Positions 1-64,000 of a stretch of 64,000 nt of DNA are shown piece by piece. Below the pieces are notes generated by a model, which ran no database searches, was not told the origin of the DNA, and saw only the letters and a program-made list of their open reading frames with translations. Source of the stretch: an uncultured Thermoleophilia bacterium (GTDB lineage: Bacteria > Actinomycetota > Thermoleophilia > UBA2241); assembly GCA_963702475.1 (NCBI GenBank), contig CAVPCT010000006.1, positions 96,001 to 160,000 of the forward strand. The letters run 5' to 3'. How positions within the stretch are numbered: position 1 is the stretch's first letter; the number at the start of each line of letters is the position of its first letter. The position numbers and the translations under genes are program-made.

Positions 1-1
1 C

Positions 2-2011
2 GAGCTGCTCGACCACGAACGCGTTCTCGACATGAACGACGGCGTCGTCTACCGCTACTGGCGGCAGCGCGAGGCGGAGGGGCGCACGCTCTCGGTGCGC
101 ACGGCGCGGTTCGCCTCGCTGGCCGACCGCCAGGTGCTGGCCACGCGCGCCGAGGCGACGCTGGAGGACTTCGCGGGACGCATCAGCTGGGAGGGCGCCG
201 TGGGCGTCACGCACGCCGGCGGCCCTACGAAGGAGACCGTGTTCGAACGCCTCGACGGCGCCGGCTTCGTGGCCAGGACCAAAGGGCGCAACGGCGGCGG
301 CCACGCTCTGGCGCTCACCACGCGGGCGGCGCCCGGCTCGCCCGTCGCGCGGCACATGGAGCACGCGCGCGACGTGATCGGCGGTCGCCTGGCGCCCGGC
401 GACCCGGCCACGGTGGACCGCCTGGCCGGGCTGGTCGCCAACCGCCTGCGCGCGCCCACGGCCGACGCGGCGCGCCGCGTCCTGGCGCGCGCGGAGGAGC
501 TCGGCTTCGACGAGCTCCTCGCGCGCCACCGCGCGGCGTGGGCCGAGCGCTGGCGCGACGCCGACCTGCGCATCGAAGGCGACGACTCCGACCAGCAAGC
601 GCTACGCTTCAGCATCTACCACATGATCAGCACCGCGCACCCTACCAAGGACACCGTCTCGGTGGGCGCCCGCGGGCTGGGAGGCATGTCGTACTTCCTG
701 CACGTGTTCTGGGACACCGAGATCTTCGTGCTGCCCTTCTTCATCTACTCGCACCCCCAGACGGCGCGGACGCTGCTGACCTACCGCTACCGAAACCTGG
801 ACGGGGCACGGCAGAAGGCCAGGCACATGGGTCACCGCGGGGCTTTGTACCCGTGGGAGTCGGCGGACAAGGGGGTCGAGACCACGCCCCCCTATGGGTA
901 CGGCCCCGACGGCGAGATGGTCCCCATCCTCTCCGGGCTCATGGAGCACCACATCTCGGGCGACGTGGCCTGGGGCGCGTGGGAGTACTGGATGGGCACC
1001 GGCGACGACGCCTGGATGGCGTCGATGGGCGTGGAGATCATGCTGGAGACGGCGCGTTTCTGGGCCTCCCGCGCCTCAAGGGGCGACGACGACCGCTACC
1101 ACATCCGCATGGTCGTCGGACCCGACGAGTACCACGAAGGTGTGGACGACAACGCCTACACCAACGTGCTGGCGCGCTGGAACATCGGCAAGGCGGTGGA
1201 GGCGCTGGCCTGGCTCGAGCGCGTGGACTCGCCCTACGCCGCCGAGCTTCGCGAGCGGCTCGACCTGAAGGACACCGAGATCTCCGACTGGCTCGAGGTG
1301 GCCTACGGGCTCATCGACGGCTACGACCCCAGGACGAAGCTGTTCGAGCAGTTCTCGGGCTTCTACCAGATGGACGACGTGCCCATCGAGAAGCTGCGGC
1401 CGCGGCCCATGCCGGCCGACCTCCTTCTGGGGCGCGACGTGACGCTGCAGGCCAAGGTCGTGAAGCAGGCCGACGTCGTGATGCTGTGTCACATCCTCTC
1501 GGACGAGCTCGGCGACGAGATCGCGCGCGCCAACTACGACTACTACGAGCCCATCACGTGCCACGGCAGCTCGCTGAGCCCCGGCATCCACGCCGCCGTC
1601 GCGGCCCGCCTCGGCGACGTGCCTACGGCCGTGGAGGACTTCAAGATGGCGGCCGCCATCGACCTGGCCGACAACATGGGCAACGCGGCGCGCGGCTTGC
1701 ACATGGCCACCATGGGCGGCCTCTGGCAGGCCGCGGTCATGGGCTTCGCGGGTCTGCAGCGCCGCCGCGAAGCCCTGCTCATCGACCCGCACCTGCCGCC
1801 CGACTGGAAGCGCGTGCGGGTCCCGCTGTGGTTCCGCGGCGCCCGAGCGGAGTTCGACCTCCATCGGACGAAGCATGCCGACCATGTGGGTATCACTGTA
1901 GAGCGGGCGGCCCTCACGGTGCTCCTCGACGGCGAGGAGCGCTCCCTGCCGCCCGGGAAGCATCTGCTCCGCCGCTCGGACGGCGGGCCCTGGGAGGTGG
2001 TCGTGCCGTGA
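2..2011 (+). CDS. Glycoside hydrolase family 65 (kojibiose/trehalose/maltose phosphorylase-like), 5'-truncated by the window
   Basis: GH65 motifs HVFWDTE, GALYPWES, GPDEYHE..DDNAYTN, KQADVV, HGSSLS; frame is open to the window edge. Confidence 0.9.
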   Translation, partial: ELLDHERVLDMNDGVVYRYWRQREAEGRTLSVRTARFASLADRQVLATRAEATLEDFAGRISWEGAVGVTHAGGPTKETVFERLDGAGFVARTKGRNGGGHALALTTRAAPGSPVARHMEHARDVIGGRLAPGDPATVDRLAGLVANRLRAPTADAARRVLARAEELGFDELLARHRAAWAERWRDADLRIEGDDSDQQALRFSIYHMISTAHPTKDTVSVGARGLGGMSYFLHVFWDTEIFVLPFFIYSHPQTARTLLTYRYRNLDGARQKARHMGHRGALYPWESADKGVETTPPYGYGPDGEMVPILSGLMEHHISGDVAWGAWEYWMGTGDDAWMASMGVEIMLETARFWASRASRGDDDRYHIRMVVGPDEYHEGVDDNAYTNVLARWNIGKAVEALAWLERVDSPYAAELRERLDLKDTEISDWLEVAYGLIDGYDPRTKLFEQFSGFYQMDDVPIEKLRPRPMPADLLLGRDVTLQAKVVKQADVVMLCHILSDELGDEIARANYDYYEPITCHGSSLSPGIHAAVAARLGDVPTAVEDFKMAAAIDLADNMGNAARGLHMATMGGLWQAAVMGFAGLQRRREALLIDPHLPPDWKRVRVPLWFRGARAEFDLHRTKHADHVGITVERAALTVLLDGEERSLPPGKHLLRRSDGGPWEVVVP

Positions 2012-2778
2012 CGCTGCTCATCGCCGTCGCCGACCCTCTGGCGGACGCCGAGCTGCTGGCCAGCGCCCGCAACTTCGCGGCGGCCGCGCACTGGCGAGCC
2101 ACGGGTGTGCACGTGCATCGGGCCGGCGAGCCGGAGCTGGGAAGCGCCGACGTGGAGGGGCTTGAGGTGGCGGAGGTGGAGGGCGAGCCGGCCGAGTCGC
2201 TGGCGGGGTTCGTCGACAGCGTCGACGCCCAGGCGCTCGCCCTGGGGCTGCGCACCCGTACCGGACCGGGCATCGGGCGCGTGGCCGAGAGGGTCATCGC
2301 GCATCACGGGCTGCCGCTGTTCCTGGTCAGGCCGGGCATGCGCCCCCTCACCGGCCTGCGTCGTCTCGTGGTCCCGCTGGAGGGCAGCCCGTCGGGTTCG
2401 GCGGCCATGAAGCACGCCGACGACGCCCTGTGCAGACGCGGCCGCGAGATCGTGATGCTGCACGTCGTGACTGGCCACAGGCCGGCTGAGGAGGGCAGCT
2501 TCCCGGCGCCGCGCATCGTCGACCAGGAGCACTACGAGTGGAGCGCCTGGCAGGAGGAGTTCACCATGCGCTTCTCGCAGTGCCCCGAGGGCGGCCGACA
2601 CCGCGTGAGCGTGCGCGTCGGCGACCCGGCCAAGCTCATCGTCAAGGAGAGCATCTCGCTGCAGGCCGAGCTCATCGTGCTGAGCTGGCGCGGCAGTTTC
2701 GACGGCGACCGCGGGGCCGTGGTGAAGGAGCTGCTGGCCGCGGCCCCGTGCCCGCTGCTCATCGTGCCGGCCGGCTGA
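2008..2778 (+). CDS. Universal stress protein (tandem USP-like domains)
   Basis: GTG overlaps the GH65 TGA; LVVPLEGS..S..A, VRVGDPA..I, LL..APCPLLIVP are typical of USP. Confidence 0.8.
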   Translation: MTLLIAVADPLADAELLASARNFAAAAHWRATGVHVHRAGEPELGSADVEGLEVAEVEGEPAESLAGFVDSVDAQALALGLRTRTGPGIGRVAERVIAHHGLPLFLVRPGMRPLTGLRRLVVPLEGSPSGSAAMKHADDALCRRGREIVMLHVVTGHRPAEEGSFPAPRIVDQEHYEWSAWQEEFTMRFSQCPEGGRHRVSVRVGDPAKLIVKESISLQAELIVLSWRGSFDGDRGAVVKELLAAAPCPLLIVPAG

Positions 2779-2991
2779 GCCGCTGCGCGGCGGCGCCGGC
2801 CGCAGCGGCCGACGTGCCGCCCTTGGCCTGCGGGCACGTCTGCGATCCGCCCGGGGGGCCGGCTCAAGTTCGGCGGCGACTCCGTCGACATCGGGACCGC
2901 TGGTCTAGAATCGCAGTGTCGCAGCGGTCGTGGCGACAGCGTCACACGGGGCCGCCGGCGCAGACGGCCTTCATCGCACGGAGGGGGGAGC

Positions 2992-5919
2992 ATGGCCGCA
3001 GCAACCGAAGCTCCCGGCGCGGGGGCTAAGGGATCCGCCGCGCCGGCCTGGTACGCGCAGTCGCCGGATGACGTCACCGCCGAGCTCGGCGCGAACGTGG
3101 CGTCGGGCCTGACCGCCGCCGAGGCGGCCTCGCGGCTCCAGAAGGACGGCCCCAACGCCCTTCCCGCCGAGAAGGCCAAGCCCGGCTGGCTGCGGTTCGT
3201 GGACGAGTACCGCAGCTACATGCAGATCATCCTGCTCGTCGCCGGCATCTTCTCCATGGTCATCGGCCAGTTCCACACCGGCGTCATGGTGCTGATCCTC
3301 ACCGTGATCAACGCCGTGGTCGGCCTGCGCGAGGAGGGCAAGGCCGAGAGCGCCATGAACGCGCTCAAGTCGATGATGAAAGCCACTGCCCGCGTGAGGC
3401 GCGACGGGGCCGAGGCGCAGATCCCGGCGGAGCAGGTGGTGGCCGGGGACACCGTGCTGCTGGCCGCCGGCGACCAGGTGCCGGCGGACGGTCGCATCGT
3501 CCAGGCCGCGGCCCTGCAGATCGACGAGTCGGCGCTCACCGGTGAGAGCGTGCCGGCCTCCAAGGACGCCCAGACCCTGAGCGGCGCCGGCCTCGGCCCG
3601 GGCGACCAGACCGACATGGCGTTCATGAACACGCCGGTCACGCACGGCAGCGGCGTGATGATCGTCACCGGCACCGGCGCCGACACCGAGGTCGGCAAGA
3701 TCGCCGGGATGCTCTCCGCGACCAAGGTGGAACAGACGCCCCTTACCATCCAGCTCAACCGCATGACCCTGTGGATCGGCGCGGCTGCGCTGTTCACCAT
3801 GATCATCATGTTCGTGCTCGGCCTGCAGCGCGGCCAGGAGTGGAGCGCGCTCTTCGTCACCGCCATCGCTCTGGCCATCGCCGCCATCCCCGAGGCGCTG
3901 CCCACCGTGTCCCAGGTCATCCTCTCCATGGGCGCCATGGACCTCGCGAAGCGCAACGCCATCGTCAAGAACCTCTCGTCGGTGGAGACGCTGGGCTCCA
4001 CATCGGCCATCAACTCCGACAAGACCGGCACGCTCACGATGAACCAGATGACCGTGGTCGAGGTGCTGGACCTCACCGATCGCTGGGAGATCACCGGCAC
4101 CGGCTACAGCCTCGACGGCACCGTGAAGCACTCCGTCGGCGCCTCGCCGTCCATCGACGAGGCGATCCTGCCGTTCCTCATCGCCAACGACGCCAAGCTG
4201 GAGGACGGTAAGGTGGTCGGCGACCCCACCGAGGGCGCCATGCTGGTGCTGGCCCACAAGGCCGGCCTCAGCGTGGACGCCACGCGCGACAAGTACCCGC
4301 GCCTCGCCACGCTGCCGTTCGACCCCACCTACAAGCTCATGGCCACGTTCAACGACACCACCGACGCCGAGGGCAAGAAAGTGGTGCGCTGCTTCGTCAA
4401 GGGCGCGGCCCCGGCCGTCGGCAGCCGTTCCACGTGCGTGGAGGCCGGGGGCCAGTGCGTTCCCGTGGACGACGACCTCAAACAGAAGGCCGCGAACGCT
4501 TCGCAGCGGCTGGGCGGCCAGGGACTGCGCGTCATGGCCGCCGCCTACAAGGACATCGACCCCGTCGAGTTCAAGGCCGACGGCGACCTGCTCGGGTACT
4601 GTACCGAGCTCCACCTGGTCAGCGTCATCGGCATGATCGATCCGCCGCGGGCGGAGTCGGCGGCGGCGGTCAAGAGCGCGCAGGACGCCCACATCCGTGT
4701 GCGCATGGTGACCGGCGACGACGTCGTCACCGGGGCCGCCGTGGCCAAGCAGGTCGGCATCCCGGGTGAGGCCATCCTGGGCGCCGACTTCGCCGCCCTC
4801 AGCGAGGACGAGCGCCTCAAACGCATCGACGACATCGGCGTGGTCGGTCGCGTCGCCCCCGAGCACAAGGTGCTCCTGGCGCAGACGCTCAAGAAGAAGG
4901 GCGACGTGGTCGCCATGACCGGGGACGGCGTCAACGACGCCCCGGCCATCAAGGCCGCCGACATCGGCATCGCCATGGGCACCGGCACCGAGGTGGCCAA
5001 GAACGCCGGCCGCATGATCCTCTCCGACGACAACTTCGCGACCATCGTGTTCGCCGTCGAGCAGGGCCGCAAGCTGTTCGACAACCTCAACAAGTACATC
5101 TCCTTCGTACTCATCACCCTGGCCGCGTTCGTGCTCACGTTCCTCGGGGCGACGATCCTCAACATCATGGCCGGGGAGCCGTTCACGGCCACGCAGATCC
5201 TCTGGATCAACTTCCTCGTGGACGCGCCGCTCGGTGTGGCGCTCGGCTTCGACAAGGAGACGCCGGGGCTCATGCTGCGCCGGCCCCGGCCACGCAACGC
5301 CTCCATCCTCACGCGGCAGATGCTCACCACGGTGGGCCTCACCGGTCTGTTCATGGCCGCGTTCCTGCTCTTCCTGCTGAGCCGCGGCACCGCGCACTAC
5401 GGCGACGCCGTCGTCGGCACGACCATGGCCATGACCGCGTTCGCCGCCTTCCGCATCGTGAGCGCCTTCGAGAGCCGCAGCCCCACCGGCACCGTGATCA
5501 CGGTGGCGACCTTCAACAGCAAGCAGATGAACTACATCGTGCTGTTCGAGATCGTGCTGATGATCCTCGTGGTCGGCTTCGACCTGCTCAACCGCTGGCT
5601 GGGCACCGCCGACATGACGTGGGAGCAGTGGGGGCTCTCGTTGGCTCCGGCGGGGATCCTGTTCGTGCTCTGGGAGGCCGGCAAGGCCATCGCGCGGGTC
5701 GTTGAGAAGAAGGAGGAGGGCGCGCAGGCGGCCGGCCCGGCTTCGCCCGCGGGTCCGGCGGCTGCGTCCGGCCCGGCGGGTTCGTCCGACGCCGCGCGGC
5801 CTGACGCTTCTGCTGCGTCCGACACCGCGCCTTCGCCAGGCACTGCGGCCCCGCTCAAGCCCGCGGGTCCAGCAGCCGCCTCCGGCGCGCAGTCGGCGGG
5901 GGAGGGCACCTCGGCCTGA
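2992..5919 (+). CDS. Cation-transporting P-type ATPase (type II, Ca2+/PacL/CtpF-like)
   Basis: TGES, IPEAL, DKTGTLT, MVTGD, GDGVNDAP; Ala/Pro-rich C-terminal tail. Confidence 0.95.
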   Translation: MAAATEAPGAGAKGSAAPAWYAQSPDDVTAELGANVASGLTAAEAASRLQKDGPNALPAEKAKPGWLRFVDEYRSYMQIILLVAGIFSMVIGQFHTGVMVLILTVINAVVGLREEGKAESAMNALKSMMKATARVRRDGAEAQIPAEQVVAGDTVLLAAGDQVPADGRIVQAAALQIDESALTGESVPASKDAQTLSGAGLGPGDQTDMAFMNTPVTHGSGVMIVTGTGADTEVGKIAGMLSATKVEQTPLTIQLNRMTLWIGAAALFTMIIMFVLGLQRGQEWSALFVTAIALAIAAIPEALPTVSQVILSMGAMDLAKRNAIVKNLSSVETLGSTSAINSDKTGTLTMNQMTVVEVLDLTDRWEITGTGYSLDGTVKHSVGASPSIDEAILPFLIANDAKLEDGKVVGDPTEGAMLVLAHKAGLSVDATRDKYPRLATLPFDPTYKLMATFNDTTDAEGKKVVRCFVKGAAPAVGSRSTCVEAGGQCVPVDDDLKQKAANASQRLGGQGLRVMAAAYKDIDPVEFKADGDLLGYCTELHLVSVIGMIDPPRAESAAAVKSAQDAHIRVRMVTGDDVVTGAAVAKQVGIPGEAILGADFAALSEDERLKRIDDIGVVGRVAPEHKVLLAQTLKKKGDVVAMTGDGVNDAPAIKAADIGIAMGTGTEVAKNAGRMILSDDNFATIVFAVEQGRKLFDNLNKYISFVLITLAAFVLTFLGATILNIMAGEPFTATQILWINFLVDAPLGVALGFDKETPGLMLRRPRPRNASILTRQMLTTVGLTGLFMAAFLLFLLSRGTAHYGDAVVGTTMAMTAFAAFRIVSAFESRSPTGTVITVATFNSKQMNYIVLFEIVLMILVVGFDLLNRWLGTADMTWEQWGLSLAPAGILFVLWEAGKAIARVVEKKEEGAQAAGPASPAGPAAASGPAGSSDAARPDASAASDTAPSPGTAAPLKPAGPAAASGAQSAGEGTSA

Positions 5920-5959
5920 GCCGGGATCGCGCGGTCGCCGCGAGCGAAGACGAGGCCGC

Positions 5960-7309
5960 CTAGCGCGGCACGTGGCGAGGCCCGGGGCCGCCTTGGCGGC
6001 CCCGGGCCTCGCCGTCTTCGGCCGCGCCGACGTGCCCGTGCCGCAGCCAGAGCGGAACGACCGGCGCCCAGAGCAGGAACAGCACGCCCAGGACCACGAA
6101 GGTGGCCTGCGGGCCGAGCCAAGGCACCAGCGCCACGGCGGCGACGGCGGCGGCAACGCGGGCCGTGTTGAAGGCGAGATCGATGGCCGTCATCACGCGC
6201 CCGCGATAGCGGTCGGGCACGGCCTGCTGGGCCAGGGTGTCCACGGGAACGCGCGTCCATCCGTAGGACGCCCCCAGCAGGAGTGCGCCTGCCGTCAGAC
6301 TGGCAGCATTGAGGGTGACGAATGCGGCCGGGAACAGCCCCGCAGCCGAGAGCACGAACGCCGCGCCGATCAGCAGTGGGCTCGGCAGGCGGCTGCGCAT
6401 GGCGCCGGCCGTCAGGAACCCCAGGAAGACGCCTACGCCACCGGCCGCCACCAGCCCGGAGAAGGTGATCAGCCCACCGCCGAGTTGCTCCTTGATGACG
6501 ACGAGCGCGGCGGCGATCACCAGCACCTGCAGGAACTGGCCGGCGGCCACCGTGAGGATCGGGGCCAGGGCGGCCGGCGTGCGGCCGATGCGGCGGAAGC
6601 CGTCGCCCAGGTCGGAGACCGTCTCCAGCACCTGACCGGCCAGGCTGCAGACCCGCGGCCGCTCGGGAGGCAGGGGGCCGGAGAGACGCGCCGCCAGCAG
6701 CGCGGCGGCCGCCCACACCAGGCCCGTGAAGACGAGGACGGCTCCCGTCCCGGCGGCGCCCGCCACCAGCCCGCCGGCCAGCATGCCCCCGAAGAGGGCG
6801 ATGGTACCGACCACGGCCGCCACCATGTTCGCGGTGAACAGCAGGCCGTGGCCGGGGTGCGGTCGCGATCCGCCTTCCGCGCCGTGCTCATCCCCATCCG
6901 GCGGCACGACGCGCGGGACCACGGCTCCGGCGGTCGCCGTGAACAGCCGGTTCATGGAGAACACCATGAGGGTCCCGGTGTACACGGCGGCGAGTCCGGC
7001 CACACCGGGCAGCGCGAGAACGGCTGCCCCCGCTCGCAGGAGGGGGAGCCCCACCAGGATCGGGCGGCGAGGGTAGCGGTCGACGAACACCCCTGCGATC
7101 GGCTCGAGAAGCGAGAACGGCAGCAGCGTGAGGACGGTGGCGACGGCGAAGCCGCGCACGGTGCTCTGCGATTCGGGCGAGAACACCACGGTGTTGACGA
7201 CCGCCGCCAGGAAGGCGCCCTCCCCCACCTGGCTGGCGAAGCGGGCCGCGATCAGCACGCGGAAGTCGCGGCCCGCAAGCACGATCCGCAACCGCGTGAG
7301 CTCGTCCAC
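5960..7309 (-). CDS. MFS transporter
   Basis: ~12 hydrophobic segments, G.FVDRYPRR motif A, VPDRYRGRV; GTG at 7309 with purine-rich RBS. Confidence 0.85.
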   Translation of the reverse strand: MDELTRLRIVLAGRDFRVLIAARFASQVGEGAFLAAVVNTVVFSPESQSTVRGFAVATVLTLLPFSLLEPIAGVFVDRYPRRPILVGLPLLRAGAAVLALPGVAGLAAVYTGTLMVFSMNRLFTATAGAVVPRVVPPDGDEHGAEGGSRPHPGHGLLFTANMVAAVVGTIALFGGMLAGGLVAGAAGTGAVLVFTGLVWAAAALLAARLSGPLPPERPRVCSLAGQVLETVSDLGDGFRRIGRTPAALAPILTVAAGQFLQVLVIAAALVVIKEQLGGGLITFSGLVAAGGVGVFLGFLTAGAMRSRLPSPLLIGAAFVLSAAGLFPAAFVTLNAASLTAGALLLGASYGWTRVPVDTLAQQAVPDRYRGRVMTAIDLAFNTARVAAAVAAVALVPWLGPQATFVVLGVLFLLWAPVVPLWLRHGHVGAAEDGEARGRQGGPGPRHVPR

Positions 7310-7490
7310 GACCCGCGCGCCTTCCTTCCTCGCCGGCGCCTCCAGTATCCGTGCCGTCTCGTCGTCTGACCAGCGGGACAGGAGGAGCCGGACGTCCTGC
7401 GATGGGCGCCGCGGCAGGACATAGCGGCGCCCGCGCACAGACGGGCCCGGCGTTGCGGGTGCACCCCTCGCGCCAGGCACGCGCAGCCGT

Positions 7491-7958
7491 TCAGGCCTCC
7501 GGCCCGGCCAGTCTCTTGCTCATCGCCCGCGGTCGGCAGATGGTGCCGAGCTGGGGGCAGTCGCGGCAGCCGGCGAGCAGCTGCTCCTGCTCCTCGCCGG
7601 CCTCCACCAGTCCATAGCCCATGCTGAGGTAGAAGCCGGGCGCCCTCGCAGTCACCCACAGTGTGCGGATACCGCGGCGCCGTGCCTCGTCCTCGACGGT
7701 CGCCAGCAGCAGCCGGCCGAGACCGCGGCCGCGGGCGGACTCCGCCACGGCGATCCAGCCGATCACGGGCAGGCCGGCATCCTCGTCGAGCGAGACCACG
7801 CCGACCAGCCGCCGCCCGTCGTAGGCCCCCCAGAGCGCGAGCGGCGGCGCCGGGTGTTCAGAGACCTCGAGGCCGGCGCCGACGGCGAGCTCCCGTGCCG
7901 CGGCGTGGTCGGCGGTCGGGTGCACGCGGATCCCATCTGTGCACGGTCCATGGCTCAC
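7491..7958 (-). CDS. GNAT N-acetyltransferase with C-terminal CxxC...C
   Basis: V...ARGRGLGR.LL motif A, GFY..MGY; start approximate. Confidence 0.8.
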   Translation of the reverse strand: MSHGPCTDGIRVHPTADHAAARELAVGAGLEVSEHPAPPLALWGAYDGRRLVGVVSLDEDAGLPVIGWIAVAESARGRGLGRLLLATVEDEARRRGIRTLWVTARAPGFYLSMGYGLVEAGEEQEQLLAGCRDCPQLGTICRPRAMSKRLAGPEA

Positions 7959-8052
7959 GTCCAGGGAGTCTACCTGACGAACAGGGCTCTGGCGCCTGGC
8001 CCACAGGCGTGATGGAGTGTGGTGCGGCAGTGTGGGTGACGGGAGGTGCCGC

Positions 8053-9243
8053 ATGGGTGAGTCCCCGCGTGAGCGGACGGTGGTGAACGAGACGGGCGTG
8101 GCCCGCGTGCTCGTCACCAGGGAGCTGCCCGGGAGCCGTTGGCTCGACGTGCTCGTCAAGGCGGAGTGTCGCGTGGAGATCGTCCAGGGTGACCAAGAGC
8201 GCACCTCCGGTCTGCTTCGCGAGGCCATGGGCGCCCGCTGCGCAGCCGTGATCGGCCAGCTCACCGAGCCGTGGGATCGGTCTCTGCTGGAAGCGCTCAG
8301 GGACGCCGGCGGCAGGATCTACAGCCAGTACGCCGCCGGCTTCGACAACGTGGACGTGCCGGCCGCCACCGCACTGGGACTGCCTGTCGGCACCACACCC
8401 GGGGTGCTCACGGAGACCACCGCGGAGCTGGCCGTCGCCCTGACGTTCGCGGCCGCGCGCCGCATCGCGGAGGGCGACCGCCTCATGCGGGCGGAGGGCT
8501 TCGGTGTCTGGTTGCCGCAGCTCCTGCTCGGCGACCTGTTGTACCGGGGCACCGTGGGCGTCATCGGTGCCGGACGCATCGGCACGGCCTACGCGCGGAT
8601 GATGGCCGAGGGCCACAAGATGGACGTCGTCTACCTCGACCCACACAAGAACGCGGCGCTGGAGAGCTCCCTGTGGGACTACTCGGAGCTGCTCGCGGCA
8701 CGCGGGGAGGCTCGCGTGAGCTGCCGGCGCGCCGGCAGCCTGCACGAGCTGCTGGCCGCGTGCGACGTGGTGAGTCTGCACGCCGGGCTCACGCCCGAGA
8801 CGCGGCACCTCATCGGCGCGCCCGAGCTGGCGGTCATGCGTGATGACGCCGTGCTCGTGAACGCCGCCCGCGGGCCGCTGGTGGACGAAGTCGCGCTGGT
8901 GGAGCACTGTCGCACTCACCCGCGCTTCCGCGCCGGCCTGGACGTCTACGAACACGAGCCGGCGCTCACTCCGGGTCTGGCGGAGCTGGACAGCGTGGTG
9001 CTGTCACCTCATCTGGGGTCGGCCGCGCGGTCCACGCGCGAGGGCATGGCGACCCTGGCGGCGGCCAACGTGCGCGCCGCTCTCAACGGCTGGCCGGTGT
9101 GGCCGGCGGCCGACGACCTGGACGACGTGAGGCCGTTCCTCGCCGGAGCGGTGGATGACATGCCGCAGGCCGCGCCCAGCATCGTCAACGCGGCGGAGCT
9201 GGGACTGCGTCGCCTGCCTCGGGCCTGGGCAGAAGGGGCGTGA
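8053..9243 (+). CDS. D-2-hydroxyacid dehydrogenase, hydroxypyruvate reductase/D-glycerate dehydrogenase (plant HPR1-like)
   Basis: GQLTEPW, TPGVLTETTAELA, GAGRIG, RGPLVDE, LDVYE.EP, PHLGSA, TREGMATLAA.NV, PSIVNA. Confidence 0.88.
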   Translation: MGESPRERTVVNETGVARVLVTRELPGSRWLDVLVKAECRVEIVQGDQERTSGLLREAMGARCAAVIGQLTEPWDRSLLEALRDAGGRIYSQYAAGFDNVDVPAATALGLPVGTTPGVLTETTAELAVALTFAAARRIAEGDRLMRAEGFGVWLPQLLLGDLLYRGTVGVIGAGRIGTAYARMMAEGHKMDVVYLDPHKNAALESSLWDYSELLAARGEARVSCRRAGSLHELLAACDVVSLHAGLTPETRHLIGAPELAVMRDDAVLVNAARGPLVDEVALVEHCRTHPRFRAGLDVYEHEPALTPGLAELDSVVLSPHLGSAARSTREGMATLAAANVRAALNGWPVWPAADDLDDVRPFLAGAVDDMPQAAPSIVNAAELGLRRLPRAWAEGA

Positions 9244-9362
9244 CGGCCGGTCCGCGGGACGGACTCCGCCCTGACTTACGTCAACGACTTCCGCGCCGTC
9301 CTCGCCGACGATGACTGACAAAGCCGGGTCTCCCGAGGAGTGACGGGCGACCGGTCGGAGGT

Positions 9363-9401
9363 CCGGCGAGGCCGTGTGGCGCTGCCGCACGGCCTCGCCG
9401 G
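9363..9401. terminator. GC-rich hairpin between hpr and the next gene
   Basis: ccggcgaggccgtg-N11-cacggcctcgccgg inverted repeat; no U-tract. Confidence 0.35.
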
Positions 9402-9427
9402 CTCAGCCCGAGACGAGGAGAAGCGAC

Positions 9428-9763
9428 ATGGAGCTGCGCGCAGAGATCGACCCCGGCGTGTGCGGGTATTCCACCGCCGTGACCGCGAGGTCCGACGACG
9501 GCCGGCACGTCGAGTTCACGTTCGAGTGCGACTGCGACCTCATCGCCGCGCTCGCGGACAAGGTCGCGGAGATCCAGCCGGTCGACGCGATCGCCACGCT
9601 GAGCCCGGACGAGAACGCGGTCCTCGCCGAGGCCCGCAAGATCCTGCAGGGCGCCGGCTGCTGCGAGGCGTGCGTGGTGCCGCAGGGAGCGGTGAAGGCC
9701 ATGTACATCATCACCGGTCTGGCGCTTCCGCGGAACGTCTCGATGAAGCTCCGCGACGAGTGA
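9428..9763 (+). CDS. Small Cys-rich hypothetical protein (resembles DUF6951-type proteins as I recall them)
   Basis: GAGGAG RBS; PGVCG...CDC...CCEACVVP.G.VKA...GLALP. Confidence 0.7.
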   Translation: MELRAEIDPGVCGYSTAVTARSDDGRHVEFTFECDCDLIAALADKVAEIQPVDAIATLSPDENAVLAEARKILQGAGCCEACVVPQGAVKAMYIITGLALPRNVSMKLRDE

Positions 9764-9859
9764 GCGTCGCCCGATCCTCGAGCGCCTGCGGTAGACTCAG
9801 GGCACCCCACCCGTCCGCCGGCCGCGCTGCGCACGGCCCCGTGCCGAAAGGAGCCCAAG

Positions 9860-10954
9860 GTGCTGTCCAGCGAGGTCTCGCCGCCGTGCCCGGTCAACAC
9901 GTGGAACGAGTGGGACCCGCTCGAGGAGATCGTGGTCGGCATCGTCGAGGACGCCCTCATCCCGCCGTGGGAGACCATCACCCCGGCGGTGGTCCACGAC
10001 CGGACGCAGTGGCCGTTCTTCCAGGCCGAAGGCGGCGCGCGCTGGCCGGCCGAGCTGCTCAAGAAGGCCGAGGCGGACGTCGAGGCGTTCGTGCACATCC
10101 TCGAGGCCGAGGGCGTCACCGTGCGCCGGCCCGAGCGGTTCGCCTGGGACCAGCCGATCGCCGCGCCGGGCTGGTCCCTGCCCAGCTCCTGCTACGCGCT
10201 CATGCCGCGTGACGTGCTGCTCGTGGTGGGCGACCAGATCATCGAGGCGCCCATGGGCTGGCGCAGCCGCTTCTTCGAGCACCACGCCTACAAGAGCCTG
10301 TGCAAGGAGTACTGGCGGGGCGGGGCGCGCTGGGTCTCGGCCCCGCGCCCCGAGCTCACCGACGCCGGCTACGAGCCCGACTTCGTGCCGATGGAGGAGG
10401 GCGAGTCGCAGCGCACCATCGCCACCGAGTACGAGCCGCTCTTCGACGCCGCGGACGCCATCAAGTGCGGCGCCGACCTCTTCATCGCCCAGTCCAGCTG
10501 CTGCAACGCCTTCGGCATCGAGTGGCTGCGCCGTCACCTGGCGCCCGAGATCACCGTGCACGAGGTCGAGGTCTACGACACCCACCCCATGCACATCGAC
10601 GCGACCTTCTACCCGCTGGCACCGGGCAAGCTGCTGGTCCATCCGGAGCGCTGCGCCAAGGTGCCGGACATGTTCGAGAACGCCGGCTGGGACGTCCTCA
10701 CCTGCCCCGAGCCGGACATGTGTGTGGACCACCCGATGTTCAACTGCTCGCGCTGGATCAGCATGAACGTGGTGCTGCTGGACGAGGAGCGCGTGATCGT
10801 GGCCAAGGGCGAGGAGCGCCTCATCAGCGCTTTCAGGCAGTGGGGCTTGACGCCCATCGAGTGCCCGTTCTACGACTTCGAGACCATCGGCGGTGGGTTC
10901 CACTGCGCCAGCGTGGACATCCGCCGGCGGGGGACGCTGCGCTCGTACTTCTGA
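9860..10954 (+). CDS. Amidinotransferase (Arg:Gly / inosamine-phosphate amidinotransferase family)
   Basis: NEWDPLEEIVVG, PRD, EAPM.WRSRFFE, FDAAD, HIDATF, GGGFHC (Asp-His-Cys triad). Confidence 0.92.
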   Translation: MLSSEVSPPCPVNTWNEWDPLEEIVVGIVEDALIPPWETITPAVVHDRTQWPFFQAEGGARWPAELLKKAEADVEAFVHILEAEGVTVRRPERFAWDQPIAAPGWSLPSSCYALMPRDVLLVVGDQIIEAPMGWRSRFFEHHAYKSLCKEYWRGGARWVSAPRPELTDAGYEPDFVPMEEGESQRTIATEYEPLFDAADAIKCGADLFIAQSSCCNAFGIEWLRRHLAPEITVHEVEVYDTHPMHIDATFYPLAPGKLLVHPERCAKVPDMFENAGWDVLTCPEPDMCVDHPMFNCSRWISMNVVLLDEERVIVAKGEERLISAFRQWGLTPIECPFYDFETIGGGFHCASVDIRRRGTLRSYF

Positions 10955-10997
10955 TGCCGCGACCGGGGGCCGTCGGGGAATCCGGCGCCGCCGATCC

Positions 10998-12086
10998 CTA
11001 CCTGCCCTTCCAGAGAAGGTACGGGCCCTCTGCGGCCTCCTCCGGCGTGAGCTCCAGGGGGAAGGTGACGGTGCGGCCCTCGGCCGCCGACCGGTACGCG
11101 GCGTAGACCACCTCGAGCGAGACGCGCCCGTCCGCGCCGGTCTCCAGCGGCGGGCGATCGTCGAGCACGCAGTCGGTGAAGTGCTGCATCTCCTGGGGCA
11201 TGCCGTAGTTGTAGTACTCCTCCGCGATGGCGTAGCTGTAGCCGAGGGTGGAGCCTTTCTCCACCGAGTAGCCGTAGCCGACGTCGCTGTAGGCCAAGAG
11301 CGACGACTGCTGCATCATGTCGCCGTGGCAGGTGCCGGCGCTGCCCTGGATGTCGAGGCGGTCGTCCATCCCTCCGGGCTTGGCCCAGCTGCCTTCGATC
11401 ACGCCCAGGCGGTCGCCCGCGAAGCGGATGGTGACCAGGGCGTGGTCCTCCAGGTCGGTGCGGTCGCCGTGCACGAACGTGCCCAGCACCGCCGTGACGC
11501 TCTCGACCGTCGGCTTGTCGTACAGCCACCGGATGACCTCCACGCTGTGGCAGCCCATGTCCATCATCACGCCGCCGCCGGCGAGGCGGCCGTCCCAGAA
11601 CCAGTCCGAGTGCGGCCCGTAGTGGGTCTCGCCGTGCCTGATCTGGAAGACGCGGCCGAAGGCGCCTTCGTCCATCAGGTCCTTGGCGCGCACGTAGCGC
11701 GGCGCGAAGCAGATGAGCTCGGCGTACATGAGCTTGACGCCGGCGCGCCGGGCGGCGGCGATCATCTCGTCCGCCTCCGCCATGGTGCGCGCCAGCGGCT
11801 TCTCGCACACGATGTGCTTGCCCGCCTCGGCCGCTGCAACGGCGATGTCGCGGTGCACGAAGTTGGGCGCGCCGATGCAGACCATGTCGACGTCCGGGCG
11901 CTCGAGCATGCGCCGCGCGTCGTCGTAGGCGGCGTCGAGCCCATACGTCTGGGCCAGCTTGCGGGCCCTGGCCATGTCCGGGTCGGCGACGGCCAGGACG
12001 CGAGCTCCTTTCACGCGTTGGAACGCGAGCGCGTGCTGGTCACTGATGAGCCCGGCTCCGACCAGGCCGACGCCGATCTCGTCCAT
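10998..12086 (-). CDS. Gfo/Idh/MocA family oxidoreductase
   Basis: GLVGAG.I, GKHIVCEKP, GGGVMMDMGCH. Confidence 0.92.
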   Translation of the reverse strand: MDEIGVGLVGAGLISDQHALAFQRVKGARVLAVADPDMARARKLAQTYGLDAAYDDARRMLERPDVDMVCIGAPNFVHRDIAVAAAEAGKHIVCEKPLARTMAEADEMIAAARRAGVKLMYAELICFAPRYVRAKDLMDEGAFGRVFQIRHGETHYGPHSDWFWDGRLAGGGVMMDMGCHSVEVIRWLYDKPTVESVTAVLGTFVHGDRTDLEDHALVTIRFAGDRLGVIEGSWAKPGGMDDRLDIQGSAGTCHGDMMQQSSLLAYSDVGYGYSVEKGSTLGYSYAIAEEYYNYGMPQEMQHFTDCVLDDRPPLETGADGRVSLEVVYAAYRSAAEGRTVTFPLELTPEEAAEGPYLLWKGR

Positions 12087-12118
12087 CGTCTGTCTCCTCG
12101 TTCTTCGCAGGTGGAGGT

Positions 12119-13582
12119 TCAACCCAGGGCCGCGTCGGCCGCGTCCACGATGCGGCGCAACTCGGCCTGGACGTCGGCGGGGAGCGGCTCGGGGCGGTGC
12201 TCGGCCACGACCCGCCGCGCCTCGTCGCGGGCGCGCTGCGCCAGGTCGGTCGCGCCGGCCGCCTGCCAGGCAGCGAGCACGTCACGGTCCCACAGCCTCG
12301 GCTGACTCGCCTCACGCATGTGCCGCAGCGTGTGGTCGGTGGAGATGAACTCGCCGCCCGGTCCTACCTCGTGGATGAGGTCCACCGCCAGCGTCTCGCG
12401 GCTGACCGGCACGCCGCGCACCAGCTGGCGGATGAGCGCGATGGCCTCGTTGTCCATGACCATCTGCCCCAAGTCGCACGTCATGCCCGATTCGAGCATC
12501 CCCGCACCGTAGATCAGGCTGGCCCCTGCCAGCGCTGGCGCAAGTCCGGTGAGGGTCTTCTCGTAGGCCGTCTGCGCGTCGCTCACCTTGGAGTCCGCCT
12601 ACAAGCCGGCGACCCAGCACGGCATCTCGTAGAGGGCGCTGAGTTGCGCGACGCAGGCGTTGAGCAGCGCCGTCTCGGGCGTGCCGACGGAGGCGGTGCC
12701 GAGGCGAAGGTCCATGGCGGTGCTCGATGAGGAGTAGATGACGGGCGCGCCGCGCTCGGCGAGCTGGACCATCACGGTCCCGGCCAGGACCTCGGCGTTG
12801 TGGACGACCAGCGTACCGGCGAGCGTCTGGGGAGTGGTGCCGCCCGACATGCACATCGCGAGGATACTCAGGGGCAGGCCGTTGCGGGCCGCGAAGAGGC
12901 AGACGTCGGTGCCCTGCTCCGTGAGCTGCAACGGGCTCAGCGAGCACATGCCCATGCCGAGGAAGGGTCGTTCGCGCAGCTCGTCGTGGCCGCCGGCCAC
13001 GGCCGCGGCCAGATCGAAGCACGTCGCCTGCTCGGCTTTGCTGAGCGGTCCGAACATCATCGGCTTCGTCACGTGCGGCAACGCCGCCGCCAGGTGATGC
13101 ACGGTGGCCAGCTCTTCGGGGCAGTCGCGCGGGGTGATCGCCGCCTCGTACACGTCGATGTCGCTGGCCCAGTCCACCACCCTGCAGATGTCGGCGACGT
13201 CGGCGGTGCGCGCCGGGCGGTTCTCGCCCGTCTCGAGGTCGTTCACTTTCGGAGCCTCACCGAAGTTCATGAAGGCCAGGCGGCCGTCGCCCAGCATCAG
13301 GTCGTGCCGCGGGTCGCGGCCGCACCAGCGGATCAGCGGCGGCGCCGAGCCGACACAGTCCTCCACCACGCTCGCCGGGATGCGCACGATGCGGCTGTCG
13401 TCGTCGACCACGCAACCGCCGTCGCGGAACACCGCGCGCGCGTCCGCGGCCTCGACGAGGACGCCGGTGCGTTCAAGCACCTCCAGGGTGGAGAGGTGGA
13501 TGTCGTGCAGGTCGCTGCCGCTCAGGGGAGGAGCGGCGATGCCCTGCGTGCGCGGGAGCCCCGCGTACTCGCCTCGTTTCAT
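12119..13582 (-). CDS. mttB: Trimethylamine methyltransferase MttB family, pyrrolysine-type (in-frame TAG at codon 328)
   Basis: ORFs 12599..13582 and 12119..12586 share a frame and are separated only by TAG 12601-12599: YEMPCWVAGL-TAG-ADSKVSDAQTAYEK; joined product 487 aa. Confidence 0.9.
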
Positions 13583-13649
13583 GGTCGTGTGTGCCTCCGT
13601 CGTCTCGGCAGGGCCGCGTGGGCGCTGCGCTCCGCGGCCCTGCGTGTGG

Positions 13650-14933
13650 TCATGCTATCGCCCCGGCCAGCGAGTCCAGGGCGTGGAACGCGCGCGTGAT
13701 CGGGCCTGCCGGCCCGGCGCGCGGCTGGCTCGAGAGCTTGACTACGACGATGCCCGCGCCGGCGTCGACGTAGAGCATCTGCCCGTACATGCCGACCCCC
13801 AGCAGCACCGCACGGCCGGGAGCCGGCTCGGCCACCCAGAAGCCGCCGCGGTAGGAGCCTCCCGGCAGCATGTCAGCGTCGTCCGAGGCGGCGAACACGG
13901 CCCTGTCGCCGTTGCGCCGTGCGTCTTCCAGCCACCAGTCCGGTACGACCTGCCGGCCGTTCCAGCACCCGTCCTTGGCCAGCATCTGGCCGAAGCGCCC
14001 CAGGTCGCGCAGGCTGCTGCAGAGCCCGCCGTCGAGCAGGGCGCTGCCGGCGCCGTCCAGCAGCACGTAGGCGTCGTGCTCCGTGCCGAGCTTGCCCCAC
14101 ACCTCGTCGCGGATGAGACGGGGCACCGGCGCGCCCGAGGCGCGCTCGAGCACCCACCCGAGCACGTCCGTGTTGAGCGACACGTAGTGCAGCGCGGCGC
14201 CGTGCGCGCCGCCGGGCGCGGTGGCCGTCGCGTAGTCGTAGATCGAGCCGGGCTCGTCGGCGGCGCGGCGCGGCTTGAGTCCGCAGAGGCGGTCCAGCCG
14301 GGAGTCCTCGCTGTCGGCGTCCTCGTGGTCCTCCGTGTAGGCGATGCCGACGGTCATGTCCAGGAGGTGACGCACGGTCGCCCCAGCGTACGCGCTGTGC
14401 GCCAGCTCCGGCACGAGGTCTGTCACGACTCGGTCCGGGTCCAGGAGGCCGCGCTCGGCCAGGCAGGCGGCCACGCAGGAGCCGAGCGACTTGGTGATGG
14501 AGTGCCACAGGTGCGGCGTGCCCGGCGCGAGCGTGCCGAAGTAGCGCTCGCAGAGGACCCGCCCGTCAAGCAGCACCAGCACGCCGTCGGTGTCGGTCGC
14601 GGCGAGCATCTCCGCGAACGACCATGTGCCCGGGGGCGCTCCCGCCGAGGCGTCGCCGACGTCCACGAGCTCGAGGTCGTCGAGCGCGGCGGGAGCCGCG
14701 GCCAGCTCGACGACCGGCTCGTGGCGCGTCGAGACGTCGGCGGTGCCGACCACCTCCCGCGCGTGCTGCATGAACCACTGCGTGCGGCGCGGGTCGGCGT
14801 ACACCTGATCGGCCCGCACGCGCCGGCCGGGAGGCGGCGGGAAGCCGCGCATGAGCGTCGCGTCGAACGTGCTCGGCGCCGACGCGCCGGGCTCGCGCGC
14901 GGCTCCGGCCTCGTGCCCGCGCGTCGTGGTCAC
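13650..14933 (-). CDS. Serine hydrolase, beta-lactamase fold (NylB/6-aminohexanoate-dimer hydrolase-like)
   Basis: SxxK (HSITKS), Y.S.NTDVLGW, G.GMYGQ.LYVD. Confidence 0.85.
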   Translation of the reverse strand: MTTTRGHEAGAAREPGASAPSTFDATLMRGFPPPPGRRVRADQVYADPRRTQWFMQHAREVVGTADVSTRHEPVVELAAAPAALDDLELVDVGDASAGAPPGTWSFAEMLAATDTDGVLVLLDGRVLCERYFGTLAPGTPHLWHSITKSLGSCVAACLAERGLLDPDRVVTDLVPELAHSAYAGATVRHLLDMTVGIAYTEDHEDADSEDSRLDRLCGLKPRRAADEPGSIYDYATATAPGGAHGAALHYVSLNTDVLGWVLERASGAPVPRLIRDEVWGKLGTEHDAYVLLDGAGSALLDGGLCSSLRDLGRFGQMLAKDGCWNGRQVVPDWWLEDARRNGDRAVFAASDDADMLPGGSYRGGFWVAEPAPGRAVLLGVGMYGQMLYVDAGAGIVVVKLSSQPRAGPAGPITRAFHALDSLAGAIA

Positions 14934-14937
14934 GCGC

Positions 14938-15732
14938 TCAGCCGCCGGCCCCCGGCAGAGCCGGTGGCGCCATGCGGGGGTCGGCCCAGAAGCCCTGCAT
15001 GATGCCTCCGTCCACGCGGATCGTGATGCCGGTGACGTACTCCGCCTCGTCCGAGGCCAAGAAGAGGACCACGTTGGCCTGATCGCGGGGCAGCGCCGGA
15101 CGGCGCAGGGGGATCCGCTCCATGTAGCCCCGGTACGTGTCCTGGTCGTCGGTGAAATCCATCATCGGCGTCATCGTCATGCCGGGGGCCACCGCCACGC
15201 AGCGCACGCCGAGGTGCGCCAGCTCGAACGCCATGCTCTGGGTGAGCAGGTTCACGCCGCCCTTGGCGGCGTTGTAGTCGGCGTAGGGCGACTCCACGAT
15301 GAACGAGTTGCACGACGAGATGTTGACGATCACGCCGCCGCCGTGCTGCACCATGTTCCGGGCGGCGGCTTGGCTCGTATAGAAGTAGCCATTCAGGTTG
15401 ATGTCGATGACGCGCTGCCACTGCTCCGGGGTGATGTCGAGGATGCCGACCATAGGGGCGATGGCCGCCGCGTTCACGAGCACGTGGATGTGGCCGCGCC
15501 GCTCGGCGACGCCGTCGACGGCCGCCCGCACCGCGGCGGGGTCGCTCACGTCCAGTGCCGCGGCCTCGATGCGCTCCTCCGGCCCTCCGGCGCACGTCTC
15601 GGCGAGGCCTTTCTCGTTGAGGTCGACCGCAACCACGAAGGCGCCCTCTTCGGCGAAGCGCCAGCTGAACTCCTGGCCCATGCCCTGCGCTGCCCCGGTG
15701 ACGATGACCGTCTTGCCCTGGAACCTTCCCAT
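14938..15732 (-). CDS. SDR family oxidoreductase
   Basis: TGAAQGMG, VNAA, YNAAK, VDGG; GGAGGG RBS. Confidence 0.92.
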   Translation of the reverse strand: MGRFQGKTVIVTGAAQGMGQEFSWRFAEEGAFVVAVDLNEKGLAETCAGGPEERIEAAALDVSDPAAVRAAVDGVAERRGHIHVLVNAAAIAPMVGILDITPEQWQRVIDINLNGYFYTSQAAARNMVQHGGGVIVNISSCNSFIVESPYADYNAAKGGVNLLTQSMAFELAHLGVRCVAVAPGMTMTPMMDFTDDQDTYRGYMERIPLRRPALPRDQANVVLFLASDEAEYVTGITIRVDGGIMQGFWADPRMAPPALPGAGG

Positions 15733-15767
15733 GTCCACCCTCCGATGGCGTAGTGCGCCGTCTCCGC

Positions 15768-16991
15768 CTACCGCCGCGGCGCGCCGGGGAGCCCGAGGGG
15801 CTCGTCGCCGCGGATCTCGCGCAGCAGCTCGATGTACTCGCAGAAGTTCTCGAACGGCATGTCGATGGGGACGAGGTGGTCCGGGCTGGGGAAGTACGGC
15901 CCCGTGTCCGCCAGGGCGCGGACCTTGGTCAGCACCTCGTGGCGCAGCGACGCCTTGTCCTTCATCAGCTCACGCTTGTCGAGTCCCCCAGCGAGGATGA
16001 TCTCCTTGCCGTACTTGCGGCGCAGCGCGAGGGGGTCCGTGCCGGCCGCGATCTCGAGCGGCCAGAACAGGTTGATCCCAGCATCCAGCCAGATCGGCAC
16101 GAGCTCATCGACGTTGCCGTCGCAGTCGAGGTAGAGGACGTCACAGCCGGCGTCGCGGATGACCTTGTTGAGCCGCTCGTAGCGGGGCAGCATGAAGGTC
16201 CGGACCATCTTCGGGCTGATCATCGGCCCGCTCTTGTAGGCCATGTCCTCCCAGTACCACACCCAGTCGAGGCGGATGTCCCTGGTCACCCTCTTCACCA
16301 TGGCCATCTCGAGCTGCAGCACGGTCTCCATCATGTCCTCGACGAGGTCCGGGTCGTCGTAGAAGAGGTACATGAGGTCCTCGGTGCCGACCCACATGTT
16401 GAGGTAGCCGAAGAACCCGCCCACCTCCATCGACACCGGGCAGTCCAGCGCGTTGATCGCGGCCGCGTACGCCTCCCAGTCGGCGGGGTAGCGGCCGGGC
16501 GTGTCGGGGTCGAGCCTCGCCTTCACCCGCGCCCAGGAGCGCCGGTCCTTGACCGGATGGTCGAGCCAGGCGGGCATGTTGAACGCCTTGCCCTTGAGCA
16601 GGCGCTCACTGATGCCGGCGCTGTCCCGCACCACCACGCTCGTCTCGTCCTCCTCCAGTACCTGCGGGGTGAACGGCGGGTTGAGCAGGAAGGAGTGGTC
16701 GTGGGCGACCACCCCGGGCACGTACTCGTACATGCGCGTGCCCGCGTCCATGCCGCTGTGCACCTCGGCCAGCGACCGGGAGGGGTCGAAGCCGAAGAAC
16801 TCGTCGACCGGGCTGGGTGTGCCGTAGTCGAGGTCGTCCACGCCGAGAAAGCCGGCCGGCGCCCCCTGGGCGACCCAGGCCTGGATCGTCTCGGGCCAGA
16901 AGATGTGGATGCCGTTGCCGAGGATGCCGAAGTCGCCCAGGCGTTCTCCCCGGCAGATCTCGCGGAACCGCTGTCTCGTGAATGCCGTCAT
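15768..16991 (-). CDS. Uroporphyrinogen decarboxylase-family methyltransferase (MT2-like, methylcobamide:acceptor)
   Basis: WEDMAYKSGPMISP, DCDGN, GGLDKR, PDHLVP; ATG overlaps the corrinoid gene TGA. Confidence 0.85.
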   Translation of the reverse strand: MTAFTRQRFREICRGERLGDFGILGNGIHIFWPETIQAWVAQGAPAGFLGVDDLDYGTPSPVDEFFGFDPSRSLAEVHSGMDAGTRMYEYVPGVVAHDHSFLLNPPFTPQVLEEDETSVVVRDSAGISERLLKGKAFNMPAWLDHPVKDRRSWARVKARLDPDTPGRYPADWEAYAAAINALDCPVSMEVGGFFGYLNMWVGTEDLMYLFYDDPDLVEDMMETVLQLEMAMVKRVTRDIRLDWVWYWEDMAYKSGPMISPKMVRTFMLPRYERLNKVIRDAGCDVLYLDCDGNVDELVPIWLDAGINLFWPLEIAAGTDPLALRRKYGKEIILAGGLDKRELMKDKASLRHEVLTKVRALADTGPYFPSPDHLVPIDMPFENFCEYIELLREIRGDEPLGLPGAPRR

Positions 16992-17645
16992 GACGCACCT
17001 CCCGCGGCGCCGGCGAGCAGGCGTTCCGCCTCGTCCACGGCGAGGATGCAGTCTTCGGCGAACCCTTCCGCGCCGATCTCGTCCGCCAGCGCGCGGGAGA
17101 CCGGTGCGCCGCCCACCATCACGGCGCACGCTGCCGCGCAGGCCGCGCTCCGCGAGCGCGTCGATGACGCGGCGGAACTGAGGCGTGGTCGTCGTGAGCA
17201 GCGCCGAGAGCGCCACGATGTCGGCGCGATGCTCCTCCGCGGCCGCGGCGAAGCTGTCGGCGCTCACGTCGGTGCCCAGGTCCACGACCTCGAAGCCGTT
17301 GCCTCTCAGCAGCATGCCCACGAGGCGCTTGCCGATGTCGTGGAGGTCGCCCTCCACGGTCCCGAGGACGACGACGCCCCTGCTCGGGCGCGCATCACCG
17401 GTGAGAGACGGCCGGAGCAGCTCCAGGCCGGCCGTCATGGCGCGCACGCTGATGAGGATCTCTGGCAGGTAGGCCTGCCCGTCCTTGAACAGCCGGCCGA
17501 GCTGCTGCAGCCCGGGGGTGAGGCCCTCGGTCAGGACCGCGTGCGGCGCGACTCCTTCTGCGAGCGCCTCGCCGACCAGCCTCACGACCGCGTTGCGGTC
17601 GCCGTCACGGACTCCATCGGAGATGCGCTCGAGCACCTCGTTCAC
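16988..17645 (-). pseudogene. Corrinoid (B12-binding) protein, MttC/MtbC-like, with a 1-nt insertion near 17123
   Basis: GTVEGDLHDIGK and ALSALLTTT motifs; conserved VMVGGAP...IGA.GFAED continues in the +1 frame; length 658 = 3n+1. Confidence 0.85.
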
Positions 17646-18374
17646 CTCGGGCCTCCCTCGTCGGGTGACGCGTGCAGGCTCCAGCCGGGGCACGCCGTGA
17701 CATCCGGTCCGGGCGGGGACGGCTGTGGGGGGACAGCGCCCTCCGCCAGCACGCTCGCCACGTCGTCGAAGTCGGTCCAGGGCCGGTAGCGGACGCCCGC
17801 AAGGGAGCACAGCTCCGCGAGCCGGCCCTTGGCGAACACCACGTCCGCGAACAGGGCGCCGTAGCGGTCCGTCATGCCGTCGCCGACGAACGCGGTCCAC
17901 TCCGCGGTCTCGCGCGCGCGCAGCACCGCCTGCGCCTTGCAGGTGCCGCACCCCGCGCACCGCCGGTGCGCGTGCGGGTGGGTGAGGCGAAGGCCGTCCG
18001 CGGTGCGTCTCGACCGCGTTCGCCAGCACGGGCACGTCACCGAGCCCGGCCGCGTCGAGCATGGGGCGCACGTAGAAGCCGAGTCCGTCGCTGACCACAG
18101 TGACCTCGGCCCCCACGTCCCGTGCCCGGCGGATGAGCGCCGGGAACGTGGGGTCGACGGCGAAGCGCTCGAGGACGTAGTCCACCATCTCGACCAGGGA
18201 GGCGCGCAGCATGCGGGTCTGCGCGCCTATCGCGTCCCGCAGCGAGACTCGCCCCGCGTAGGCCTCGTCGTCCAGCGCGCGCCAGTCGCCTTCGGCGAAG
18301 CGGGCGCAGACCGCGTTCCCCACGTCCGTGGGGCAGACGGTGCCGTCGAAGTCGGCGAGGACGGTCGGCATCAC
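17642..18374 (-). pseudogene. HAD-IB phosphatase (MtnX-like) with a 1-nt insertion near 18008
   Basis: DFDGT and VVSDG in frame 0; CAGCGTCK and VGDG.TD...FAK in the +1 frame; length 733 = 3n+1. Confidence 0.8.
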
Positions 18375-18495
18375 GCTTCAGTCCACCTCTCCATGAGGAT
18401 GATGTGCGAATCACTGCCGATGATCTGTTGTTTCACACATTCATTCGTACTTTTCACTTGCGGTCTCACATTACATGACGTACATTCGCACGGCA
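18375..18495. promoter_or_regulatory. AT-rich divergent promoter region of the DeoR divergon
   Basis: Local drop in GC; GTGCGAAT (18404-18411)...ATTCGCAC (18484-18491) inverted pair; repeated TCAC motifs. Confidence 0.45.
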
Positions 18496-19257
18496 ATGGA
18501 CGTTCTCTCACGGCGCGAGACCATCATCGAACTGCTCCAGGAGCACGGCGAGGTGACCGTCGCAGAACTGAGCGAGCGCACCGGGGTCTCGCAGATGACC
18601 ATCCGCCGCGACCTCGAGGCGCTCGAGCTCGAAGGAGTGCTGCGGCGCGTGCACGGCGGCGCCATCGACCTCGCCATGCGCGGCTACGCGGCGCCCTACT
18701 CGGTGCGCGCCAAGCAGGCCGCGGACGCCAAGGCGGCCATCGGCAGGGCCGCCGCCGCCATGCTGGGGGAACGCGAGACCGTCGTGCTCGACGTGGGGAC
18801 CACCACGTTGCAGATCGCCCGCGCCCTGCACGACCGCCGCAACCTCACGGTGCTCACGCCCAGCCTGCACATCGCCAACGCGCTGGCCCGCTACCGCGGC
18901 ATCCGTCTCATGCTCACCGGCGGTCAGGTGACGGCCGGCGAGGGTTCCCTGGTCGGGGACATGGCCGAAGGGGCGTTCTCGCGCCTGCGCTTCGACACGT
19001 TCGTCATGGGCATCGGCGGCGTCGACCTCGAGTCGGGGTGCACGGAGTACAGCCTCGAAGACGCTCGGGTCAAGCGCGCGGCGCTCGAGTGCGTGCGCCG
19101 CTGCATCGTCGTCGCCGACAGCAGCAAGCTGGGCAAGGTCACCTTCGCGCAGATCTGCGATCTCGAGAGGGTCGACGTCCTGGTGACAGACAGCGGTGCG
19201 GCCCCCGAGGTCCTGGCCGCGCTGGAGGCTGAGCACGTGGAGGTGGTGGTCGTCTGA
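18496..19257 (+). CDS. DeoR/GlpR transcriptional regulator
   Basis: VS..TIRRDL..LE..G.LRRVHGGA HTH; LDVGTTT, ADSSK; alternative start 18475. Confidence 0.95.
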   Translation: MDVLSRRETIIELLQEHGEVTVAELSERTGVSQMTIRRDLEALELEGVLRRVHGGAIDLAMRGYAAPYSVRAKQAADAKAAIGRAAAAMLGERETVVLDVGTTTLQIARALHDRRNLTVLTPSLHIANALARYRGIRLMLTGGQVTAGEGSLVGDMAEGAFSRLRFDTFVMGIGGVDLESGCTEYSLEDARVKRAALECVRRCIVVADSSKLGKVTFAQICDLERVDVLVTDSGAAPEVLAALEAEHVEVVVV

Positions 19258-20078
19258 TGAGACGCATCCAGGAGTTGTTCGGAGACAGAAGACCCCTGAT
19301 AGCCATGGCGCACCTGCGGGCGCTGCCGGGCACCCCACTGTACGACGCCGAAGCCGGGTTGGCCGGGGTGGTCGACGCGCTTCGTGCCGACCTCGACATC
19401 ATCCTCGCCGCCGAGTTCGACGCGGTCCTCTTCTGCAACGAAGGAGACCTTCCCTATTCGTTCAAGGCGGGGTACGAGGGCGTGGCGGCCATGACGAGGG
19501 TGGTAACGGAGCTCGCGCCCAAGGACCGGCCCTTCGGGGTCGACTTCCTCTGGGACCCGCTGGCCGCCCTCAACATCGCCGCGGCCACGGGCGGATCGTT
19601 CATCCGCTGCGTGCCGGTCGGGCGGTACGAATCGGACATGGGGCTGTGGAGCACCGACGTGGCCGGGCTGCTGCGCGAACGGCGTCGCATCGGCGCGGAC
19701 GGCGTGGCCACGTTCATGAACGTCACACCCGAGTTCGCCAGCTCGCTGGGCACGCGCAGCGTCACCGAGGTGGCGCGGTCGGCGGTGTGGTCCAGCCTGG
19801 CCGACGCCATCCTCATCTCCGGCCCACGGCAGGCGACCGAGCCTGACATGACCGTGCTGGCGCAGGTCAAGGAGACGCTGTCGGGCGCCGCGCCCGTCTT
19901 CGCCAACACCGGCGCCAAAGCCGCCAACGTGGCCTCCTTCCTCGAGACGGCGGACGGCATCATCGTCGGCTCCGACCTCAAGCGCGACGGCTACACGTGG
20001 AACGAGGTCTCCGCCGACCGCGTCGCCGCATTCACGGCCGCGGCCGGGCGCCGGGTGAGCCAAGCGGGCGTGGCGTGA
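19257..20078 (+). CDS. BtpA/SgcQ family protein
   Basis: HL.ALPGTP.Y, NEGD.P, NTG...NV, DG.IVGS.LK.DG. Confidence 0.9.
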   Translation: MRRIQELFGDRRPLIAMAHLRALPGTPLYDAEAGLAGVVDALRADLDIILAAEFDAVLFCNEGDLPYSFKAGYEGVAAMTRVVTELAPKDRPFGVDFLWDPLAALNIAAATGGSFIRCVPVGRYESDMGLWSTDVAGLLRERRRIGADGVATFMNVTPEFASSLGTRSVTEVARSAVWSSLADAILISGPRQATEPDMTVLAQVKETLSGAAPVFANTGAKAANVASFLETADGIIVGSDLKRDGYTWNEVSADRVAAFTAAAGRRVSQAGVA

Positions 20079-21529
20079 GCGTCCTGCTCGGCATCGACGT
20101 CGGCACCACCGGCACCAAGGCCCTGCTGCTGGATCCCGACCGCGGCGTGGTGGCGGAGGCGGAGCGTCCCAGCACGCTGCACTCACTTCACGCAGGGTGG
20201 GCCGAGGAGGACACGGACGAGTGGTGGGCAAACGTCTGCGCCATCACCCACGAGCTGCTGGACGGGAGCGAGCAGGACGTCCTGGGCATCGGCGTGACCG
20301 GCATGGTGCCGTGCACCATCCCGCTCGACCAGCGCGGTGTGCCGCTCCGCTGGTCGATCCAGCAGAACGACGCCCGGTCAGTCGTCGAGGTCGAGGAGCT
20401 CCGCCGGCGGCTGGAGGGCGCGGAGGTGCTCGAACGGACGGGCTCGGCGATCACGCAGCAGTCCACCGGTCCGCGTCTTCTGTGGCTCGCCGAACACGAG
20501 CCAGACGTGTGGCGCCGCACGCGTACGCTCATGGGGTCGTACGACTTCATCACCATGCGGCTGTCGGGGGCCCGGTCCGTCGAGGCGAACTGGGCCCTCG
20601 AGACAGGGCTGCTGGAGTTCGCGCGCATGGACTGGGCCGACGACGTGCTGGAGGCGTGCGGCGGCCGCAAGGAGCTCCTGCCGCCGATCCGCCGCTGCGA
20701 CGAGGTCGTCGGAGCCGTCACGCGCGAGGCCGCCGTCGCGACGGGCATCCGTGAAGGGGTCCCTGTCGTGGCCGGCACCGCCGACCACATCGGGTCCACC
20801 TTCGCCTCCGGCGTGCTCGACGAGGGCGACCTGCTGGTCAAGCTCGGCGGCGCCGGCGACATCATGCTGGCGGTGGACGCGCCGTTCGTGGACGACAGGC
20901 TCTATCTGGACTTCCACCTGCTGCCCGGCCGTTTCGTCCTGAGCGGCTGCATGGCCACGAGCGGCAGCCTCATCAAGTGGTTCCAGCGCGAGTGCGCCGC
21001 GGGCGCCGGTCTCGCCCAGCTGGACGAGGAGGCCGCGGCCGTGCCGCCGGGGGCGGGCGGCGTCATCTGCCTCCCCTACTTCCTCGGCGAGAAGACGCCC
21101 ATCAACGATCCCGAGGCCACGGGGGCCTTCGTCGGCCTGCGGCTCACGCAGGACCGCGGCCACCTGTTCCGCGCCGTGCTCGAGGGCATCGCCTACGGTT
21201 TTCGCCACCACCAGGAGGTCTTCGCCGACCGCGGTCACCGGCCGCTGCGAGCCCGGGTCACCGACGGCGGCTCACGCTCCCGCGTGTGGACGCAGATCAC
21301 CGCGGACGTCCTGGGACTGCCGCTCGAGAAGGTGACGCTGCGCAGCGGGTCCGCCTTCGCCGCGGCGTTCTGCGCCGGGATGGGTGTGGGCGTGTTCACC
21401 GGGTGGCGCGACGTCGACCGCTTCGCCTCAGTGGACGAAGTCATCGAACCGCAGCACTACGACGTGTACGACCGCGGCTACCGGGCGTACCGGGAGCTGT
21501 ACCCGATGCTCAAAGGGGTCCTGCCATGA
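20075..21529 (+). CDS. FGGY-family carbohydrate kinase (xylulokinase-like)
   Basis: LGIDVGTTGTKA, LPYFLGEKTP, AVLEGIAY, DGGSRS..W.QI.ADV. Confidence 0.92.
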   Translation: MSVLLGIDVGTTGTKALLLDPDRGVVAEAERPSTLHSLHAGWAEEDTDEWWANVCAITHELLDGSEQDVLGIGVTGMVPCTIPLDQRGVPLRWSIQQNDARSVVEVEELRRRLEGAEVLERTGSAITQQSTGPRLLWLAEHEPDVWRRTRTLMGSYDFITMRLSGARSVEANWALETGLLEFARMDWADDVLEACGGRKELLPPIRRCDEVVGAVTREAAVATGIREGVPVVAGTADHIGSTFASGVLDEGDLLVKLGGAGDIMLAVDAPFVDDRLYLDFHLLPGRFVLSGCMATSGSLIKWFQRECAAGAGLAQLDEEAAAVPPGAGGVICLPYFLGEKTPINDPEATGAFVGLRLTQDRGHLFRAVLEGIAYGFRHHQEVFADRGHRPLRARVTDGGSRSRVWTQITADVLGLPLEKVTLRSGSAFAAAFCAGMGVGVFTGWRDVDRFASVDEVIEPQHYDVYDRGYRAYRELYPMLKGVLP

Positions 21530-22278
21530 GTGTGCTCGTCACCGGCGCCGGCAGCGGCATCGGCGAGGCCACCGCCCGCCTGCTGGCGCAGCGCGGCCAC
21601 GACGTGGCCGTCACCGACATCGACGAGGCGGCCGCCGCCAGGGTGGCCGGCGAGATAGGCGGCCTCGGGATGCGGCTCGACGTGACCAGCCGGGCCTCCA
21701 TCCGCGAGGCCATCGCGGCGACCGAGGCCGCGCTCTCGCCGCTCGAGGGCTGGGTGTCCAACGCCGGCGTGTCGTCGATGATCTCCTTTCTCGACATGCC
21801 CGACGAGGAGTGGCACCGCATGCTCGCCGTCAACGAATCGGGCGTCTTCTACTGCGGGCAGGAGTTCGCCCGTCACCTCGTGGCCGCCGGTCGGCCGGGC
21901 GCGATCGTCAACGTCGCCTCCATGGCCGCCAAGCAGGGCAACGTGCCGTACCTGTCGCACTACATCGCCTCCAAGTTCGCCGTGGTCGGGCTCACGCAGG
22001 CCATGGCGTACGAGCTGGGCCCCCACGGCATCCGCGTGAACAGCGTGTGCCCCGGGTGGGTGGCGACGTCCATGCAGGAGCGCGAGCTTGTGTGGGAGGG
22101 GGAGCTTCGCGACATGACGCCCGACGAGGTCAGGCAGTCGTTCATCGACAACACGCCGCTGGGACGTATCGAGACCGGCGACGACGTGGCGCGCACCATC
22201 GTGTTCTTGCTGGGACCAGACGCGGTGTTCGTGACCGGAGAGGCGCTGAACATCAACGGCGGCGCCTTCATGGACTGA
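21526..22278 (+). CDS. SDR family oxidoreductase (polyol dehydrogenase-like)
   Basis: TGAGSGIG, SNAG, YIASKFAV, VCPG. Confidence 0.92.
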   Translation: MSVLVTGAGSGIGEATARLLAQRGHDVAVTDIDEAAAARVAGEIGGLGMRLDVTSRASIREAIAATEAALSPLEGWVSNAGVSSMISFLDMPDEEWHRMLAVNESGVFYCGQEFARHLVAAGRPGAIVNVASMAAKQGNVPYLSHYIASKFAVVGLTQAMAYELGPHGIRVNSVCPGWVATSMQERELVWEGELRDMTPDEVRQSFIDNTPLGRIETGDDVARTIVFLLGPDAVFVTGEALNINGGAFMD

Positions 22279-22295
22279 GACAGGGGGACGGGGAC

Positions 22296-23891
22296 ATGGG
22301 TGAAGAAAGAGAGAAGTCGATCCTCCGCCGCGGGCTCACGCGGCGGGACGTACTGAAGGGCGCAGCCCTGGCGGGCGCGGCCTACACCGTGGGCGGCACG
22401 CTCCTCGCCTGCGGCGGCGGAGACGAGGAGCCCGCGAGCTCGCCCTCCGCGTCGGCCGCGGCCACGCCGAAGAGCGGCGGCACCATCAACGCGGGCATCA
22501 CCGGCGGCTCCAACTCCAACACGCTCGACGTGACCGCCGAGATCACCAACTCCGACGCGGCGCGCACCGTGATGTGCTACGAGGCGCTCGTGGAGATCAA
22601 GGCCGACGGCACCATGGAGTTCCTCCTGGCCGAGGACATGATCCCCAACGCCGACGCCAGCGAGTGGACCATCAAGCTGAAGCCCGACATCACGTGGCAG
22701 GACGGCAAGCCGTTCACCGTCGACGACGTGATGTACACGTACAACTACATCGCCAAAGAGGGTAAGAACGGCTCCGGCTTCCTCTCGGTCGTCGACCTGC
22801 CCGCCATGAAGAAGGTCGACGACCTGACGCTCTCGGTGCCGATGCTGCAGCCCAACAGCATCTTCATCCAGGTGCAGCCCACCTGGTTCCTCCCGATCGT
22901 GCCGGTCGACTGGGACCCCAACACGCCCAACGGCACCGGGCCGTTCAAGATCACCAGCTTCTCGCCGCAGCAGACCATCTTCGAGCGCAACGAGAACTAC
23001 TGGAACCAGCCGCTGCCGTACGTCGACAAGGTCGTCCTCAGCGAGTACGCCGACATCACGGCCCAGGTCAACGCGCTCCTCGGCGGCCAGGTCGACACCA
23101 TCAGCCTCATCACCTCCAACGAGATCGGCTCGCTCGAGAGCCAGGGCAAGAAGCTCGTCATCTCGCCCGGCGGCGGCATGAACCCGTTCACCATGAACAC
23201 CCAGGTCGCGCCGTTCGACGACGTCCGCGTGCGGCAGGCGATGCGGCTCATCATCGACCGTCCCCAGATGCTCGACCTGGTGTTCAAGGGCAACGGCACC
23301 CTGGGCAACGACGTCTTCTCCCGCTGGGATCCCGCGTACGACACGTCCATCCCGCAGCGCGAGCAGGACATCGAGCAGGCCAAGTCGCTGCTCAAGCAGG
23401 CGGGGCAGGAAGGCCTCACCGTGGAGCTCGTGACCGCCGACATCGCCATGGGCGTGGTCTCGTCGGCGCAGGTGTTCGCGGAGCAGGCCAAGGCGGCCGG
23501 CGTCACCGTGAACGTGCGCAAGACGACGGTGACCGACTTCTTCGGGCCCGAGTACCTGAAGTACCCGTTCGCCTTCGACTACTGGGGCTTCCAGTACTAC
23601 CTGCCCCAGGTGCAGTCGGAGCTGCTGCCCACGTCGCCGTACTGGGAGACCCACTGGGACGACCCGCGCACGCAGAAGCTGTACAAGCAGGCGCTGGCCA
23701 CCCCCGACGAGACGCAGCGCACGGAGATCTGCCACGAGATGCAGCTCATCGACCACGAGGAGGGCGGGCTCATGATCCCGTTCTTCCCGCCCGTCATCGA
23801 CGCCTCCATTCCCACGATCAACGGCACCCAGCAGAGCAAGGTCGGCGCCGCCTGGAACAACTTCGACTTCAAGAGCTACTGGCTGAGCTGA
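22296..23891 (+). CDS. ABC transporter substrate-binding lipoprotein, family 5 (Opp/Dpp), Tat signal
   Basis: TRRDVLK Tat motif plus LLAC lipobox; W.DG.PFT.DDV, GTGPFK, PFDDVRVRQA. Confidence 0.92.
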   Translation: MGEEREKSILRRGLTRRDVLKGAALAGAAYTVGGTLLACGGGDEEPASSPSASAAATPKSGGTINAGITGGSNSNTLDVTAEITNSDAARTVMCYEALVEIKADGTMEFLLAEDMIPNADASEWTIKLKPDITWQDGKPFTVDDVMYTYNYIAKEGKNGSGFLSVVDLPAMKKVDDLTLSVPMLQPNSIFIQVQPTWFLPIVPVDWDPNTPNGTGPFKITSFSPQQTIFERNENYWNQPLPYVDKVVLSEYADITAQVNALLGGQVDTISLITSNEIGSLESQGKKLVISPGGGMNPFTMNTQVAPFDDVRVRQAMRLIIDRPQMLDLVFKGNGTLGNDVFSRWDPAYDTSIPQREQDIEQAKSLLKQAGQEGLTVELVTADIAMGVVSSAQVFAEQAKAAGVTVNVRKTTVTDFFGPEYLKYPFAFDYWGFQYYLPQVQSELLPTSPYWETHWDDPRTQKLYKQALATPDETQRTEICHEMQLIDHEEGGLMIPFFPPVIDASIPTINGTQQSKVGAAWNNFDFKSYWLS

Positions 23892-23917
23892 GCCGTCGAT
23901 GATGGAATGACGGCGGG

Positions 23918-24937
23918 ATGAGCACCAACGGCCAGGTGGCGGCCGCGCCCGAGACCCGGGCGCGGCCCAAGAAGGCGCACCCCTTCGCTGCGCTCATCGG
24001 GCGCCGCCTGGCCTTGGGCGTGGTCACGCTCTTCCTCGTCTCCATCGTCATCTTCGCGGCCACGACCGTGCTGCCCGGCAACGCCGCGTACGCGGTGCTG
24101 GGGCAGCACGCCACCCCCGAGCGTGTGGCCGCGCTCGAGGCCGAACTGGACCTGGACAAGCCGGTGGTGGTGCAGTACTGGAACTGGATCTCCGGCGTTC
24201 TGCAGGGAGATCTGGGCGAGTCGTTCGCCAACGGCGATCCCGTGGCCAAGCTCGTGGTGCCGCGGATCGCCAACTCCCTGGTGCTCGTCCTCCTGGCCGG
24301 CGCCATCGGCACGCTTATCGGCGTGGGCCTCGGCATCCTCGCCGCGGCTCGACGTGACGGCTGGCTCGACACCACCCTCTCGGTGATCGCGCTGGCCGTC
24401 ACGTCGCTGCCCGAGTTCGTCGTGGCCATCGGGCTGGTGATGCTGCTCGCCTCGCTGGTGCTCCACTGGCTCCCGGCGGTGTCGTTCATCCCGCCGGGCC
24501 AGTCGCCGTGGGCCGAGCCCGCGCTGCTCGTGCTGCCGGTGGCCACGCTCGTCGTCGTCATCGTGCCGTACATCTTCCGTATGATGCGAGGCGCCATGAT
24601 CGAGGCGCTCGAGAGCGACTACGTTGAGATGGCCAAGCTCAAGGGCGCCCGCCGCCGCCGCGTGCTCCTCGTCCACGCCCTGCCCAACTCCATCGCCCCG
24701 ACGATCCAGGTGATCGGACTCAACCTGCTGTACCTGGCGGGGGGCATCGTGGTGGTCGAGTACGTCTTCGCGTACCCCGGCATCGGCGCGGGGCTCGTGG
24801 ACGGCGTCTCGGCGCGGGACATCCCCGTGATCCAGTTCATCACGCTGGTGCTCGCCGCCTTCTACGTGTTCATGAACATCCTGACGGACGTGGTGGCGCT
24901 GCTCGCCTCACCGCGGCGAAGGCTGCCACGCTCGTGA
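23918..24937 (+). CDS. ABC transporter permease (OppB/DppB)
   Basis: GDLGES, EAA-loop region DYVEMAKLKG, VEYVFAYPGIG. Confidence 0.93.
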   Translation: MSTNGQVAAAPETRARPKKAHPFAALIGRRLALGVVTLFLVSIVIFAATTVLPGNAAYAVLGQHATPERVAALEAELDLDKPVVVQYWNWISGVLQGDLGESFANGDPVAKLVVPRIANSLVLVLLAGAIGTLIGVGLGILAAARRDGWLDTTLSVIALAVTSLPEFVVAIGLVMLLASLVLHWLPAVSFIPPGQSPWAEPALLVLPVATLVVVIVPYIFRMMRGAMIEALESDYVEMAKLKGARRRRVLLVHALPNSIAPTIQVIGLNLLYLAGGIVVVEYVFAYPGIGAGLVDGVSARDIPVIQFITLVLAAFYVFMNILTDVVALLASPRRRLPRS

Positions 24938-25905
24938 AGCCGGCCGAAACGGCACCCGCGGCGCCCTCCGGCGCACGGACCGGCGACGGCACGAGCGCGC
25001 GCCTGCGCCGCCGCGAGTGGCTCGCGGTGCTCGCCGCCGCGGCGCGGAGCCGGCGCGGCAAGATAGGCCTCGGCGTCGGCCTCGCGGTGGTCGCCATCGC
25101 CGTGATCGGGCCGTTCGTGGCACCGTACTCGGCCACGGAGTTCGTGAGCTCCACGTTCGCACCGCCCTCCGGCGAGTACTGGCTGGGCACGGACGTCCTC
25201 GGCCGCGACGTGCTCACGCGCGTGCTGTGCGGCGGCTGGCTGCTCCTCATCGTGGCCGCCGCCTCGACCGCGCTCGGGGTGACCGTCGGCGCCCTCGCCG
25301 GCGTCATGGCGGCGTACTACCGGGGCTGGCGGGACGGCCTGATCATGCGCATAGTCGACATCGTCCTGGCCTTTCCCGCTATCGTCTTCGCCCTGCTGCT
25401 GGTCAGCATCGCCGGACCCAAGCTGTGGCTGGTCGTGGTCGCCGTGGCGGCCACGCACGCTCCCCAGGTGGCCAGGGTCATGCGCTCAGCCGCCCTGGAC
25501 ATCTGCGAGAAGGACCATGTGAAGGCCATGGAGCTCATCCGCCTGCCGTCCCTCAAGATCATCCGCGGCGAGATCGTCCCCAACCTGGTCACGCCGCTCA
25601 TGGTCGAGACCGGCCTGCGCATGACCTGGTCCATCGTGATCATCGCCGGTCTGAGCTTCATCGGGTTCGGCCTGCAGCCGCCGGCTCCCAACTGGGGCCT
25701 CATGCTCAACGAGAACCGCATCGGCCTCGTCAGCAACCCGTGGGGTGTGGCGGCGCCCGCAATCCTCATCGCGCTCCTCACCATCGGTCTCAACACCTTC
25801 ACCGACGCGGTGGCCCGCGTCTCCATCGGCGTGGAGCGGCCGGTCGGCGAGAAGGAGCTCCTGCAGGAACGGCTCATCGGGCGCCCGCTCGACTCTGTGG
25901 ACTGA
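24934..25905 (+). CDS. ABC transporter permease (OppC/DppC)
   Basis: LGTD.LGRDV.TR, LSFIGFGLQPP.P.WG.ML. Confidence 0.93.
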   Translation: MKPAETAPAAPSGARTGDGTSARLRRREWLAVLAAAARSRRGKIGLGVGLAVVAIAVIGPFVAPYSATEFVSSTFAPPSGEYWLGTDVLGRDVLTRVLCGGWLLLIVAAASTALGVTVGALAGVMAAYYRGWRDGLIMRIVDIVLAFPAIVFALLLVSIAGPKLWLVVVAVAATHAPQVARVMRSAALDICEKDHVKAMELIRLPSLKIIRGEIVPNLVTPLMVETGLRMTWSIVIIAGLSFIGFGLQPPAPNWGLMLNENRIGLVSNPWGVAAPAILIALLTIGLNTFTDAVARVSIGVERPVGEKELLQERLIGRPLDSVD

Positions 25906-25906
25906 C

Positions 25907-27748
25907 GTGCCGGGCTCACCCCGCATCGTCGTCCAGGGTCTGCGCGTGGTGCTCGCCGGCACGGCCGTGGACGTGGTCGACGCCGTCGACCTTTCCGTGG
26001 ACGCGGGGGAGGTGGTGGGACTCGTCGGCGAGTCCGGTTCGGGCAAGACCACGGTGGCGCTCACCCTTCTCGGCCACTGCCGCCGCGGTCTGTCGGTGGT
26101 CGCCGGCACCGTGGAGCTCGAGGGGCGCGACCTGCTCACGCTCGGTGAGGAGGAGTTGCGGCGCCTCCGCGGGCGCCGCGTCGCCTACGTGCCGCAGGAC
26201 CCCGCCAGTGCCCTCAACCCGTCTCTCAAGGTCGGCTACCAGTTGCGCGAGGCGCTCACGGTGCACGCCGGCGACGACCCCGGCCTGCCGGGCGCGGACG
26301 AGCGCATGGCGCAGGTCCTCGCCGAGGTCAACCTCGGCGCCGGCCCGGAGATCCTCGACCGCTATCCCCACCAGCTCTCGGGGGGCCAGCAGCAGCGCAT
26401 CGCCCTGGCGATGGCCTTCTCGTGCCGCCCCGAGCTCATCGTCCTGGACGAGCCCACCACCGGCCTGGACGTGGCCACGCAGCGCCACGTCCTCGATACG
26501 GTCCGCGGGCTGTGCAGCTCCTATGGCGTCGCCGCGCTCTACGTGACCCACGACCTGGCGGTCGTGGCCGAGATCGCCGACCGCGTGGCCGTCATGTACG
26601 CCGGTCAGCTCATCGAGCTCGGTACCACGAAGGAGGTGTTCGACACCCCCGGCCACCCGTACACCGACGGGCTCCTCAGGGCCATCCCCTCGCCCGAGAT
26701 CTGTCACGTGCTCGAGGGCATGGAGGGCCAGCCGCCGAGCCCGGGACGAAAGCCTGCCGGGTGCTTCTTCGAGCCGCGGTGCGGCTATGCCATCCCCGAC
26801 TGCGGAGCCGCGCCGCCGCCGATGGTGGCGCTTGGCGACGGCGGCCACAGCTCGCGCTGCATCCGCGCGCGGGAGCTTGTGCGCGTCTCCACGGGCGTGG
26901 AGAAGCTCGCCGCCGACCGCGAGTCGGCCGTGGGCAGAGCGGGCGGGGCACCGCTCCTCGACGTCACCGGCCTGGACGCGTTCTACAACGACGTGCCCGT
27001 GCTGTTCGACGTCGCGCTGACGGTGCCACGCACGTCGTGTGTGGCCGTGGTGGGCGAGTCCGGCTCGGGCAAGACCACGCTCGCACGCTGCGTGATCGGC
27101 CTGCACGGCAACTGGACCGGGCAGGTGAGCTACGACGGCGCGGAGCTGGGACCCCTCGCCAAGGACCGCGCCATGGACGTGCTGCGCTCGGTGCAGTACA
27201 TCTTCCAGAACCCGTACACCTCGCTGAACCCGCGCAAGACGGTGGGTCAGCTCGTCGAGCAGCCGCTGGCGCACTTCTTCAAGCTCTCCGTGCGCGAGCG
27301 CACGGAGCGTGTGGTGGCCACACTGGAGGCGGCCGCGCTGAGCGGGGACTTCCTCGGCCGCTATCCCGACCAGCTCAGCGGCGGCGAACGCCAGCGCGTC
27401 GCCATCGCCCGGGCGCTCGTGGTCGAGCCGAGCCTGCTCGTCTGCGACGAGGTGACCTCGGCTCTCGACGTCTCCGTACAGGCCGCGATCGTCGAGCTGC
27501 TCCGCCGGCTTCAGGAGGAGCGCGGCCTGAGCTTACTCTTCATCACGCACAACCTGGCCCTGGTCCGCAGCATCGCCCAGGAGGTGGTCGTGCTGCACGA
27601 GGGCCGCGTGGTCGAACGCGGCCCCACCGACACAGTGCTGTCGCACCCCGTGGACGAGTACACCATCAGGCTGCTCGAGGACGTGCCCAAGCTCACCTCG
27701 CTCGCCGAGACGACACCCGCTGCCTGCGTCACGCCTGCACCGGGCTGA
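25907..27748 (+). CDS. ABC transporter ATPase, fused OppD/OppF
   Basis: Two GESGSGKT Walker A motifs, two YP.QLSGG signatures, DEPTT/DEVTS. Confidence 0.93.
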   Translation: MPGSPRIVVQGLRVVLAGTAVDVVDAVDLSVDAGEVVGLVGESGSGKTTVALTLLGHCRRGLSVVAGTVELEGRDLLTLGEEELRRLRGRRVAYVPQDPASALNPSLKVGYQLREALTVHAGDDPGLPGADERMAQVLAEVNLGAGPEILDRYPHQLSGGQQQRIALAMAFSCRPELIVLDEPTTGLDVATQRHVLDTVRGLCSSYGVAALYVTHDLAVVAEIADRVAVMYAGQLIELGTTKEVFDTPGHPYTDGLLRAIPSPEICHVLEGMEGQPPSPGRKPAGCFFEPRCGYAIPDCGAAPPPMVALGDGGHSSRCIRARELVRVSTGVEKLAADRESAVGRAGGAPLLDVTGLDAFYNDVPVLFDVALTVPRTSCVAVVGESGSGKTTLARCVIGLHGNWTGQVSYDGAELGPLAKDRAMDVLRSVQYIFQNPYTSLNPRKTVGQLVEQPLAHFFKLSVRERTERVVATLEAAALSGDFLGRYPDQLSGGERQRVAIARALVVEPSLLVCDEVTSALDVSVQAAIVELLRRLQEERGLSLLFITHNLALVRSIAQEVVVLHEGRVVERGPTDTVLSHPVDEYTIRLLEDVPKLTSLAETTPAACVTPAPG

Positions 27749-27780
27749 GGCCCGGGCGCGCCGAAGAGGAGGGAGACCCG

Positions 27781-29217
27781 ATGCCGTCGCCGCGACTCGC
27801 CATGCTCGGCCCGGCCGACCGCGACAGGATCCACGAGAGTACTCTGCACGTTCTCGAACGCGTCGGCGTGCGCTTTCAGAGCGCGGCCGCGCGCGCTGTC
27901 CTCGCGGGGGCCGGCTGCGCCGTGGACGACGACCGCGGTCTGGTGCGGATCCCGCGGCGAGTGGTGGAGTGGGCGCTCGACCAGCTGCCTCGCGACGTGG
28001 TGCTCGCGGGTCGCGACCCGGCGCGCGATGCGATGCTCGACGGGTCGCGCACGTTCGCGACGGTGGCCGGCATCTGCCCGTTCATCGTCGACCTCGACAC
28101 GGGCCTGTACCGGGAGCCGCGGCTCGAGGACCTCGAGATGGTGACGCGGGTCGCCGACGCGCTCGACGCCTACGGCATCGTGTGGTACTCGGTGAGCCCA
28201 ACCGGCGGCGTCCCCGCGGTCCTCGTCGATCTCGCCGCCACCGCGTGCATGCTGCAGAACACCGGCAAGCACGTGATGGGTCAGGTGCTCCGCCCCGAGC
28301 AGGTCCCGTACGCTCTCGAGCTCGTGCGCCTTCTGGGAGGCGCCCGTAACGGCGAGGCGCCTCCGGTGTTCTCCGTGATCTACTGTCCCGTGGCGCCGCT
28401 GCAGCACGACGGGCCGGCGCTCGAAGCCGCCATGGCCTTGGCAGCGCAGCGCGTGCCGATCGACATCTTCAGCCTCGCGCTGGCGGGCGCGACGGCGCCG
28501 GTCCCCCTCGCCGCCACCGTCATGCAGACGAACTGCGAGGTGCTGAGCGCCGTCGTCCTGCTCCAGCTCACGGCGCCCGGCTGCCCGTTGATCTACTCCG
28601 CCAACGCCGCTCTCATGGACATGAAGACGTCGCGCATCGCGGTGTCCACGCCGGAGACGCTGCTCATGAACGTGGCGCAGACCGAGCTCGCCCACTCCTA
28701 CGGCATGCCGGCCCTGAGCGTCGGCTACGTCCCGGACTCGAGCGAGCTGGGGTTCCGCGCGGGTGTCGAGGACATGGCCCTGGCGCTGCTCACGAGGCTC
28801 GGTCGCCCGGACATCATGACCGGGCTCGGCACGCTCGAGTCGGGTCAGGCGGTCTCGCTGCCCAAGATGATGCTCGACGCGGAGCTCGTCTCGTACCTCG
28901 AGCACGTCGGCGGCGGGTTCGCGGTGGACGACGACAGCTTGTGTGTCGACGCCATCGCCCGGACAGGGCCGGGCGGGCAGTTCCTGAGCCTGAAAGAGAC
29001 GCGGACACGGCTGCGCGCCGGCGAGCACTGGCAACCCGCCCTGCTGCGGCGGGCGTCGTACGCCGACGTGCGCAAGGGATCGCCGGACGAGGCGGAGCGA
29101 GCTCGCGAGGCCGTGCTCGAGCTGCTCGCGAGCCACCGGCCGCCGGAGATGGGGCCGGGAGTCGCCGAGGACGTCGCGGCGCTCCTGGCTGCGGCCGAGA
29201 TGGAGCTGTCTTCCTGA
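27781..29217 (+). CDS. MttB-family (trimethylamine methyltransferase superfamily) methyltransferase, non-pyrrolysine
   Basis: IHE.TL.VLE.VGV, GATAPV.LA, MDMKT, STPE; Val occupies the Pyl position (YGMPALSVGY-V-PDS). Confidence 0.88.
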   Translation: MPSPRLAMLGPADRDRIHESTLHVLERVGVRFQSAAARAVLAGAGCAVDDDRGLVRIPRRVVEWALDQLPRDVVLAGRDPARDAMLDGSRTFATVAGICPFIVDLDTGLYREPRLEDLEMVTRVADALDAYGIVWYSVSPTGGVPAVLVDLAATACMLQNTGKHVMGQVLRPEQVPYALELVRLLGGARNGEAPPVFSVIYCPVAPLQHDGPALEAAMALAAQRVPIDIFSLALAGATAPVPLAATVMQTNCEVLSAVVLLQLTAPGCPLIYSANAALMDMKTSRIAVSTPETLLMNVAQTELAHSYGMPALSVGYVPDSSELGFRAGVEDMALALLTRLGRPDIMTGLGTLESGQAVSLPKMMLDAELVSYLEHVGGGFAVDDDSLCVDAIARTGPGGQFLSLKETRTRLRAGEHWQPALLRRASYADVRKGSPDEAERAREAVLELLASHRPPEMGPGVAEDVAALLAAAEMELSS

Positions 29218-29242
29218 GCCTGGCCGGCGGTCGCCGATCGGC

Positions 29243-30067
29243 TCAGGCGGCGGCGCGACGCGGCTTGCCCGCCGCCGGCGGCCCCGGCACGGGGGCGGCG
29301 TTCGCCAGCACGGCGCGCTTCTTGCCGAACACCCAGATCAGCGCGACGCCGATGAGCACGCTCACGATGGCCACCCACTGCGGCTGCGTGAGCCCGGCGA
29401 ACCAGACCGGATTGCGCCGCAGGAACTCCACGAAGAAGCGCTCGACGGCCGACAGCACGAGGAACCAGCCGAACGTCCACCAGCCGGACTTGTCGTAGCG
29501 CGTCGCGAGGCGCCAGAGGATCCAGACGACGAACGCCATGATGATGATCTCGTAGATCGGCGTGGGGTGGACGCGCACACCCGGCGGGGTCGGCACCGTG
29601 CCGTCGGGGTAGCCCATCGCCCACGGCAGGTCCGACGGCTTGCCGTAGTCGCCGTCGCCGGCGAGCTGGCAGCCGATGCGGCCGATGAGGTAGCCGAACG
29701 CAGTGGCGGGCGCCATGGCGTTGGCGATGATGTCCAGCGGCACCTTGCGGATGAGCGTCCAGCCGACGACGCCCACGAACCCGCCGATGAGGCCGCCGTA
29801 CCAGGTGAAGCCGATGCCGCCGAACAGCGTCCCCCAGAAGTCGGCCTGCACGGTCGACCAGTTCTCGAACATGTAGTAGATGCGGGCGCCGACGAAGCCG
29901 CCGATGCCGGCGGCGACGATGAGCTCGTAGGCGAAGTCGCCGCTCAGGCCGCGCCGCCGCACGAGCGGACGGACGATGGTGATGCCCGGCACGATGAGCG
30001 CGAGCGCGGCCATCAGCCCAAAGCTGTAGACCTTGAAGTTGCCTATCTGGAAGAGGAGCGGTCGCAT
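29243..30067 (-). CDS. lgt: Prolipoprotein diacylglyceryl transferase
   Basis: GARIYY, WYGG, IGRIGC, HPTPIYE, RFFVEFLR. Confidence 0.92.
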   Translation of the reverse strand: MRPLLFQIGNFKVYSFGLMAALALIVPGITIVRPLVRRRGLSGDFAYELIVAAGIGGFVGARIYYMFENWSTVQADFWGTLFGGIGFTWYGGLIGGFVGVVGWTLIRKVPLDIIANAMAPATAFGYLIGRIGCQLAGDGDYGKPSDLPWAMGYPDGTVPTPPGVRVHPTPIYEIIIMAFVVWILWRLATRYDKSGWWTFGWFLVLSAVERFFVEFLRRNPVWFAGLTQPQWVAIVSVLIGVALIWVFGKKRAVLANAAPVPGPPAAGKPRRAAA

Positions 30068-30068
30068 C

Positions 30069-31448
30069 TCAGCGCTTCACGTGAAGGTAGCCTCTGTTGT
30101 CCTTGATCGTGACGGCGGTACCCAGATCCGCTGAGAGGCTCTTCACCCGTTTCAGGATGCTGAGCCCGGTGCTGCCTCTCGCCACGGCGGGGATGCCTGA
30201 GCTGCTGATGGTCACGGGGATGAGCTTGGCGTCGATGGAGTCCTTCTTCATGGATGCCTTCACGAGGACGGTCTGCGCGGTCTCGCCGGAGAATCCGCTG
30301 AACACGAGGTTCCCCAGGCTGTAGAAGATGAGTCCACCGTGGTAGGCCTGTACGCCGTCGAGGAGGTGCGGGTGGTGGGCGAACACGAGGTTGGCGCCGG
30401 CGTCGATGGCGGCCCTTCCCTCGCTCGACTCGAGCGGGCTGGGCGCGCGCTTGTACTCGAAGTTCCAGTGCCAGCCGACGACGACGAAGTCGGACTTCTT
30501 CGCCGCGTTGCGGATGCTGGTCTTGACGGCGTTGAGGTTGGAGCGGCCCGGCGACGTGCCCGGGCTGGACGCCGTCGCCGGGTAGCCGGCCGGCAGCACA
30601 TCGGTGAAACCAAGAAAGGCCGTCTTCGTACCGTTCTCGCTGAGCACGGCGCCGGCCTGGGCCTGCTTCAGCGTCTTGCCGGCGCCGACCACGGTGATGC
30701 CGGCCTTCTCGCAGTACCTGACCGAGTCGAGAAGGCCGGAGTCGCCGTAGTCGCCGGCGTGGTTGTTGGCCATGGTCACCGCGTCGATGCCGCTGCCGGC
30801 CATGGCCTTGGCCAGCGCCGGGTTGCCCTTGATGATGACGTCCTTCCAGCCCTGTGGGTCGCCGCCGTGGGTGAGCGGAGACTCGAGGTTCACGAAGCCG
30901 TGGTCGCTGGCCTCGAAGAAGGGCGCGATGTCCTTGAACAGCCCCGCGCCCATGCTGCCCACGACCGAGGAGACGCCGAAGCCGCCGATGACGTCGCCGC
31001 CGGCGGTGACGGTGGCGGCTTTGGGGGATGGCGTGGGCGTCCGGGTGCGGGTCGGGCTGGGCGACGGCGATGCTGCGGTTGCGGAGGCGGCGTCACCGGC
31101 GGGCTGCACGGAGCCGGACGCGGCGGTCGCCTTGGTGCCGGCGGCCGCGTCGTTGCTGAAGGGCCGCACGACCGCCACGGCCGCCGTGGCCAGGACGACC
31201 ACGAGGATCAGAAGGGCGAGTGCGACGAGCCTGCCGCGGCCGCGCCGCCGCCGGCTGCCTCCGGCGTTCGGCCGGTGCGGGCCGCTCGGCGGACGGGTCC
31301 CGCTGCCGTGTGGCGCTGCGGAGCCGCGGATCCCAGCGCTCGGATGGGCATCCGGGCGCTCGCCCCGCCCGGCATCCGAGCCGCCGGGCGGCCCGCCGGC
31401 CTCGCCGGCGCGGTATCTGGTGTACGGTTTTGGATCTCCGGGCGTCAT
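30069..31448 (-). CDS. CapA/PGA_cap family metallophosphatase, membrane-anchored
   Basis: GGDV, NLESP, ANNH..DYG, HW..EY, HHPH, YSLGN. Confidence 0.88.
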   Translation of the reverse strand: MTPGDPKPYTRYRAGEAGGPPGGSDAGRGERPDAHPSAGIRGSAAPHGSGTRPPSGPHRPNAGGSRRRRGRGRLVALALLILVVVLATAAVAVVRPFSNDAAAGTKATAASGSVQPAGDAASATAASPSPSPTRTRTPTPSPKAATVTAGGDVIGGFGVSSVVGSMGAGLFKDIAPFFEASDHGFVNLESPLTHGGDPQGWKDVIIKGNPALAKAMAGSGIDAVTMANNHAGDYGDSGLLDSVRYCEKAGITVVGAGKTLKQAQAGAVLSENGTKTAFLGFTDVLPAGYPATASSPGTSPGRSNLNAVKTSIRNAAKKSDFVVVGWHWNFEYKRAPSPLESSEGRAAIDAGANLVFAHHPHLLDGVQAYHGGLIFYSLGNLVFSGFSGETAQTVLVKASMKKDSIDAKLIPVTISSSGIPAVARGSTGLSILKRVKSLSADLGTAVTIKDNRGYLHVKR

Positions 31449-31552
31449 CGTTCTGGCGAGGATACACTCGGGTCGGGTCGGGAGCCATTCGGCCCACACC
31501 GGTCAGAGGTCGGGCCGGCGCGGACGTCCCCTTCAGGTACTACACTCGAGAG

Positions 31553-32593
31553 GTGACACCTGCCGCCCGTTTCGCGCGCATCGTGCGCAACCCGTCGCTG
31601 TATCCCGGCGTCGCCGAGGCCCTCGGTCCGGGCTTCCCGTGGCACACGCACGCTGCAAGCCCTCGGTCGTCCCAGGCGCTCTGCCTCAGCGCCTGGGCGC
31701 CGCTGGCCGGCCTGGAGGTCCGTCACGAGGTGATCGAGCGTCTGCTCACGGAGTGGCTGCCGGACCCGGCGGCGCAGGGCGCCGGCGCGCGGCGCTGGAG
31801 CATCGCGCTGGAGGTCTCGGACCCCGCCGTCCTCGGCGAGCGGGGCGGGCGCCCGAGCGCCATCGACGTCGTGCTCGAGTCCCGCGACGCGGTCGTCTGC
31901 GTCGAGTCGAAGTTCCTGAGAGACGCCCTGGCCGGTTTCCGCGGCTGCGACCAGTTCCCGCAGGCGTGCCGCGGGTTCCACGGGCCGGGCTCGGACCGCG
32001 CCGGCGGCGACGCGCCGTGCCGGCTGGCCGTGCGAGACGGCCGGCGCGAGGCCCGCAGGTATTGGGATGTGGCGGCGGGCCTGTTTCGGCCCGAGGTGCT
32101 CACGCCCGGGCCAGCCGAGCCCGGCACCTGTCCGCTGCACCGGCACTACCAGCTGGCGCGCACGCTGCTGTACGCGGGGGCGCTGGCCGGGTGGGCGGCA
32201 GACCAGCGCCGTACGGCGCCCGTTGCGACGGCGCCGGCAGGCGCGGAGGGCCGCCGGCGCTTCGCCGCGCTGGTCATCGCCCCGGCGGCGACGGCCGGGC
32301 TGCTCGAGCGGCAGACGGCGGCGTTCGCGGCCGGCGTGCTCCTGCCGGCCCACGCCGGCCGGGTGGCCGTGGCGCACTACGAAGGCCTCGCGCGCCTGCT
32401 CCGCTCGTGCGGCGATCCGCAGGCGGCCGCCGCCGGCGCGTTCGTCGCCGCGCTGCTGCCGCCCGCGCCGCCGCCGGCTCGCGCCGAGACCGTCCGTGAG
32501 CTGCGCCGCCGCGCCGAGGCAGGCCGGCGGGCGCGGCGCCGGGCGGAGCCGTCGGAGGACGCCGGCCGCGAGCCGCGTACAATGACGCCATGA
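31553..32593 (+). CDS. Putative PD-(D/E)xK nuclease (PGN_0703/REase-ARP-like)
   Basis: SSQAL, IDVV...VESKF, YQL.R.LL.A, several Cys; start uncertain. Confidence 0.55.
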   Translation: MTPAARFARIVRNPSLYPGVAEALGPGFPWHTHAASPRSSQALCLSAWAPLAGLEVRHEVIERLLTEWLPDPAAQGAGARRWSIALEVSDPAVLGERGGRPSAIDVVLESRDAVVCVESKFLRDALAGFRGCDQFPQACRGFHGPGSDRAGGDAPCRLAVRDGRREARRYWDVAAGLFRPEVLTPGPAEPGTCPLHRHYQLARTLLYAGALAGWAADQRRTAPVATAPAGAEGRRRFAALVIAPAATAGLLERQTAAFAAGVLLPAHAGRVAVAHYEGLARLLRSCGDPQAAAAGAFVAALLPPAPPPARAETVRELRRRAEAGRRARRRAEPSEDAGREPRTMTP

Positions 32594-33858
32594 CCTCGCC
32601 GTCCTCACGCCCCCGCCGCGGACGGGGGCTCGTCCTCGCCGGGGTGGCCGCCGTGCTCGTCGTGCTCGCCGGCCTCGCCGTCTTCATCCCGCTCGCTTTC
32701 TACGAAGAGCGGGCCGCGCCGGTCCGTGCCGCGGCGCCCGCCACGCGCCCCGCCACGACCGCCGAGGCTCAGGCGGCGCTCACGCGAGCCGCGGCGGCAC
32801 TGCACGCCGGCGACCGCGCCGCCTACCGCGCCGCTCTGCCCGCCTCCGGCAAGCCGGCCCGACGGGCCCTCGGCGCGCTCTTCCGGCACCTCTCTTCCCT
32901 TCCGTGGACCACATTCGCCCTCACGGTGCAGCCCATAGAGTCGGCGCCCGGGCGTTTCGACGTGTTCGCCACCGGGCGGCTCGCCCGTACCGGGCCCGCT
33001 GACCGGGTGGGCGGCGAGCGAGTCCTCGAACTTGAGTGGCGCGACGGCGGTGTCGTGGCCGTCGCCGACGTCACGCCCGGGGCCATCGAGCGTGAGTACC
33101 TGATGGCCTTCCACGACCCCGTCACCGTGGAGCACGACGGTGTCCTGGTCATCGCCGACCGCTCGTCCCGGGGCCGCGCCGAGGCGCTCGCCGAGGCCGC
33201 CTCCGCGGCGTCTCCCCGTCTCCGCCTCGTCGGCGTGAAGCCGGACGAGCAGGTGCTCGTGTCGGTCTACTCGTCGCTGGAGGACCTCAAGGCCTCGCTC
33301 GGCGGCGGGCCGGACGAGGACCGCATCCGCTTCTTCTCCAGTACCGCCCCGCGCCTGTCGCCCAAACCCTGGCGCATCCGCGACGTGGGTGTGCTGGGGC
33401 CGTCGCTTGACGGTACCGGCGACTGGATGCCCCTCATGCTCTCGCACGAGCTCACGCACGCCTACACCGGCCAGTGGTTCGCGAAGACCGAGCACGCGCC
33501 CACCTTCCTCATGGAGGGTCTGGCGACTGCCGTGGAGGGTGGGCGCGACTGGACGCCGCTCAAAGAGGAGGTGGCCGCCGGCAACCAGCTCTGGCCGCTG
33601 GCCGACGCCATCGGCACCGGCAACCTGTGGATGGGCACGTCCACCGCCGACGTCCGCCTCGCCTACCTTGAGGCGGCCTCCGTGGTCCACTACGTGCTCG
33701 ACCGCTGGGGGCTCGCCAGGCTCCGTCCCTTCCTGCAGGCGCTGGCCGACTCGGACCTCTCGGAGCAGGGCTTCGACGCCGCCGCGCGGGAGGCGCTGGG
33801 CGTCGGCTGGGCGGAGTTCTACGGCGGCTGGAAGGAGTACGTGCCGGCGCTGCCGTGA
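32590..33858 (+). CDS. Membrane-anchored gluzincin (peptidase MA-like) metallopeptidase
   Basis: N-terminal TM; HELTH...EGLA. Confidence 0.75.
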   Translation: MTSPSSRPRRGRGLVLAGVAAVLVVLAGLAVFIPLAFYEERAAPVRAAAPATRPATTAEAQAALTRAAAALHAGDRAAYRAALPASGKPARRALGALFRHLSSLPWTTFALTVQPIESAPGRFDVFATGRLARTGPADRVGGERVLELEWRDGGVVAVADVTPGAIEREYLMAFHDPVTVEHDGVLVIADRSSRGRAEALAEAASAASPRLRLVGVKPDEQVLVSVYSSLEDLKASLGGGPDEDRIRFFSSTAPRLSPKPWRIRDVGVLGPSLDGTGDWMPLMLSHELTHAYTGQWFAKTEHAPTFLMEGLATAVEGGRDWTPLKEEVAAGNQLWPLADAIGTGNLWMGTSTADVRLAYLEAASVVHYVLDRWGLARLRPFLQALADSDLSEQGFDAAAREALGVGWAEFYGGWKEYVPALP

Positions 33859-33948
33859 CGGCACGCAGGCGGAGCCACCTCGTAAGGTTGCGTGCAGGGC
33901 TCTGGGGGGGTACACCGTAGTCAGCGACAACCTCCGGAAGGAGTCCCC

Positions 33949-35301
33949 ATGAGGTCCAGGCTCACGCTGTACATCGTCATCGCCCTTGTGGCCGGTCTCG
34001 CGCTGGTCGGCGTGGCAGTAGCCGTCGCCGGCGCCGGCTCCACGGCGAACCTGCCGGCCATCTCCGCCTCCGATCTCATGGCCAGGATGGCGCAGGCCGA
34101 GGACACCGTCACCTCGGTGAGCGGCGAGATCTCCTGGAAGAACACCCTGCTCGGAGATGTGGGTGACGCCAGCGGCCTCGCCCAGATGCCGGCGCAGTCG
34201 CCGCTCCTGGCGAGCGGGTCCGGTAGACTCTGGATGAGCGAGGACGGCGTCCGCGTGGAGTCGCAGGGCAGCGGCGGAGACCAGGTCGCCGGCGTCGACA
34301 AGGCCGCACGCCAGGCGTGGACCTACGACTCGTCCGCCAACACCGCCGAGGTGTGGAAGCTCACCGGCGACCTCGGCGGGATGCCGCGCACGCCGTCACC
34401 CTCCCCGTCCATGCTCACACCGGAGGCCATCACCGCCATCCTCGAGAAGCTGGCGCCATACGCGAGGATCGACGTGGCCGGGCAGGCCACGGTCGCCGGC
34501 CGCGCCGTGTACCTCCTGCGCATGACGCCGGCGGCCGACGACACCGCCCTGGGCGCCGTGCAGGCGTCCATCGACGGTGAGACCATGCTGCCGCTCCGCC
34601 TCGAGGTCTTCGCCGCGAGCGGCGGTCCGGCCGTGCTGGAGTCGGGCTTCGACACCATCTCCTACGAGCCCATCGACGCGTCCCTGTTCGCCTTCTCGCC
34701 GCCGGCCGGCGCGGAAGTCACGACAGAGGACTACGACGCCGCCGAGCTGCAGCAGAAGCTTGACGCGAGGCACGGCTCGAGCGGCGAGCAGGCCTCCGGG
34801 GCCGACAGCGACGCGGCCGGCCGCAAGGCCCTGGCACGCACCGCACTGCTGACGATCCCCGAGGCGCAGGAGCTTGTCGACTTCCAGCTGGCTTCCGCGC
34901 AGGGCTACACCGCGCGGCCGTTCCAGTGGGGCTACGTGTTCCTCGGCGGGCTGCCGGTGAACGCGGACGGGAATCCGCTCTTCGACATGGCGAAGACGGG
35001 CCTGGGGGCTTCCGGCGACGCTGTCGAAGCCCCCGACATGGGTCCCGTGTCGGTCCTTCTGTACGGAGAGGGCTTCGGCTCCATCGTGCTGGCGCAGACG
35101 AAGACCACGCCGGAGCTCGAGAAGGAGCTCGCGCAGTTGCCGGCGCTGGTCGGCGGGGCGACCCTGAACGGTGCGCCCGTGCGCTCCATGACCACGCCCC
35201 TCGGCGGGGTGTACGTCTGGCAGCAGGGAGACACGACCCTCGTGGCCGGTGGCATGGTCCCGGCTGCGGACCTCGAGGCATTCGTCGAGTCCGTGAAGTG
35301 A
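33949..35301 (+). CDS. LolA/RseB-like secreted protein (actinobacterial type)
   Basis: Signal peptide; W.YDS..NT, VAGR..Y.L...P, ID.ET..PLR, F.F.PPAGA.V. Confidence 0.7.
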   Translation: MRSRLTLYIVIALVAGLALVGVAVAVAGAGSTANLPAISASDLMARMAQAEDTVTSVSGEISWKNTLLGDVGDASGLAQMPAQSPLLASGSGRLWMSEDGVRVESQGSGGDQVAGVDKAARQAWTYDSSANTAEVWKLTGDLGGMPRTPSPSPSMLTPEAITAILEKLAPYARIDVAGQATVAGRAVYLLRMTPAADDTALGAVQASIDGETMLPLRLEVFAASGGPAVLESGFDTISYEPIDASLFAFSPPAGAEVTTEDYDAAELQQKLDARHGSSGEQASGADSDAAGRKALARTALLTIPEAQELVDFQLASAQGYTARPFQWGYVFLGGLPVNADGNPLFDMAKTGLGASGDAVEAPDMGPVSVLLYGEGFGSIVLAQTKTTPELEKELAQLPALVGGATLNGAPVRSMTTPLGGVYVWQQGDTTLVAGGMVPAADLEAFVESVK

Positions 35302-35313
35302 CCGGCCGCTGAC

Positions 35314-36357
35314 GTGACGCCCGACGTCGCCGACGAGAGGGACGAGGCGGCAGGGGCGCGGCCGGCGCAGCACAGCTGCGAGAGCCGCGCCCCCGTCCTG
35401 ACCACCCATGCCCTCAGCAAGCAGTTCGGCGCCCTGCGCGCCGTCGACGGCCTGGACATGCAGGTGTGCCAGGGCGACGTGTTCGGCTTCCTGGGGCCCA
35501 ACGGCGCCGGCAAGACCACGGTCATCCGGCTCGCCCTCGGTCTCATCCACCCCACGAGCGGTCACGTGGAGGTCTGCGGCCACCGCGTCCCGGGCGAGCT
35601 CCAGGGGGCGTTGCGACACGTGGGCGGCTTCGTCGACGACCCCACCTTCTACCCGCTCATGAGCGCGCGCCGGAACCTGCGCCTCCTGGGCAGCATGACG
35701 GGGCCGGTGAGCGAGGAGCGCATCGACGAGGTCCTGGACATCGTCGCGCTCCGCGAGCGCGGTCACGACCGCGTGGGCGGCTTCAGCCACGGCATGAAGC
35801 AGCGCCTCGGCATCGCCCAGGCGTTGCTGCACAGCCCCGAGCTCATCGTGCTCGACGAGCCCACCAGCGGCCTCGACCCGCGCGGCATGAAGGACGTGCG
35901 CGAGCTCATCCGCGACCTGGGCAGGGCCGGTACCACCGTCTTTCTCAGCTCGCACCTGCTGCACGAGGTCGAGCAGGTGTGCACGCGTGCTGTGATCATC
36001 AACAAGGGCCGCGTGGTGGTGCAGGGCCCGGTGAGCGAGCTGCGGCCGCAGAACGACGCCGTCAAGGTGCTCACCGGCGACCAGGGCCGCGCGGCCGAGG
36101 TGCTGCGCGGCCAGTTCGGCGCCGGCGGCGTGACGGAGGACGACGGCTATCTCATCGTCCAGGCCGATGAAGAGGCCGTGCCCGAGATGGTCCGCCTGCT
36201 CGTGGCCGACGGCGTGGCCGTGCGCGCCGTGGTGCCGGCGACCGAGCAGGGCCTGGAAGACTTCTTTCTCGAGCTCACCGGCACCGACGGCGACGAGCCG
36301 GCGCGCACGAAGCGGCGCACCGGCCTGGCGCGCCTGCTGCCCGGAGGCAAGCGATGA
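35314..36357 (+). CDS. ABC exporter ATP-binding protein
   Basis: GPNGAGKTT, FSHGMKQRL, LDEPTSGLD, SSH. Confidence 0.93.
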   Translation: MTPDVADERDEAAGARPAQHSCESRAPVLTTHALSKQFGALRAVDGLDMQVCQGDVFGFLGPNGAGKTTVIRLALGLIHPTSGHVEVCGHRVPGELQGALRHVGGFVDDPTFYPLMSARRNLRLLGSMTGPVSEERIDEVLDIVALRERGHDRVGGFSHGMKQRLGIAQALLHSPELIVLDEPTSGLDPRGMKDVRELIRDLGRAGTTVFLSSHLLHEVEQVCTRAVIINKGRVVVQGPVSELRPQNDAVKVLTGDQGRAAEVLRGQFGAGGVTEDDGYLIVQADEEAVPEMVRLLVADGVAVRAVVPATEQGLEDFFLELTGTDGDEPARTKRRTGLARLLPGGKR

Positions 36358-37277
36358 GCGCCGGCCCCGCCACGCCGGCCGCCCCCGCCCCGGCTGCCCC
36401 TCCCGCCGCCCCTGTCCGTGCCCACGGCAGCACCTCCGCGGCCCTCGGCGGCCACGCCTGGGGAGCACTGCGCCGGGAGTGGATCAAGCTGCTCTTCCAG
36501 CGCCGCAGCTACCTCATCTGGGGCGGCGCGTTCGTCATCCCGTTCCTGATCTCGCTGGCGCTCTACCTGGCCGGCTCGGACCCGCACGGCGAGGGCGGCG
36601 GCGAAGGTCCGCTGTTCATGCAGCGGATCACCGACAACGGCATGTTCGTCACCTTGGCATCTCTTTCGGCGCTGCTGCCGTTCCTGCTGCCCATGGCGGC
36701 GGCCATGGTGGCCGGCTACATGATCGCCGGCGAGGCCGAGCTGGGCACGATGCGCATCGTCCTGCTGCGGCCGGTGCGGCGCGGCAGCTTCCTGCTCGCC
36801 AAGTGGACCATGTCCGTCGTGTACCTGGCCGTCGGGTTCGGCGTCATGGTGGCCGGCGGGCTGCTCTTTGGGGGCCTGTTCTTCGGGTTGCACCCCATGA
36901 TCACGCTGTCCGGCACCACGGTCGGCGTGTGGCACGGTCTCGGTCTCATCCTGCTCGCCTGCGGCTACGGCCTCGCGGCCATGGCCTGCATCGTCTCCCT
37001 CTCGCTACTGCTGAGCACGCTCACAGACTCGAGTCTCACGGCGCTCATCGGCACGATCGTCATCTACATCGTCATCACCGTGCTCATCCAGTTCAGCTAC
37101 TTCGACTGGCTGCGACCCTGGGTCTTCCCGCAGTACCTGCTCGAGTTCTCCAACTTCTTCCGCGACCCGATCTACTGGACACCGATCCTCAAGGGCCTCG
37201 CCGTGTTCGCCGCCTGGAGCTGCGGCCTGACCTTCGTCGCATACCTCGTCTTCCGTCGCAAGGATGTGCTGAGCTGA
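36354..37277 (+). CDS. ABC-2 type permease
   Basis: Multi-TM; AGE.E.GT.R..L.RPV.R; ends FRRKDVLS. Confidence 0.9.
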   Translation: MSAGPATPAAPAPAAPPAAPVRAHGSTSAALGGHAWGALRREWIKLLFQRRSYLIWGGAFVIPFLISLALYLAGSDPHGEGGGEGPLFMQRITDNGMFVTLASLSALLPFLLPMAAAMVAGYMIAGEAELGTMRIVLLRPVRRGSFLLAKWTMSVVYLAVGFGVMVAGGLLFGGLFFGLHPMITLSGTTVGVWHGLGLILLACGYGLAAMACIVSLSLLLSTLTDSSLTALIGTIVIYIVITVLIQFSYFDWLRPWVFPQYLLEFSNFFRDPIYWTPILKGLAVFAAWSCGLTFVAYLVFRRKDVLS

Positions 37278-37423
37278 CGGGGGCCGCCGGGATGTGGCCG
37301 TTTCAGCGCGGCGCTGCTCCCCGCCCCCGGCCTGCTGTTCCCCGACGCCGTGGCGCGGCTGCTCCCCGGCTCGCGCGCGATCTCCTCCTTGGCCTCGGCC
37401 CCGCGGTGGCGTAGATTCGCGCA

Positions 37424-37660
37424 GTGGCCGGTCTGACCGATGGATACTCCGAGGAGATGATGGGCGTGCCGGGCGCCGCACTGGTCGGGCGCGGGGACCT
37501 TCAGCTGTTCGGCGAGGAACGCCTGCAGGCGGTGGTCCGCGAGCACGCCGCCGAGCCGGCGGCAGCCATGATCGATGCGGTCCTCACCGCCGTGGACGAG
37601 TTCGCTACCGGCGAGCCGCAGTTCGACGACATGACCGTGATGGTCATCAGGGGGGTGTGA
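37424..37660 (+). pseudogene. C-terminal fragment of a SpoIIE/PP2C phosphatase
   Basis: TDG..E, FGEERL, DDMT.MVI; N-terminal catalytic half absent. Confidence 0.6.
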
Positions 37661-37664
37661 GGGG

Positions 37665-38819
37665 ATGCGAGCGATGCAGCTGGCGGCGCCGGCTCCTGTC
37701 GAAGAGGCGCCGCTCCGTCTGGTCGACCTGCCGGTGCCCAAGCCGGGGCCGGGCCAGGTGCTGCTGCGCGTGCTGGCTTGCGGCGTGTGCCGCACCGATC
37801 TGCACATCCTGGAGGGCGAGCTGCCACCGCACCGCTCGCCCGTGGTGCTCGGCCACCAGATCGTCGCCGAGGTGGCCGCGCTCGGCCCCGGGGCCGACAC
37901 CGTCCGCCCGGGGGGAGACGAGAGCGCCCCGACGCTCGTGGTCGGCGACCGGGTCGGGGTGCCGTGGCTGCACCAGACCGACGAGAGCTGCCGGTTCTGC
38001 AAGCGCGGTCGCGAGAACCTCTGCGCGGACGCGCGCTTCACCGGCTGGGACGTGGACGGCGGCTTCGCCGAGTACACGGTGGCGCCGGCCGGATTCGTGT
38101 ACCGCCTCCCGGCCGGCATGACCGCCATGGCGGCCGCGCCGCTGCTCTGCGCCGGCATCATCGGCTACCGCTGCCTGCGGCTGGTCGGCGTCGTCGGCGA
38201 GAGCGCCGGCCTCGCCGGCGGCGGCACGCGCACGCCGGCCGACGAGCTCACGGCGGTCAAGGAGCGCGAGCGCTGGCCCGACTGGCCGCCGCCGCGCCCC
38301 GGCTCCGAGCACCTCGGCCGCCTCGCCATCTACGGTTTCGGCTCGGCGGCCTCGCTCTGCACCCAGATCGCCGTGTGGCGCGGCTGGGAGGTCTACGGCA
38401 TCGCCCGCGACGCCGAGCACCGCAGCCTGGCGCTGGAGCTCGGCTGCGTGTGGGCGGGCGAGGCGAGCGACGACCCCGGCGTCGAGTACGACGCCGCCAT
38501 CGTCTTCGCGCCCGCCGGCGAGCTCGCCGTCGAAGCCCTGCGCCGCCTCGACAAGGGCGGCGTGGTCGCCCTGGGCGGGATCTACAGCTCGCCCATCCCG
38601 CCCATCGAGTACCCGTGGATCTACCACGAGCGCGTGGTGCGCAGCGTCGCCAACTCCACGCGCGAGGACGCCCGCGAGCTGCTGCGCGACGCGGCCCTCG
38701 TGCCCGTCGTCAGCCGCGTCCAGGAGTACCCGCTCGAGCGCGCCAACGAGGCGCTCCTCGATCTGAAGGAAGACAGAGTGCGCGGGTCCGCGGTGCTGCG
38801 GGTGGCGGCGGACGCGTAG
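37665..38819 (+). CDS. Zinc-dependent alcohol dehydrogenase (AdhP/CAD-like)
   Basis: CGVCRTDLH, GHQIV, GDRVGVPW, C..C..G.ENLC, APLLCAG, YGFG. Confidence 0.92.
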   Translation: MRAMQLAAPAPVEEAPLRLVDLPVPKPGPGQVLLRVLACGVCRTDLHILEGELPPHRSPVVLGHQIVAEVAALGPGADTVRPGGDESAPTLVVGDRVGVPWLHQTDESCRFCKRGRENLCADARFTGWDVDGGFAEYTVAPAGFVYRLPAGMTAMAAAPLLCAGIIGYRCLRLVGVVGESAGLAGGGTRTPADELTAVKERERWPDWPPPRPGSEHLGRLAIYGFGSAASLCTQIAVWRGWEVYGIARDAEHRSLALELGCVWAGEASDDPGVEYDAAIVFAPAGELAVEALRRLDKGGVVALGGIYSSPIPPIEYPWIYHERVVRSVANSTREDARELLRDAALVPVVSRVQEYPLERANEALLDLKEDRVRGSAVLRVAADA

Positions 38820-38871
38820 CCTCGCGCCCGGGCGGGCACAACCACCGGGCAACTCAGAGCGAGGAGGAAGA

Positions 38872-39129
38872 GTGTCCGACATCGTCATCTACAAGACGAC
38901 ATCGTGCCCCTACTGCGTCATGGCCGGGGCACTGCTGAAGAAGAAGGGCCTGACGTACCGCGAGATCGACGTCACGTGGGATGCCGACCTTCGCAGGGAG
39001 ATGGAGGAGCGCTCCGGGCGGCGTACCGTGCCGGAGATCTTCATCGGCGATCGGTGCGTGGGCGGGTACGACGACCTCGCCAGGCTGAGCTCGAGCGGCG
39101 AGCTCGAGAGGATGCTCGGACAGAGCTGA
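38872..39129 (+). CDS. Glutaredoxin (GrxC-like)
   Basis: CPYC, TVP.IFIG, GGYDD. Confidence 0.92.
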   Translation: MSDIVIYKTTSCPYCVMAGALLKKKGLTYREIDVTWDADLRREMEERSGRRTVPEIFIGDRCVGGYDDLARLSSSGELERMLGQS

Positions 39130-39211
39130 CCGGCCCGGGCGGCCGCGCCGGCGGTCGGCCGGGCCCTCCTGGGTCGCGGCCTCCGTCCGGGGTGTCGCGG
39201 CCGGTGTCCTC

Positions 39212-39240
39212 GACGTCGCGCGGGTCACGCCCGCGCCGTC
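39212..39240 (-). other. SECIS-like or terminator hairpin; upper stem starts 11 nt after the rSAM TGA
   Basis: Minus strand GACG-GCGCGGG-CGTGA-CCCGCGC-GA-CGTC. Confidence 0.4.
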
Positions 39241-39247
39241 AGTAGCC

Positions 39248-41167
39248 TCATATGCAGTCAAAGAGCGAGTAGGCCTCTTCTCCGGCCGCGGCCTGGCCGC
39301 CGCAGCCGGCGGCGCAGCCTTCGCCCAGCGTGGCGCCGTCCCCCGGCTGCCCGGCCGCCAGCTCCTGAAAGATCGGCCGCACCAGCTCGCAGTACGGGAA
39401 GGCGGCGGCGTAGCCGGCGGGCTCATCGTGGGCGCGGGCGGCGTAGTGCGCCTGCACCCAGCACTCGCCGCCGCAGGCGTCCACGACGGGGCAGGCGGCG
39501 CACTCGGCCCTGTCGCGGGCGCGCGCGGCGCGCAGCAGCCGCAGGCTGCTGGACGTGCGCCAGATGCGCTCGACGCTCTGTTCGCGCACCGAGCCGGCGA
39601 CGAACGCCGGGTCTCCGGCGGTGATCACACAGGCGTGCACGTTGCCGTACGGGTCGACGGCCAGGTCACGGCAGCCGGCCGCGCAGAGGTCGTTGCGGGC
39701 GCCGAGCCGGCGACGCCAGCTCGGCAGGTTGTCGACGGTGAGGCCGATCTGCGCCGCGAGGGCGACCAGCGCGCGCACGGCGGCCAGCAGCTCGTCCCCG
39801 CGCGGCACGAGCGCCATGTCGTCCGGCAGGCCGCCGTGCTGGTGCGGCAGGATCAGGTGGAGCCGGCCTACGCCGGCGGCGCGCAGCTCGCGGGCGAGCT
39901 GCGGCAGGCCGGCCAAAGCCGGCCGCACGAGCACCGTGTTCGCCACGGGCTCCAGGCCCACGGCCTGCAGCGTGGCGATGGACTCCATCACCTCGTCGTA
40001 GCTGCCGGGGCCGCGCAGGTCGTCGTTGATCTCGCGTGGCCCGTCGATGCTCGCCAGCGGCGTCAGGCGCCCGCGGCCGGCCTTCGCCAGCGCGGCCGCG
40101 GTCCTCTCGTCGATGAGGCTGTTGAAGAAGAACCTGCAGCCTCCATCGAGGCGGCCGGTGATGTGGTCGACGAGCGCGACGAAGTCGGGGCGGAGCAGCG
40201 GGTCGCCGCCGATGAACACGAAGCTCCGCGCGCCGAGCTCCGCGCACTGGCCGGCGACATCCTTCCACTCGGTGGTCGTCAGCTCGCCGGCGGCCAGGCC
40301 GGCGCCCTTGTCGTAGCAGTGACGGCAGTCGCGGGTACAGCGGTGGGTCACGTGGAGGTAGACCTCGCGCAGCGTGTCGGCCTGGACTCCGCGCAGGCCC
40401 GCTTGCCCGGCGAGCCGGGACATGAGCGCGAGGTCCTCGGCACGGTCGACATCCACCCACAGCGGAAGCTGGCGGACGCGGATCCCGGCGCCTTCTACTG
40501 CGGCCAGCGTCGCGGAGAGCAGGCCCGACGTGCTCATTGGCGAGCTTCGCAGGAGCGTGCCGAGGTCGTCACCGCGCCGGCCCCACGTGCCGGCATCGGT
40601 GCCGACGAGGTAGTAGCCGCCGTCGGCGGCGGGGCCAAGGACGAGCGCATCGTCGGACGGCTCGCCGTCCAGCAACGCCAGTCCTTGTTCCAGGTACTCC
40701 GGCGGCAGCGAGGGACTGTCGCTGCCCACGACGAGCACCCGGCCGGCGCCGGCGGCGAAGAGGTCGGCGAACACGGCGGCGAGGCGCTCGCCGAGCGCGC
40801 CGCCGCGCTGCGAGAGGCGCAGCCAGGGCCGCGTCCGGCCGGCGAGGGGGTCGGGGCCGCGGCCGCGCGGAGCCTCACCGGCGCCGCGGTCTTGCGCACC
40901 CGGACCGGCGCCGTCCTCGGCAAGGGCCAGCACGAGCGCGGCGCCCGGCACGCGCTCGGCCACGTCGAGCGTGCCGGTCAGAAGACGCGTGTAGATCGCG
41001 AGCGCCTGATCGTCGCCGACGCTCGTCGCCAGGCGGCGCTTGACGGCGCCGCGCACGAGCGGCCGCGCCATGACGGCGATGGCCGCCTGACCGGCCCGCA
41101 CTGCCGGGCCCGTCCCGCTCGGTCGGGCGTGGGCATCCCCGTGATGTGTGTGCGCCGGCGCAGTCAT
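39248..41167 (-). CDS. Fusion of a TIGR04282/DUF2064 (CofC-like) transferase and a radical SAM/SPASM domain; possible Sec extension to 39239
   Basis: N-terminal VKRRLA, QRG..LGERL, GSDSP, LGPA.DGGYYL, DVD..EDL; then CTRDCRHC, GGDPLL, SPASM C.AG...C...CAACPVVDACGGEC. Confidence 0.85.
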   Translation of the reverse strand: MTAPAHTHHGDAHARPSGTGPAVRAGQAAIAVMARPLVRGAVKRRLATSVGDDQALAIYTRLLTGTLDVAERVPGAALVLALAEDGAGPGAQDRGAGEAPRGRGPDPLAGRTRPWLRLSQRGGALGERLAAVFADLFAAGAGRVLVVGSDSPSLPPEYLEQGLALLDGEPSDDALVLGPAADGGYYLVGTDAGTWGRRGDDLGTLLRSSPMSTSGLLSATLAAVEGAGIRVRQLPLWVDVDRAEDLALMSRLAGQAGLRGVQADTLREVYLHVTHRCTRDCRHCYDKGAGLAAGELTTTEWKDVAGQCAELGARSFVFIGGDPLLRPDFVALVDHITGRLDGGCRFFFNSLIDERTAAALAKAGRGRLTPLASIDGPREINDDLRGPGSYDEVMESIATLQAVGLEPVANTVLVRPALAGLPQLARELRAAGVGRLHLILPHQHGGLPDDMALVPRGDELLAAVRALVALAAQIGLTVDNLPSWRRRLGARNDLCAAGCRDLAVDPYGNVHACVITAGDPAFVAGSVREQSVERIWRTSSSLRLLRAARARDRAECAACPVVDACGGECWVQAHYAARAHDEPAGYAAAFPYCELVRPIFQELAAGQPGDGATLGEGCAAGCGGQAAAGEEAYSLFDCI

Positions 41168-42402
41168 CGTCGCCCCAGTATGGTCGAGGCCAGCGCGCCG
41201 GGCCACCGCGTCGTGAACGCCTCCGGGAGCGGCGCGACCAGCGCGACGACGACCGGCAGCCATACGCCGGCCACGAGCCCGAATGCGAGCGGCGCGAGCC
41301 AGTACCAGGCGTGCACCACGGGGAGGCACGCAACGAGGATCGTGAGGGTCCACGCGAAGGTGCGCGCCGTCTCCCCGCGTCCGCGGTAGCGCCGTGAGAG
41401 CCACACCGTGCCGGCCAGGAACACGAGGAGGCAGACGAGCTGGGCCACGCGAGCCGGGGCGACGTAGGCAAGCAGCGAGAACAGCAACGCCGTCCCCGTC
41501 CACTCCGTGCCGGCGGCGGCCGCGCCGCCGAACACCCCGCCCACGCCATCGCCGGTGAGGAGATAGGGTACGCACGGGAGGACGAACCCCGGGATGAAGC
41601 CGGCGAGCAGGCGGCCGGGCCGCGCCCGGCCGCCCACCAGCGCCGGCAGGAGCAGCGCCGCCGGCGTGAGTTTGAATGCCGCCGCCAGCCCCAGAACGAC
41701 CCCGGCCTGCCAGTCGCGCCCGCGCACCAGCAGCCCGGCCGCGAGCACGGCCAGGCCTACCGCCACGATCTCGAGGTGGGCCGACTCCCACGTCTGCAGG
41801 ATCACCGCCGGGCACAGCAGGTAGAGGACGGTGGCCTGCCTTCGTCGCCGCGCGTCCGCGAGCCACCAGATGGCCGCCGCCGTGAGCAGGTCGGCGGCCC
41901 CGACGACGAGCTTCCACAGCACCACGCCGCCGCGGACGGAGTCGGCTCCGGCGGCGCCGGCCGCTCGGGCCACGCCCAGGAACAGCACCTCCGCGAGCGG
42001 CGGGTAGACGGTCCGCAGCTGCGGATGGTTGACCAGCGACCGGAGCTCCGCGGCACCGCCGCCGGTCACACCGTCCAGCCGGGGATCGGCCGGCGCGTAC
42101 AGGTACGGGTCCGCGCCGGCGCGCTGTACGTGTCCGTCCCAGAGATAACGGTACACGTCGTCGCTCAGGCTGGGCGTGCCGGGCAGAAAGACGACGCGCA
42201 GCAGCACGGCGGCGACGAGGGCGCCGCGCAGCGGCAGGCTCGTCGCCGCGGTCGCCAGCAGGCCGAAGCCGGCGAGCGACAGGCCGTAGAATGCCCACAG
42301 CCGTCCCGCGTGCAGCAGCAGCTCGCCCGACAGCGCGAGCCCGCACAGGCCGGCGGCCAGCAGAGCGAGACCAAGGTAGGCGCGCAGGCGTGGACGCTTC
42401 AT
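41164..42402 (-). CDS. Polytopic GT-C glycosyltransferase (GT87/DUF2029-like)
   Basis: LSDDVYRYLWDG, DPY...P, TVYPPLA, many TM segments, VHAWY. Confidence 0.8.
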   Translation of the reverse strand: MKRPRLRAYLGLALLAAGLCGLALSGELLLHAGRLWAFYGLSLAGFGLLATAATSLPLRGALVAAVLLRVVFLPGTPSLSDDVYRYLWDGHVQRAGADPYLYAPADPRLDGVTGGGAAELRSLVNHPQLRTVYPPLAEVLFLGVARAAGAAGADSVRGGVVLWKLVVGAADLLTAAAIWWLADARRRRQATVLYLLCPAVILQTWESAHLEIVAVGLAVLAAGLLVRGRDWQAGVVLGLAAAFKLTPAALLLPALVGGRARPGRLLAGFIPGFVLPCVPYLLTGDGVGGVFGGAAAAGTEWTGTALLFSLLAYVAPARVAQLVCLLVFLAGTVWLSRRYRGRGETARTFAWTLTILVACLPVVHAWYWLAPLAFGLVAGVWLPVVVALVAPLPEAFTTRWPGALASTILGRR

Positions 42403-43118
42403 CGGACCCAGACTACTTCATCGTCGTGCCGATGCTCGACGAGGCCGAGGCGCTGCCGGCGCTTCTCGTTGAGCTGCGCGACCTGCGGCTGCTGGACCGC
42501 ACCCTCTTCGTGGACAACGGCTCGCGGGACGGCGGACCCGACTTCGTCCGGGCCGCCGGCGCCGAGCTGCTGCGCGAGCCGCGGCGAGGCTACGGGTACC
42601 CGTGCCTCACCGGGGCGCGCGCAGCAGCGGCCCGCGGCGCCCGCGCCGTCGTCTTCATGGAGGCCGACGGCACCGACGACCCGGCGCAGGTGCCGGCCCT
42701 GGTCGGGCCGGTGCTCGCCGGCGTCGCCGACCTCGTGATCGGCTCGCGCCGCCAGGCCGTGCGCGGCGCGTCGGCCGGCCACATGCCGTGGCACCAGCGG
42801 CGCGGCAACGACTGGCTGGCCGCCAGCCTTTGGTTCTGGTTCGGCCTGCGGCTCAGCGACGACGGCCCGTTCCGCGCCGTGCGCCTGGACCTGCTGGAGC
42901 GTCTGCGCCTCGAGGAGCGCGCCTACGCCTATCCGACGGAGATGGTCGTGAAGGCGCGCCTGCTCGGCGCGCGGATCGCGGTACGCGACACCCGCTACCG
43001 CCCGCGCGCCGGCCGCTCCAAGATCGCCGGCACCTGGCGCGGCACGCTCGGTGCCGTGTGGGACATCTTCTGGTGCCTGTTCCGCCTGCGGCTGTGCGGC
43101 TTTCGCCCCGGCCCGTGA
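42390..43118 (+). CDS. GT2 glycosyltransferase (polyprenyl-phosphate sugar synthase-like)
   Basis: VP.LDEAE, VDNGS.D, RGYG, ADG..DP, GSR, GPFRA, SKI.GT..GT. Confidence 0.88.
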   Translation: MDASSDPDYFIVVPMLDEAEALPALLVELRDLRLLDRTLFVDNGSRDGGPDFVRAAGAELLREPRRGYGYPCLTGARAAAARGARAVVFMEADGTDDPAQVPALVGPVLAGVADLVIGSRRQAVRGASAGHMPWHQRRGNDWLAASLWFWFGLRLSDDGPFRAVRLDLLERLRLEERAYAYPTEMVVKARLLGARIAVRDTRYRPRAGRSKIAGTWRGTLGAVWDIFWCLFRLRLCGFRPGP

Positions 43119-43156
43119 CGGCCGTGGGGCACGGCGGCGGACAGCGCGCAGCTCCG

Positions 43157-43648
43157 TCAGTAGATAGGCAGCCGGGGGTGCGGGTTCCTCTTCGCGAACC
43201 GCGCGTCCACGCCGAGCGTCCGCCCCGCCTGTCCCAGGGCCACCGTCAGACACAGCGCGAACATGAGGAGGTACGTACCCGGCCATTCCGTCGGGATGCC
43301 GGACGTCGCCACGAGCAGGTTCAGCTGGAATCCCGCGGCCAGCAGCCCTGCCACCGGGGTGAACACCCCGAGCACCAGGAACAGGCCGAACACCACGAGT
43401 TCGATGACGAGCTGCCCGTAGGCGAACACGGCCGCGTTGGGGATGAGCACGTCGTTGAGGATGTCGGCGTAGAGGCCGACCTTCGTGGTGTCGGCGTACT
43501 TCTGCACGAACTCGGCCCAGCCGTCGGGGGAGTAGTAGCCCTTGATCAGGTTGTCGGTCCACACGGCGAGGAAGATGGCGCCCATGAGGATGCGCAGGCT
43601 GGCGAGCATCAACTCGTTGCGTGACTCGCGTGTCGCCCAGAGTCTCAC
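43157..43648 (-). CDS. DoxX/DoxD (TQO small subunit-like) membrane protein
   Basis: LRI.MG.IFL, E...GL.L.LG.FT, AGR.LG.D; GGGAGG RBS. Confidence 0.75.
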   Translation of the reverse strand: MRLWATRESRNELMLASLRILMGAIFLAVWTDNLIKGYYSPDGWAEFVQKYADTTKVGLYADILNDVLIPNAAVFAYGQLVIELVVFGLFLVLGVFTPVAGLLAAGFQLNLLVATSGIPTEWPGTYLLMFALCLTVALGQAGRTLGVDARFAKRNPHPRLPIY

Positions 43649-43758
43649 GATAGGCCTCCCGTGCCGTACCTTGTGGCGGCAGCGTACCCGGCAGGGCGGA
43701 AGCTCACGCAGCGTCCGCCGTGCGCCGTGTCGCGCCGCCGTCGCGGTGCGTCCAGTGC

Positions 43759-44025
43759 TCAGCCCCCGGCGACCGGGGTGACGAGCTCCAGGAGGTCGCC
43801 GTCGCTGAGCAGTGTGTCCTTGGCGGCGATAGGCGAGAGGTGGGCGCCGTTGAGCACGACGCTCACGAGGAGGCGGTCGTTGTAGAAAACGCGCGGGCTG
43901 TATCGCGGGCTGCGGGTGACGAGGTCGCGCAGGGCCTCGTTCACCGTGGCTCCCTCGCACTCCACGGTGGAAGGGGGCTCCGGCGAGGTCAAGATCGCGG
44001 GAAGGCTTACGCGGATGCTGGCCAA
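43759..44025 (-). CDS. MoaD/ThiS/CysO-family sulfur carrier
   Basis: 88 aa, GATV.EAL, V.LNG, L.DGD......VAGG C-terminus; TTG start. Confidence 0.85.
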   Translation of the reverse strand: MASIRVSLPAILTSPEPPSTVECEGATVNEALRDLVTRSPRYSPRVFYNDRLLVSVVLNGAHLSPIAAKDTLLSDGDLLELVTPVAGG

Positions 44026-44250
44026 GGCTTGCTCCGTTGCTCGAGAGACGTCACAGGGAAGTATGCCACGGAGGGTGGCGTCCGGCAGGAGACAGCGGGC
44101 GGCTTCGGGCTTCCCTCGAGACTGGCCGGGACGCAGGTGCCGCGGCCCTTCCGCCGGCCGTAGCCGTTGCGGCGATTGTTGACTTGCCATGTAGGGTATG
44201 TCGTGTTTTACTCTGCCCAAGGAGTCACACAGACCAAGGAGACCGACACC

Positions 44251-45198
44251 GTGAGGATCGCAGACGACATCACCGAGCTCATCGGTGGCACCCCGCTCGT
44301 GAGGCTGAGGGGTATCTCGGAGCGCTCCGGCGCCACCATCGTCGGCAAGCTGGAGACGTTCAATCCCGGCGGCAGCGTCAAGGACCGCATCGGGTTGTCG
44401 ATGCTGGACGCTGCGGAGGAGCAGGGACTGATCGCACCCGGCGCGACGACCATCGTCGAACCGACGAGCGGCAACACCGGTATCGCCCTCGCGATGGTCG
44501 CGGCCGCACGCGGCTACAAGGTGCTGCTCACCATGCCGGAGACGATGAGCGTGGAGCGCCGTAACCTGCTGCGTGCGTACGGCGCCGAGCTCGTCCTCAC
44601 GCCCGGGCCGCAGGGCATGAAGGGCGCCATCGCCCGGGCCACCGAGCTGGGGGAGGAGATCGAGGGAGCCTTCATCCCTCAGCAGTTCGAGAACCCCGCC
44701 AATCCGGAGGTCCACCGTCGCACCACGGCGGAGGAGGTCTGGAACGACACCGACGGTCAGGTGGACGTCTTCGTGGCCGGTGTCGGCACCGGCGGCACCG
44801 TGACCGGCGTGGGCCAGGCGCTCAAGGAGCGCAAGCCCGAGGTGTACGTGGCGGCGGCCGAGCCGGCCGACTCGCCGGTGCTCAGCGGCGGCGACCCGGG
44901 CCCGCACAAGATCCAGGGGATGGGCGCCGGCTTCGTGCCCAAGGTGCTCGACACCGCGGTGTACGACGAGGTGGTCAAGGTCACCAACGACCAGGCGCTC
45001 GAGTTCGCCAGGGATCTGGCCTCGGAGGGCGTGCTGGTCGGCATCAGCGCCGGCGCGAACGCCTACGCCGCGTACACGATCGGCAGCCGACCCGAGCATC
45101 GCGGCAAGCTCATCGTCACCGTGATGTGTGACACCGGCGAGCGGTATCTCTCGACTGTGCTGTTCGCGCAGCCGGAGGCGGCGCCGGTCACGCCGTGA
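44251..45198 (+). CDS. cysK: Cysteine synthase A
   Basis: [47 protein letters not shown]. Confidence 0.96.
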
Positions 45199-45220
45199 CG
45201 GCGGCGCGCGCCTCTCACGC

Positions 45221-46357
45221 TCAGTAGCCGTGCGGCGCGGGAGCAGGGCTGCCCGCGGCCGAGAGCGCCCGCACGACCTCGCGCGTCTCGCGGGCGATCT
45301 CCAGATCCTCACGGGCCGCGATCACCACGGCGCGCGCGGCCGCGCCCGGTGCGCCGATCTCGCGGTCCGGCGGCCCGGCTTCGTTGCGTGCGGTATCCAG
45401 CTCGACGCCGAGGAACCCGAGGCCGTCGGCGGCGCGGCGGCGAACCTCCGCGCCGTTCTCGCCGACACCCCCCGTGAACACCAGTACGTCGAGCCCGCCG
45501 AGCGCAGCCGTCATGCGGGCGATGCTGCCGCGCAGCCGGTGTACGTAGACCTCGAGCGCCAGGGCGGCGTCGGCGTCGCCGGCCGCCGCCCGGTCGACCA
45601 CCTCGCGCATGTCGGGCGTCCCGGTCATCCCGACCAGGCCAGCCCCGTTCGTCAACAACGCACCCACCTCCGCGGCCGACAGCCCCAGGACTTCCTGTGC
45701 CCAGAGCAGCAGGCCAGGGTCCATGTCGCCGCAGCGGGTCGCCATCATGAGACCTTCGAGCGGGGTGTAGCCCATCGTCGTGTCCACGGAGCGGCCGTCG
45801 CGCACCGCGGCCAGCGATGCGCCGGCGCCCAGGTGGCAGGTCACGATGCGCAGGTCGCACACATCCGCACCAACCAGTTTCGCGGCGCGCCGCGATGCGT
45901 AGGCGTGCGAGAGCCCGTGGAACCCGTAGCGCCGCACGCCCCAGCGCTCGGTCCACTCCCGGGGCACCGGGTAGACCGACGCGGCCGGTGGCAGGTGCGC
46001 GTGGAAGGCGGTGTCGAAGCACGCGACTTCCGGCAGGTGCAGGAAGACACCGCGGACGGCGTGGATGCCGGCCAGTGCCTTGGGCTGGTGGAGCGGCGCC
46101 AGCGGCGTCAGCGCCGCGATGCGCTCGGTGACGGCGTCGTCGAGCAGCACGGGCTCGGAGAACTCGGCTCCGCCGTGCACGACCCGGTGACCTACGGCCT
46201 CGATGCCGCCGACCTCGTCGAGCGCACCGGCGATGACGGCCGAGTCACCCAGGCCGCGCGGCGCCGGCAGGAGGCGGTCGGCGACCAGGGTACCGTCCTC
46301 GTCGAGCACGCGCAGCTTGAGGCTGCTGGAGCCGGCGTTGACGGTGAGGACGCGCAT
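45221..46357 (-). CDS. ackA: Acetate kinase
   Basis: NAGSSSLK, GHRVVHGG, APLH, FDTAFH, RYGFHG, FTGGVGEN. Confidence 0.95.
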   Translation of the reverse strand: MRVLTVNAGSSSLKLRVLDEDGTLVADRLLPAPRGLGDSAVIAGALDEVGGIEAVGHRVVHGGAEFSEPVLLDDAVTERIAALTPLAPLHQPKALAGIHAVRGVFLHLPEVACFDTAFHAHLPPAASVYPVPREWTERWGVRRYGFHGLSHAYASRRAAKLVGADVCDLRIVTCHLGAGASLAAVRDGRSVDTTMGYTPLEGLMMATRCGDMDPGLLLWAQEVLGLSAAEVGALLTNGAGLVGMTGTPDMREVVDRAAAGDADAALALEVYVHRLRGSIARMTAALGGLDVLVFTGGVGENGAEVRRRAADGLGFLGVELDTARNEAGPPDREIGAPGAAARAVVIAAREDLEIARETREVVRALSAAGSPAPAPHGY

Positions 46358-46430
46358 CAGGGGCGGGCGGATCCGGCTCGCCGGCGTCCGCCCGGACCGC
46401 TGGCGACGGTGCGGGCTAGCGAGCCGGCGC

Positions 46431-47852
46431 TCAAGCCGCGCCTCCGGCGATCGCCTTCTCGGCGCCGGTCAGCGTCGCGTCGACGCGCGCCAGGAGGTCG
46501 TCCAGCACCTCGCGGTCCGCCACGAGCGGGGGCGAGAGCATGAGCATCGCCGGACCCCGGTCGTCGGCGCGCGTCATCAGGCCCTTCTCCTTGAGCAGCC
46601 GCGGCAGCAGCTCACGGCACACGGCCGCCTTCTCCTCGGGGTCGAACTCGCGTCCGGTCTCCCGGTCACCCATGAGTTCGAGACCGTAGAAGTAGCCGCA
46701 GCCGCGGACGTCCTTCACGATGTGGTGGCGGGCCGCGACGTCGTCCAGCCCGCCGCGGAAGTACGGCTCGAGGGCGAGGACGCGGTCGAGCACGCCCTCG
46801 TCGCGCATGGCCGTGATGTTCGCGACGGCCACCGCCGTGGAGAGCGGGTGCCCGCCCCACGTGACGCCGTGCGTGAACATACCGATCTGCGAGTCCAAGA
46901 GGCGGTCGATGAGGGGCGTCCGTACGATCATGCCGCCGAGCGGCGCGTAGGCGGAGGTCACGCCCTTGGCGAAGGTGATGAGGTCTGGCTCGGCGCCGAC
47001 TCGGTACGAGCCGAACCAGTGACCCAGCCGGCCGAAGCCGCAGATGACCTCGTCGGCGCACAGCAGTATCCCGTACTTGTCGCAGAGCCGCCGGAGCTCG
47101 GCCCAGTAGCCGTCCGGCGGCGCCATCACGCCGCCCACGTTCTGCACCGGCTCGGCGATGAGCATGGCCACCGTCTCCGGACCTTCCTCGATGATCGCCT
47201 CCTCGATGGCCCGCAGGCAGGAGAGCTCCGTCACGGGAACGTCGCCTTCGTTCTCCCAGCCGAGGGTGTTGGGCACGTGGCGGAACCACGGCAGCAGCGG
47301 CAGGAAGGGGGCGCGGAACTGGGGGATGCCGGTGGCCGACAGCGCTCCGAGCGTGGTCCCGTGGTAGGCCATGAGGCGGCTCAGGATCTTGATGCGGCCC
47401 GGCTCGCCGTTCGCCTGGTGGTACTCCCGCGCGAACTTGATGGCCGACTCGTTGGCCTCGGAGCCTGAGTTGACGAAGAACACGACCTCGAGGTCGCCAG
47501 GCGCGAGGTCGGCGATGAGAGCCGCGGCCTCGGCCGCCGGCGGGTGCGCCGAGGCCCAGTTGGTCGCGTACGAGAGCTGCTTCATCTGGCGCGCCGCGGC
47601 CTCCGCTATGTCGGCGCGCCCGTGCCCCATGTTCACGCAGAACAGACCGGAGAGGCCGTCCAGGTATCTGTTGCCGTGGTCGTCCCACAGGTAACAGCCT
47701 TCGCTGCGCTCGATCATCAGCAGCTCGGGGCTGCGCCACGCCGTGGCGCGCGTGAAGTGCTTGCCCAGGTGGGCGCGCGCCTTGTCGCGCGCGCCGCTCG
47801 ATTCCCGCCGCAGGTCTGGAGTGGAGCGGTGATCCGCAGTCTCACCGCTCAT
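46431..47852 (-). CDS. Class III aminotransferase, probable taurine:pyruvate aminotransferase
   Basis: YLDG.SGL.CVN.GHG, SGSEANE, AYHGTT, DEVICGFGRLG, FAKG.TSAY; overlaps the xsc stop. Confidence 0.85.
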   Translation of the reverse strand: MSGETADHRSTPDLRRESSGARDKARAHLGKHFTRATAWRSPELLMIERSEGCYLWDDHGNRYLDGLSGLFCVNMGHGRADIAEAAARQMKQLSYATNWASAHPPAAEAAALIADLAPGDLEVVFFVNSGSEANESAIKFAREYHQANGEPGRIKILSRLMAYHGTTLGALSATGIPQFRAPFLPLLPWFRHVPNTLGWENEGDVPVTELSCLRAIEEAIIEEGPETVAMLIAEPVQNVGGVMAPPDGYWAELRRLCDKYGILLCADEVICGFGRLGHWFGSYRVGAEPDLITFAKGVTSAYAPLGGMIVRTPLIDRLLDSQIGMFTHGVTWGGHPLSTAVAVANITAMRDEGVLDRVLALEPYFRGGLDDVAARHHIVKDVRGCGYFYGLELMGDRETGREFDPEEKAAVCRELLPRLLKEKGLMTRADDRGPAMLMLSPPLVADREVLDDLLARVDATLTGAEKAIAGGAA

Positions 47853-49615
47853 ACGGGCGCCACCGGCGGCTTCTCGAAGTGCTCGACGTCGAGGTGCTTG
47901 TAGCGCTCGAGGAAGCGCCTGGGGAAGTCGAGCGCGTCGCGCCGGAAGGGCTCGGCGAGCTCCTCCGGGTCGACCATGACCTCGACCACCGATGGCCGGC
48001 CGGAGGCGATGGCGCCGGCGTAGGCCTCGCGCAGGTCGCCCGGGTCGGTGACGCGGATGCCGTTGGCGCCCATGGCCTGCGCGATGGCGGCGAAGTCGAA
48101 GCCGCCCACGCCGTGGCCGATGTTGCCGCCCACGTAGCGGTCGTCGTAGAAGTCGATCTGGTTCTTCTTCTCCGCGCCCCACTGCTGGTTGTTGAAGACG
48201 CAGGCCACCACCGGCAGGTCTTCCTCGACGGCCGTCATGACCTCGTAGAAGCTCATGCCCCAGGCGCCGTCGCCCACGACCGCGATGACCGGCCGGTCCG
48301 GGGCCGCGACTTTGGCGCCGAGCGCGGCCGGATACGCAAAACCGCAGTTGCCGAAGCCGAGCGCCGGCAGGTACGAGCGCGGCTGCTCGAAGTGAACGTA
48401 GGCGTTGGCGGTGGAGCAGATGTTGCCGATGTCGCTGGTGACGATGGTGTTCTTCGGGAGCGCCGCGGTGAGTTCCTTGAGGGCGCGGCGCGGGCTGATG
48501 GGCGTGGCGTCCGAGGAGGACATGGCGTCCAGTTCGTCGGCCCAGGCCTTCTTGGCTTCCAGGATCGCGGCGAGGCTGGCCGGGTCCGGCTCGCGCACGC
48601 CGCCCTGCTTCGCGATGAGCCTGTCGGCGATCGCGGCCGCAGCGGCTTTGGCGTCGCCGATGATGCCGACCTCGATCGGCTTGATGCGTCCGATCTGGAA
48701 CGGGTCGACGTCGACCTGCACGATCTGCGCGTCCTTGGGCCAGTAGTCCATGCCCCACTGCGGCAGCGTGCCGAAGCCGCTGAGGCGGGTGCCCACGGCG
48801 AAGATCACGTCCGCCTGCGAGATGAGCCGCATGGCGGCCTTGGAGCCCTGGTAGCCGATCGGCCCGACGGCGAGCTCGTCGCTGCTCGGGAACGCGTCGG
48901 TGTGCATGTAGGTCGTGACGACCGGGGCGCCGAGCTGGCGCGCCACGCGGCGCACCTCATCGGCGCCGGCACAGTCGGTCACACCCGAGCCGGCGAGCAC
49001 GACGGGGTGCTGGGCTGAGGCGAGGAGGTCGGCGGCGCGGTCGAGCGACGCCGGGTCGCCGGCGCCGTATGACGCCGCGCGGTAGTTCTTCGGGTCGAGC
49101 AGCGTGGTGTCGATCTCCGCGTAGAGGTAGTCACGCGGAACATCCACTTGCACGGGACCGTGCTCGGCCAGAGCCACCCTGAAGGCGGTGCGGAACGACT
49201 CGGCGATGCGGTCGGCGCGCGGCACCTGAACCTGATACTTCGTGATGGTGCGGAAGATGGGCAGCTGGTCGGCCTCCTGGAAGCCGTCCTTACCGCGGTC
49301 GCTGGACATCACGGACGGGGTCACCAGGACGAGCGGGGTGTGGGCGTGCCACGCTGCGGCCACGGCGGTGACCATGTTGGTGATGCCGGGACCGTTCTGG
49401 CCGATGCAGATGGTCGGCCGCCCGGTCACACGCGCGAAGCCGTCGGCCATGTGGGCGGCCGACTGCTCGTGCCGTACGGGGAAGAAGCGGATGCCGGCCG
49501 CCGGGAAGAGGTCAAGCGCGTCCATGAACGCAGACCCCACGATGCCGAACGCTTCCTGCACGCCCTCCAGCCGGAGGGTCTCGACCATTGCTTCACTCGC
49601 GCTCATGTGTGTCAC
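47849..49615 (-). CDS. xsc: Sulfoacetaldehyde acetyltransferase (ThDP)
   Basis: SEA.VETL, GIVGSAFMDALDLFP.AGIRF, GDGAWGMS, QWGAEKKNQ.DFY, EPFRRDAL. Confidence 0.93.
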   Translation of the reverse strand: MTHMSASEAMVETLRLEGVQEAFGIVGSAFMDALDLFPAAGIRFFPVRHEQSAAHMADGFARVTGRPTICIGQNGPGITNMVTAVAAAWHAHTPLVLVTPSVMSSDRGKDGFQEADQLPIFRTITKYQVQVPRADRIAESFRTAFRVALAEHGPVQVDVPRDYLYAEIDTTLLDPKNYRAASYGAGDPASLDRAADLLASAQHPVVLAGSGVTDCAGADEVRRVARQLGAPVVTTYMHTDAFPSSDELAVGPIGYQGSKAAMRLISQADVIFAVGTRLSGFGTLPQWGMDYWPKDAQIVQVDVDPFQIGRIKPIEVGIIGDAKAAAAAIADRLIAKQGGVREPDPASLAAILEAKKAWADELDAMSSSDATPISPRRALKELTAALPKNTIVTSDIGNICSTANAYVHFEQPRSYLPALGFGNCGFAYPAALGAKVAAPDRPVIAVVGDGAWGMSFYEVMTAVEEDLPVVACVFNNQQWGAEKKNQIDFYDDRYVGGNIGHGVGGFDFAAIAQAMGANGIRVTDPGDLREAYAGAIASGRPSVVEVMVDPEELAEPFRRDALDFPRRFLERYKHLDVEHFEKPPVAPV

Positions 49616-49734
49616 GCTGCATCACTCCTGTCATCCGTCGGCCGCCGGCGCTGTCGCGCCCGCGGCCCGGTTGCCTCGTCTGGTGGTCTGGTGGGGCGGC
49701 TCACTTGCGGCCGCCCCCCGGTCTCCGTGTCAGT

Positions 49735-50613
49735 CTAGGACGTCGCGCCGATCTTCGCGCCGATCTCGGCGCGGTACTCCGTGAACTCAGGCATGAGCAG
49801 CGCCTCGCTCACGGTCTCCACCTGCCTCGGCAGCCTGACGGGCTCGTCGTACACCACGTGGCCGGGGCGGGGGCTCAGTACCACGACGCGGGTACTGAGG
49901 AACACGGCCTCCTGCACGCTGTGGGTCACGAACACGATGGTCTTGCCGGTGGCTTCCCAGATGATCTTGAGCTCCCCCTGCAGGCGTTCCCGGGTGAGGG
50001 CGTCGAGCGCCCCGAACGGCTCGTCCATAAGGATGATGGCTGGGTCGTTGGCGAGGGACCGGGCGATGGCGCAGCGTTGCTGCATGCCGCCTGAGAGCTC
50101 GTACGGGCGCTGCTCGGCCACGTCGGCCAGGCCCACCATCTCGAGGTAGTGGGACGCGATGTGGTGCCGCTTCTCTCTGGCCACGTGGGCCATACGCGGC
50201 CCGATCTCGACGTTGCCGCGTACCGTGAGCCACGGGAACAGGGTCGGCGCCTGGAAGACCATCCCCCGGTCCGACCCGGGGCCCACGACCGGCACCCCGT
50301 CGATCTCCACGCTGCCCTGCGTCGGCGTGAAGAACCCGCCGATGAGCTTGAGCAGGGTGGTCTTGCCGCAGCCGGACGAGCCGACGAGGCAGACGAACTC
50401 GCCCGGCTCTATGGTGAGGTCGACGCCGGCCAGCGCCGGCGTCGACCTCTTGTCCTTGCCGAAGATGTGCGTCACACCCCGGACGTCGATGCGTTCGGGG
50501 TGTGACAGCGATTCATGGGGGAGGCCGGCCCCCCCGCGCTCGGAAGCGGGGGGGCCGGCGGCGTCGCGAGGGGCTTCAGGGGTGGCGCCCTCTGGAGAAG
50601 CGGCGTCCGTCAC
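49735..50613 (-). CDS. tauB: Taurine/sulfonate ABC transporter ATPase
   Basis: GSSGCGKTT, ELSGGMQQR, MDEPFGALDALTRE. Confidence 0.85.
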   Translation of the reverse strand: MTDAASPEGATPEAPRDAAGPPASERGGAGLPHESLSHPERIDVRGVTHIFGKDKRSTPALAGVDLTIEPGEFVCLVGSSGCGKTTLLKLIGGFFTPTQGSVEIDGVPVVGPGSDRGMVFQAPTLFPWLTVRGNVEIGPRMAHVAREKRHHIASHYLEMVGLADVAEQRPYELSGGMQQRCAIARSLANDPAIILMDEPFGALDALTRERLQGELKIIWEATGKTIVFVTHSVQEAVFLSTRVVVLSPRPGHVVYDEPVRLPRQVETVSEALLMPEFTEYRAEIGAKIGATS

Positions 50614-51713
50614 TGGGCCGCCGCGACGAACTGGTTGGCGAGGTCCGCCTGGAAGGTGGTGAGCGGCGGGACGGTCTCGACACTGCCCTGGCTCTTGAGG
50701 AACTCAGCCGCGGCCAGGAGGTTGTCGGCCAGCTTGCCGGGCGCATCGGGCGTGCCCAGGTAATCGGCCCCTGCCTGCTCGCTTGAGTCGAGGAAGATGA
50801 GGTCCTTCATCTGCGCGAGCGCCTCGTCGGCGCTGATGTTGAGCTGGCGCCCCACAGCCTCGCCCGCGGCCTGCGGATCGCTGCGGTACAGCTCCACGGC
50901 CTTGTTCTGCTGGTCGACCCACGTCTGCACGGCGTCAGGATACTGGTCGGCGAACTCGTTCGTCACGATGGCCAGGTCGGCAGTCAGCTTGCCCTGCTCC
51001 GCGAGCTCCGCGCTGGTGATGAGGACCGTGCCGTCCTTTTTGAGATCGGCGAGCGTCGGGTTCCACACGTAGGCGGCGTCGATGTCGCCACGCTGCCAGG
51101 CGGCGAGGATGTCCGGCGGCTGCAGGTCGATGAGCTTCACGGAGGTGGGGTCGACGCCGTTGAGCTCCATGGCGGCCAGCAGGCTGTAGTGAGCGGTGGA
51201 GCCGAAGGGGGTGCCGACCTTCTTGCCGGAGAGGCCCGCGATGTCGGCGACGCCGGCGCTGTTCTTGACGACGAGCGACTCGGCGGCGCCGATGACGTCG
51301 TGGATCCACGGCACCTTGTACGCGATGTTCATGGGCTCGCTGAGGCCGGCGGCCACCGGGCTGCTGCCGGCCAGGCCGATGTCGACGCTGCCGCCGATGA
51401 CGGCCGTGTTGACGTCGGCGCCGGAATCGAACTTGATCCACGTGATCTCGGTGTCGGGCAGGGCGGCCTCGAGCCAGCCCTGGTCCTTCACGATGAGGTC
51501 GCCGTTGGGGATGAGCTGGTAGGCGATGCGGAGCTCGCTGGGGGCGGAGCTGCCGCCCGCGGCGGGGCTGGCGGAGGACTCGGACTCCGACGAGCTCGAG
51601 CCGCAGGCGATGAACAGGCCGGCGAGGGCGATGCACGCGAGCGCGGCGAGCACCGAGAACCCAAGCGCGTGACGGCGTTTCGCACCGCCGGTCCTACCTT
51701 CGAACTGCTTCAC
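50610..51713 (-). CDS. tauA: Taurine ABC transporter substrate-binding lipoprotein
   Basis: FIAC lipobox; W.KFDSGADV, GSSP, PFGSTAHYSL, AAWQRGDIDAAYVW. Confidence 0.88.
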   Translation of the reverse strand: MKQFEGRTGGAKRRHALGFSVLAALACIALAGLFIACGSSSSESESSASPAAGGSSAPSELRIAYQLIPNGDLIVKDQGWLEAALPDTEITWIKFDSGADVNTAVIGGSVDIGLAGSSPVAAGLSEPMNIAYKVPWIHDVIGAAESLVVKNSAGVADIAGLSGKKVGTPFGSTAHYSLLAAMELNGVDPTSVKLIDLQPPDILAAWQRGDIDAAYVWNPTLADLKKDGTVLITSAELAEQGKLTADLAIVTNEFADQYPDAVQTWVDQQNKAVELYRSDPQAAGEAVGRQLNISADEALAQMKDLIFLDSSEQAGADYLGTPDAPGKLADNLLAAAEFLKSQGSVETVPPLTTFQADLANQFVAAAQ

Positions 51714-51774
51714 TTTCCTTCTCCCTTCATTGTGGCGAGCGCCCTCTCGGGGTTCCCCGCACGAATCCAAAGAA

Positions 51775-51853
51775 AGTCAATCAACTTGACTGCAAGGCGA
51801 TTTCTGGCATTATGCATAAGCGGCATCGCCGCTGCAAATAAGAATTACTTATT
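51775..51853. promoter_or_regulatory. Divergent tauA/tauC promoter with palindromic sites
   Basis: AGTCAA-N5-TTGACT (51775-91), TTATGCATAA (51810-19), AATAAG-N5-CTTATT (51837-53); TTGACT-16-CATTAT with extended TG. Confidence 0.55.
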
Positions 51854-51887
51854 CATACCGATAGTCATATTGGCAGGGAGGTAGCGC

Positions 51888-52793
51888 ATGACGCCGTCGA
51901 GCGGGGAGGATCGCCTGGCTGTCCAGTTGGCGGCTCCCGGGGCGATGTCGCCCGGCGAGTTCGACCACGAGGTGCACGCGCATGTGAAAGGGGCGGGCTT
52001 CTGGTCGTGGACCCGCTGGCGCGGCCCTGTGCTGCACGTCGCCGTCATCGTCGTGCTGCTGGCGATCTGGCAGCTGGTCTTCTCCCTCAAGATCTGGGAC
52101 CCCGTCTTCGTGCCGTCGCCGAGCTCGGTGTGGGATGCGGCCGTCGAAGCTTCGACCGTGCACGACGGCGCCAAGGGGTACAGCGGCGTGTTCCTGTACG
52201 AGCACCTGTGGGCCAGCATGCGCCGCATCCTGATCGCCTCGGCGTTCGCCATCGTCGTGGGCGTGCCGCTGGGGTTGCTTCTGGGCACCAGCAGGTGGAG
52301 TCGCACGCTCCTGGAGCCGGGCGTCACGTTCGTGCGCGCCCTGCCCCCCCTGGCCTACTTCAGCCTGCTCGTCATCTGGTTCGGCATCGATGAGACGCCC
52401 AAGGTCATCCTGCTCATGCTCGCGGCCCTGCCACCGATCGTGCTCGCCACCAGTGACGCCGTGCGCAGCGTGTCGCAGGACCGCCTGCTGGCGTTGCAGA
52501 CCCTGGGGGCCTCGCGCTTCCAGGTCATCAGGCACGGCGTGTTCCCGTCGGTGCTGCCGGAGATCATGACCGGCATCCGCGTCGCGGTGCTGTTCGCGTT
52601 CACCACCATGGTCGCGGCCGAGACGATCAACGGCCTGCCCGGCATCGGCGGCCTGGTGCGCGACGCGCAGCGCTTCAACCAGACCGACATCGTGATGATG
52701 GGGATCATCCTCATCGGCATCTGCGGCATCGCCATCGACCTCATCGTCCAACTGATCGACAAGGCCGTGGTGCCGTGGCGGGCGGAGCTGTAA
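51888..52793 (+). CDS. tauC: Taurine/sulfonate ABC transporter permease
   Basis: PSP, R.LPPLAY..L.VIWFGIDE, LGASR.QV, VAAE, VVPW. Confidence 0.88.
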   Translation: MTPSSGEDRLAVQLAAPGAMSPGEFDHEVHAHVKGAGFWSWTRWRGPVLHVAVIVVLLAIWQLVFSLKIWDPVFVPSPSSVWDAAVEASTVHDGAKGYSGVFLYEHLWASMRRILIASAFAIVVGVPLGLLLGTSRWSRTLLEPGVTFVRALPPLAYFSLLVIWFGIDETPKVILLMLAALPPIVLATSDAVRSVSQDRLLALQTLGASRFQVIRHGVFPSVLPEIMTGIRVAVLFAFTTMVAAETINGLPGIGGLVRDAQRFNQTDIVMMGIILIGICGIAIDLIVQLIDKAVVPWRAEL

Positions 52794-52801
52794 GAGCGTG
52801 A

Positions 52802-52846
52802 CGGGCGCTTGAGGCGGCGGGCCATGCCCGCCGCCTCAAGCGCCCG
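52802..52846. terminator. Perfect 21-bp stem hairpin between convergent genes
   Basis: cgggcgcttgaggcggcgggc-cat-gcccgccgcctcaagcgcccg. Confidence 0.7.
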
Positions 52847-52895
52847 GTCTCGTCCGGCCGATCTGCGGCCCGGCGCGTCGCTCGCAGGTGCCGGC

Positions 52896-54236
52896 TCAGA
52901 CCGTGGCAAGCACCTCGGCCAGCGACTCCTCGGTCGCCTGCAGGAGCTGGTCGGCGTCGTCCGCCGTCACACACAGCGGCGGGTTGATCTTCAGCACGTT
53001 GTGTTCGCGGCCGCACATGCCGACCACGAAGCCGCGGCCGAGCAGCGCGAGCTGGACGGCTTCGGCGGTCTTCGCGTCTGCCGCTCGCAAGCCTGCATCC
53101 CTCACGACCTCGGCGCCGATGAGCAGGCCGCGGCCGCGCACGTCGCCGAGCTGCGGGTAGCGGGCCTGCAGCTCGCGCAGGCCGGCGAGGATCCGCCCGC
53201 CCACGCGCTGCGCGTTGGCCTGCAGGCCCTCCTCGTCGATGGCGCGCAGCACGGCGCGGCCGGCGGCGCAGCTCATCGGGTTCGATCCGTAGGTGTTGAA
53301 GAACATGCGCGAGGCCATGCCCTCGGCCACCTCGCGGCGGGCCATCACGGCCGCGATCGGGAACCCGTTGCCGATACCCTTGGACACGACGATGACGTCG
53401 GGTACCACGTCGTGCGCCTCGAAGCCCCAGAAGTGGTCGCCCGTGCGCGCGAAGCCGGCCTGCACCTCGTCCACGATCAGCAGGCCGCCGGCCGCGCGCA
53501 CCTGCTCGGCCGCGCCCTTCAGCCATCCCGGCGGCATCTCGACGATGCCGCCGTACCCCTGGATGGGCTCGGCGATGAGGCCGGCCACGGCGCCGCAGGT
53601 GTTGGTGTGCAGCACGCGCTCGAGCTCCTGAAGGTAGGGCGCGGCCTCCGCGCCGAACGGGCCGCGGTAGGGGTGCGGCGCCATGACCTGCACGTAGCCT
53701 GGGGCAGGCGGCACGAGCTGCCGCGCCTGCCCGATGCCCGTCGCCGTCTGGGCGCCGTAGTGCATGCCGTGGTAAGCGTCGCGCAGCGTGAGGACCTCGT
53801 AGTGCTGGGTGGCGGCGCGGGCGATGAGCACCGCGAGGTCCACGGCCTCCGCGCCGCTGTTGACGAAGTGCACGACCCAGTCCTCGCCCTCCGGCAGCCG
53901 GGCGACGAGTTCCTCCGCGAAGTGGCCTGGCTGCGGGTGGTGGTACGCCGTGGTGACGTGCGGGATCTCCTCCATCTGCGCCCGCACCGCCGCCAGCACG
54001 CCCGGGTGCGCATGGCCGACGCTGATGCACACGTTCTGCGCCATGCAGTCGAGGTAGCGCTTGCCGGCGTTGTCCCACACGTACTGTCTGCGCCCGCGCT
54101 GCCACACGATGGGGTCGTCGTAGGCGATGAACGTGCCGAGTGCGGGGGCCATGAAGTGCCGCCGCCGCTCGGCGATGGCCTCCGTGTCCCAGTCGAGCGG
54201 GAGCGGGTTCGTGGCGGCGGTGGCGTCGGGGTCCAT
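52896..54236 (-). CDS. Class III aminotransferase (alanine-glyoxylate aminotransferase 2-like)
   Basis: YLD...ISVGHAHP, VNSGAEA.DLA, EPIQGYGG, DEVQ.GF.RTG.HFWGF, KGIGNGFP, FNTYG.NP. Confidence 0.88.
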   Translation of the reverse strand: MDPDATAATNPLPLDWDTEAIAERRRHFMAPALGTFIAYDDPIVWQRGRRQYVWDNAGKRYLDCMAQNVCISVGHAHPGVLAAVRAQMEEIPHVTTAYHHPQPGHFAEELVARLPEGEDWVVHFVNSGAEAVDLAVLIARAATQHYEVLTLRDAYHGMHYGAQTATGIGQARQLVPPAPGYVQVMAPHPYRGPFGAEAAPYLQELERVLHTNTCGAVAGLIAEPIQGYGGIVEMPPGWLKGAAEQVRAAGGLLIVDEVQAGFARTGDHFWGFEAHDVVPDVIVVSKGIGNGFPIAAVMARREVAEGMASRMFFNTYGSNPMSCAAGRAVLRAIDEEGLQANAQRVGGRILAGLRELQARYPQLGDVRGRGLLIGAEVVRDAGLRAADAKTAEAVQLALLGRGFVVGMCGREHNVLKINPPLCVTADDADQLLQATEESLAEVLATV

Positions 54237-54340
54237 GCTGCTTCCTCTCTCCGCGTGGGCTGACGGGGCGGCTGCGGGCGACAAGTCTACAGCCGCCGGC
54301 GGTCTCAGCCGGGCGCGGCCGGCCGTGCTCCGCGACTGAG

Positions 54341-54829
54341 TCAGTCCGGCGGCGACAACTGCTTGCGCAGGTACACGCGCGGCAGGCCGTGCTCCACCCG
54401 CCGCGCGTACTCCACGTAGCCGATGCGTTCGTACAGGGCGATGTTCTCCACCATCACTTCCTGTGCGTACAGGTGGATCGAGTCGAAGCCCTGGCGCAGC
54501 GCCTCCTCTTCGGCGAAGGCCAGGAGCGCCCGGCCGAGCCCCTTTCCCTGGTGCTCGGGCGCCACGGCGACGTTGTCGAGCAGGAAGCCTTCGTCGGCGG
54601 GCCCCATGACGATGAGCGCGGCGACCTCGTCGCAGCGCTCGACCACGGTCACCTGCCAGTCCCGGACCACTTCGGCGTAGTCCTGCCGCATCGGCACCGG
54701 GACCAGACCGTTCCGCTCCACGTACTTGGCGTACGCGGAACGGGCGCAGGCGGCCAGGGCGGCGGCGTCCGCCTCCGTGGCCGCCCGGGCCGAGTACTCG
54801 CTCAGACGCTCGGGTAGTCGTGGTGCCAT
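54341..54829 (-). CDS. GNAT N-acetyltransferase
   Basis: NVAV.PEHQGKGLGR.LL, N..LY...GY. Confidence 0.88.
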   Translation of the reverse strand: MAPRLPERLSEYSARAATEADAAALAACARSAYAKYVERNGLVPVPMRQDYAEVVRDWQVTVVERCDEVAALIVMGPADEGFLLDNVAVAPEHQGKGLGRALLAFAEEEALRQGFDSIHLYAQEVMVENIALYERIGYVEYARRVEHGLPRVYLRKQLSPPD

Positions 54830-54883
54830 TCCCTGTCCCTCCGCGGGCTCACCGGGCAAGCATACGCGCTGTACACTCGTCCC

Positions 54884-55702
54884 GTGCTGAACCTCGACGT
54901 CATCGGCGGCCTGCTCGCGGTGGCCTTGCTCGCCGCCGTGCTCCTCGGGCTGTGGCGGCTCGTCGCCGGGCGGCCGCGTGGTCTCGGCCGCAGGCTTCTG
55001 CGCGTGGCCGTCGCCCTTGCGGTGGCCGCCGTCGCGGTGGCCGCCGGCGCATGGTGGGTCATGGACTCGCGCACCTACCAGGTGGCCGGCGAGCTGGTCT
55101 CGAGCGCACCGGCCACCGCGGACAAGACCGTTGCCCTGACCTTCGACGACGGCCCGAGCACGCGGTACGTGGACGAGGTGCTCGCCGACCTCGAGCGCTA
55201 CGACGCCAAGGGCACCTTCTTCATCATCGGCGTCGTCGCCGGCGAACAGCCGCAGGCGCTGCGCCGGCTGGTCTCAGCCGGACACCAGATCGGCAACCAC
55301 ACCTACACGCACCCGCGGCTCGTCGGGGTGTCGGTGGAGCGCGTGGGCGCCGAGGTGGAGCGTACGGACGCCGTCATCCGCGCCGCAGGCTACGAGGGCC
55401 CCATCCTCTTTCGCCCGCCATTCTGCAAGAAGCTGCTCTCGGCGCCGTACTACCTCTGGAGGCACGGGCGCACGTCGGTCACGTGGGACCTCGAGCCGGA
55501 CTCGATGGGGTCGATCGCCGGGGACCCGCGAGCCATGACCCGGTACGTCGCCGCGAACGTGCGCCCCGGCTCCATCATCCTGCTGCACCCCTGGAGCAAG
55601 GACGGTGACGCGTCGCGGCGAGCGCTCCCGCTGATCCTCAAGGCACTCGCCGCGAAGGGCTACAGCTTCGTGACGGTCTCGGCGCTGCTGCGGCAGGGGT
55701 GA
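54884..55702 (+). CDS. Polysaccharide deacetylase (NodB/CE4), membrane-anchored
   Basis: TFDDGP, GNHTYTH, FRPPF, IILLH. Confidence 0.92.
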   Translation: MLNLDVIGGLLAVALLAAVLLGLWRLVAGRPRGLGRRLLRVAVALAVAAVAVAAGAWWVMDSRTYQVAGELVSSAPATADKTVALTFDDGPSTRYVDEVLADLERYDAKGTFFIIGVVAGEQPQALRRLVSAGHQIGNHTYTHPRLVGVSVERVGAEVERTDAVIRAAGYEGPILFRPPFCKKLLSAPYYLWRHGRTSVTWDLEPDSMGSIAGDPRAMTRYVAANVRPGSIILLHPWSKDGDASRRALPLILKALAAKGYSFVTVSALLRQG

Positions 55703-55709
55703 CGGCCGC

Positions 55710-56645
55710 TCAGCCCTCTTCGAGCATCCGCTGCACTGCGCGCAGCGCGGCCTCGCGGATGCGTGGCGCCACCGTGACCTCGTGGTCGAGCACGTCGTCC
55801 CACTCGTCGTCGAGCGTCGCGACGCACTTCTCGAGTGTGGTCCGCTTCATGTTGGGGCACACGGCGTGCGGCGACGCCGGCAGGAACTTCCTGTCCGGGT
55901 AGAGGATGCCGAGCCGGTACAGCAGCCCGGTCTCGGTGGCGACGATGAACGTCTTCGCGGCGCTCGTGCCCGGGTAGCGCAGCATGCCGGACGTGCTCGT
56001 GACCACATCGGCGATCTCGAGCACCTCTCGCCGGCTCTCCGGATGCGCCATGAGCACCGCGTCAGGGTTCTCGGCCTGGATGCGGCGGATCTCGGCGGCG
56101 CGGAAGTCGTCGTGCACGTGGCACCAGCCCTGCCACAGGATCATGGTCTGCTCGCGCCCGGTCTGCTGCGCCACGTAGTCTCCCAGGTTCCTGTCGGGCA
56201 CGAAGATGATCTTCTGGTCCCTGGGGAACCGCTCGACGATCTGCACGGCATTGGCGCTGGTGCAGCACACGTCGGTCTCGGCCTTGATGTCGGCCGAGGT
56301 ATTGACGTAGGCGACCACCACGGCGTCGGGGTGCTGCTTCTTGAGGTCGCGAAGGCCATGCACCGTGACCATGTCGGCCATGGGGCAGCCGGCACGCTTG
56401 TCGGGCATGAGCACGGTCTTGTGCGGCGAGAGGATGTAGGCCGTCTCGGCCATGAAGTGCACGCCACAGAACAGGATGACGCTGCGCGGGTCCTTGGCGG
56501 CGATGCGCGAGAGCTCGAGGGAGTCGCCGGTGTAGTCAGCCGCGTCCTGGACGTCGGGACGCTGGTAGTTGTGCGCGAGGATGACGGCGTCGCGTTCCTC
56601 GGCCAGGCGGCGGAGCCGCCGCTGGAGCTCGTTCAGTTCAGCCAT
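55710..56645 (-). CDS. nadA: Quinolinate synthase
   Basis: ILAHNYQ, GDSLEL, FCGVHFMAET, AGCPMA, YVNTSA, C.VH, HPE, CPNMK. Confidence 0.96.
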   Translation of the reverse strand: MAELNELQRRLRRLAEERDAVILAHNYQRPDVQDAADYTGDSLELSRIAAKDPRSVILFCGVHFMAETAYILSPHKTVLMPDKRAGCPMADMVTVHGLRDLKKQHPDAVVVAYVNTSADIKAETDVCCTSANAVQIVERFPRDQKIIFVPDRNLGDYVAQQTGREQTMILWQGWCHVHDDFRAAEIRRIQAENPDAVLMAHPESRREVLEIADVVTSTSGMLRYPGTSAAKTFIVATETGLLYRLGILYPDRKFLPASPHAVCPNMKRTTLEKCVATLDDEWDDVLDHEVTVAPRIREAALRAVQRMLEEG

Positions 56646-56762
56646 GGAGAAAGTATACGGCGCGACGCAGGTCGACGTCTTTCTGGCGCCCGACGTGCGA
56701 CAGGGATGCCCGCGGGCGGGTAGAGTACCCCGCGGCCAGTACTCACCACCAAGGAGGGACCT

Positions 56763-57296
56763 ATGCACAGCAGGGGCGCATGGATGGCGCTGTCGATCAT
56801 CACCGGACTCCTCATGGTCGTCCTGGGAGTCCTCTTCCTCGCCTATCCGGGGCTCAGCCTGGCGACTGTGCTGCTGCTGATCGGCATCTTTCTCATCGTA
56901 TACGGCGTCGCGCTCGCGGTCGCCGGCCTCATAGGGCACGCCGAAGGTCGGGGCTGGGCGATCTTCACCGGCATCCTCGGCGTGATCGTCGGCATCGTCG
57001 CGATCGCCTGGCCGGGCATGACGGCGCTGGCGCTGCTGTACATCCTCGGCGCCTGGGCCATCGTCACGGGCATCAGCGACATCGTGAGCGCCTTCGCCAG
57101 CGGCCTCAAAGGCGGCAAGCGCGTGTGGCTCATCATCCTGGGCGTGCTGTCCATCGTGGTCGGCATCGTCTTCTTCGTGTACCCGGTGAGCGGCGCCCTC
57201 GCGATCCTCTGGCTGGTCGGCCTTTACCTGATCGTCTACGGTGTGCTGCGCATCGTGGACGGGTTCACACGGCCGCCGGAGGCAGAGACGGCGTGA
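56763..57296 (+). CDS. HdeD/DUF308 family membrane protein
   Basis: Repeated short TM hairpins with G/P pattern. Confidence 0.85.
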   Translation: MHSRGAWMALSIITGLLMVVLGVLFLAYPGLSLATVLLLIGIFLIVYGVALAVAGLIGHAEGRGWAIFTGILGVIVGIVAIAWPGMTALALLYILGAWAIVTGISDIVSAFASGLKGGKRVWLIILGVLSIVVGIVFFVYPVSGALAILWLVGLYLIVYGVLRIVDGFTRPPEAETA

Positions 57297-57324
57297 CCGA
57301 GCCGGGCCGCACCGCCTGACGGAT

Positions 57325-57368
57325 GGCGACGGCGGCCGGGACCCCGCGGGGTCCCGGCCGCCGTCGCC
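57325..57368. terminator. Perfect 44-bp palindrome between convergent genes
   Basis: ggcgacggcggccgggaccccgcggggtcccggccgccgtcgcc equals its own reverse complement. Confidence 0.7.
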
Positions 57369-57371
57369 GCA

Positions 57372-58043
57372 TCAGTCGAGGGTGATAAGCCCGGTGCGCA
57401 GCGCGTACTTCACGACTTCGGTCACGTCGTGCAGGTCGAGCTTGCGCATGGCGTTGGCCCGGTGCGTGTCGACAGTCTTGCGGCTGAGCCCCAGCAACTC
57501 GGCGATGCTGTTGTTGCTGTGGCCCTCGGCGATCAGCCGCAGCACCTCCCGCTCGCGTGCGCTCAGAGACTCGCCCGGCTCGTCCGGGCGCTCGTTGCCG
57601 GTCACGCGCAGGTAGTCGCCGATCAGTGTCGCGGCGATGGGCGGGTACAAGAAGGACCCTCCCGCGTGCACCTCGTGGATGGCGCGCACGAGGTCCTCCG
57701 TCACGACCCGCTTGAGCACGTACCCGCTGGCGCCGGCCTGGATGATCTGGACCACGTACTCCTGGTCGTCGTACATGCTCAGGATCAGCGTGCGCACCTC
57801 GGGGTGGCGCTCCTTGAGCAGGCGGGTGGCCTCCAGCCCGCTCATGCGCGGCATCACGATATCCATGATCACGACGTCGGGGTGGAGCTCGTCCACCCGC
57901 TCCAGCGCCTCCTGCCCGTCGCCGGCCTCACCCACCACGAGGATGTCCGGCTCGCGCGTGAGCAGCGCGTGGACGCCCTCGCGGAGGATGGCGTGGTCGT
58001 CCACGAGCAGCACGCGGATCGGGGCGGCTTTGCCGGCGGTCAC
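57372..58043 (-). CDS. NarL/LuxR-family response regulator
   Basis: VDDH, MDI.MP..SG, GYVLK, LS.RE.EVL...G.SN..IA..L..S.KTV..HR. Confidence 0.95.
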   Translation of the reverse strand: MTAGKAAPIRVLLVDDHAILREGVHALLTREPDILVVGEAGDGQEALERVDELHPDVVIMDIVMPRMSGLEATRLLKERHPEVRTLILSMYDDQEYVVQIIQAGASGYVLKRVVTEDLVRAIHEVHAGGSFLYPPIAATLIGDYLRVTGNERPDEPGESLSAREREVLRLIAEGHSNNSIAELLGLSRKTVDTHRANAMRKLDLHDVTEVVKYALRTGLITLD

Positions 58044-59149
58044 GACGCCCCGTCCTGGTCCGCGGCGTCCGCCAGCGGGATCACCACGTAGAGGCGCGTG
58101 CCGCGCCCGACCGCCGACTCCACGTTCACGGTCCCCCCCAGCAGATCGACCCGTTCTCTCACCGACGCCAGACCGACGCCGCCCTGGGTGCTCCCCTTGA
58201 GCACGTCGTCGGGTACGAATCCTACTCCGTTGTCGATGATCGCAAGGTTCACGTAGCCGGGCCTGGTGACGAGACGCACGACGATCTTCGTGGCCGCCGA
58301 GTGTCTGACGGCGTTCGAGAGCGCCTCCTGGGTGATGCGGTACAGCGTGGTCTCCACATCTCCCGGGAGTCGCAAGTCCGCCTCGTCGAAGTCGGTGACC
58401 ACCTCGGGGCCCACGTCCTGCACATGGGACTGGATGTACCAGCGCAGGGTCGGCACCAGGCCGAAGTCGTCGAGCATCACCGGCCTCAGGTCGTACACGA
58501 GCAGCTTGATCTCCTCCATGGTGTGGCTCAGCAGCTCCTTGCAGGTGAGGACCTGGCGGTGGGCCTCGGTCGGGTCGTGATCCTGGAGGGCCCTGTCGCA
58601 GAGGTCCAGACGCACCAGCGTGGCGGCCAGCGTCTGGCTGGTCTGGTCGTGCAGCTCCCGGCCGATGCGGCGGCGCTCCTCCTCCACGCTGCCCAGCTGC
58701 CTGCCGGCGTACCGCAACGACTCGTCGCCCAGGCGGCGGCACATCTCGTTGAAGGACGCCGACAGCCGCCGCAGGTCCTTGTCCTTCCAGTCGTCCTTGA
58801 CGCGGCAGCCCAGCTCCCCGCGGTGCATCCCGCCCATCGCGCGCGCCAGGTCCTCGAGCAGGCCGCCCGCGGGCCCGACCAGCGCGAGGTTCACCAGCAC
58901 GGCGGCCAGCGCCGCGGCGAGCAGCAGGGCCACCAAGAGAAGGACGTGGTCGCTGTCCGTGGCCGAGACGATGACCGCGCTGGCGCCGGCCACGGCCGCG
59001 GCGAGCACGACGTTGGCGCCCACCACGCGCAGCACCATGGGGCGCCGGAACCGCGAGACCTCCTCGCGCGCTCGGCCGCGCGAGCGGTGAGCGGCCGCCT
59101 CACCTGCGTGCGCCGCCGCCCTCGGTACACTGGACGAGCTCTCGCTCAT
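58040..59149 (-). CDS. Sensor histidine kinase (2 TM, HAMP, HisKA_3)
   Basis: EERRRIGRELHD, LRP..LDD.GL, YRI.QEALSN, DNGVGF, GVGL. Confidence 0.92.
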   Translation of the reverse strand: MSESSSSVPRAAAHAGEAAAHRSRGRAREEVSRFRRPMVLRVVGANVVLAAAVAGASAVIVSATDSDHVLLLVALLLAAALAAVLVNLALVGPAGGLLEDLARAMGGMHRGELGCRVKDDWKDKDLRRLSASFNEMCRRLGDESLRYAGRQLGSVEEERRRIGRELHDQTSQTLAATLVRLDLCDRALQDHDPTEAHRQVLTCKELLSHTMEEIKLLVYDLRPVMLDDFGLVPTLRWYIQSHVQDVGPEVVTDFDEADLRLPGDVETTLYRITQEALSNAVRHSAATKIVVRLVTRPGYVNLAIIDNGVGFVPDDVLKGSTQGGVGLASVRERVDLLGGTVNVESAVGRGTRLYVVIPLADAADQDGAS

Positions 59150-60447
59150 GATCCGGGCAGATCCAGGGGCTGTGGCAGCTCGAAAGCGAACTCGGCCCAG
59201 GCGCCCTGCTCGGAGCGTGCCCGGATGCGCCCGTTGTGCAGCTGGACGATGCGCCAGGCGCTGTACAGGCCCACGCCGGTACCGCGCTTCGCCTCGCCTC
59301 GGGTGCGCAGTCGCGAGAACCGCTGGAACAGGCGCCCGCGGTCCTCGGGCGCGAACCCCGGGCCTTCGTTCCAGACCGAGATCTCCACCCGGGAGGGGTC
59401 CTTGACGGCGCGCACGCGGATGAGCCCGCCCTCGTTGCCGTACTTCACCGCGTTGCTGAGCAGGTTGGCCACGACGATGCGCAGCAGCCCTGGGTCGCAC
59501 TCGGCGGTGACGGTCTCGGGCGGCAGGTCCAGCTCGAGACGCATGCTCCGTCGCTCGATATCCGAGCGCACGAGGTCGAGCGACGGGGCGATGACCTCGG
59601 CGAGCACGTCCGCGTCCTGACGCCGGGACAGCGCAAGACCGCCGCCGTCGATGCGTGCCAGGTCCAGGTAGTCCTGCACGAGGCTGAGCAGGTACTCGCC
59701 CTTGCCGATCATGCGGTCGACCTTGTCGACCTGTCCGGGCTCCAGTTGCCCCAGGTAGCCCTGCGAGAGCAGGCGGGCGTCGGTCACCAGGGAGGCGATG
59801 GGGTTCTTGATCTCGTGACTGACGAACGCCAGCATCTCCAGATACGCCTGGTTGGCAGCTCGCAGCTGCTCGATCTGCCACGCCTTCTCCACCGCCTGGC
59901 TGAGGCGTTCGGAGATCGAGATCTCGAGCTCCACGTGGTGCGGCGTGAACGCCCTCGGGCTCCGCGAGTCCCGGAACATGAAGCCGAGTACCCGGCCTTC
60001 TACGATCAGCGGGCACGTGAGGCTGGAGCGCACCCCCTCCCTCACGAGGAGGTGGGAGGAGTGGCTGGCCGGGTGACCCTCGGCATGCAGCGAGAGGTCG
60101 TCGATGATCCTCGGCTCGGCGCTCTTGATGACGCGCTCGAGAGACGTGCCGCGAAGGTCGGCCGTGTAGCCCTTCGTGAGCAGCAGGGGCTGGTAGACGG
60201 CGCGCGCGTACTGAGCGATCACACGCTCGCCGCTCTCGTCCACGAACGCCAGTCCGATGCGGTCGCAGGGGATGATGCCGCGAGTGCGCTCGAAGAGGAA
60301 GTCGGCCACGTCGTTGAGCGACTGTTTGGCCGCGACCTTCTGGTTCACCATGCGCAGCGTCGCGCGTTCGTCGCCGCTGATCCTCTGGCGCGCGCCCCGA
60401 TCGCGGAACGGATCGAGATAGCGCAAGGTCGACTGCAGGCCCACCAT
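59146..60447 (-). CDS. Cytoplasmic GAF-domain histidine kinase (HisKA)
   Basis: GAF (RSSLTCPL), SHEIKNP, NLLSNAVKY, GPG, GTGVGL; start uncertain. Confidence 0.88.
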   Translation of the reverse strand: MVGLQSTLRYLDPFRDRGARQRISGDERATLRMVNQKVAAKQSLNDVADFLFERTRGIIPCDRIGLAFVDESGERVIAQYARAVYQPLLLTKGYTADLRGTSLERVIKSAEPRIIDDLSLHAEGHPASHSSHLLVREGVRSSLTCPLIVEGRVLGFMFRDSRSPRAFTPHHVELEISISERLSQAVEKAWQIEQLRAANQAYLEMLAFVSHEIKNPIASLVTDARLLSQGYLGQLEPGQVDKVDRMIGKGEYLLSLVQDYLDLARIDGGGLALSRRQDADVLAEVIAPSLDLVRSDIERRSMRLELDLPPETVTAECDPGLLRIVVANLLSNAVKYGNEGGLIRVRAVKDPSRVEISVWNEGPGFAPEDRGRLFQRFSRLRTRGEAKRGTGVGLYSAWRIVQLHNGRIRARSEQGAWAEFAFELPQPLDLPGS

Positions 60448-60651
60448 CCCCTCCGGCGTCGTCGCTCTGGGCGGCGATGACCGACCTGAGCCTCACTAGG
60501 AGCACCACCTGAGGCCCCATCGGCCGCTCCACACGGCCACGATAGCACTCCTCCGTGGTCTCGCAACGCCGTGAGGCCTCGGCGCGGACGCGAGGGAGAG
60601 TATCCGCGAGGCTGCGGCACCCACCCACTCCCTCGTGACGCGAGCCTGTTC

Positions 60652-60733
60652 TAGGGTGTTTACCCTATATTGACACAGAACCACTTGAATAGTCCTAGGG
60701 GAGACCTAGTATGTCATGTGGGGCATTTCACAA
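60652..60733. promoter_or_regulatory. Regulatory region upstream of hdrA
   Basis: TAGGGT-N4-ACCCTA (60652-67), TTGACA (60670-75), CTAGG-N5-CCTAG (60695-709), TGTGG-N6-TCACA CRP/Rex-like (60717-32). Confidence 0.5.
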
Positions 60734-60795
60734 GTCCCAGGAGCCGGTGGTTCGCGCGACGCGAGTCGCGAAGAGACGCGGTCACGGAGGTCCAC

Positions 60796-62607
60796 ATGAG
60801 GATCGGAGTCTACGAGTGCCGGGCCGGCGGCGACGACAGCGACGGCGTGAACCTGGAGTCCGTCGCCCGTTACGTGGCCAACCTCCCCCAGGTAGAGGTC
60901 GTGCGGCAGCTGGGCGTGATGCCCAAGCTCGACCCCAAGATGCTCGCCGACGAGATCGCCGCGGAGCGCCTGGACCGGATCGTCATCGCCGGGGACTCCC
61001 CCGGCTTCTTCAAGCCTGCCTTCACGCGCGCCATGGCGCTGGCGGGGGGCGAACCGGACGAGGTGCGGCTCGCCTCGTTCCGCGAGCACGCCACGGGCGG
61101 GGAAGGCGCGACCGCGCGGGCCAAGGCCATCGCCGCGTGCGCGGTGTACGGCATCCCGTTCACGCTCGCTGCACAGCCGAAGGACACGAAGTGGGGCGCC
61201 GCCACTCTGGTCATCGGCGGCGGCATCGCGGGCATCCAGGCAGCCCTCGAGATCGCCGACGGCGGCAAGAAGGTCTACCTGGTCGAGCGCTCGGGCACCA
61301 TCGGCGGCCACATGGCCATGTTCGACAAGACCTTCCCCACGCTCGACTGCGCGGCCTGCATCCTGACCCCGAAGATGGTGGCCGTGGGCCAGCACGAGAT
61401 GATCGACCTCCTCACCTACTCCGAAGTCGAGTCGATCACCGGGGTCCCCGGGGCGTTCAAAGCCACGATCCTCAGACACGCACGCCGGGTGGATGAGGGC
61501 GCCTGCGTGGCCTGCGCCATGTGCAGTGACGTCTGCCCAGTCAGCGTGCCCAGTGAGTTCGACGCCGGCATCGCCGACCGCAAGGCCGTGTACATCCCCT
61601 TCCCGCAGGCGGTGCCCAACGCCTACCTCGTCGACGAAGCATCGTGCACCTACGTGCAGACCAACGGGCAGAAGTGCGGGGCGTGCGCGAAGAAGTGCCC
61701 CAAAGACTGCATCGACCTGGACGCGCACGGTGACGTCATGCAGGTCGAGGTCGGCAGCGTGATCGTGGCGACCGGCTACGAGACGCTCGACGCCGCGAGG
61801 ATCGGGCAATACGGCTACGGCGTGCACGCAAACGTCCTCACGGCCCTGGAGTTCGAACGGCTCACGAACGCGTCGGGCCCGACGGGCGGCCGTATCGTCA
61901 CCAAGACGCTGCGTCACAACAAGCGCAAGAAGGTCGACGAGTGGGTCTTCGATCCTGAGGGCGCCGCGCCGCGAAGCGTGGCCATCATCCACTGCGTGGG
62001 CTCTCGCGACACGAACTACAACGCCTACTGCTCCCGCGTGTGCTGCATGTACTCGCTCAAGTTCGCCCATCTCGTGAAGGAGAAGCTGCCCGAGGCGCCC
62101 TGCTACGAGTTCTACATCGACATGCGTGCGTTCGGCAAAGGCTACGAGGCCTTCTTCGAGCGCATCCAGGACGAAGGTACATTCATCATCAGGGGCCGTT
62201 CGGCGACGGTGACATCGCAGGACGGCCAGATGTACGTCAAGGGCGAGGACATCCTCAGCGACAGCGTCATGGAGTTCCCGGTGGACATGGTGCTGCTCGC
62301 CGTCGGCCTCGTGCCGGCAGATCGGTCGGACGAGCTCGCCGGGATGCTGAACATACCGCGCGACAGCTACGGATGGTTCACGGAGGCCGACTACAACGGC
62401 GATCCCACGGGCACGGAGCGGGGCGGTGTGTACGTCGCCGGCGTCTGCCAGGGCCCCAAGGACATCCCCGACACGGTTGCGCAGGCCTCTGCCGTCGCGG
62501 CACGGTCTCTTGAGGGCGCCATGACTGGACGGGGCCTCGAGAGCATGGCCAACGTGAGCCTCACGGACATCGAGGCTCGCGCCAAGAGCCTGGTCGCAAA
62601 GGCGTAG
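60796..62607 (+). CDS. hdrA: Heterodisulfide reductase subunit A-like flavoprotein (HdrA/QmoA-B family)
   Basis: GGGIAG, GG.M...DKTFPT.DC..CI..PKM, inserted 2x[4Fe-4S], CVGSRD...YCSRVCC, GPKDIP. Confidence 0.92.
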   Translation: MRIGVYECRAGGDDSDGVNLESVARYVANLPQVEVVRQLGVMPKLDPKMLADEIAAERLDRIVIAGDSPGFFKPAFTRAMALAGGEPDEVRLASFREHATGGEGATARAKAIAACAVYGIPFTLAAQPKDTKWGAATLVIGGGIAGIQAALEIADGGKKVYLVERSGTIGGHMAMFDKTFPTLDCAACILTPKMVAVGQHEMIDLLTYSEVESITGVPGAFKATILRHARRVDEGACVACAMCSDVCPVSVPSEFDAGIADRKAVYIPFPQAVPNAYLVDEASCTYVQTNGQKCGACAKKCPKDCIDLDAHGDVMQVEVGSVIVATGYETLDAARIGQYGYGVHANVLTALEFERLTNASGPTGGRIVTKTLRHNKRKKVDEWVFDPEGAAPRSVAIIHCVGSRDTNYNAYCSRVCCMYSLKFAHLVKEKLPEAPCYEFYIDMRAFGKGYEAFFERIQDEGTFIIRGRSATVTSQDGQMYVKGEDILSDSVMEFPVDMVLLAVGLVPADRSDELAGMLNIPRDSYGWFTEADYNGDPTGTERGGVYVAGVCQGPKDIPDTVAQASAVAARSLEGAMTGRGLESMANVSLTDIEARAKSLVAKA

Positions 62608-62616
62608 GAGGGCCGC

Positions 62617-63786
62617 ATGGCTATCAGAGCCAATCCCAAACTCATCGAAGAGCTCGAGCCGTACGGGGCCGAGGACGTGATGAACTGCTACCACTGCGGC
62701 AACTGCTCCGCCGTGTGCCCGTTCTCCGCGGCTCCCTACGTGTTCCCGCGCAAGCCGATGCGCTACCTGCAGATGGGGCTCGAGAAGAAACTCGAGAGCC
62801 AACTGGACCCGTGGCTCTGCTACTACTGCGGCGAGTGCTCGGACCAGTGCCCTCGTGACGCCGAGCCCGGGGAGACGATGATGAGCCTGCGGCGCTGGCT
62901 CACCTCACGATACGACTGGACGGGGATCTCCCGGCTGTTCTACAAGTCGTGGCGCTGGGAGTTGGGGGCCATCATCCTGGTGGCCATCCTCACGGCCATC
63001 GGCTTCACCCTGTTCGGCATGTCCCAAGGCAGCCTGTCCGACTACGACGGCGCCAACGCCTTCCTGCCGAGTTCCGCCATCCACATCTTCGACTGGGTGC
63101 TGGCGGGAGTACTCCTCGTGTTCCTGCTCAGTAACGCGGCTCGCATGTGGTGGTTCACCATGGGCCGTGACAAGGAGCTGCCCACGACACTCGGCAGCTA
63201 CATCACGAGCGTGTGGATGCTGCCCACCCACTTCTTCACGCAGATGCGCTACAGCAAATGCGAGCGCAAGGCACCCTGGGTGACCCACCTGGCGCTCATG
63301 CTGAGCTACGTGACCATGCTGGTGCTCATCATGTTCTTCCTCAGCGAGATGGCGTCGGGGCCCGCCATCGACTGGACCGTGCACGTGTTCGGCTACCTCG
63401 CGACGGCAGGCCTCGTCCTGGCCACGATCCTCTTCCTGCGCAACCGCGTGAAGAAGTCCTCGGCTCAGTACAGGCACTCGCACGAGTCCGACTGGATCTT
63501 CCTCGTGCTGATCCTCGTCGTCGCGCTGACCGGCATCCTGCAGCACATCCTGCACCGCAGCGGCATGGACGCGGCCGCCAACATCACGTACGTCGTGCAT
63601 CTGGCCCTTGTCGTCCCGATGCTGGCGCTCGAGGTGCCCTTCAGCAAGTGGTCGCATCTCGCGTACCGCCCCCTGGCCATGTACCTGGGCCAGGTGCGCG
63701 CCACTGCCCTGGCCCGCGAAGGCGCGGGCGGAACCGCGGCGGCGCACAGAGGTGCCGAACCGCAGACGCAGGTCCACACGGCCTGA
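62617..63786 (+). CDS. QmoC-like protein: HdrC-type ferredoxin plus membrane (heme b-type) domain
   Basis: CYHCGNCSAVCP, WLCYYCGECSDQCP, several TM helices with His, PFSKWSHLAYR. Confidence 0.85.
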   Translation: MAIRANPKLIEELEPYGAEDVMNCYHCGNCSAVCPFSAAPYVFPRKPMRYLQMGLEKKLESQLDPWLCYYCGECSDQCPRDAEPGETMMSLRRWLTSRYDWTGISRLFYKSWRWELGAIILVAILTAIGFTLFGMSQGSLSDYDGANAFLPSSAIHIFDWVLAGVLLVFLLSNAARMWWFTMGRDKELPTTLGSYITSVWMLPTHFFTQMRYSKCERKAPWVTHLALMLSYVTMLVLIMFFLSEMASGPAIDWTVHVFGYLATAGLVLATILFLRNRVKKSSAQYRHSHESDWIFLVLILVVALTGILQHILHRSGMDAAANITYVVHLALVVPMLALEVPFSKWSHLAYRPLAMYLGQVRATALAREGAGGTAAAHRGAEPQTQVHTA

Positions 63787-63799
63787 AGGGGGTGAAGAG

Positions 63800-64000
63800 A
63801 TGGAGGAGCCACGCATCGGCGTGTACATCTGTAACTGCGGTACGAACATCGCCAAGGTCGTCGATTGCGACGCCGTCGTGCAGGCCGCGTCCGCACTTCC
63901 CGGCGTCACCGTCGCCCGCTCGTACAAGTACATGTGTTCCAACCCCGGCCAGGAGATGATCGCTCAGGACATCGAAGACGAGGGCCTGGAGCGCGTCGTC
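63800..64000 (+). CDS. hdrA: Second HdrA-family protein, 3'-truncated by the window
   Basis: MEEPRIGVYICNCGTNIA...YKYMCSNPGQ. Confidence 0.85.
   Translation, partial: MEEPRIGVYICNCGTNIAKVVDCDAVVQAASALPGVTVARSYKYMCSNPGQEMIAQDIEDEGLERVV

What the first reader, a model, noticed from the sequence alone, without database searches (positions are those of the whole stretch)
12119..13582. Pyrrolysine-type MttB: in-frame amber codon exactly at the Pyl site
Seen: two same-frame ORFs (327 and 155 aa) are separated by one TAG (12601-12599), reading YEMPCWVAGL-TAG-ADSKVSDAQTAYEKT. Together they give a full-length 487-aa MttB, and both halves are intact. Known: Methanosarcina and Desulfitobacterium trimethylamine methyltransferases carry catalytic pyrrolysine in the motif Y.LP..VAG.-O-.D.K..D.Q...EK near residue 330, and this context matches. 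Inference: this high-GC bacterium, probably an actinobacterium, decodes UAG as Pyl. That is rare outside methanogens, some Firmicutes and Deltaproteobacteria. Gene callers would split or pseudogenise this gene.
Basis: partly seen in the sequence, partly recalled or inferred. Interest (0 to 1): 0.9.

Follow-up and report, generated by a model that had tools for sequence, protein, structure and literature searches.

The report
Pyrrolysine-coding mttB in a Thermoleophilia actinobacterium
The "broken" gene is an intact methylamine methyltransferase whose internal TAG is almost certainly read as the rare amino acid pyrrolysine, in an uncultured high-GC actinobacterium that carries more than twenty such genes and keeps a small conserved RNA hairpin just after the TAG.

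Summary
One in-frame TAG (window 12601-12599, minus strand) joins a 327-aa and a 159-aa reading frame into a 487-aa MttB, and it aligns with Pyl334 of Methanosarcina barkeri MttB (PDB 7xcl).

The same genome holds pylB, pylC, pylD, pylT, pylSn and pylSc. It has 15 MttB paralogues with TAG at that same column, at least 7 TAG-bearing mtbB genes and one mtmB. All 9 metagenomic orthologues and the one in-genus orthologue keep the TAG. A pseudogene or an assembly error is excluded.

The organism is a Thermoleophilia-type actinobacterium, judged from the record titles of its nearest relatives. Pyrrolysine genes in Actinobacteriota MAGs were mentioned in print in 2023. This scan has also met them before on other genomes. 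The gene is therefore a new member of a known kind.

Three things go further:
- The Pyl gene set is unusually large.
- This paralogue sits in a conserved operon that is not typical for trimethylamine: corrinoid protein, URO-D methyltransferase, SDR, NylB-like hydrolase and a Gfo/Idh/MocA dehydrogenase.
- A hairpin 65-87 nt after the UAG shows covariation and fixed rare codons, in Pyl-type mttB only. Published work reported no common structure there.

The parts
12119..13582 (-). Pyl-type mttB. It encodes 487 aa with pyrrolysine at residue 328. ATG at 13582, TGA stop at 12121-12119.
   Evidence: TIGR02369 gives 609.3 bits against a cut-off of 525. PDB 7xcl/7xcm MttB match at E 1e-103 to 2e-104 over residues 5-485.
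12599..12601 (-). In-frame UAG, the pyrrolysine codon, equivalent to Pyl334 of M. barkeri MttB.
   Evidence: Aligned to the X of 7xcl_A. Same column in 15 paralogues, in 9 of 9 orthologues and in the G020 orthologue.
12502..12601 (-). Match to Rfam RF02510 PYLIS_3 ('pyrrolysine insertion sequence mttB'), covering the UAG and the 97 nt after it.
   Evidence: 68.1 bits against a gathering score of 38, E 2.5e-13, model positions 1-100. The model has only 8 base pairs and 2 are non-standard here, so the match is mostly sequence.
12515..12537 (-). Conserved mRNA hairpin at nt 65-87 after the U of UAG. The 5' arm is 12537-12535 plus 12533-12528, the loop AGGG is 12527-12524, and the 3' arm is 12523-12515. 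It lies inside the codons for P-A-L-A-G-A-S-L.
   Evidence: RNAalifold on 10 orthologues. Covariation on 84 distinct Pyl-type segments. Fixed rare codons. Codon-resampling control. Peak of synonymous-site conservation.
17015..17645 (-). MttC-like corrinoid protein gene (B12-binding_2 plus B12-binding). In this assembly it is split by a 1-nt frameshift near 17123.
   Evidence: Pfam. tblastn of the G020 and L139 corrinoid proteins matches frame -3 at 17645-17124 and then frame -1 at 17122-17015. Contigs of other runs lack one base at 17123 or 17127 (table 4).
15768..16991 (-). URO-D-family methyltransferase, MtaA/MtbA/CmuA-like. It is the presumed methylcorrinoid:acceptor methyltransferase (MT2).
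   Evidence: PF01208. TIGR01463 gives only 30.7 bits against a cut-off of 235. 85% identical to the separate 407-aa gene of G020.
17937..18374 (-). HAD-IB phosphatase-like gene at the head of the operon. Its extent is approximate. It appears fused to the next genes only because of frame errors.
   Evidence: PF12710. TIGR01488 56.9 bits against a cut-off of 45. It is a separate 216-aa ORF in L139. It is absent from G020.
14938..15738 (-). Short-chain dehydrogenase (SDR).
   Evidence: PF13561 and PF00106. Conserved upstream of the hydrolase in L137-L141 and L117.
13650..14933 (-). Beta-lactamase-fold serine hydrolase. Its nearest solved relative is the 6-aminohexanoate-dimer hydrolase NylB.
   Evidence: PF00144. 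PDB 2zm0 at E 1.5e-49. It lies directly upstream of mttB in every orthologue locus with enough flank (L136-L141, L117).
10998..12122 (-). Gfo/Idh/MocA oxidoreductase directly downstream of mttB. The likely ATG is at 12086. It ends in a terminal TAG at 11000-10998.
   Evidence: PF01408 and PF22725. Its best relatives are sugar and inositol dehydrogenases, and none reaches an equivalog cut-off. 78-87% identical downstream of mttB in L133, L136-L141 and L117.
18475..21529 (+). Divergent unit: DeoR-family regulator (18475-19257), BtpA/SgcQ-family protein (19257-20078) and FGGY sugar kinase (19997-21529).
   Evidence: Pfam and NCBIfam. The same divergent arrangement is found in L139, L141 and L117, and the DeoR gene also in L137.

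Best explanation
Window 12119-13582 (-) is one functional gene for a pyrrolysine-dependent, corrinoid-dependent methylamine methyltransferase of the MttB type. During translation, Pyl-tRNA(CUA) reads the UAG at codon 328. The tRNA is charged by the split synthetase PylSn/PylSc with pyrrolysine made by PylBCD, all of which are encoded on contig C3 of the same genome. This places Pyl in the active site next to the conserved Tyr358, Gly108 and Met243.

By analogy with M. barkeri MttB, the Pyl imine adds the nitrogen of a tertiary methylamine and forms a quaternary adduct. One methyl group of the adduct passes to Co(I) of the corrinoid protein encoded in the operon. The neighbouring URO-D-family methyltransferase then passes the methyl on to an acceptor, probably tetrahydrofolate feeding the acetyl-CoA synthase pathway. 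RamA-like activases re-reduce the cofactor.

Shown here: the codon position, the family membership, the conserved catalytic residues, the complete pyl gene set, and conservation of the TAG and of the operon. Inferred: that Pyl is actually inserted, the chemistry, the acceptor and the substrate. I put about even odds on trimethylamine itself versus a related tertiary methylamine produced by the co-operonic hydrolase and dehydrogenases.

Because RF1 is present and about 15% of genes end in TAG, insertion must compete with termination. The conserved hairpin 65-87 nt downstream may bias that competition, but this is not shown.
For: Codon and family:
- The TAG aligns to Pyl334 (X) of 7xcl_A, E 1.4e-103.
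- TIGR02369 gives 609 bits against a cut-off of 525.
- The equivalents of Gly110, Met249, Tyr364 and Gly372 named in PMC9842639 (passages read) are conserved. The Tyr is invariant in 92 of 92 Pyl-type relatives (9 orthologue-group plus 83 others), but present in only 1 of 17 non-Pyl ones, where Phe is commonest.

Pyl machinery, with scores against curated cut-offs:
- PylSc 314.6 against 178.
- PylD 209.1 against 150.
- PylB 438.1 against 348.
- PylC 323.8 against 248.
- PylSn 126.2 against 51.
- tRNA-Pyl(CUA) lies at C3:641046-641118 and has a 6-bp anticodon stem.

Conservation of the TAG:
- 15 of 60 MttB domains in the genome have TAG at the Pyl column.
- All 13 full-length Pyl-type paralogues pass TIGR02369.
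- 7 near-full-length mtbB genes and 1 mtmB each carry one TAG.
- PylSc is over its cut-off in 23 of 24 same-genus genomes.
- Pyl-type MttB hits are found in 30 of 31 same-genus genomes. By my count 142 of the 148 matches have exactly one TAG.
- The TAG is kept in 9 of 9 orthologue loci and in G020.

Pathway context:
- The operon is conserved across those loci.
- RamA-like activases are at 3 loci.
- An acetyl-CoA synthase CdhC domain is present.
Against: - There is no protein or RNA evidence. No RNA run is on record as holding the gene.
- RF1 is present (477 bits against a cut-off of 423). TAG ends 395 of 2627 crudely called ORFs, so termination at this UAG must also occur to some degree.
- In this assembly the operon's corrinoid gene carries a 1-nt frameshift. 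The G020 orthologue of mttB loses its frame after about residue 430. These look like assembly indels, but real decay is not excluded.
- The operon does not look like a trimethylamine operon. It has a hydrolase, two dehydrogenases and no dedicated permease.
- The URO-D protein is only weakly MtaA-like (30.7 bits).
- The genome is a MAG with 6.5% estimated contamination. The pyl genes lie on a different contig (C3) from the window (C6).
Confidence: 0.9

Rival explanations
1. The enzyme is Pyl-dependent but its physiological substrate is not free trimethylamine. It would instead demethylate a larger tertiary (N-methyl or N,N-dimethyl) amine that the NylB-like hydrolase, the SDR and the Gfo/Idh/MocA dehydrogenase of the operon release or modify. 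On this reading the 13 or more Pyl-MttB paralogues of this genome are a radiation of tertiary-amine demethylases. This rivals the best explanation only on the substrate.
For: - The operon corrinoid - URO-D - SDR - hydrolase - mttB - Gfo, with a divergent DeoR/BtpA/FGGY unit, is conserved at 67-87% MttB identity in L117 and L133-L141 wherever the flank allows.
- The paralogue is only 43-57% identical to the other 14. It forms its own well-supported clade (99, FastTree).
- Its TIGR02369 score (609) is in the lower part of the range 549-734. The highest scorers include the copy in a classical TetR-mttB-mtbB-corrinoid-MFS cluster.
- Other paralogues sit beside aminotransferase plus aldehyde dehydrogenase plus acyl-CoA ligase, or beside an Orn/DAP-type decarboxylase.
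- The subfamily has its own residues next to the active site: A110, C244 and L327, where other Pyl-type proteins have G, A and G.
Against: - It passes the equivalog model for the trimethylamine enzyme.
- All known catalytic residues are unchanged.
- The subfamily-specific residues are bulkier, not smaller, which does not suggest a larger pocket.
- Gene neighbourhood alone is weak evidence.
- No paper in the library links Pyl-MttB to other tertiary amines (search: 2 papers, neither on this).
Confidence: 0.45
2. The UAG mostly terminates translation here. The gene would give a truncated 327-aa product, either as a decaying gene or as a conditional 'statistical' protein that is rarely completed.
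For: - RF1 is present.
- TAG is a common stop: 395 of 2627 ORFs. Examples are the next gene downstream and pylD.
- There are frame errors nearby.
Against: - The 159 codons after the TAG keep full coding signature (GC3 0.92). They hold the catalytic Tyr358.
- The TAG and the downstream frame are conserved in 9 of 9 orthologues.
- A truncated product would lack part of the active site.
- Synonymous sites just after the TAG are the most conserved of the gene, which is the opposite of decay.
Confidence: 0.05
3. The TAG is a sequencing or assembly error, or a recent nonsense mutation in a pseudogene.
For: The assembly does contain probable 1-nt indels in the same operon.
Against: - The same codon sits at the same column in 15 paralogues, in 142 of 148 in-genus matches by my count and in 92 of 109 MttB matches in metagenome loci.
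- The feature is a codon, not an indel.
- Contigs of four other runs cover the place, and no difference is listed there. However, only 40 of 416 difference rows were shown.
Confidence: 0.01

Closest known systems
MttB of Methanosarcina barkeri (trimethylamine:corrinoid methyltransferase, Pyl334; PDB 7xcl, 7xcm, 7xcn; PMC9842639)
   Same: Full-length homology (E 1e-103 over residues 5-485). UAG at the same residue. The Gly110, Met249, Tyr364 and Gly372 equivalents are kept. A corrinoid protein partner is encoded nearby.
   Different: The host is bacterial, with a split PylSn/PylSc. Thr111 is Glu here, as in 66 of the 67 other bacterial Pyl-type sequences that cover the position. The operon holds a hydrolase and two dehydrogenases instead of mttC-mttP. 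No coenzyme M pathway is expected, so the acceptor differs. That last point is inference.
Pyl-encoding mttB and mtbB reported as expressed in Actinobacteriota MAGs of Stordalen Mire (PMC10805028, passages read)
   Same: Same phylum and same kind of gene. Several of the nearest PylSc loci come from records titled as peat or fen Actinomycetota MAGs.
   Different: That paper identified the genes by truncation at the amber codon. In the passages I read it does not describe the pyl gene set, the number of paralogues, this operon or any RNA element.
Olavius algarvensis delta-1 symbiont, described in 2007 as the bacterium with the most Pyl proteins (PMC1976440, passages read)
   Same: A bacterium with a split PylS, pylBCD and pylT, several Pyl methyltransferase genes and selenocysteine as well.
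   Different: It has 8 Pyl genes (6 MtbB, 2 MttB). This genome has at least 21 intact ones (13 MttB, 7 MtbB, 1 MtmB) plus fragments. The phylum is different. That paper found no common RNA structure.
Rfam RF02510 PYLIS_3 and the PYLIS idea (PMC3639795, passages read)
   Same: The 100 nt after the UAG match the family well above its gathering score.
   Different: [quoted passage not shown] The hairpin found here (nt 65-87) is not among the 8 pairs of the Rfam consensus. In the printed Rfam consensus two of its five innermost core pairs (nt 70-74 with 79-83) would be mismatches.
Non-Pyl MttB superfamily members such as MtgB of Desulfitobacterium hafniense (PDB 2qne, 9yce)
   Same: Same fold family (E 1e-62). 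45 such paralogues are in this genome.
   Different: They have a sense codon at the Pyl column, they usually lack the Tyr364 equivalent, and they act on quaternary amines (PMC12155760, passages read).

Membership tests
Pyl-dependent trimethylamine methyltransferase MttB (TIGR02369 / PF06253) | Full-length similarity above the curated equivalog cut-off | tested here: met
   609.3 bits against a cut-off of 525, profile positions 6-469 of 469. A Leu-for-Pyl paralogue also passes (636 bits), so this cut-off does not test for Pyl.
Pyl-dependent trimethylamine methyltransferase MttB (TIGR02369 / PF06253) | In-frame UAG at the position of Pyl334 | tested here: met
   Query residue 328 aligns with X of 7xcl_A in the motif VAG-x-O-x-D-x-K.
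Pyl-dependent trimethylamine methyltransferase MttB (TIGR02369 / PF06253) | Active-site residues that work with Pyl (Gly110, Met249, Tyr364, Gly372 of M. barkeri) | tested here: met
   G108, M243, Y358 and G366 are present. Thr111 is Glu, as in nearly all bacterial Pyl-type sequences examined.
Pyl-dependent trimethylamine methyltransferase MttB (TIGR02369 / PF06253) | Host encodes pylT, pylS and pylBCD | tested here: met
   All five proteins are above their curated cut-offs. tRNA(CUA) is found on contig C3.
Pyl-dependent trimethylamine methyltransferase MttB (TIGR02369 / PF06253) | Cognate corrinoid protein and reductive activase available | tested here: inconclusive
   A corrinoid gene is in the operon but is frameshifted in this assembly. 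Other runs' contigs lack the extra base. RamA-like genes lie elsewhere in the genome.
Pyl-dependent trimethylamine methyltransferase MttB (TIGR02369 / PF06253) | Pyl actually incorporated, and trimethylamine is the methyl donor | not testable with these tools
   This needs mass spectrometry and enzyme assays.
Rfam RF02510 PYLIS_3 | Score above the gathering threshold directly 3' of the UAG | tested here: met
   68.1 bits against 38, E 2.5e-13.
Rfam RF02510 PYLIS_3 | The model's consensus secondary structure | tested here: inconclusive
   The model has only 8 pairs and 2 are non-standard here. The whole 120 nt fold no better than shuffles (z 0.09). The conserved hairpin is a different set of pairs.
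Non-Pyl MttB superfamily (quaternary-amine methyltransferases) | Sense codon at the Pyl column | tested here: not met
   The codon is TAG here. The 45 non-Pyl paralogues of the genome carry V, C, T, S, L, A, G and other residues there.

The most novel reading that the evidence does not exclude
The hairpin 65-87 nt after the UAG (loop A-G-G-N) is a bacterial recoding signal, a working 'PYLIS' for mttB. It would help a cell that keeps RF1 and ends about 15% of its genes in UAG to insert pyrrolysine at more than twenty chosen UAGs. mtbB genes of the same genome carry their own strong hairpin centred at about the same distance from the UAG. A second, independent bold reading is that this genus has turned Pyl-MttB into a family of demethylases for diverse tertiary amines, the window's operon being one such pathway.
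Probability: 0.3. Interest if true: 0.8.

Novelty: new member of a known kind. Interest (0 to 1): 0.55.

Why it matters
- Annotation. Standard gene callers are likely to split or discard genes like this one. This genome alone has more than twenty of them, so the capacity of soil, peat and sediment actinobacteria to consume methylated amines would be missed.
- Ecology. That capacity competes with methylotrophic methanogens for the same substrates, so it bears on methane budgets.
- Substrate range. The size of the gene set and the varied neighbourhoods suggest that pyrrolysine chemistry is used on more substrates than the three classical methylamines.
- Decoding. The hairpin gives a concrete, mutable element for an old open question: how a bacterium tells a pyrrolysine UAG from a stop UAG.

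Tried and rejected
- Global PYLIS-like fold. The 120 nt from the UAG fold no better than shuffles (-44.5 kcal/mol, z 0.09). Only the local hairpin stands out.
- Base after the UAG. It is G in 13 and A in 3 of 16 TAGs in MttB genes, but G is also the commonest base after terminal TAGs (129 of 320). There is no distinguishing context.
- Expression. No RNA holder is listed. One run guessed to be RNA (X20) gave small contigs over the gene. A guess of library type is no evidence, so nothing is claimed from it.
- Reads at the TAG. Only contigs could be laid. Contigs of X1, X2, X3 and X20 cover 12599-12601 and no difference is listed there. However, 376 of 416 difference rows were not shown, so this is only weak support.
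- Further Pyl genes.
  - 57 of 395 TAG-ending ORFs have a coding-like in-frame continuation, against 162 of 2149 for TGA and 21 of 83 for TAA.
  - After removing the known methyltransferases, the remainder is near the TGA background.
  - I did not scan those candidates against Pfam.
- Tree. The maximum-likelihood run did not finish. It was replaced by FastTree on 61 rows, which kept all Pyl-type rows after 92% de-duplication plus 8 non-Pyl outgroups and dropped the other non-Pyl rows.
- Literature. One search was badly framed and gave nothing useful.
- Gene neighbourhoods. Only 76 of the 152 neighbour ORFs called around the other paralogues went to Pfam (loci L120-L125). The neighbourhoods in L126-L132 were not scanned.
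- Archaeal mttB. I could not test the hairpin in archaeal mttB DNA because none was at hand. Only the printed Rfam consensus was inspected.
- TAG stop usage was not compared with relatives that lack Pyl.
Full report
**1. The observation**

On the minus strand of the window an ATG at 13582, preceded by GGAGG, opens a frame that runs to a TAG at 12601-12599. The frame continues, still open, to a TGA at 12121-12119. The ORF list shows the two pieces as 12599..13582 (327 aa) and 12119..12586 (155 aa, counted from its first GTG). Reading TAG through gives 487 residues with the recoded position at 328, in the context YEMPCWVAGL-O-ADSKVSDAQTAYEKT. Both pieces have the third-position G+C of real genes of this genome (0.93 and 0.92).

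**2. What the gene is**

- The read-through protein matches the solved M. barkeri trimethylamine methyltransferase over residues 5-485 (7xcm_A E 2.2e-104, 7xcl_A E 1.4e-103). In the printed alignment residue 328 lies opposite the X that stands for Pyl334 in 7xcl.
- It scores 609.3 bits on NCBI's equivalog model TIGR02369, whose cut-off is 525.
- The structure paper (PMC9842639, passages read) names Gly110, Thr111, Met249, Tyr364 and Gly372 around Pyl334. Here they are G108, E109, M243, Y358 and G366.
- Glu in place of Thr111 is the rule in bacterial Pyl-type sequences: 66 of the 67 that cover the position.
- The tyrosine is invariant in 92 of 92 Pyl-type relatives. Only 1 of 17 non-Pyl relatives has it, and Phe is commonest there.

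**3. The decoding machinery**

The window is G000:C6:96001-160000 of a 4.31-Mb, 9-contig assembly with 70% G+C. Estimated completeness is 93.8% and contamination 6.5%. Contig C3 carries the following genes.

| Gene | Position on C3 | Bits | Cut-off |
|---|---|---|---|
| pylB | 637885-638913 | 438 | 348 |
| pylC | 638955-640109 | 324 | 248 |
| pylD | 640193-640975 | 209 | 150 |
| pylSn | 642228-642485 | 126 | 51 |
| pylSc | 657647-658372 (opposite strand, 15 kb away) | 315 | 178 |

ARAGORN finds one tRNA with anticodon CUA at C3:641046-641118, between pylD and pylSn. It has a 6-bp anticodon stem, a 3-bp D stem and an encoded CCA.

Release factor 1 is present (477 bits against a cut-off of 423). 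In a crude GC3-based gene call, TAG ends 395 of 2627 ORFs (15%), TGA 2149 and TAA 83. The gene just downstream of mttB and pylD itself both end in TAG. UAG is therefore ambiguous in this organism, not reassigned.

**4. More than chance, and not an error**

- Of 60 MttB-family domains in the genome that span the Pyl column, 15 have TAG exactly there: 13 full-length genes and 2 fragments. The other 45 have sense codons. Only one further TAG occurs in any of them, in a fragment.
- All 13 full-length Pyl-type paralogues pass TIGR02369 at 549-734 bits.
- The genome also has 7 near-full-length mtbB genes with one TAG each, plus fragments. It has one mtmB with a TAG and four MtmB homologues without one. 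That makes at least 21 intact Pyl genes.
- For comparison, the Olavius delta-1 symbiont was called the bacterium with the most Pyl proteins in 2007, with 8 (PMC1976440, passages read). A search for 'pyrroproteome' found no later paper. I cannot say the present number is a record.

**5. Relatives and taxon**

- PylSc is over its cut-off in 23 of 24 same-genus genomes and in 1 of 16 genomes of other families of the class.
- In an even draw of 401 genomes (248 genera) of the phylum, only G000 and that one other genome had it.
- Pyl-type MttB matches (E <= 1e-100) occur in 30 of 31 same-genus genomes, at 0-16 per genome, with G000 the richest. By my count 142 of the 148 matches carry exactly one TAG.
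- In named species-representative genomes, 561 stretches encode a PylSc relative. The 46 best (62-80% identity) are, by record title, 44 Thermoleophilia/Actinomycetota/Actinomycetes MAGs, one 'Deltaproteobacteria' and one 'Zixibacteria' MAG. Next, at about 55%, come Aminicenantes, Dehalococcoidia, Eubacteriales and Desulfosporosinus.
- The organism is thus a Thermoleophilia-type actinobacterium by the titles of its nearest relatives.
- Near-identical copies of the gene's words occur in runs from 8 studies of sediment, wastewater, freshwater sediment and soil.

**6. What is already known**

[quoted passage not shown] A 2024 review of PylRS evolution contains none of the words Actinobacteria, Actinomycetota, Actinobacteriota or Thermoleophilia. 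Searches for pyrrolysine with Thermoleophilia, RBG-16-64-13 or Actinobacteriota gave nothing further on the subject. This scan has met Pyl-type mttB or mtbB in Thermoleophilia on at least six other genomes. The trait in this group is therefore known, though thinly described.

**7. This paralogue and its operon**

The window's protein is only 43-57% identical to the other 14 TAG-bearing copies. Among 31 genus genomes it has one close orthologue, in G020 at 87%, with TAG at codon 328. That copy loses its frame after about residue 430. Nine metagenome loci (L133-L141) hold orthologues at 67-78% identity, all with the TAG. In a FastTree of 61 rows they form a clade with the window's gene (support 99), sister to paralogue C3:1125947.

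Wherever the flank allows, the neighbourhood is the same. It consists of a divergent FGGY kinase - BtpA/SgcQ - DeoR unit, followed by:
- a HAD-like gene, which is sometimes absent;
- a corrinoid protein;
- a URO-D-family methyltransferase;
- an SDR;
- a beta-lactamase-fold hydrolase;
- the Pyl-mttB;
- a second corrinoid gene, in L137 and L138 only;
- a Gfo/Idh/MocA oxidoreductase.

The hydrolase is closest to 6-aminohexanoate-dimer hydrolase NylB (E 1.5e-49). The Gfo protein is closest to sugar and inositol dehydrogenases, none over an equivalog cut-off. The URO-D protein is only weakly MtaA/CmuA-like.

Other paralogues have other neighbours (which covers 76 of the 152 ORFs called):
- TetR-mttB-mtbB-corrinoid-MFS, the classical look, which holds one of the highest TIGR02369 scores;
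- GntR - acyl-CoA ligase - mttB - aminotransferase - aldehyde dehydrogenase;
- mttB - Orn/DAP-type decarboxylase - corrinoid - non-Pyl MtmB homologue.

This pattern suggests that the substrates have diversified, but it does not show it. The subfamily-specific residues near the active site (A110, C244, L327 instead of G, A, G) are bulkier. That does not argue for a larger pocket. I leave trimethylamine versus another tertiary amine at about even odds.

**8. An assembly caveat**

The 868-aa ORF at 15768-18374 looks like a HAD-corrinoid-URO-D fusion, but it is an artefact. Corrinoid proteins of G020 and L139 match frame -3 at 17645-17124 and then frame -1 at 17122-17015. Contigs of other runs lack one base at 17123 or 17127, and another at 18008 (table 4). 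The operon most likely has three separate genes there. The window carries 1-nt indels that are probably assembly errors.

**9. Fate of the methyl group (inferred)**

The genome has RamA-like corrinoid activases at three loci and an acetyl-CoA synthase CdhC domain. This fits an anaerobic methylotroph that feeds methyl groups into the acetyl-CoA pathway.

**10. The RNA element**

My first test, a fold of the 120 nt from the UAG, was negative (z 0.09). Earlier notes of this scan on other genomes mentioned Rfam PYLIS families and a hairpin about 66 nt after the TAG, so I tested that here.

*Rfam and the orthologues*
- Rfam RF02510 PYLIS_3 matches 12601-12502 at 68.1 bits against a gathering score of 38. 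That model has only 8 pairs.
- RNAalifold on 10 orthologues predicts a different, local hairpin. Nt 65-67 and 69-74 pair with 79-87, the loop is AGGG, and there is one compensatory change.
- Among 9 orthologue sequences, the share of identical synonymous codon pairs averages 0.607 (sd 0.095) over 473 windows of 15 codons. The 15 highest windows all lie in codons +4 to +37 after the TAG, with a peak of 0.922 at +21 to +35.

*The wider set of Pyl-type segments*
- The set is 84 distinct segments from G000 paralogues, metagenome loci, Desulfosporosinus and Dehalococcoidia. In it 86.8% of cells pair.
- 35 cells changed on both sides, against 9.3 in shuffles (0 of 500 shuffles reach the observed value).
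- The covariation score is 0.202, against 0.135 in shuffles (0 of 500) and at most 0.095 with slid partners.
- Pair 70-83 is U-A in 57 and C-G in 13. Pair 69-84 is G-C in 58, A-U in 13 and G-U in 5. Pair 72-81 is G-C in 78 and A-U in 5.

*Codon choice*
- The alanine codon at +24, whose third base opens the loop, is GCA in 92 of 92 Pyl-type segments.
- In non-Pyl relatives with alanine there, it is GCC in 21, GCA in 5 and GCG in 5.
- GCA is 4.4% of alanine codons and TTG 3.6% of leucine codons in this genome.

*Tests within G000 alone, where G+C content cannot confound*
- 13 in-register paralogue segments show 8 U-A, 5 C-G and no mismatch at pair 70-83.
- They form 5.69 of 6 core pairs, against 3.52 (sd 0.26) when codons are redrawn from genomic usage (0 of 2000 redraws reach the observed value).
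- On the FastTree topology the C-G state arises in at least three separate clades and reverts once (read by eye).
- The two paralogues that have Leu instead of Pyl, nested among Pyl-type genes, have lost the hairpin (1 and 4 of 6 core pairs). They are sisters, so this counts as one event.

*Comparison with print and with mtbB*
- Published analyses reported no common structure for mttB (PMC3639795; PMC1976440). A search for PYLIS with mttB gave six papers, none describing a bacterial mttB hairpin by title or abstract.
- The seven mtbB genes of the genome each fold into a longer hairpin centred about 80 nt after their UAG, with a conserved rare GGA codon. A structure for mtbB is already in Rfam, by the account of PMC3639795.

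*What remains open*
- What the mttB hairpin does is unknown. It is too far from the UAG to touch the decoding ribosome directly, so a role in recoding is a hypothesis, not a finding.
- The sequences are related, and the shuffle control does not remove that.
- The element lies in the most conserved protein motif. The codon-level controls address this but do not abolish it.

**11. Verdict**

The gene is a genuine Pyl-type mttB in a Thermoleophilia-type actinobacterium, a new member of a known kind that has already been seen in print in passing and elsewhere in this scan. It rises above the ordinary in three ways: the size of the Pyl gene set, the conserved atypical operon of this paralogue, and the covarying hairpin after the UAG.

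Noticed in passing
window 17015-17645 and about 18008: The corrinoid-protein gene of the operon is split by a 1-nt frameshift near 17123. Contigs of other runs lack one base at 17123 or 17127 and at 18008. The apparent 868-aa HAD-corrinoid-URO-D fusion ORF (15768-18374) is therefore an artefact, probably of assembly indels.
   Followed up: yes
G000:C4:59961-61352 and G000:C4:42557-43945 (outside the window): Two MttB paralogues nested among the Pyl-type genes have Leu (CTC) at the Pyl column. They still pass or approach the TIGR02369 score (636 bits for one). They have lost the downstream hairpin and the fixed GCA codon. This looks like a secondary loss of pyrrolysine.
   Followed up: partly
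G000:C5:571067-572416, C4:65316-66659, C9:248475-249818, C2:42577-43938: Four full-length MtmB homologues have no in-frame TAG (221-308 bits on PF05369), beside one TAG-bearing mtmB (659 bits). One sits with a corrinoid protein, an Orn/DAP-type decarboxylase and a Pyl-mttB. Non-Pyl members of the MtmB family are little described.
   Followed up: no
G000 mtbB genes, for example C3:655986-657347 and C9:308746-310107: All seven TAG-bearing mtbB genes fold into a long hairpin centred about 80 nt after their UAG (codons ...R-A/T-A-G-D-L-V-A-R...), with a conserved rare GGA codon in the loop region. This is about the same distance from the UAG as the mttB hairpin.
   Followed up: partly
G000:C3:637885-658372: The pyl genes are laid out unusually. 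pylB-pylC-pylD-pylT-pylSn are together and followed by a corrinoid-protein gene. pylSc lies 15 kb away on the other strand, convergent with a TAG-bearing mtbB that has a TetR/BetI-type regulator upstream. pylD itself ends in TAG.
   Followed up: partly
window 27787-29193 (+): A second, non-Pyl MttB-family gene (Val at the Pyl column) follows the Opp-type ABC transporter genes at 23918-27748.
   Followed up: no
G000:C5:362180-368100: A cluster of mtbB and mttB fragments with internal TGA and extra TAG codons. It is either a stretch of decayed methyltransferase genes or a badly assembled region.
   Followed up: no
G000:C3:167171-167268: A tRNA-Sec (anticodon UCA) is present, so this organism probably also decodes UGA as selenocysteine in some genes.
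   Followed up: no
window 9860-10954 (+): A 364-aa protein has no Pfam match and only a weak similarity to dimethylargininase (NF045660, E 2.2e-7). It lies next to a DUF6951 gene (9374-9763) and is not part of the conserved synteny.
   Followed up: no
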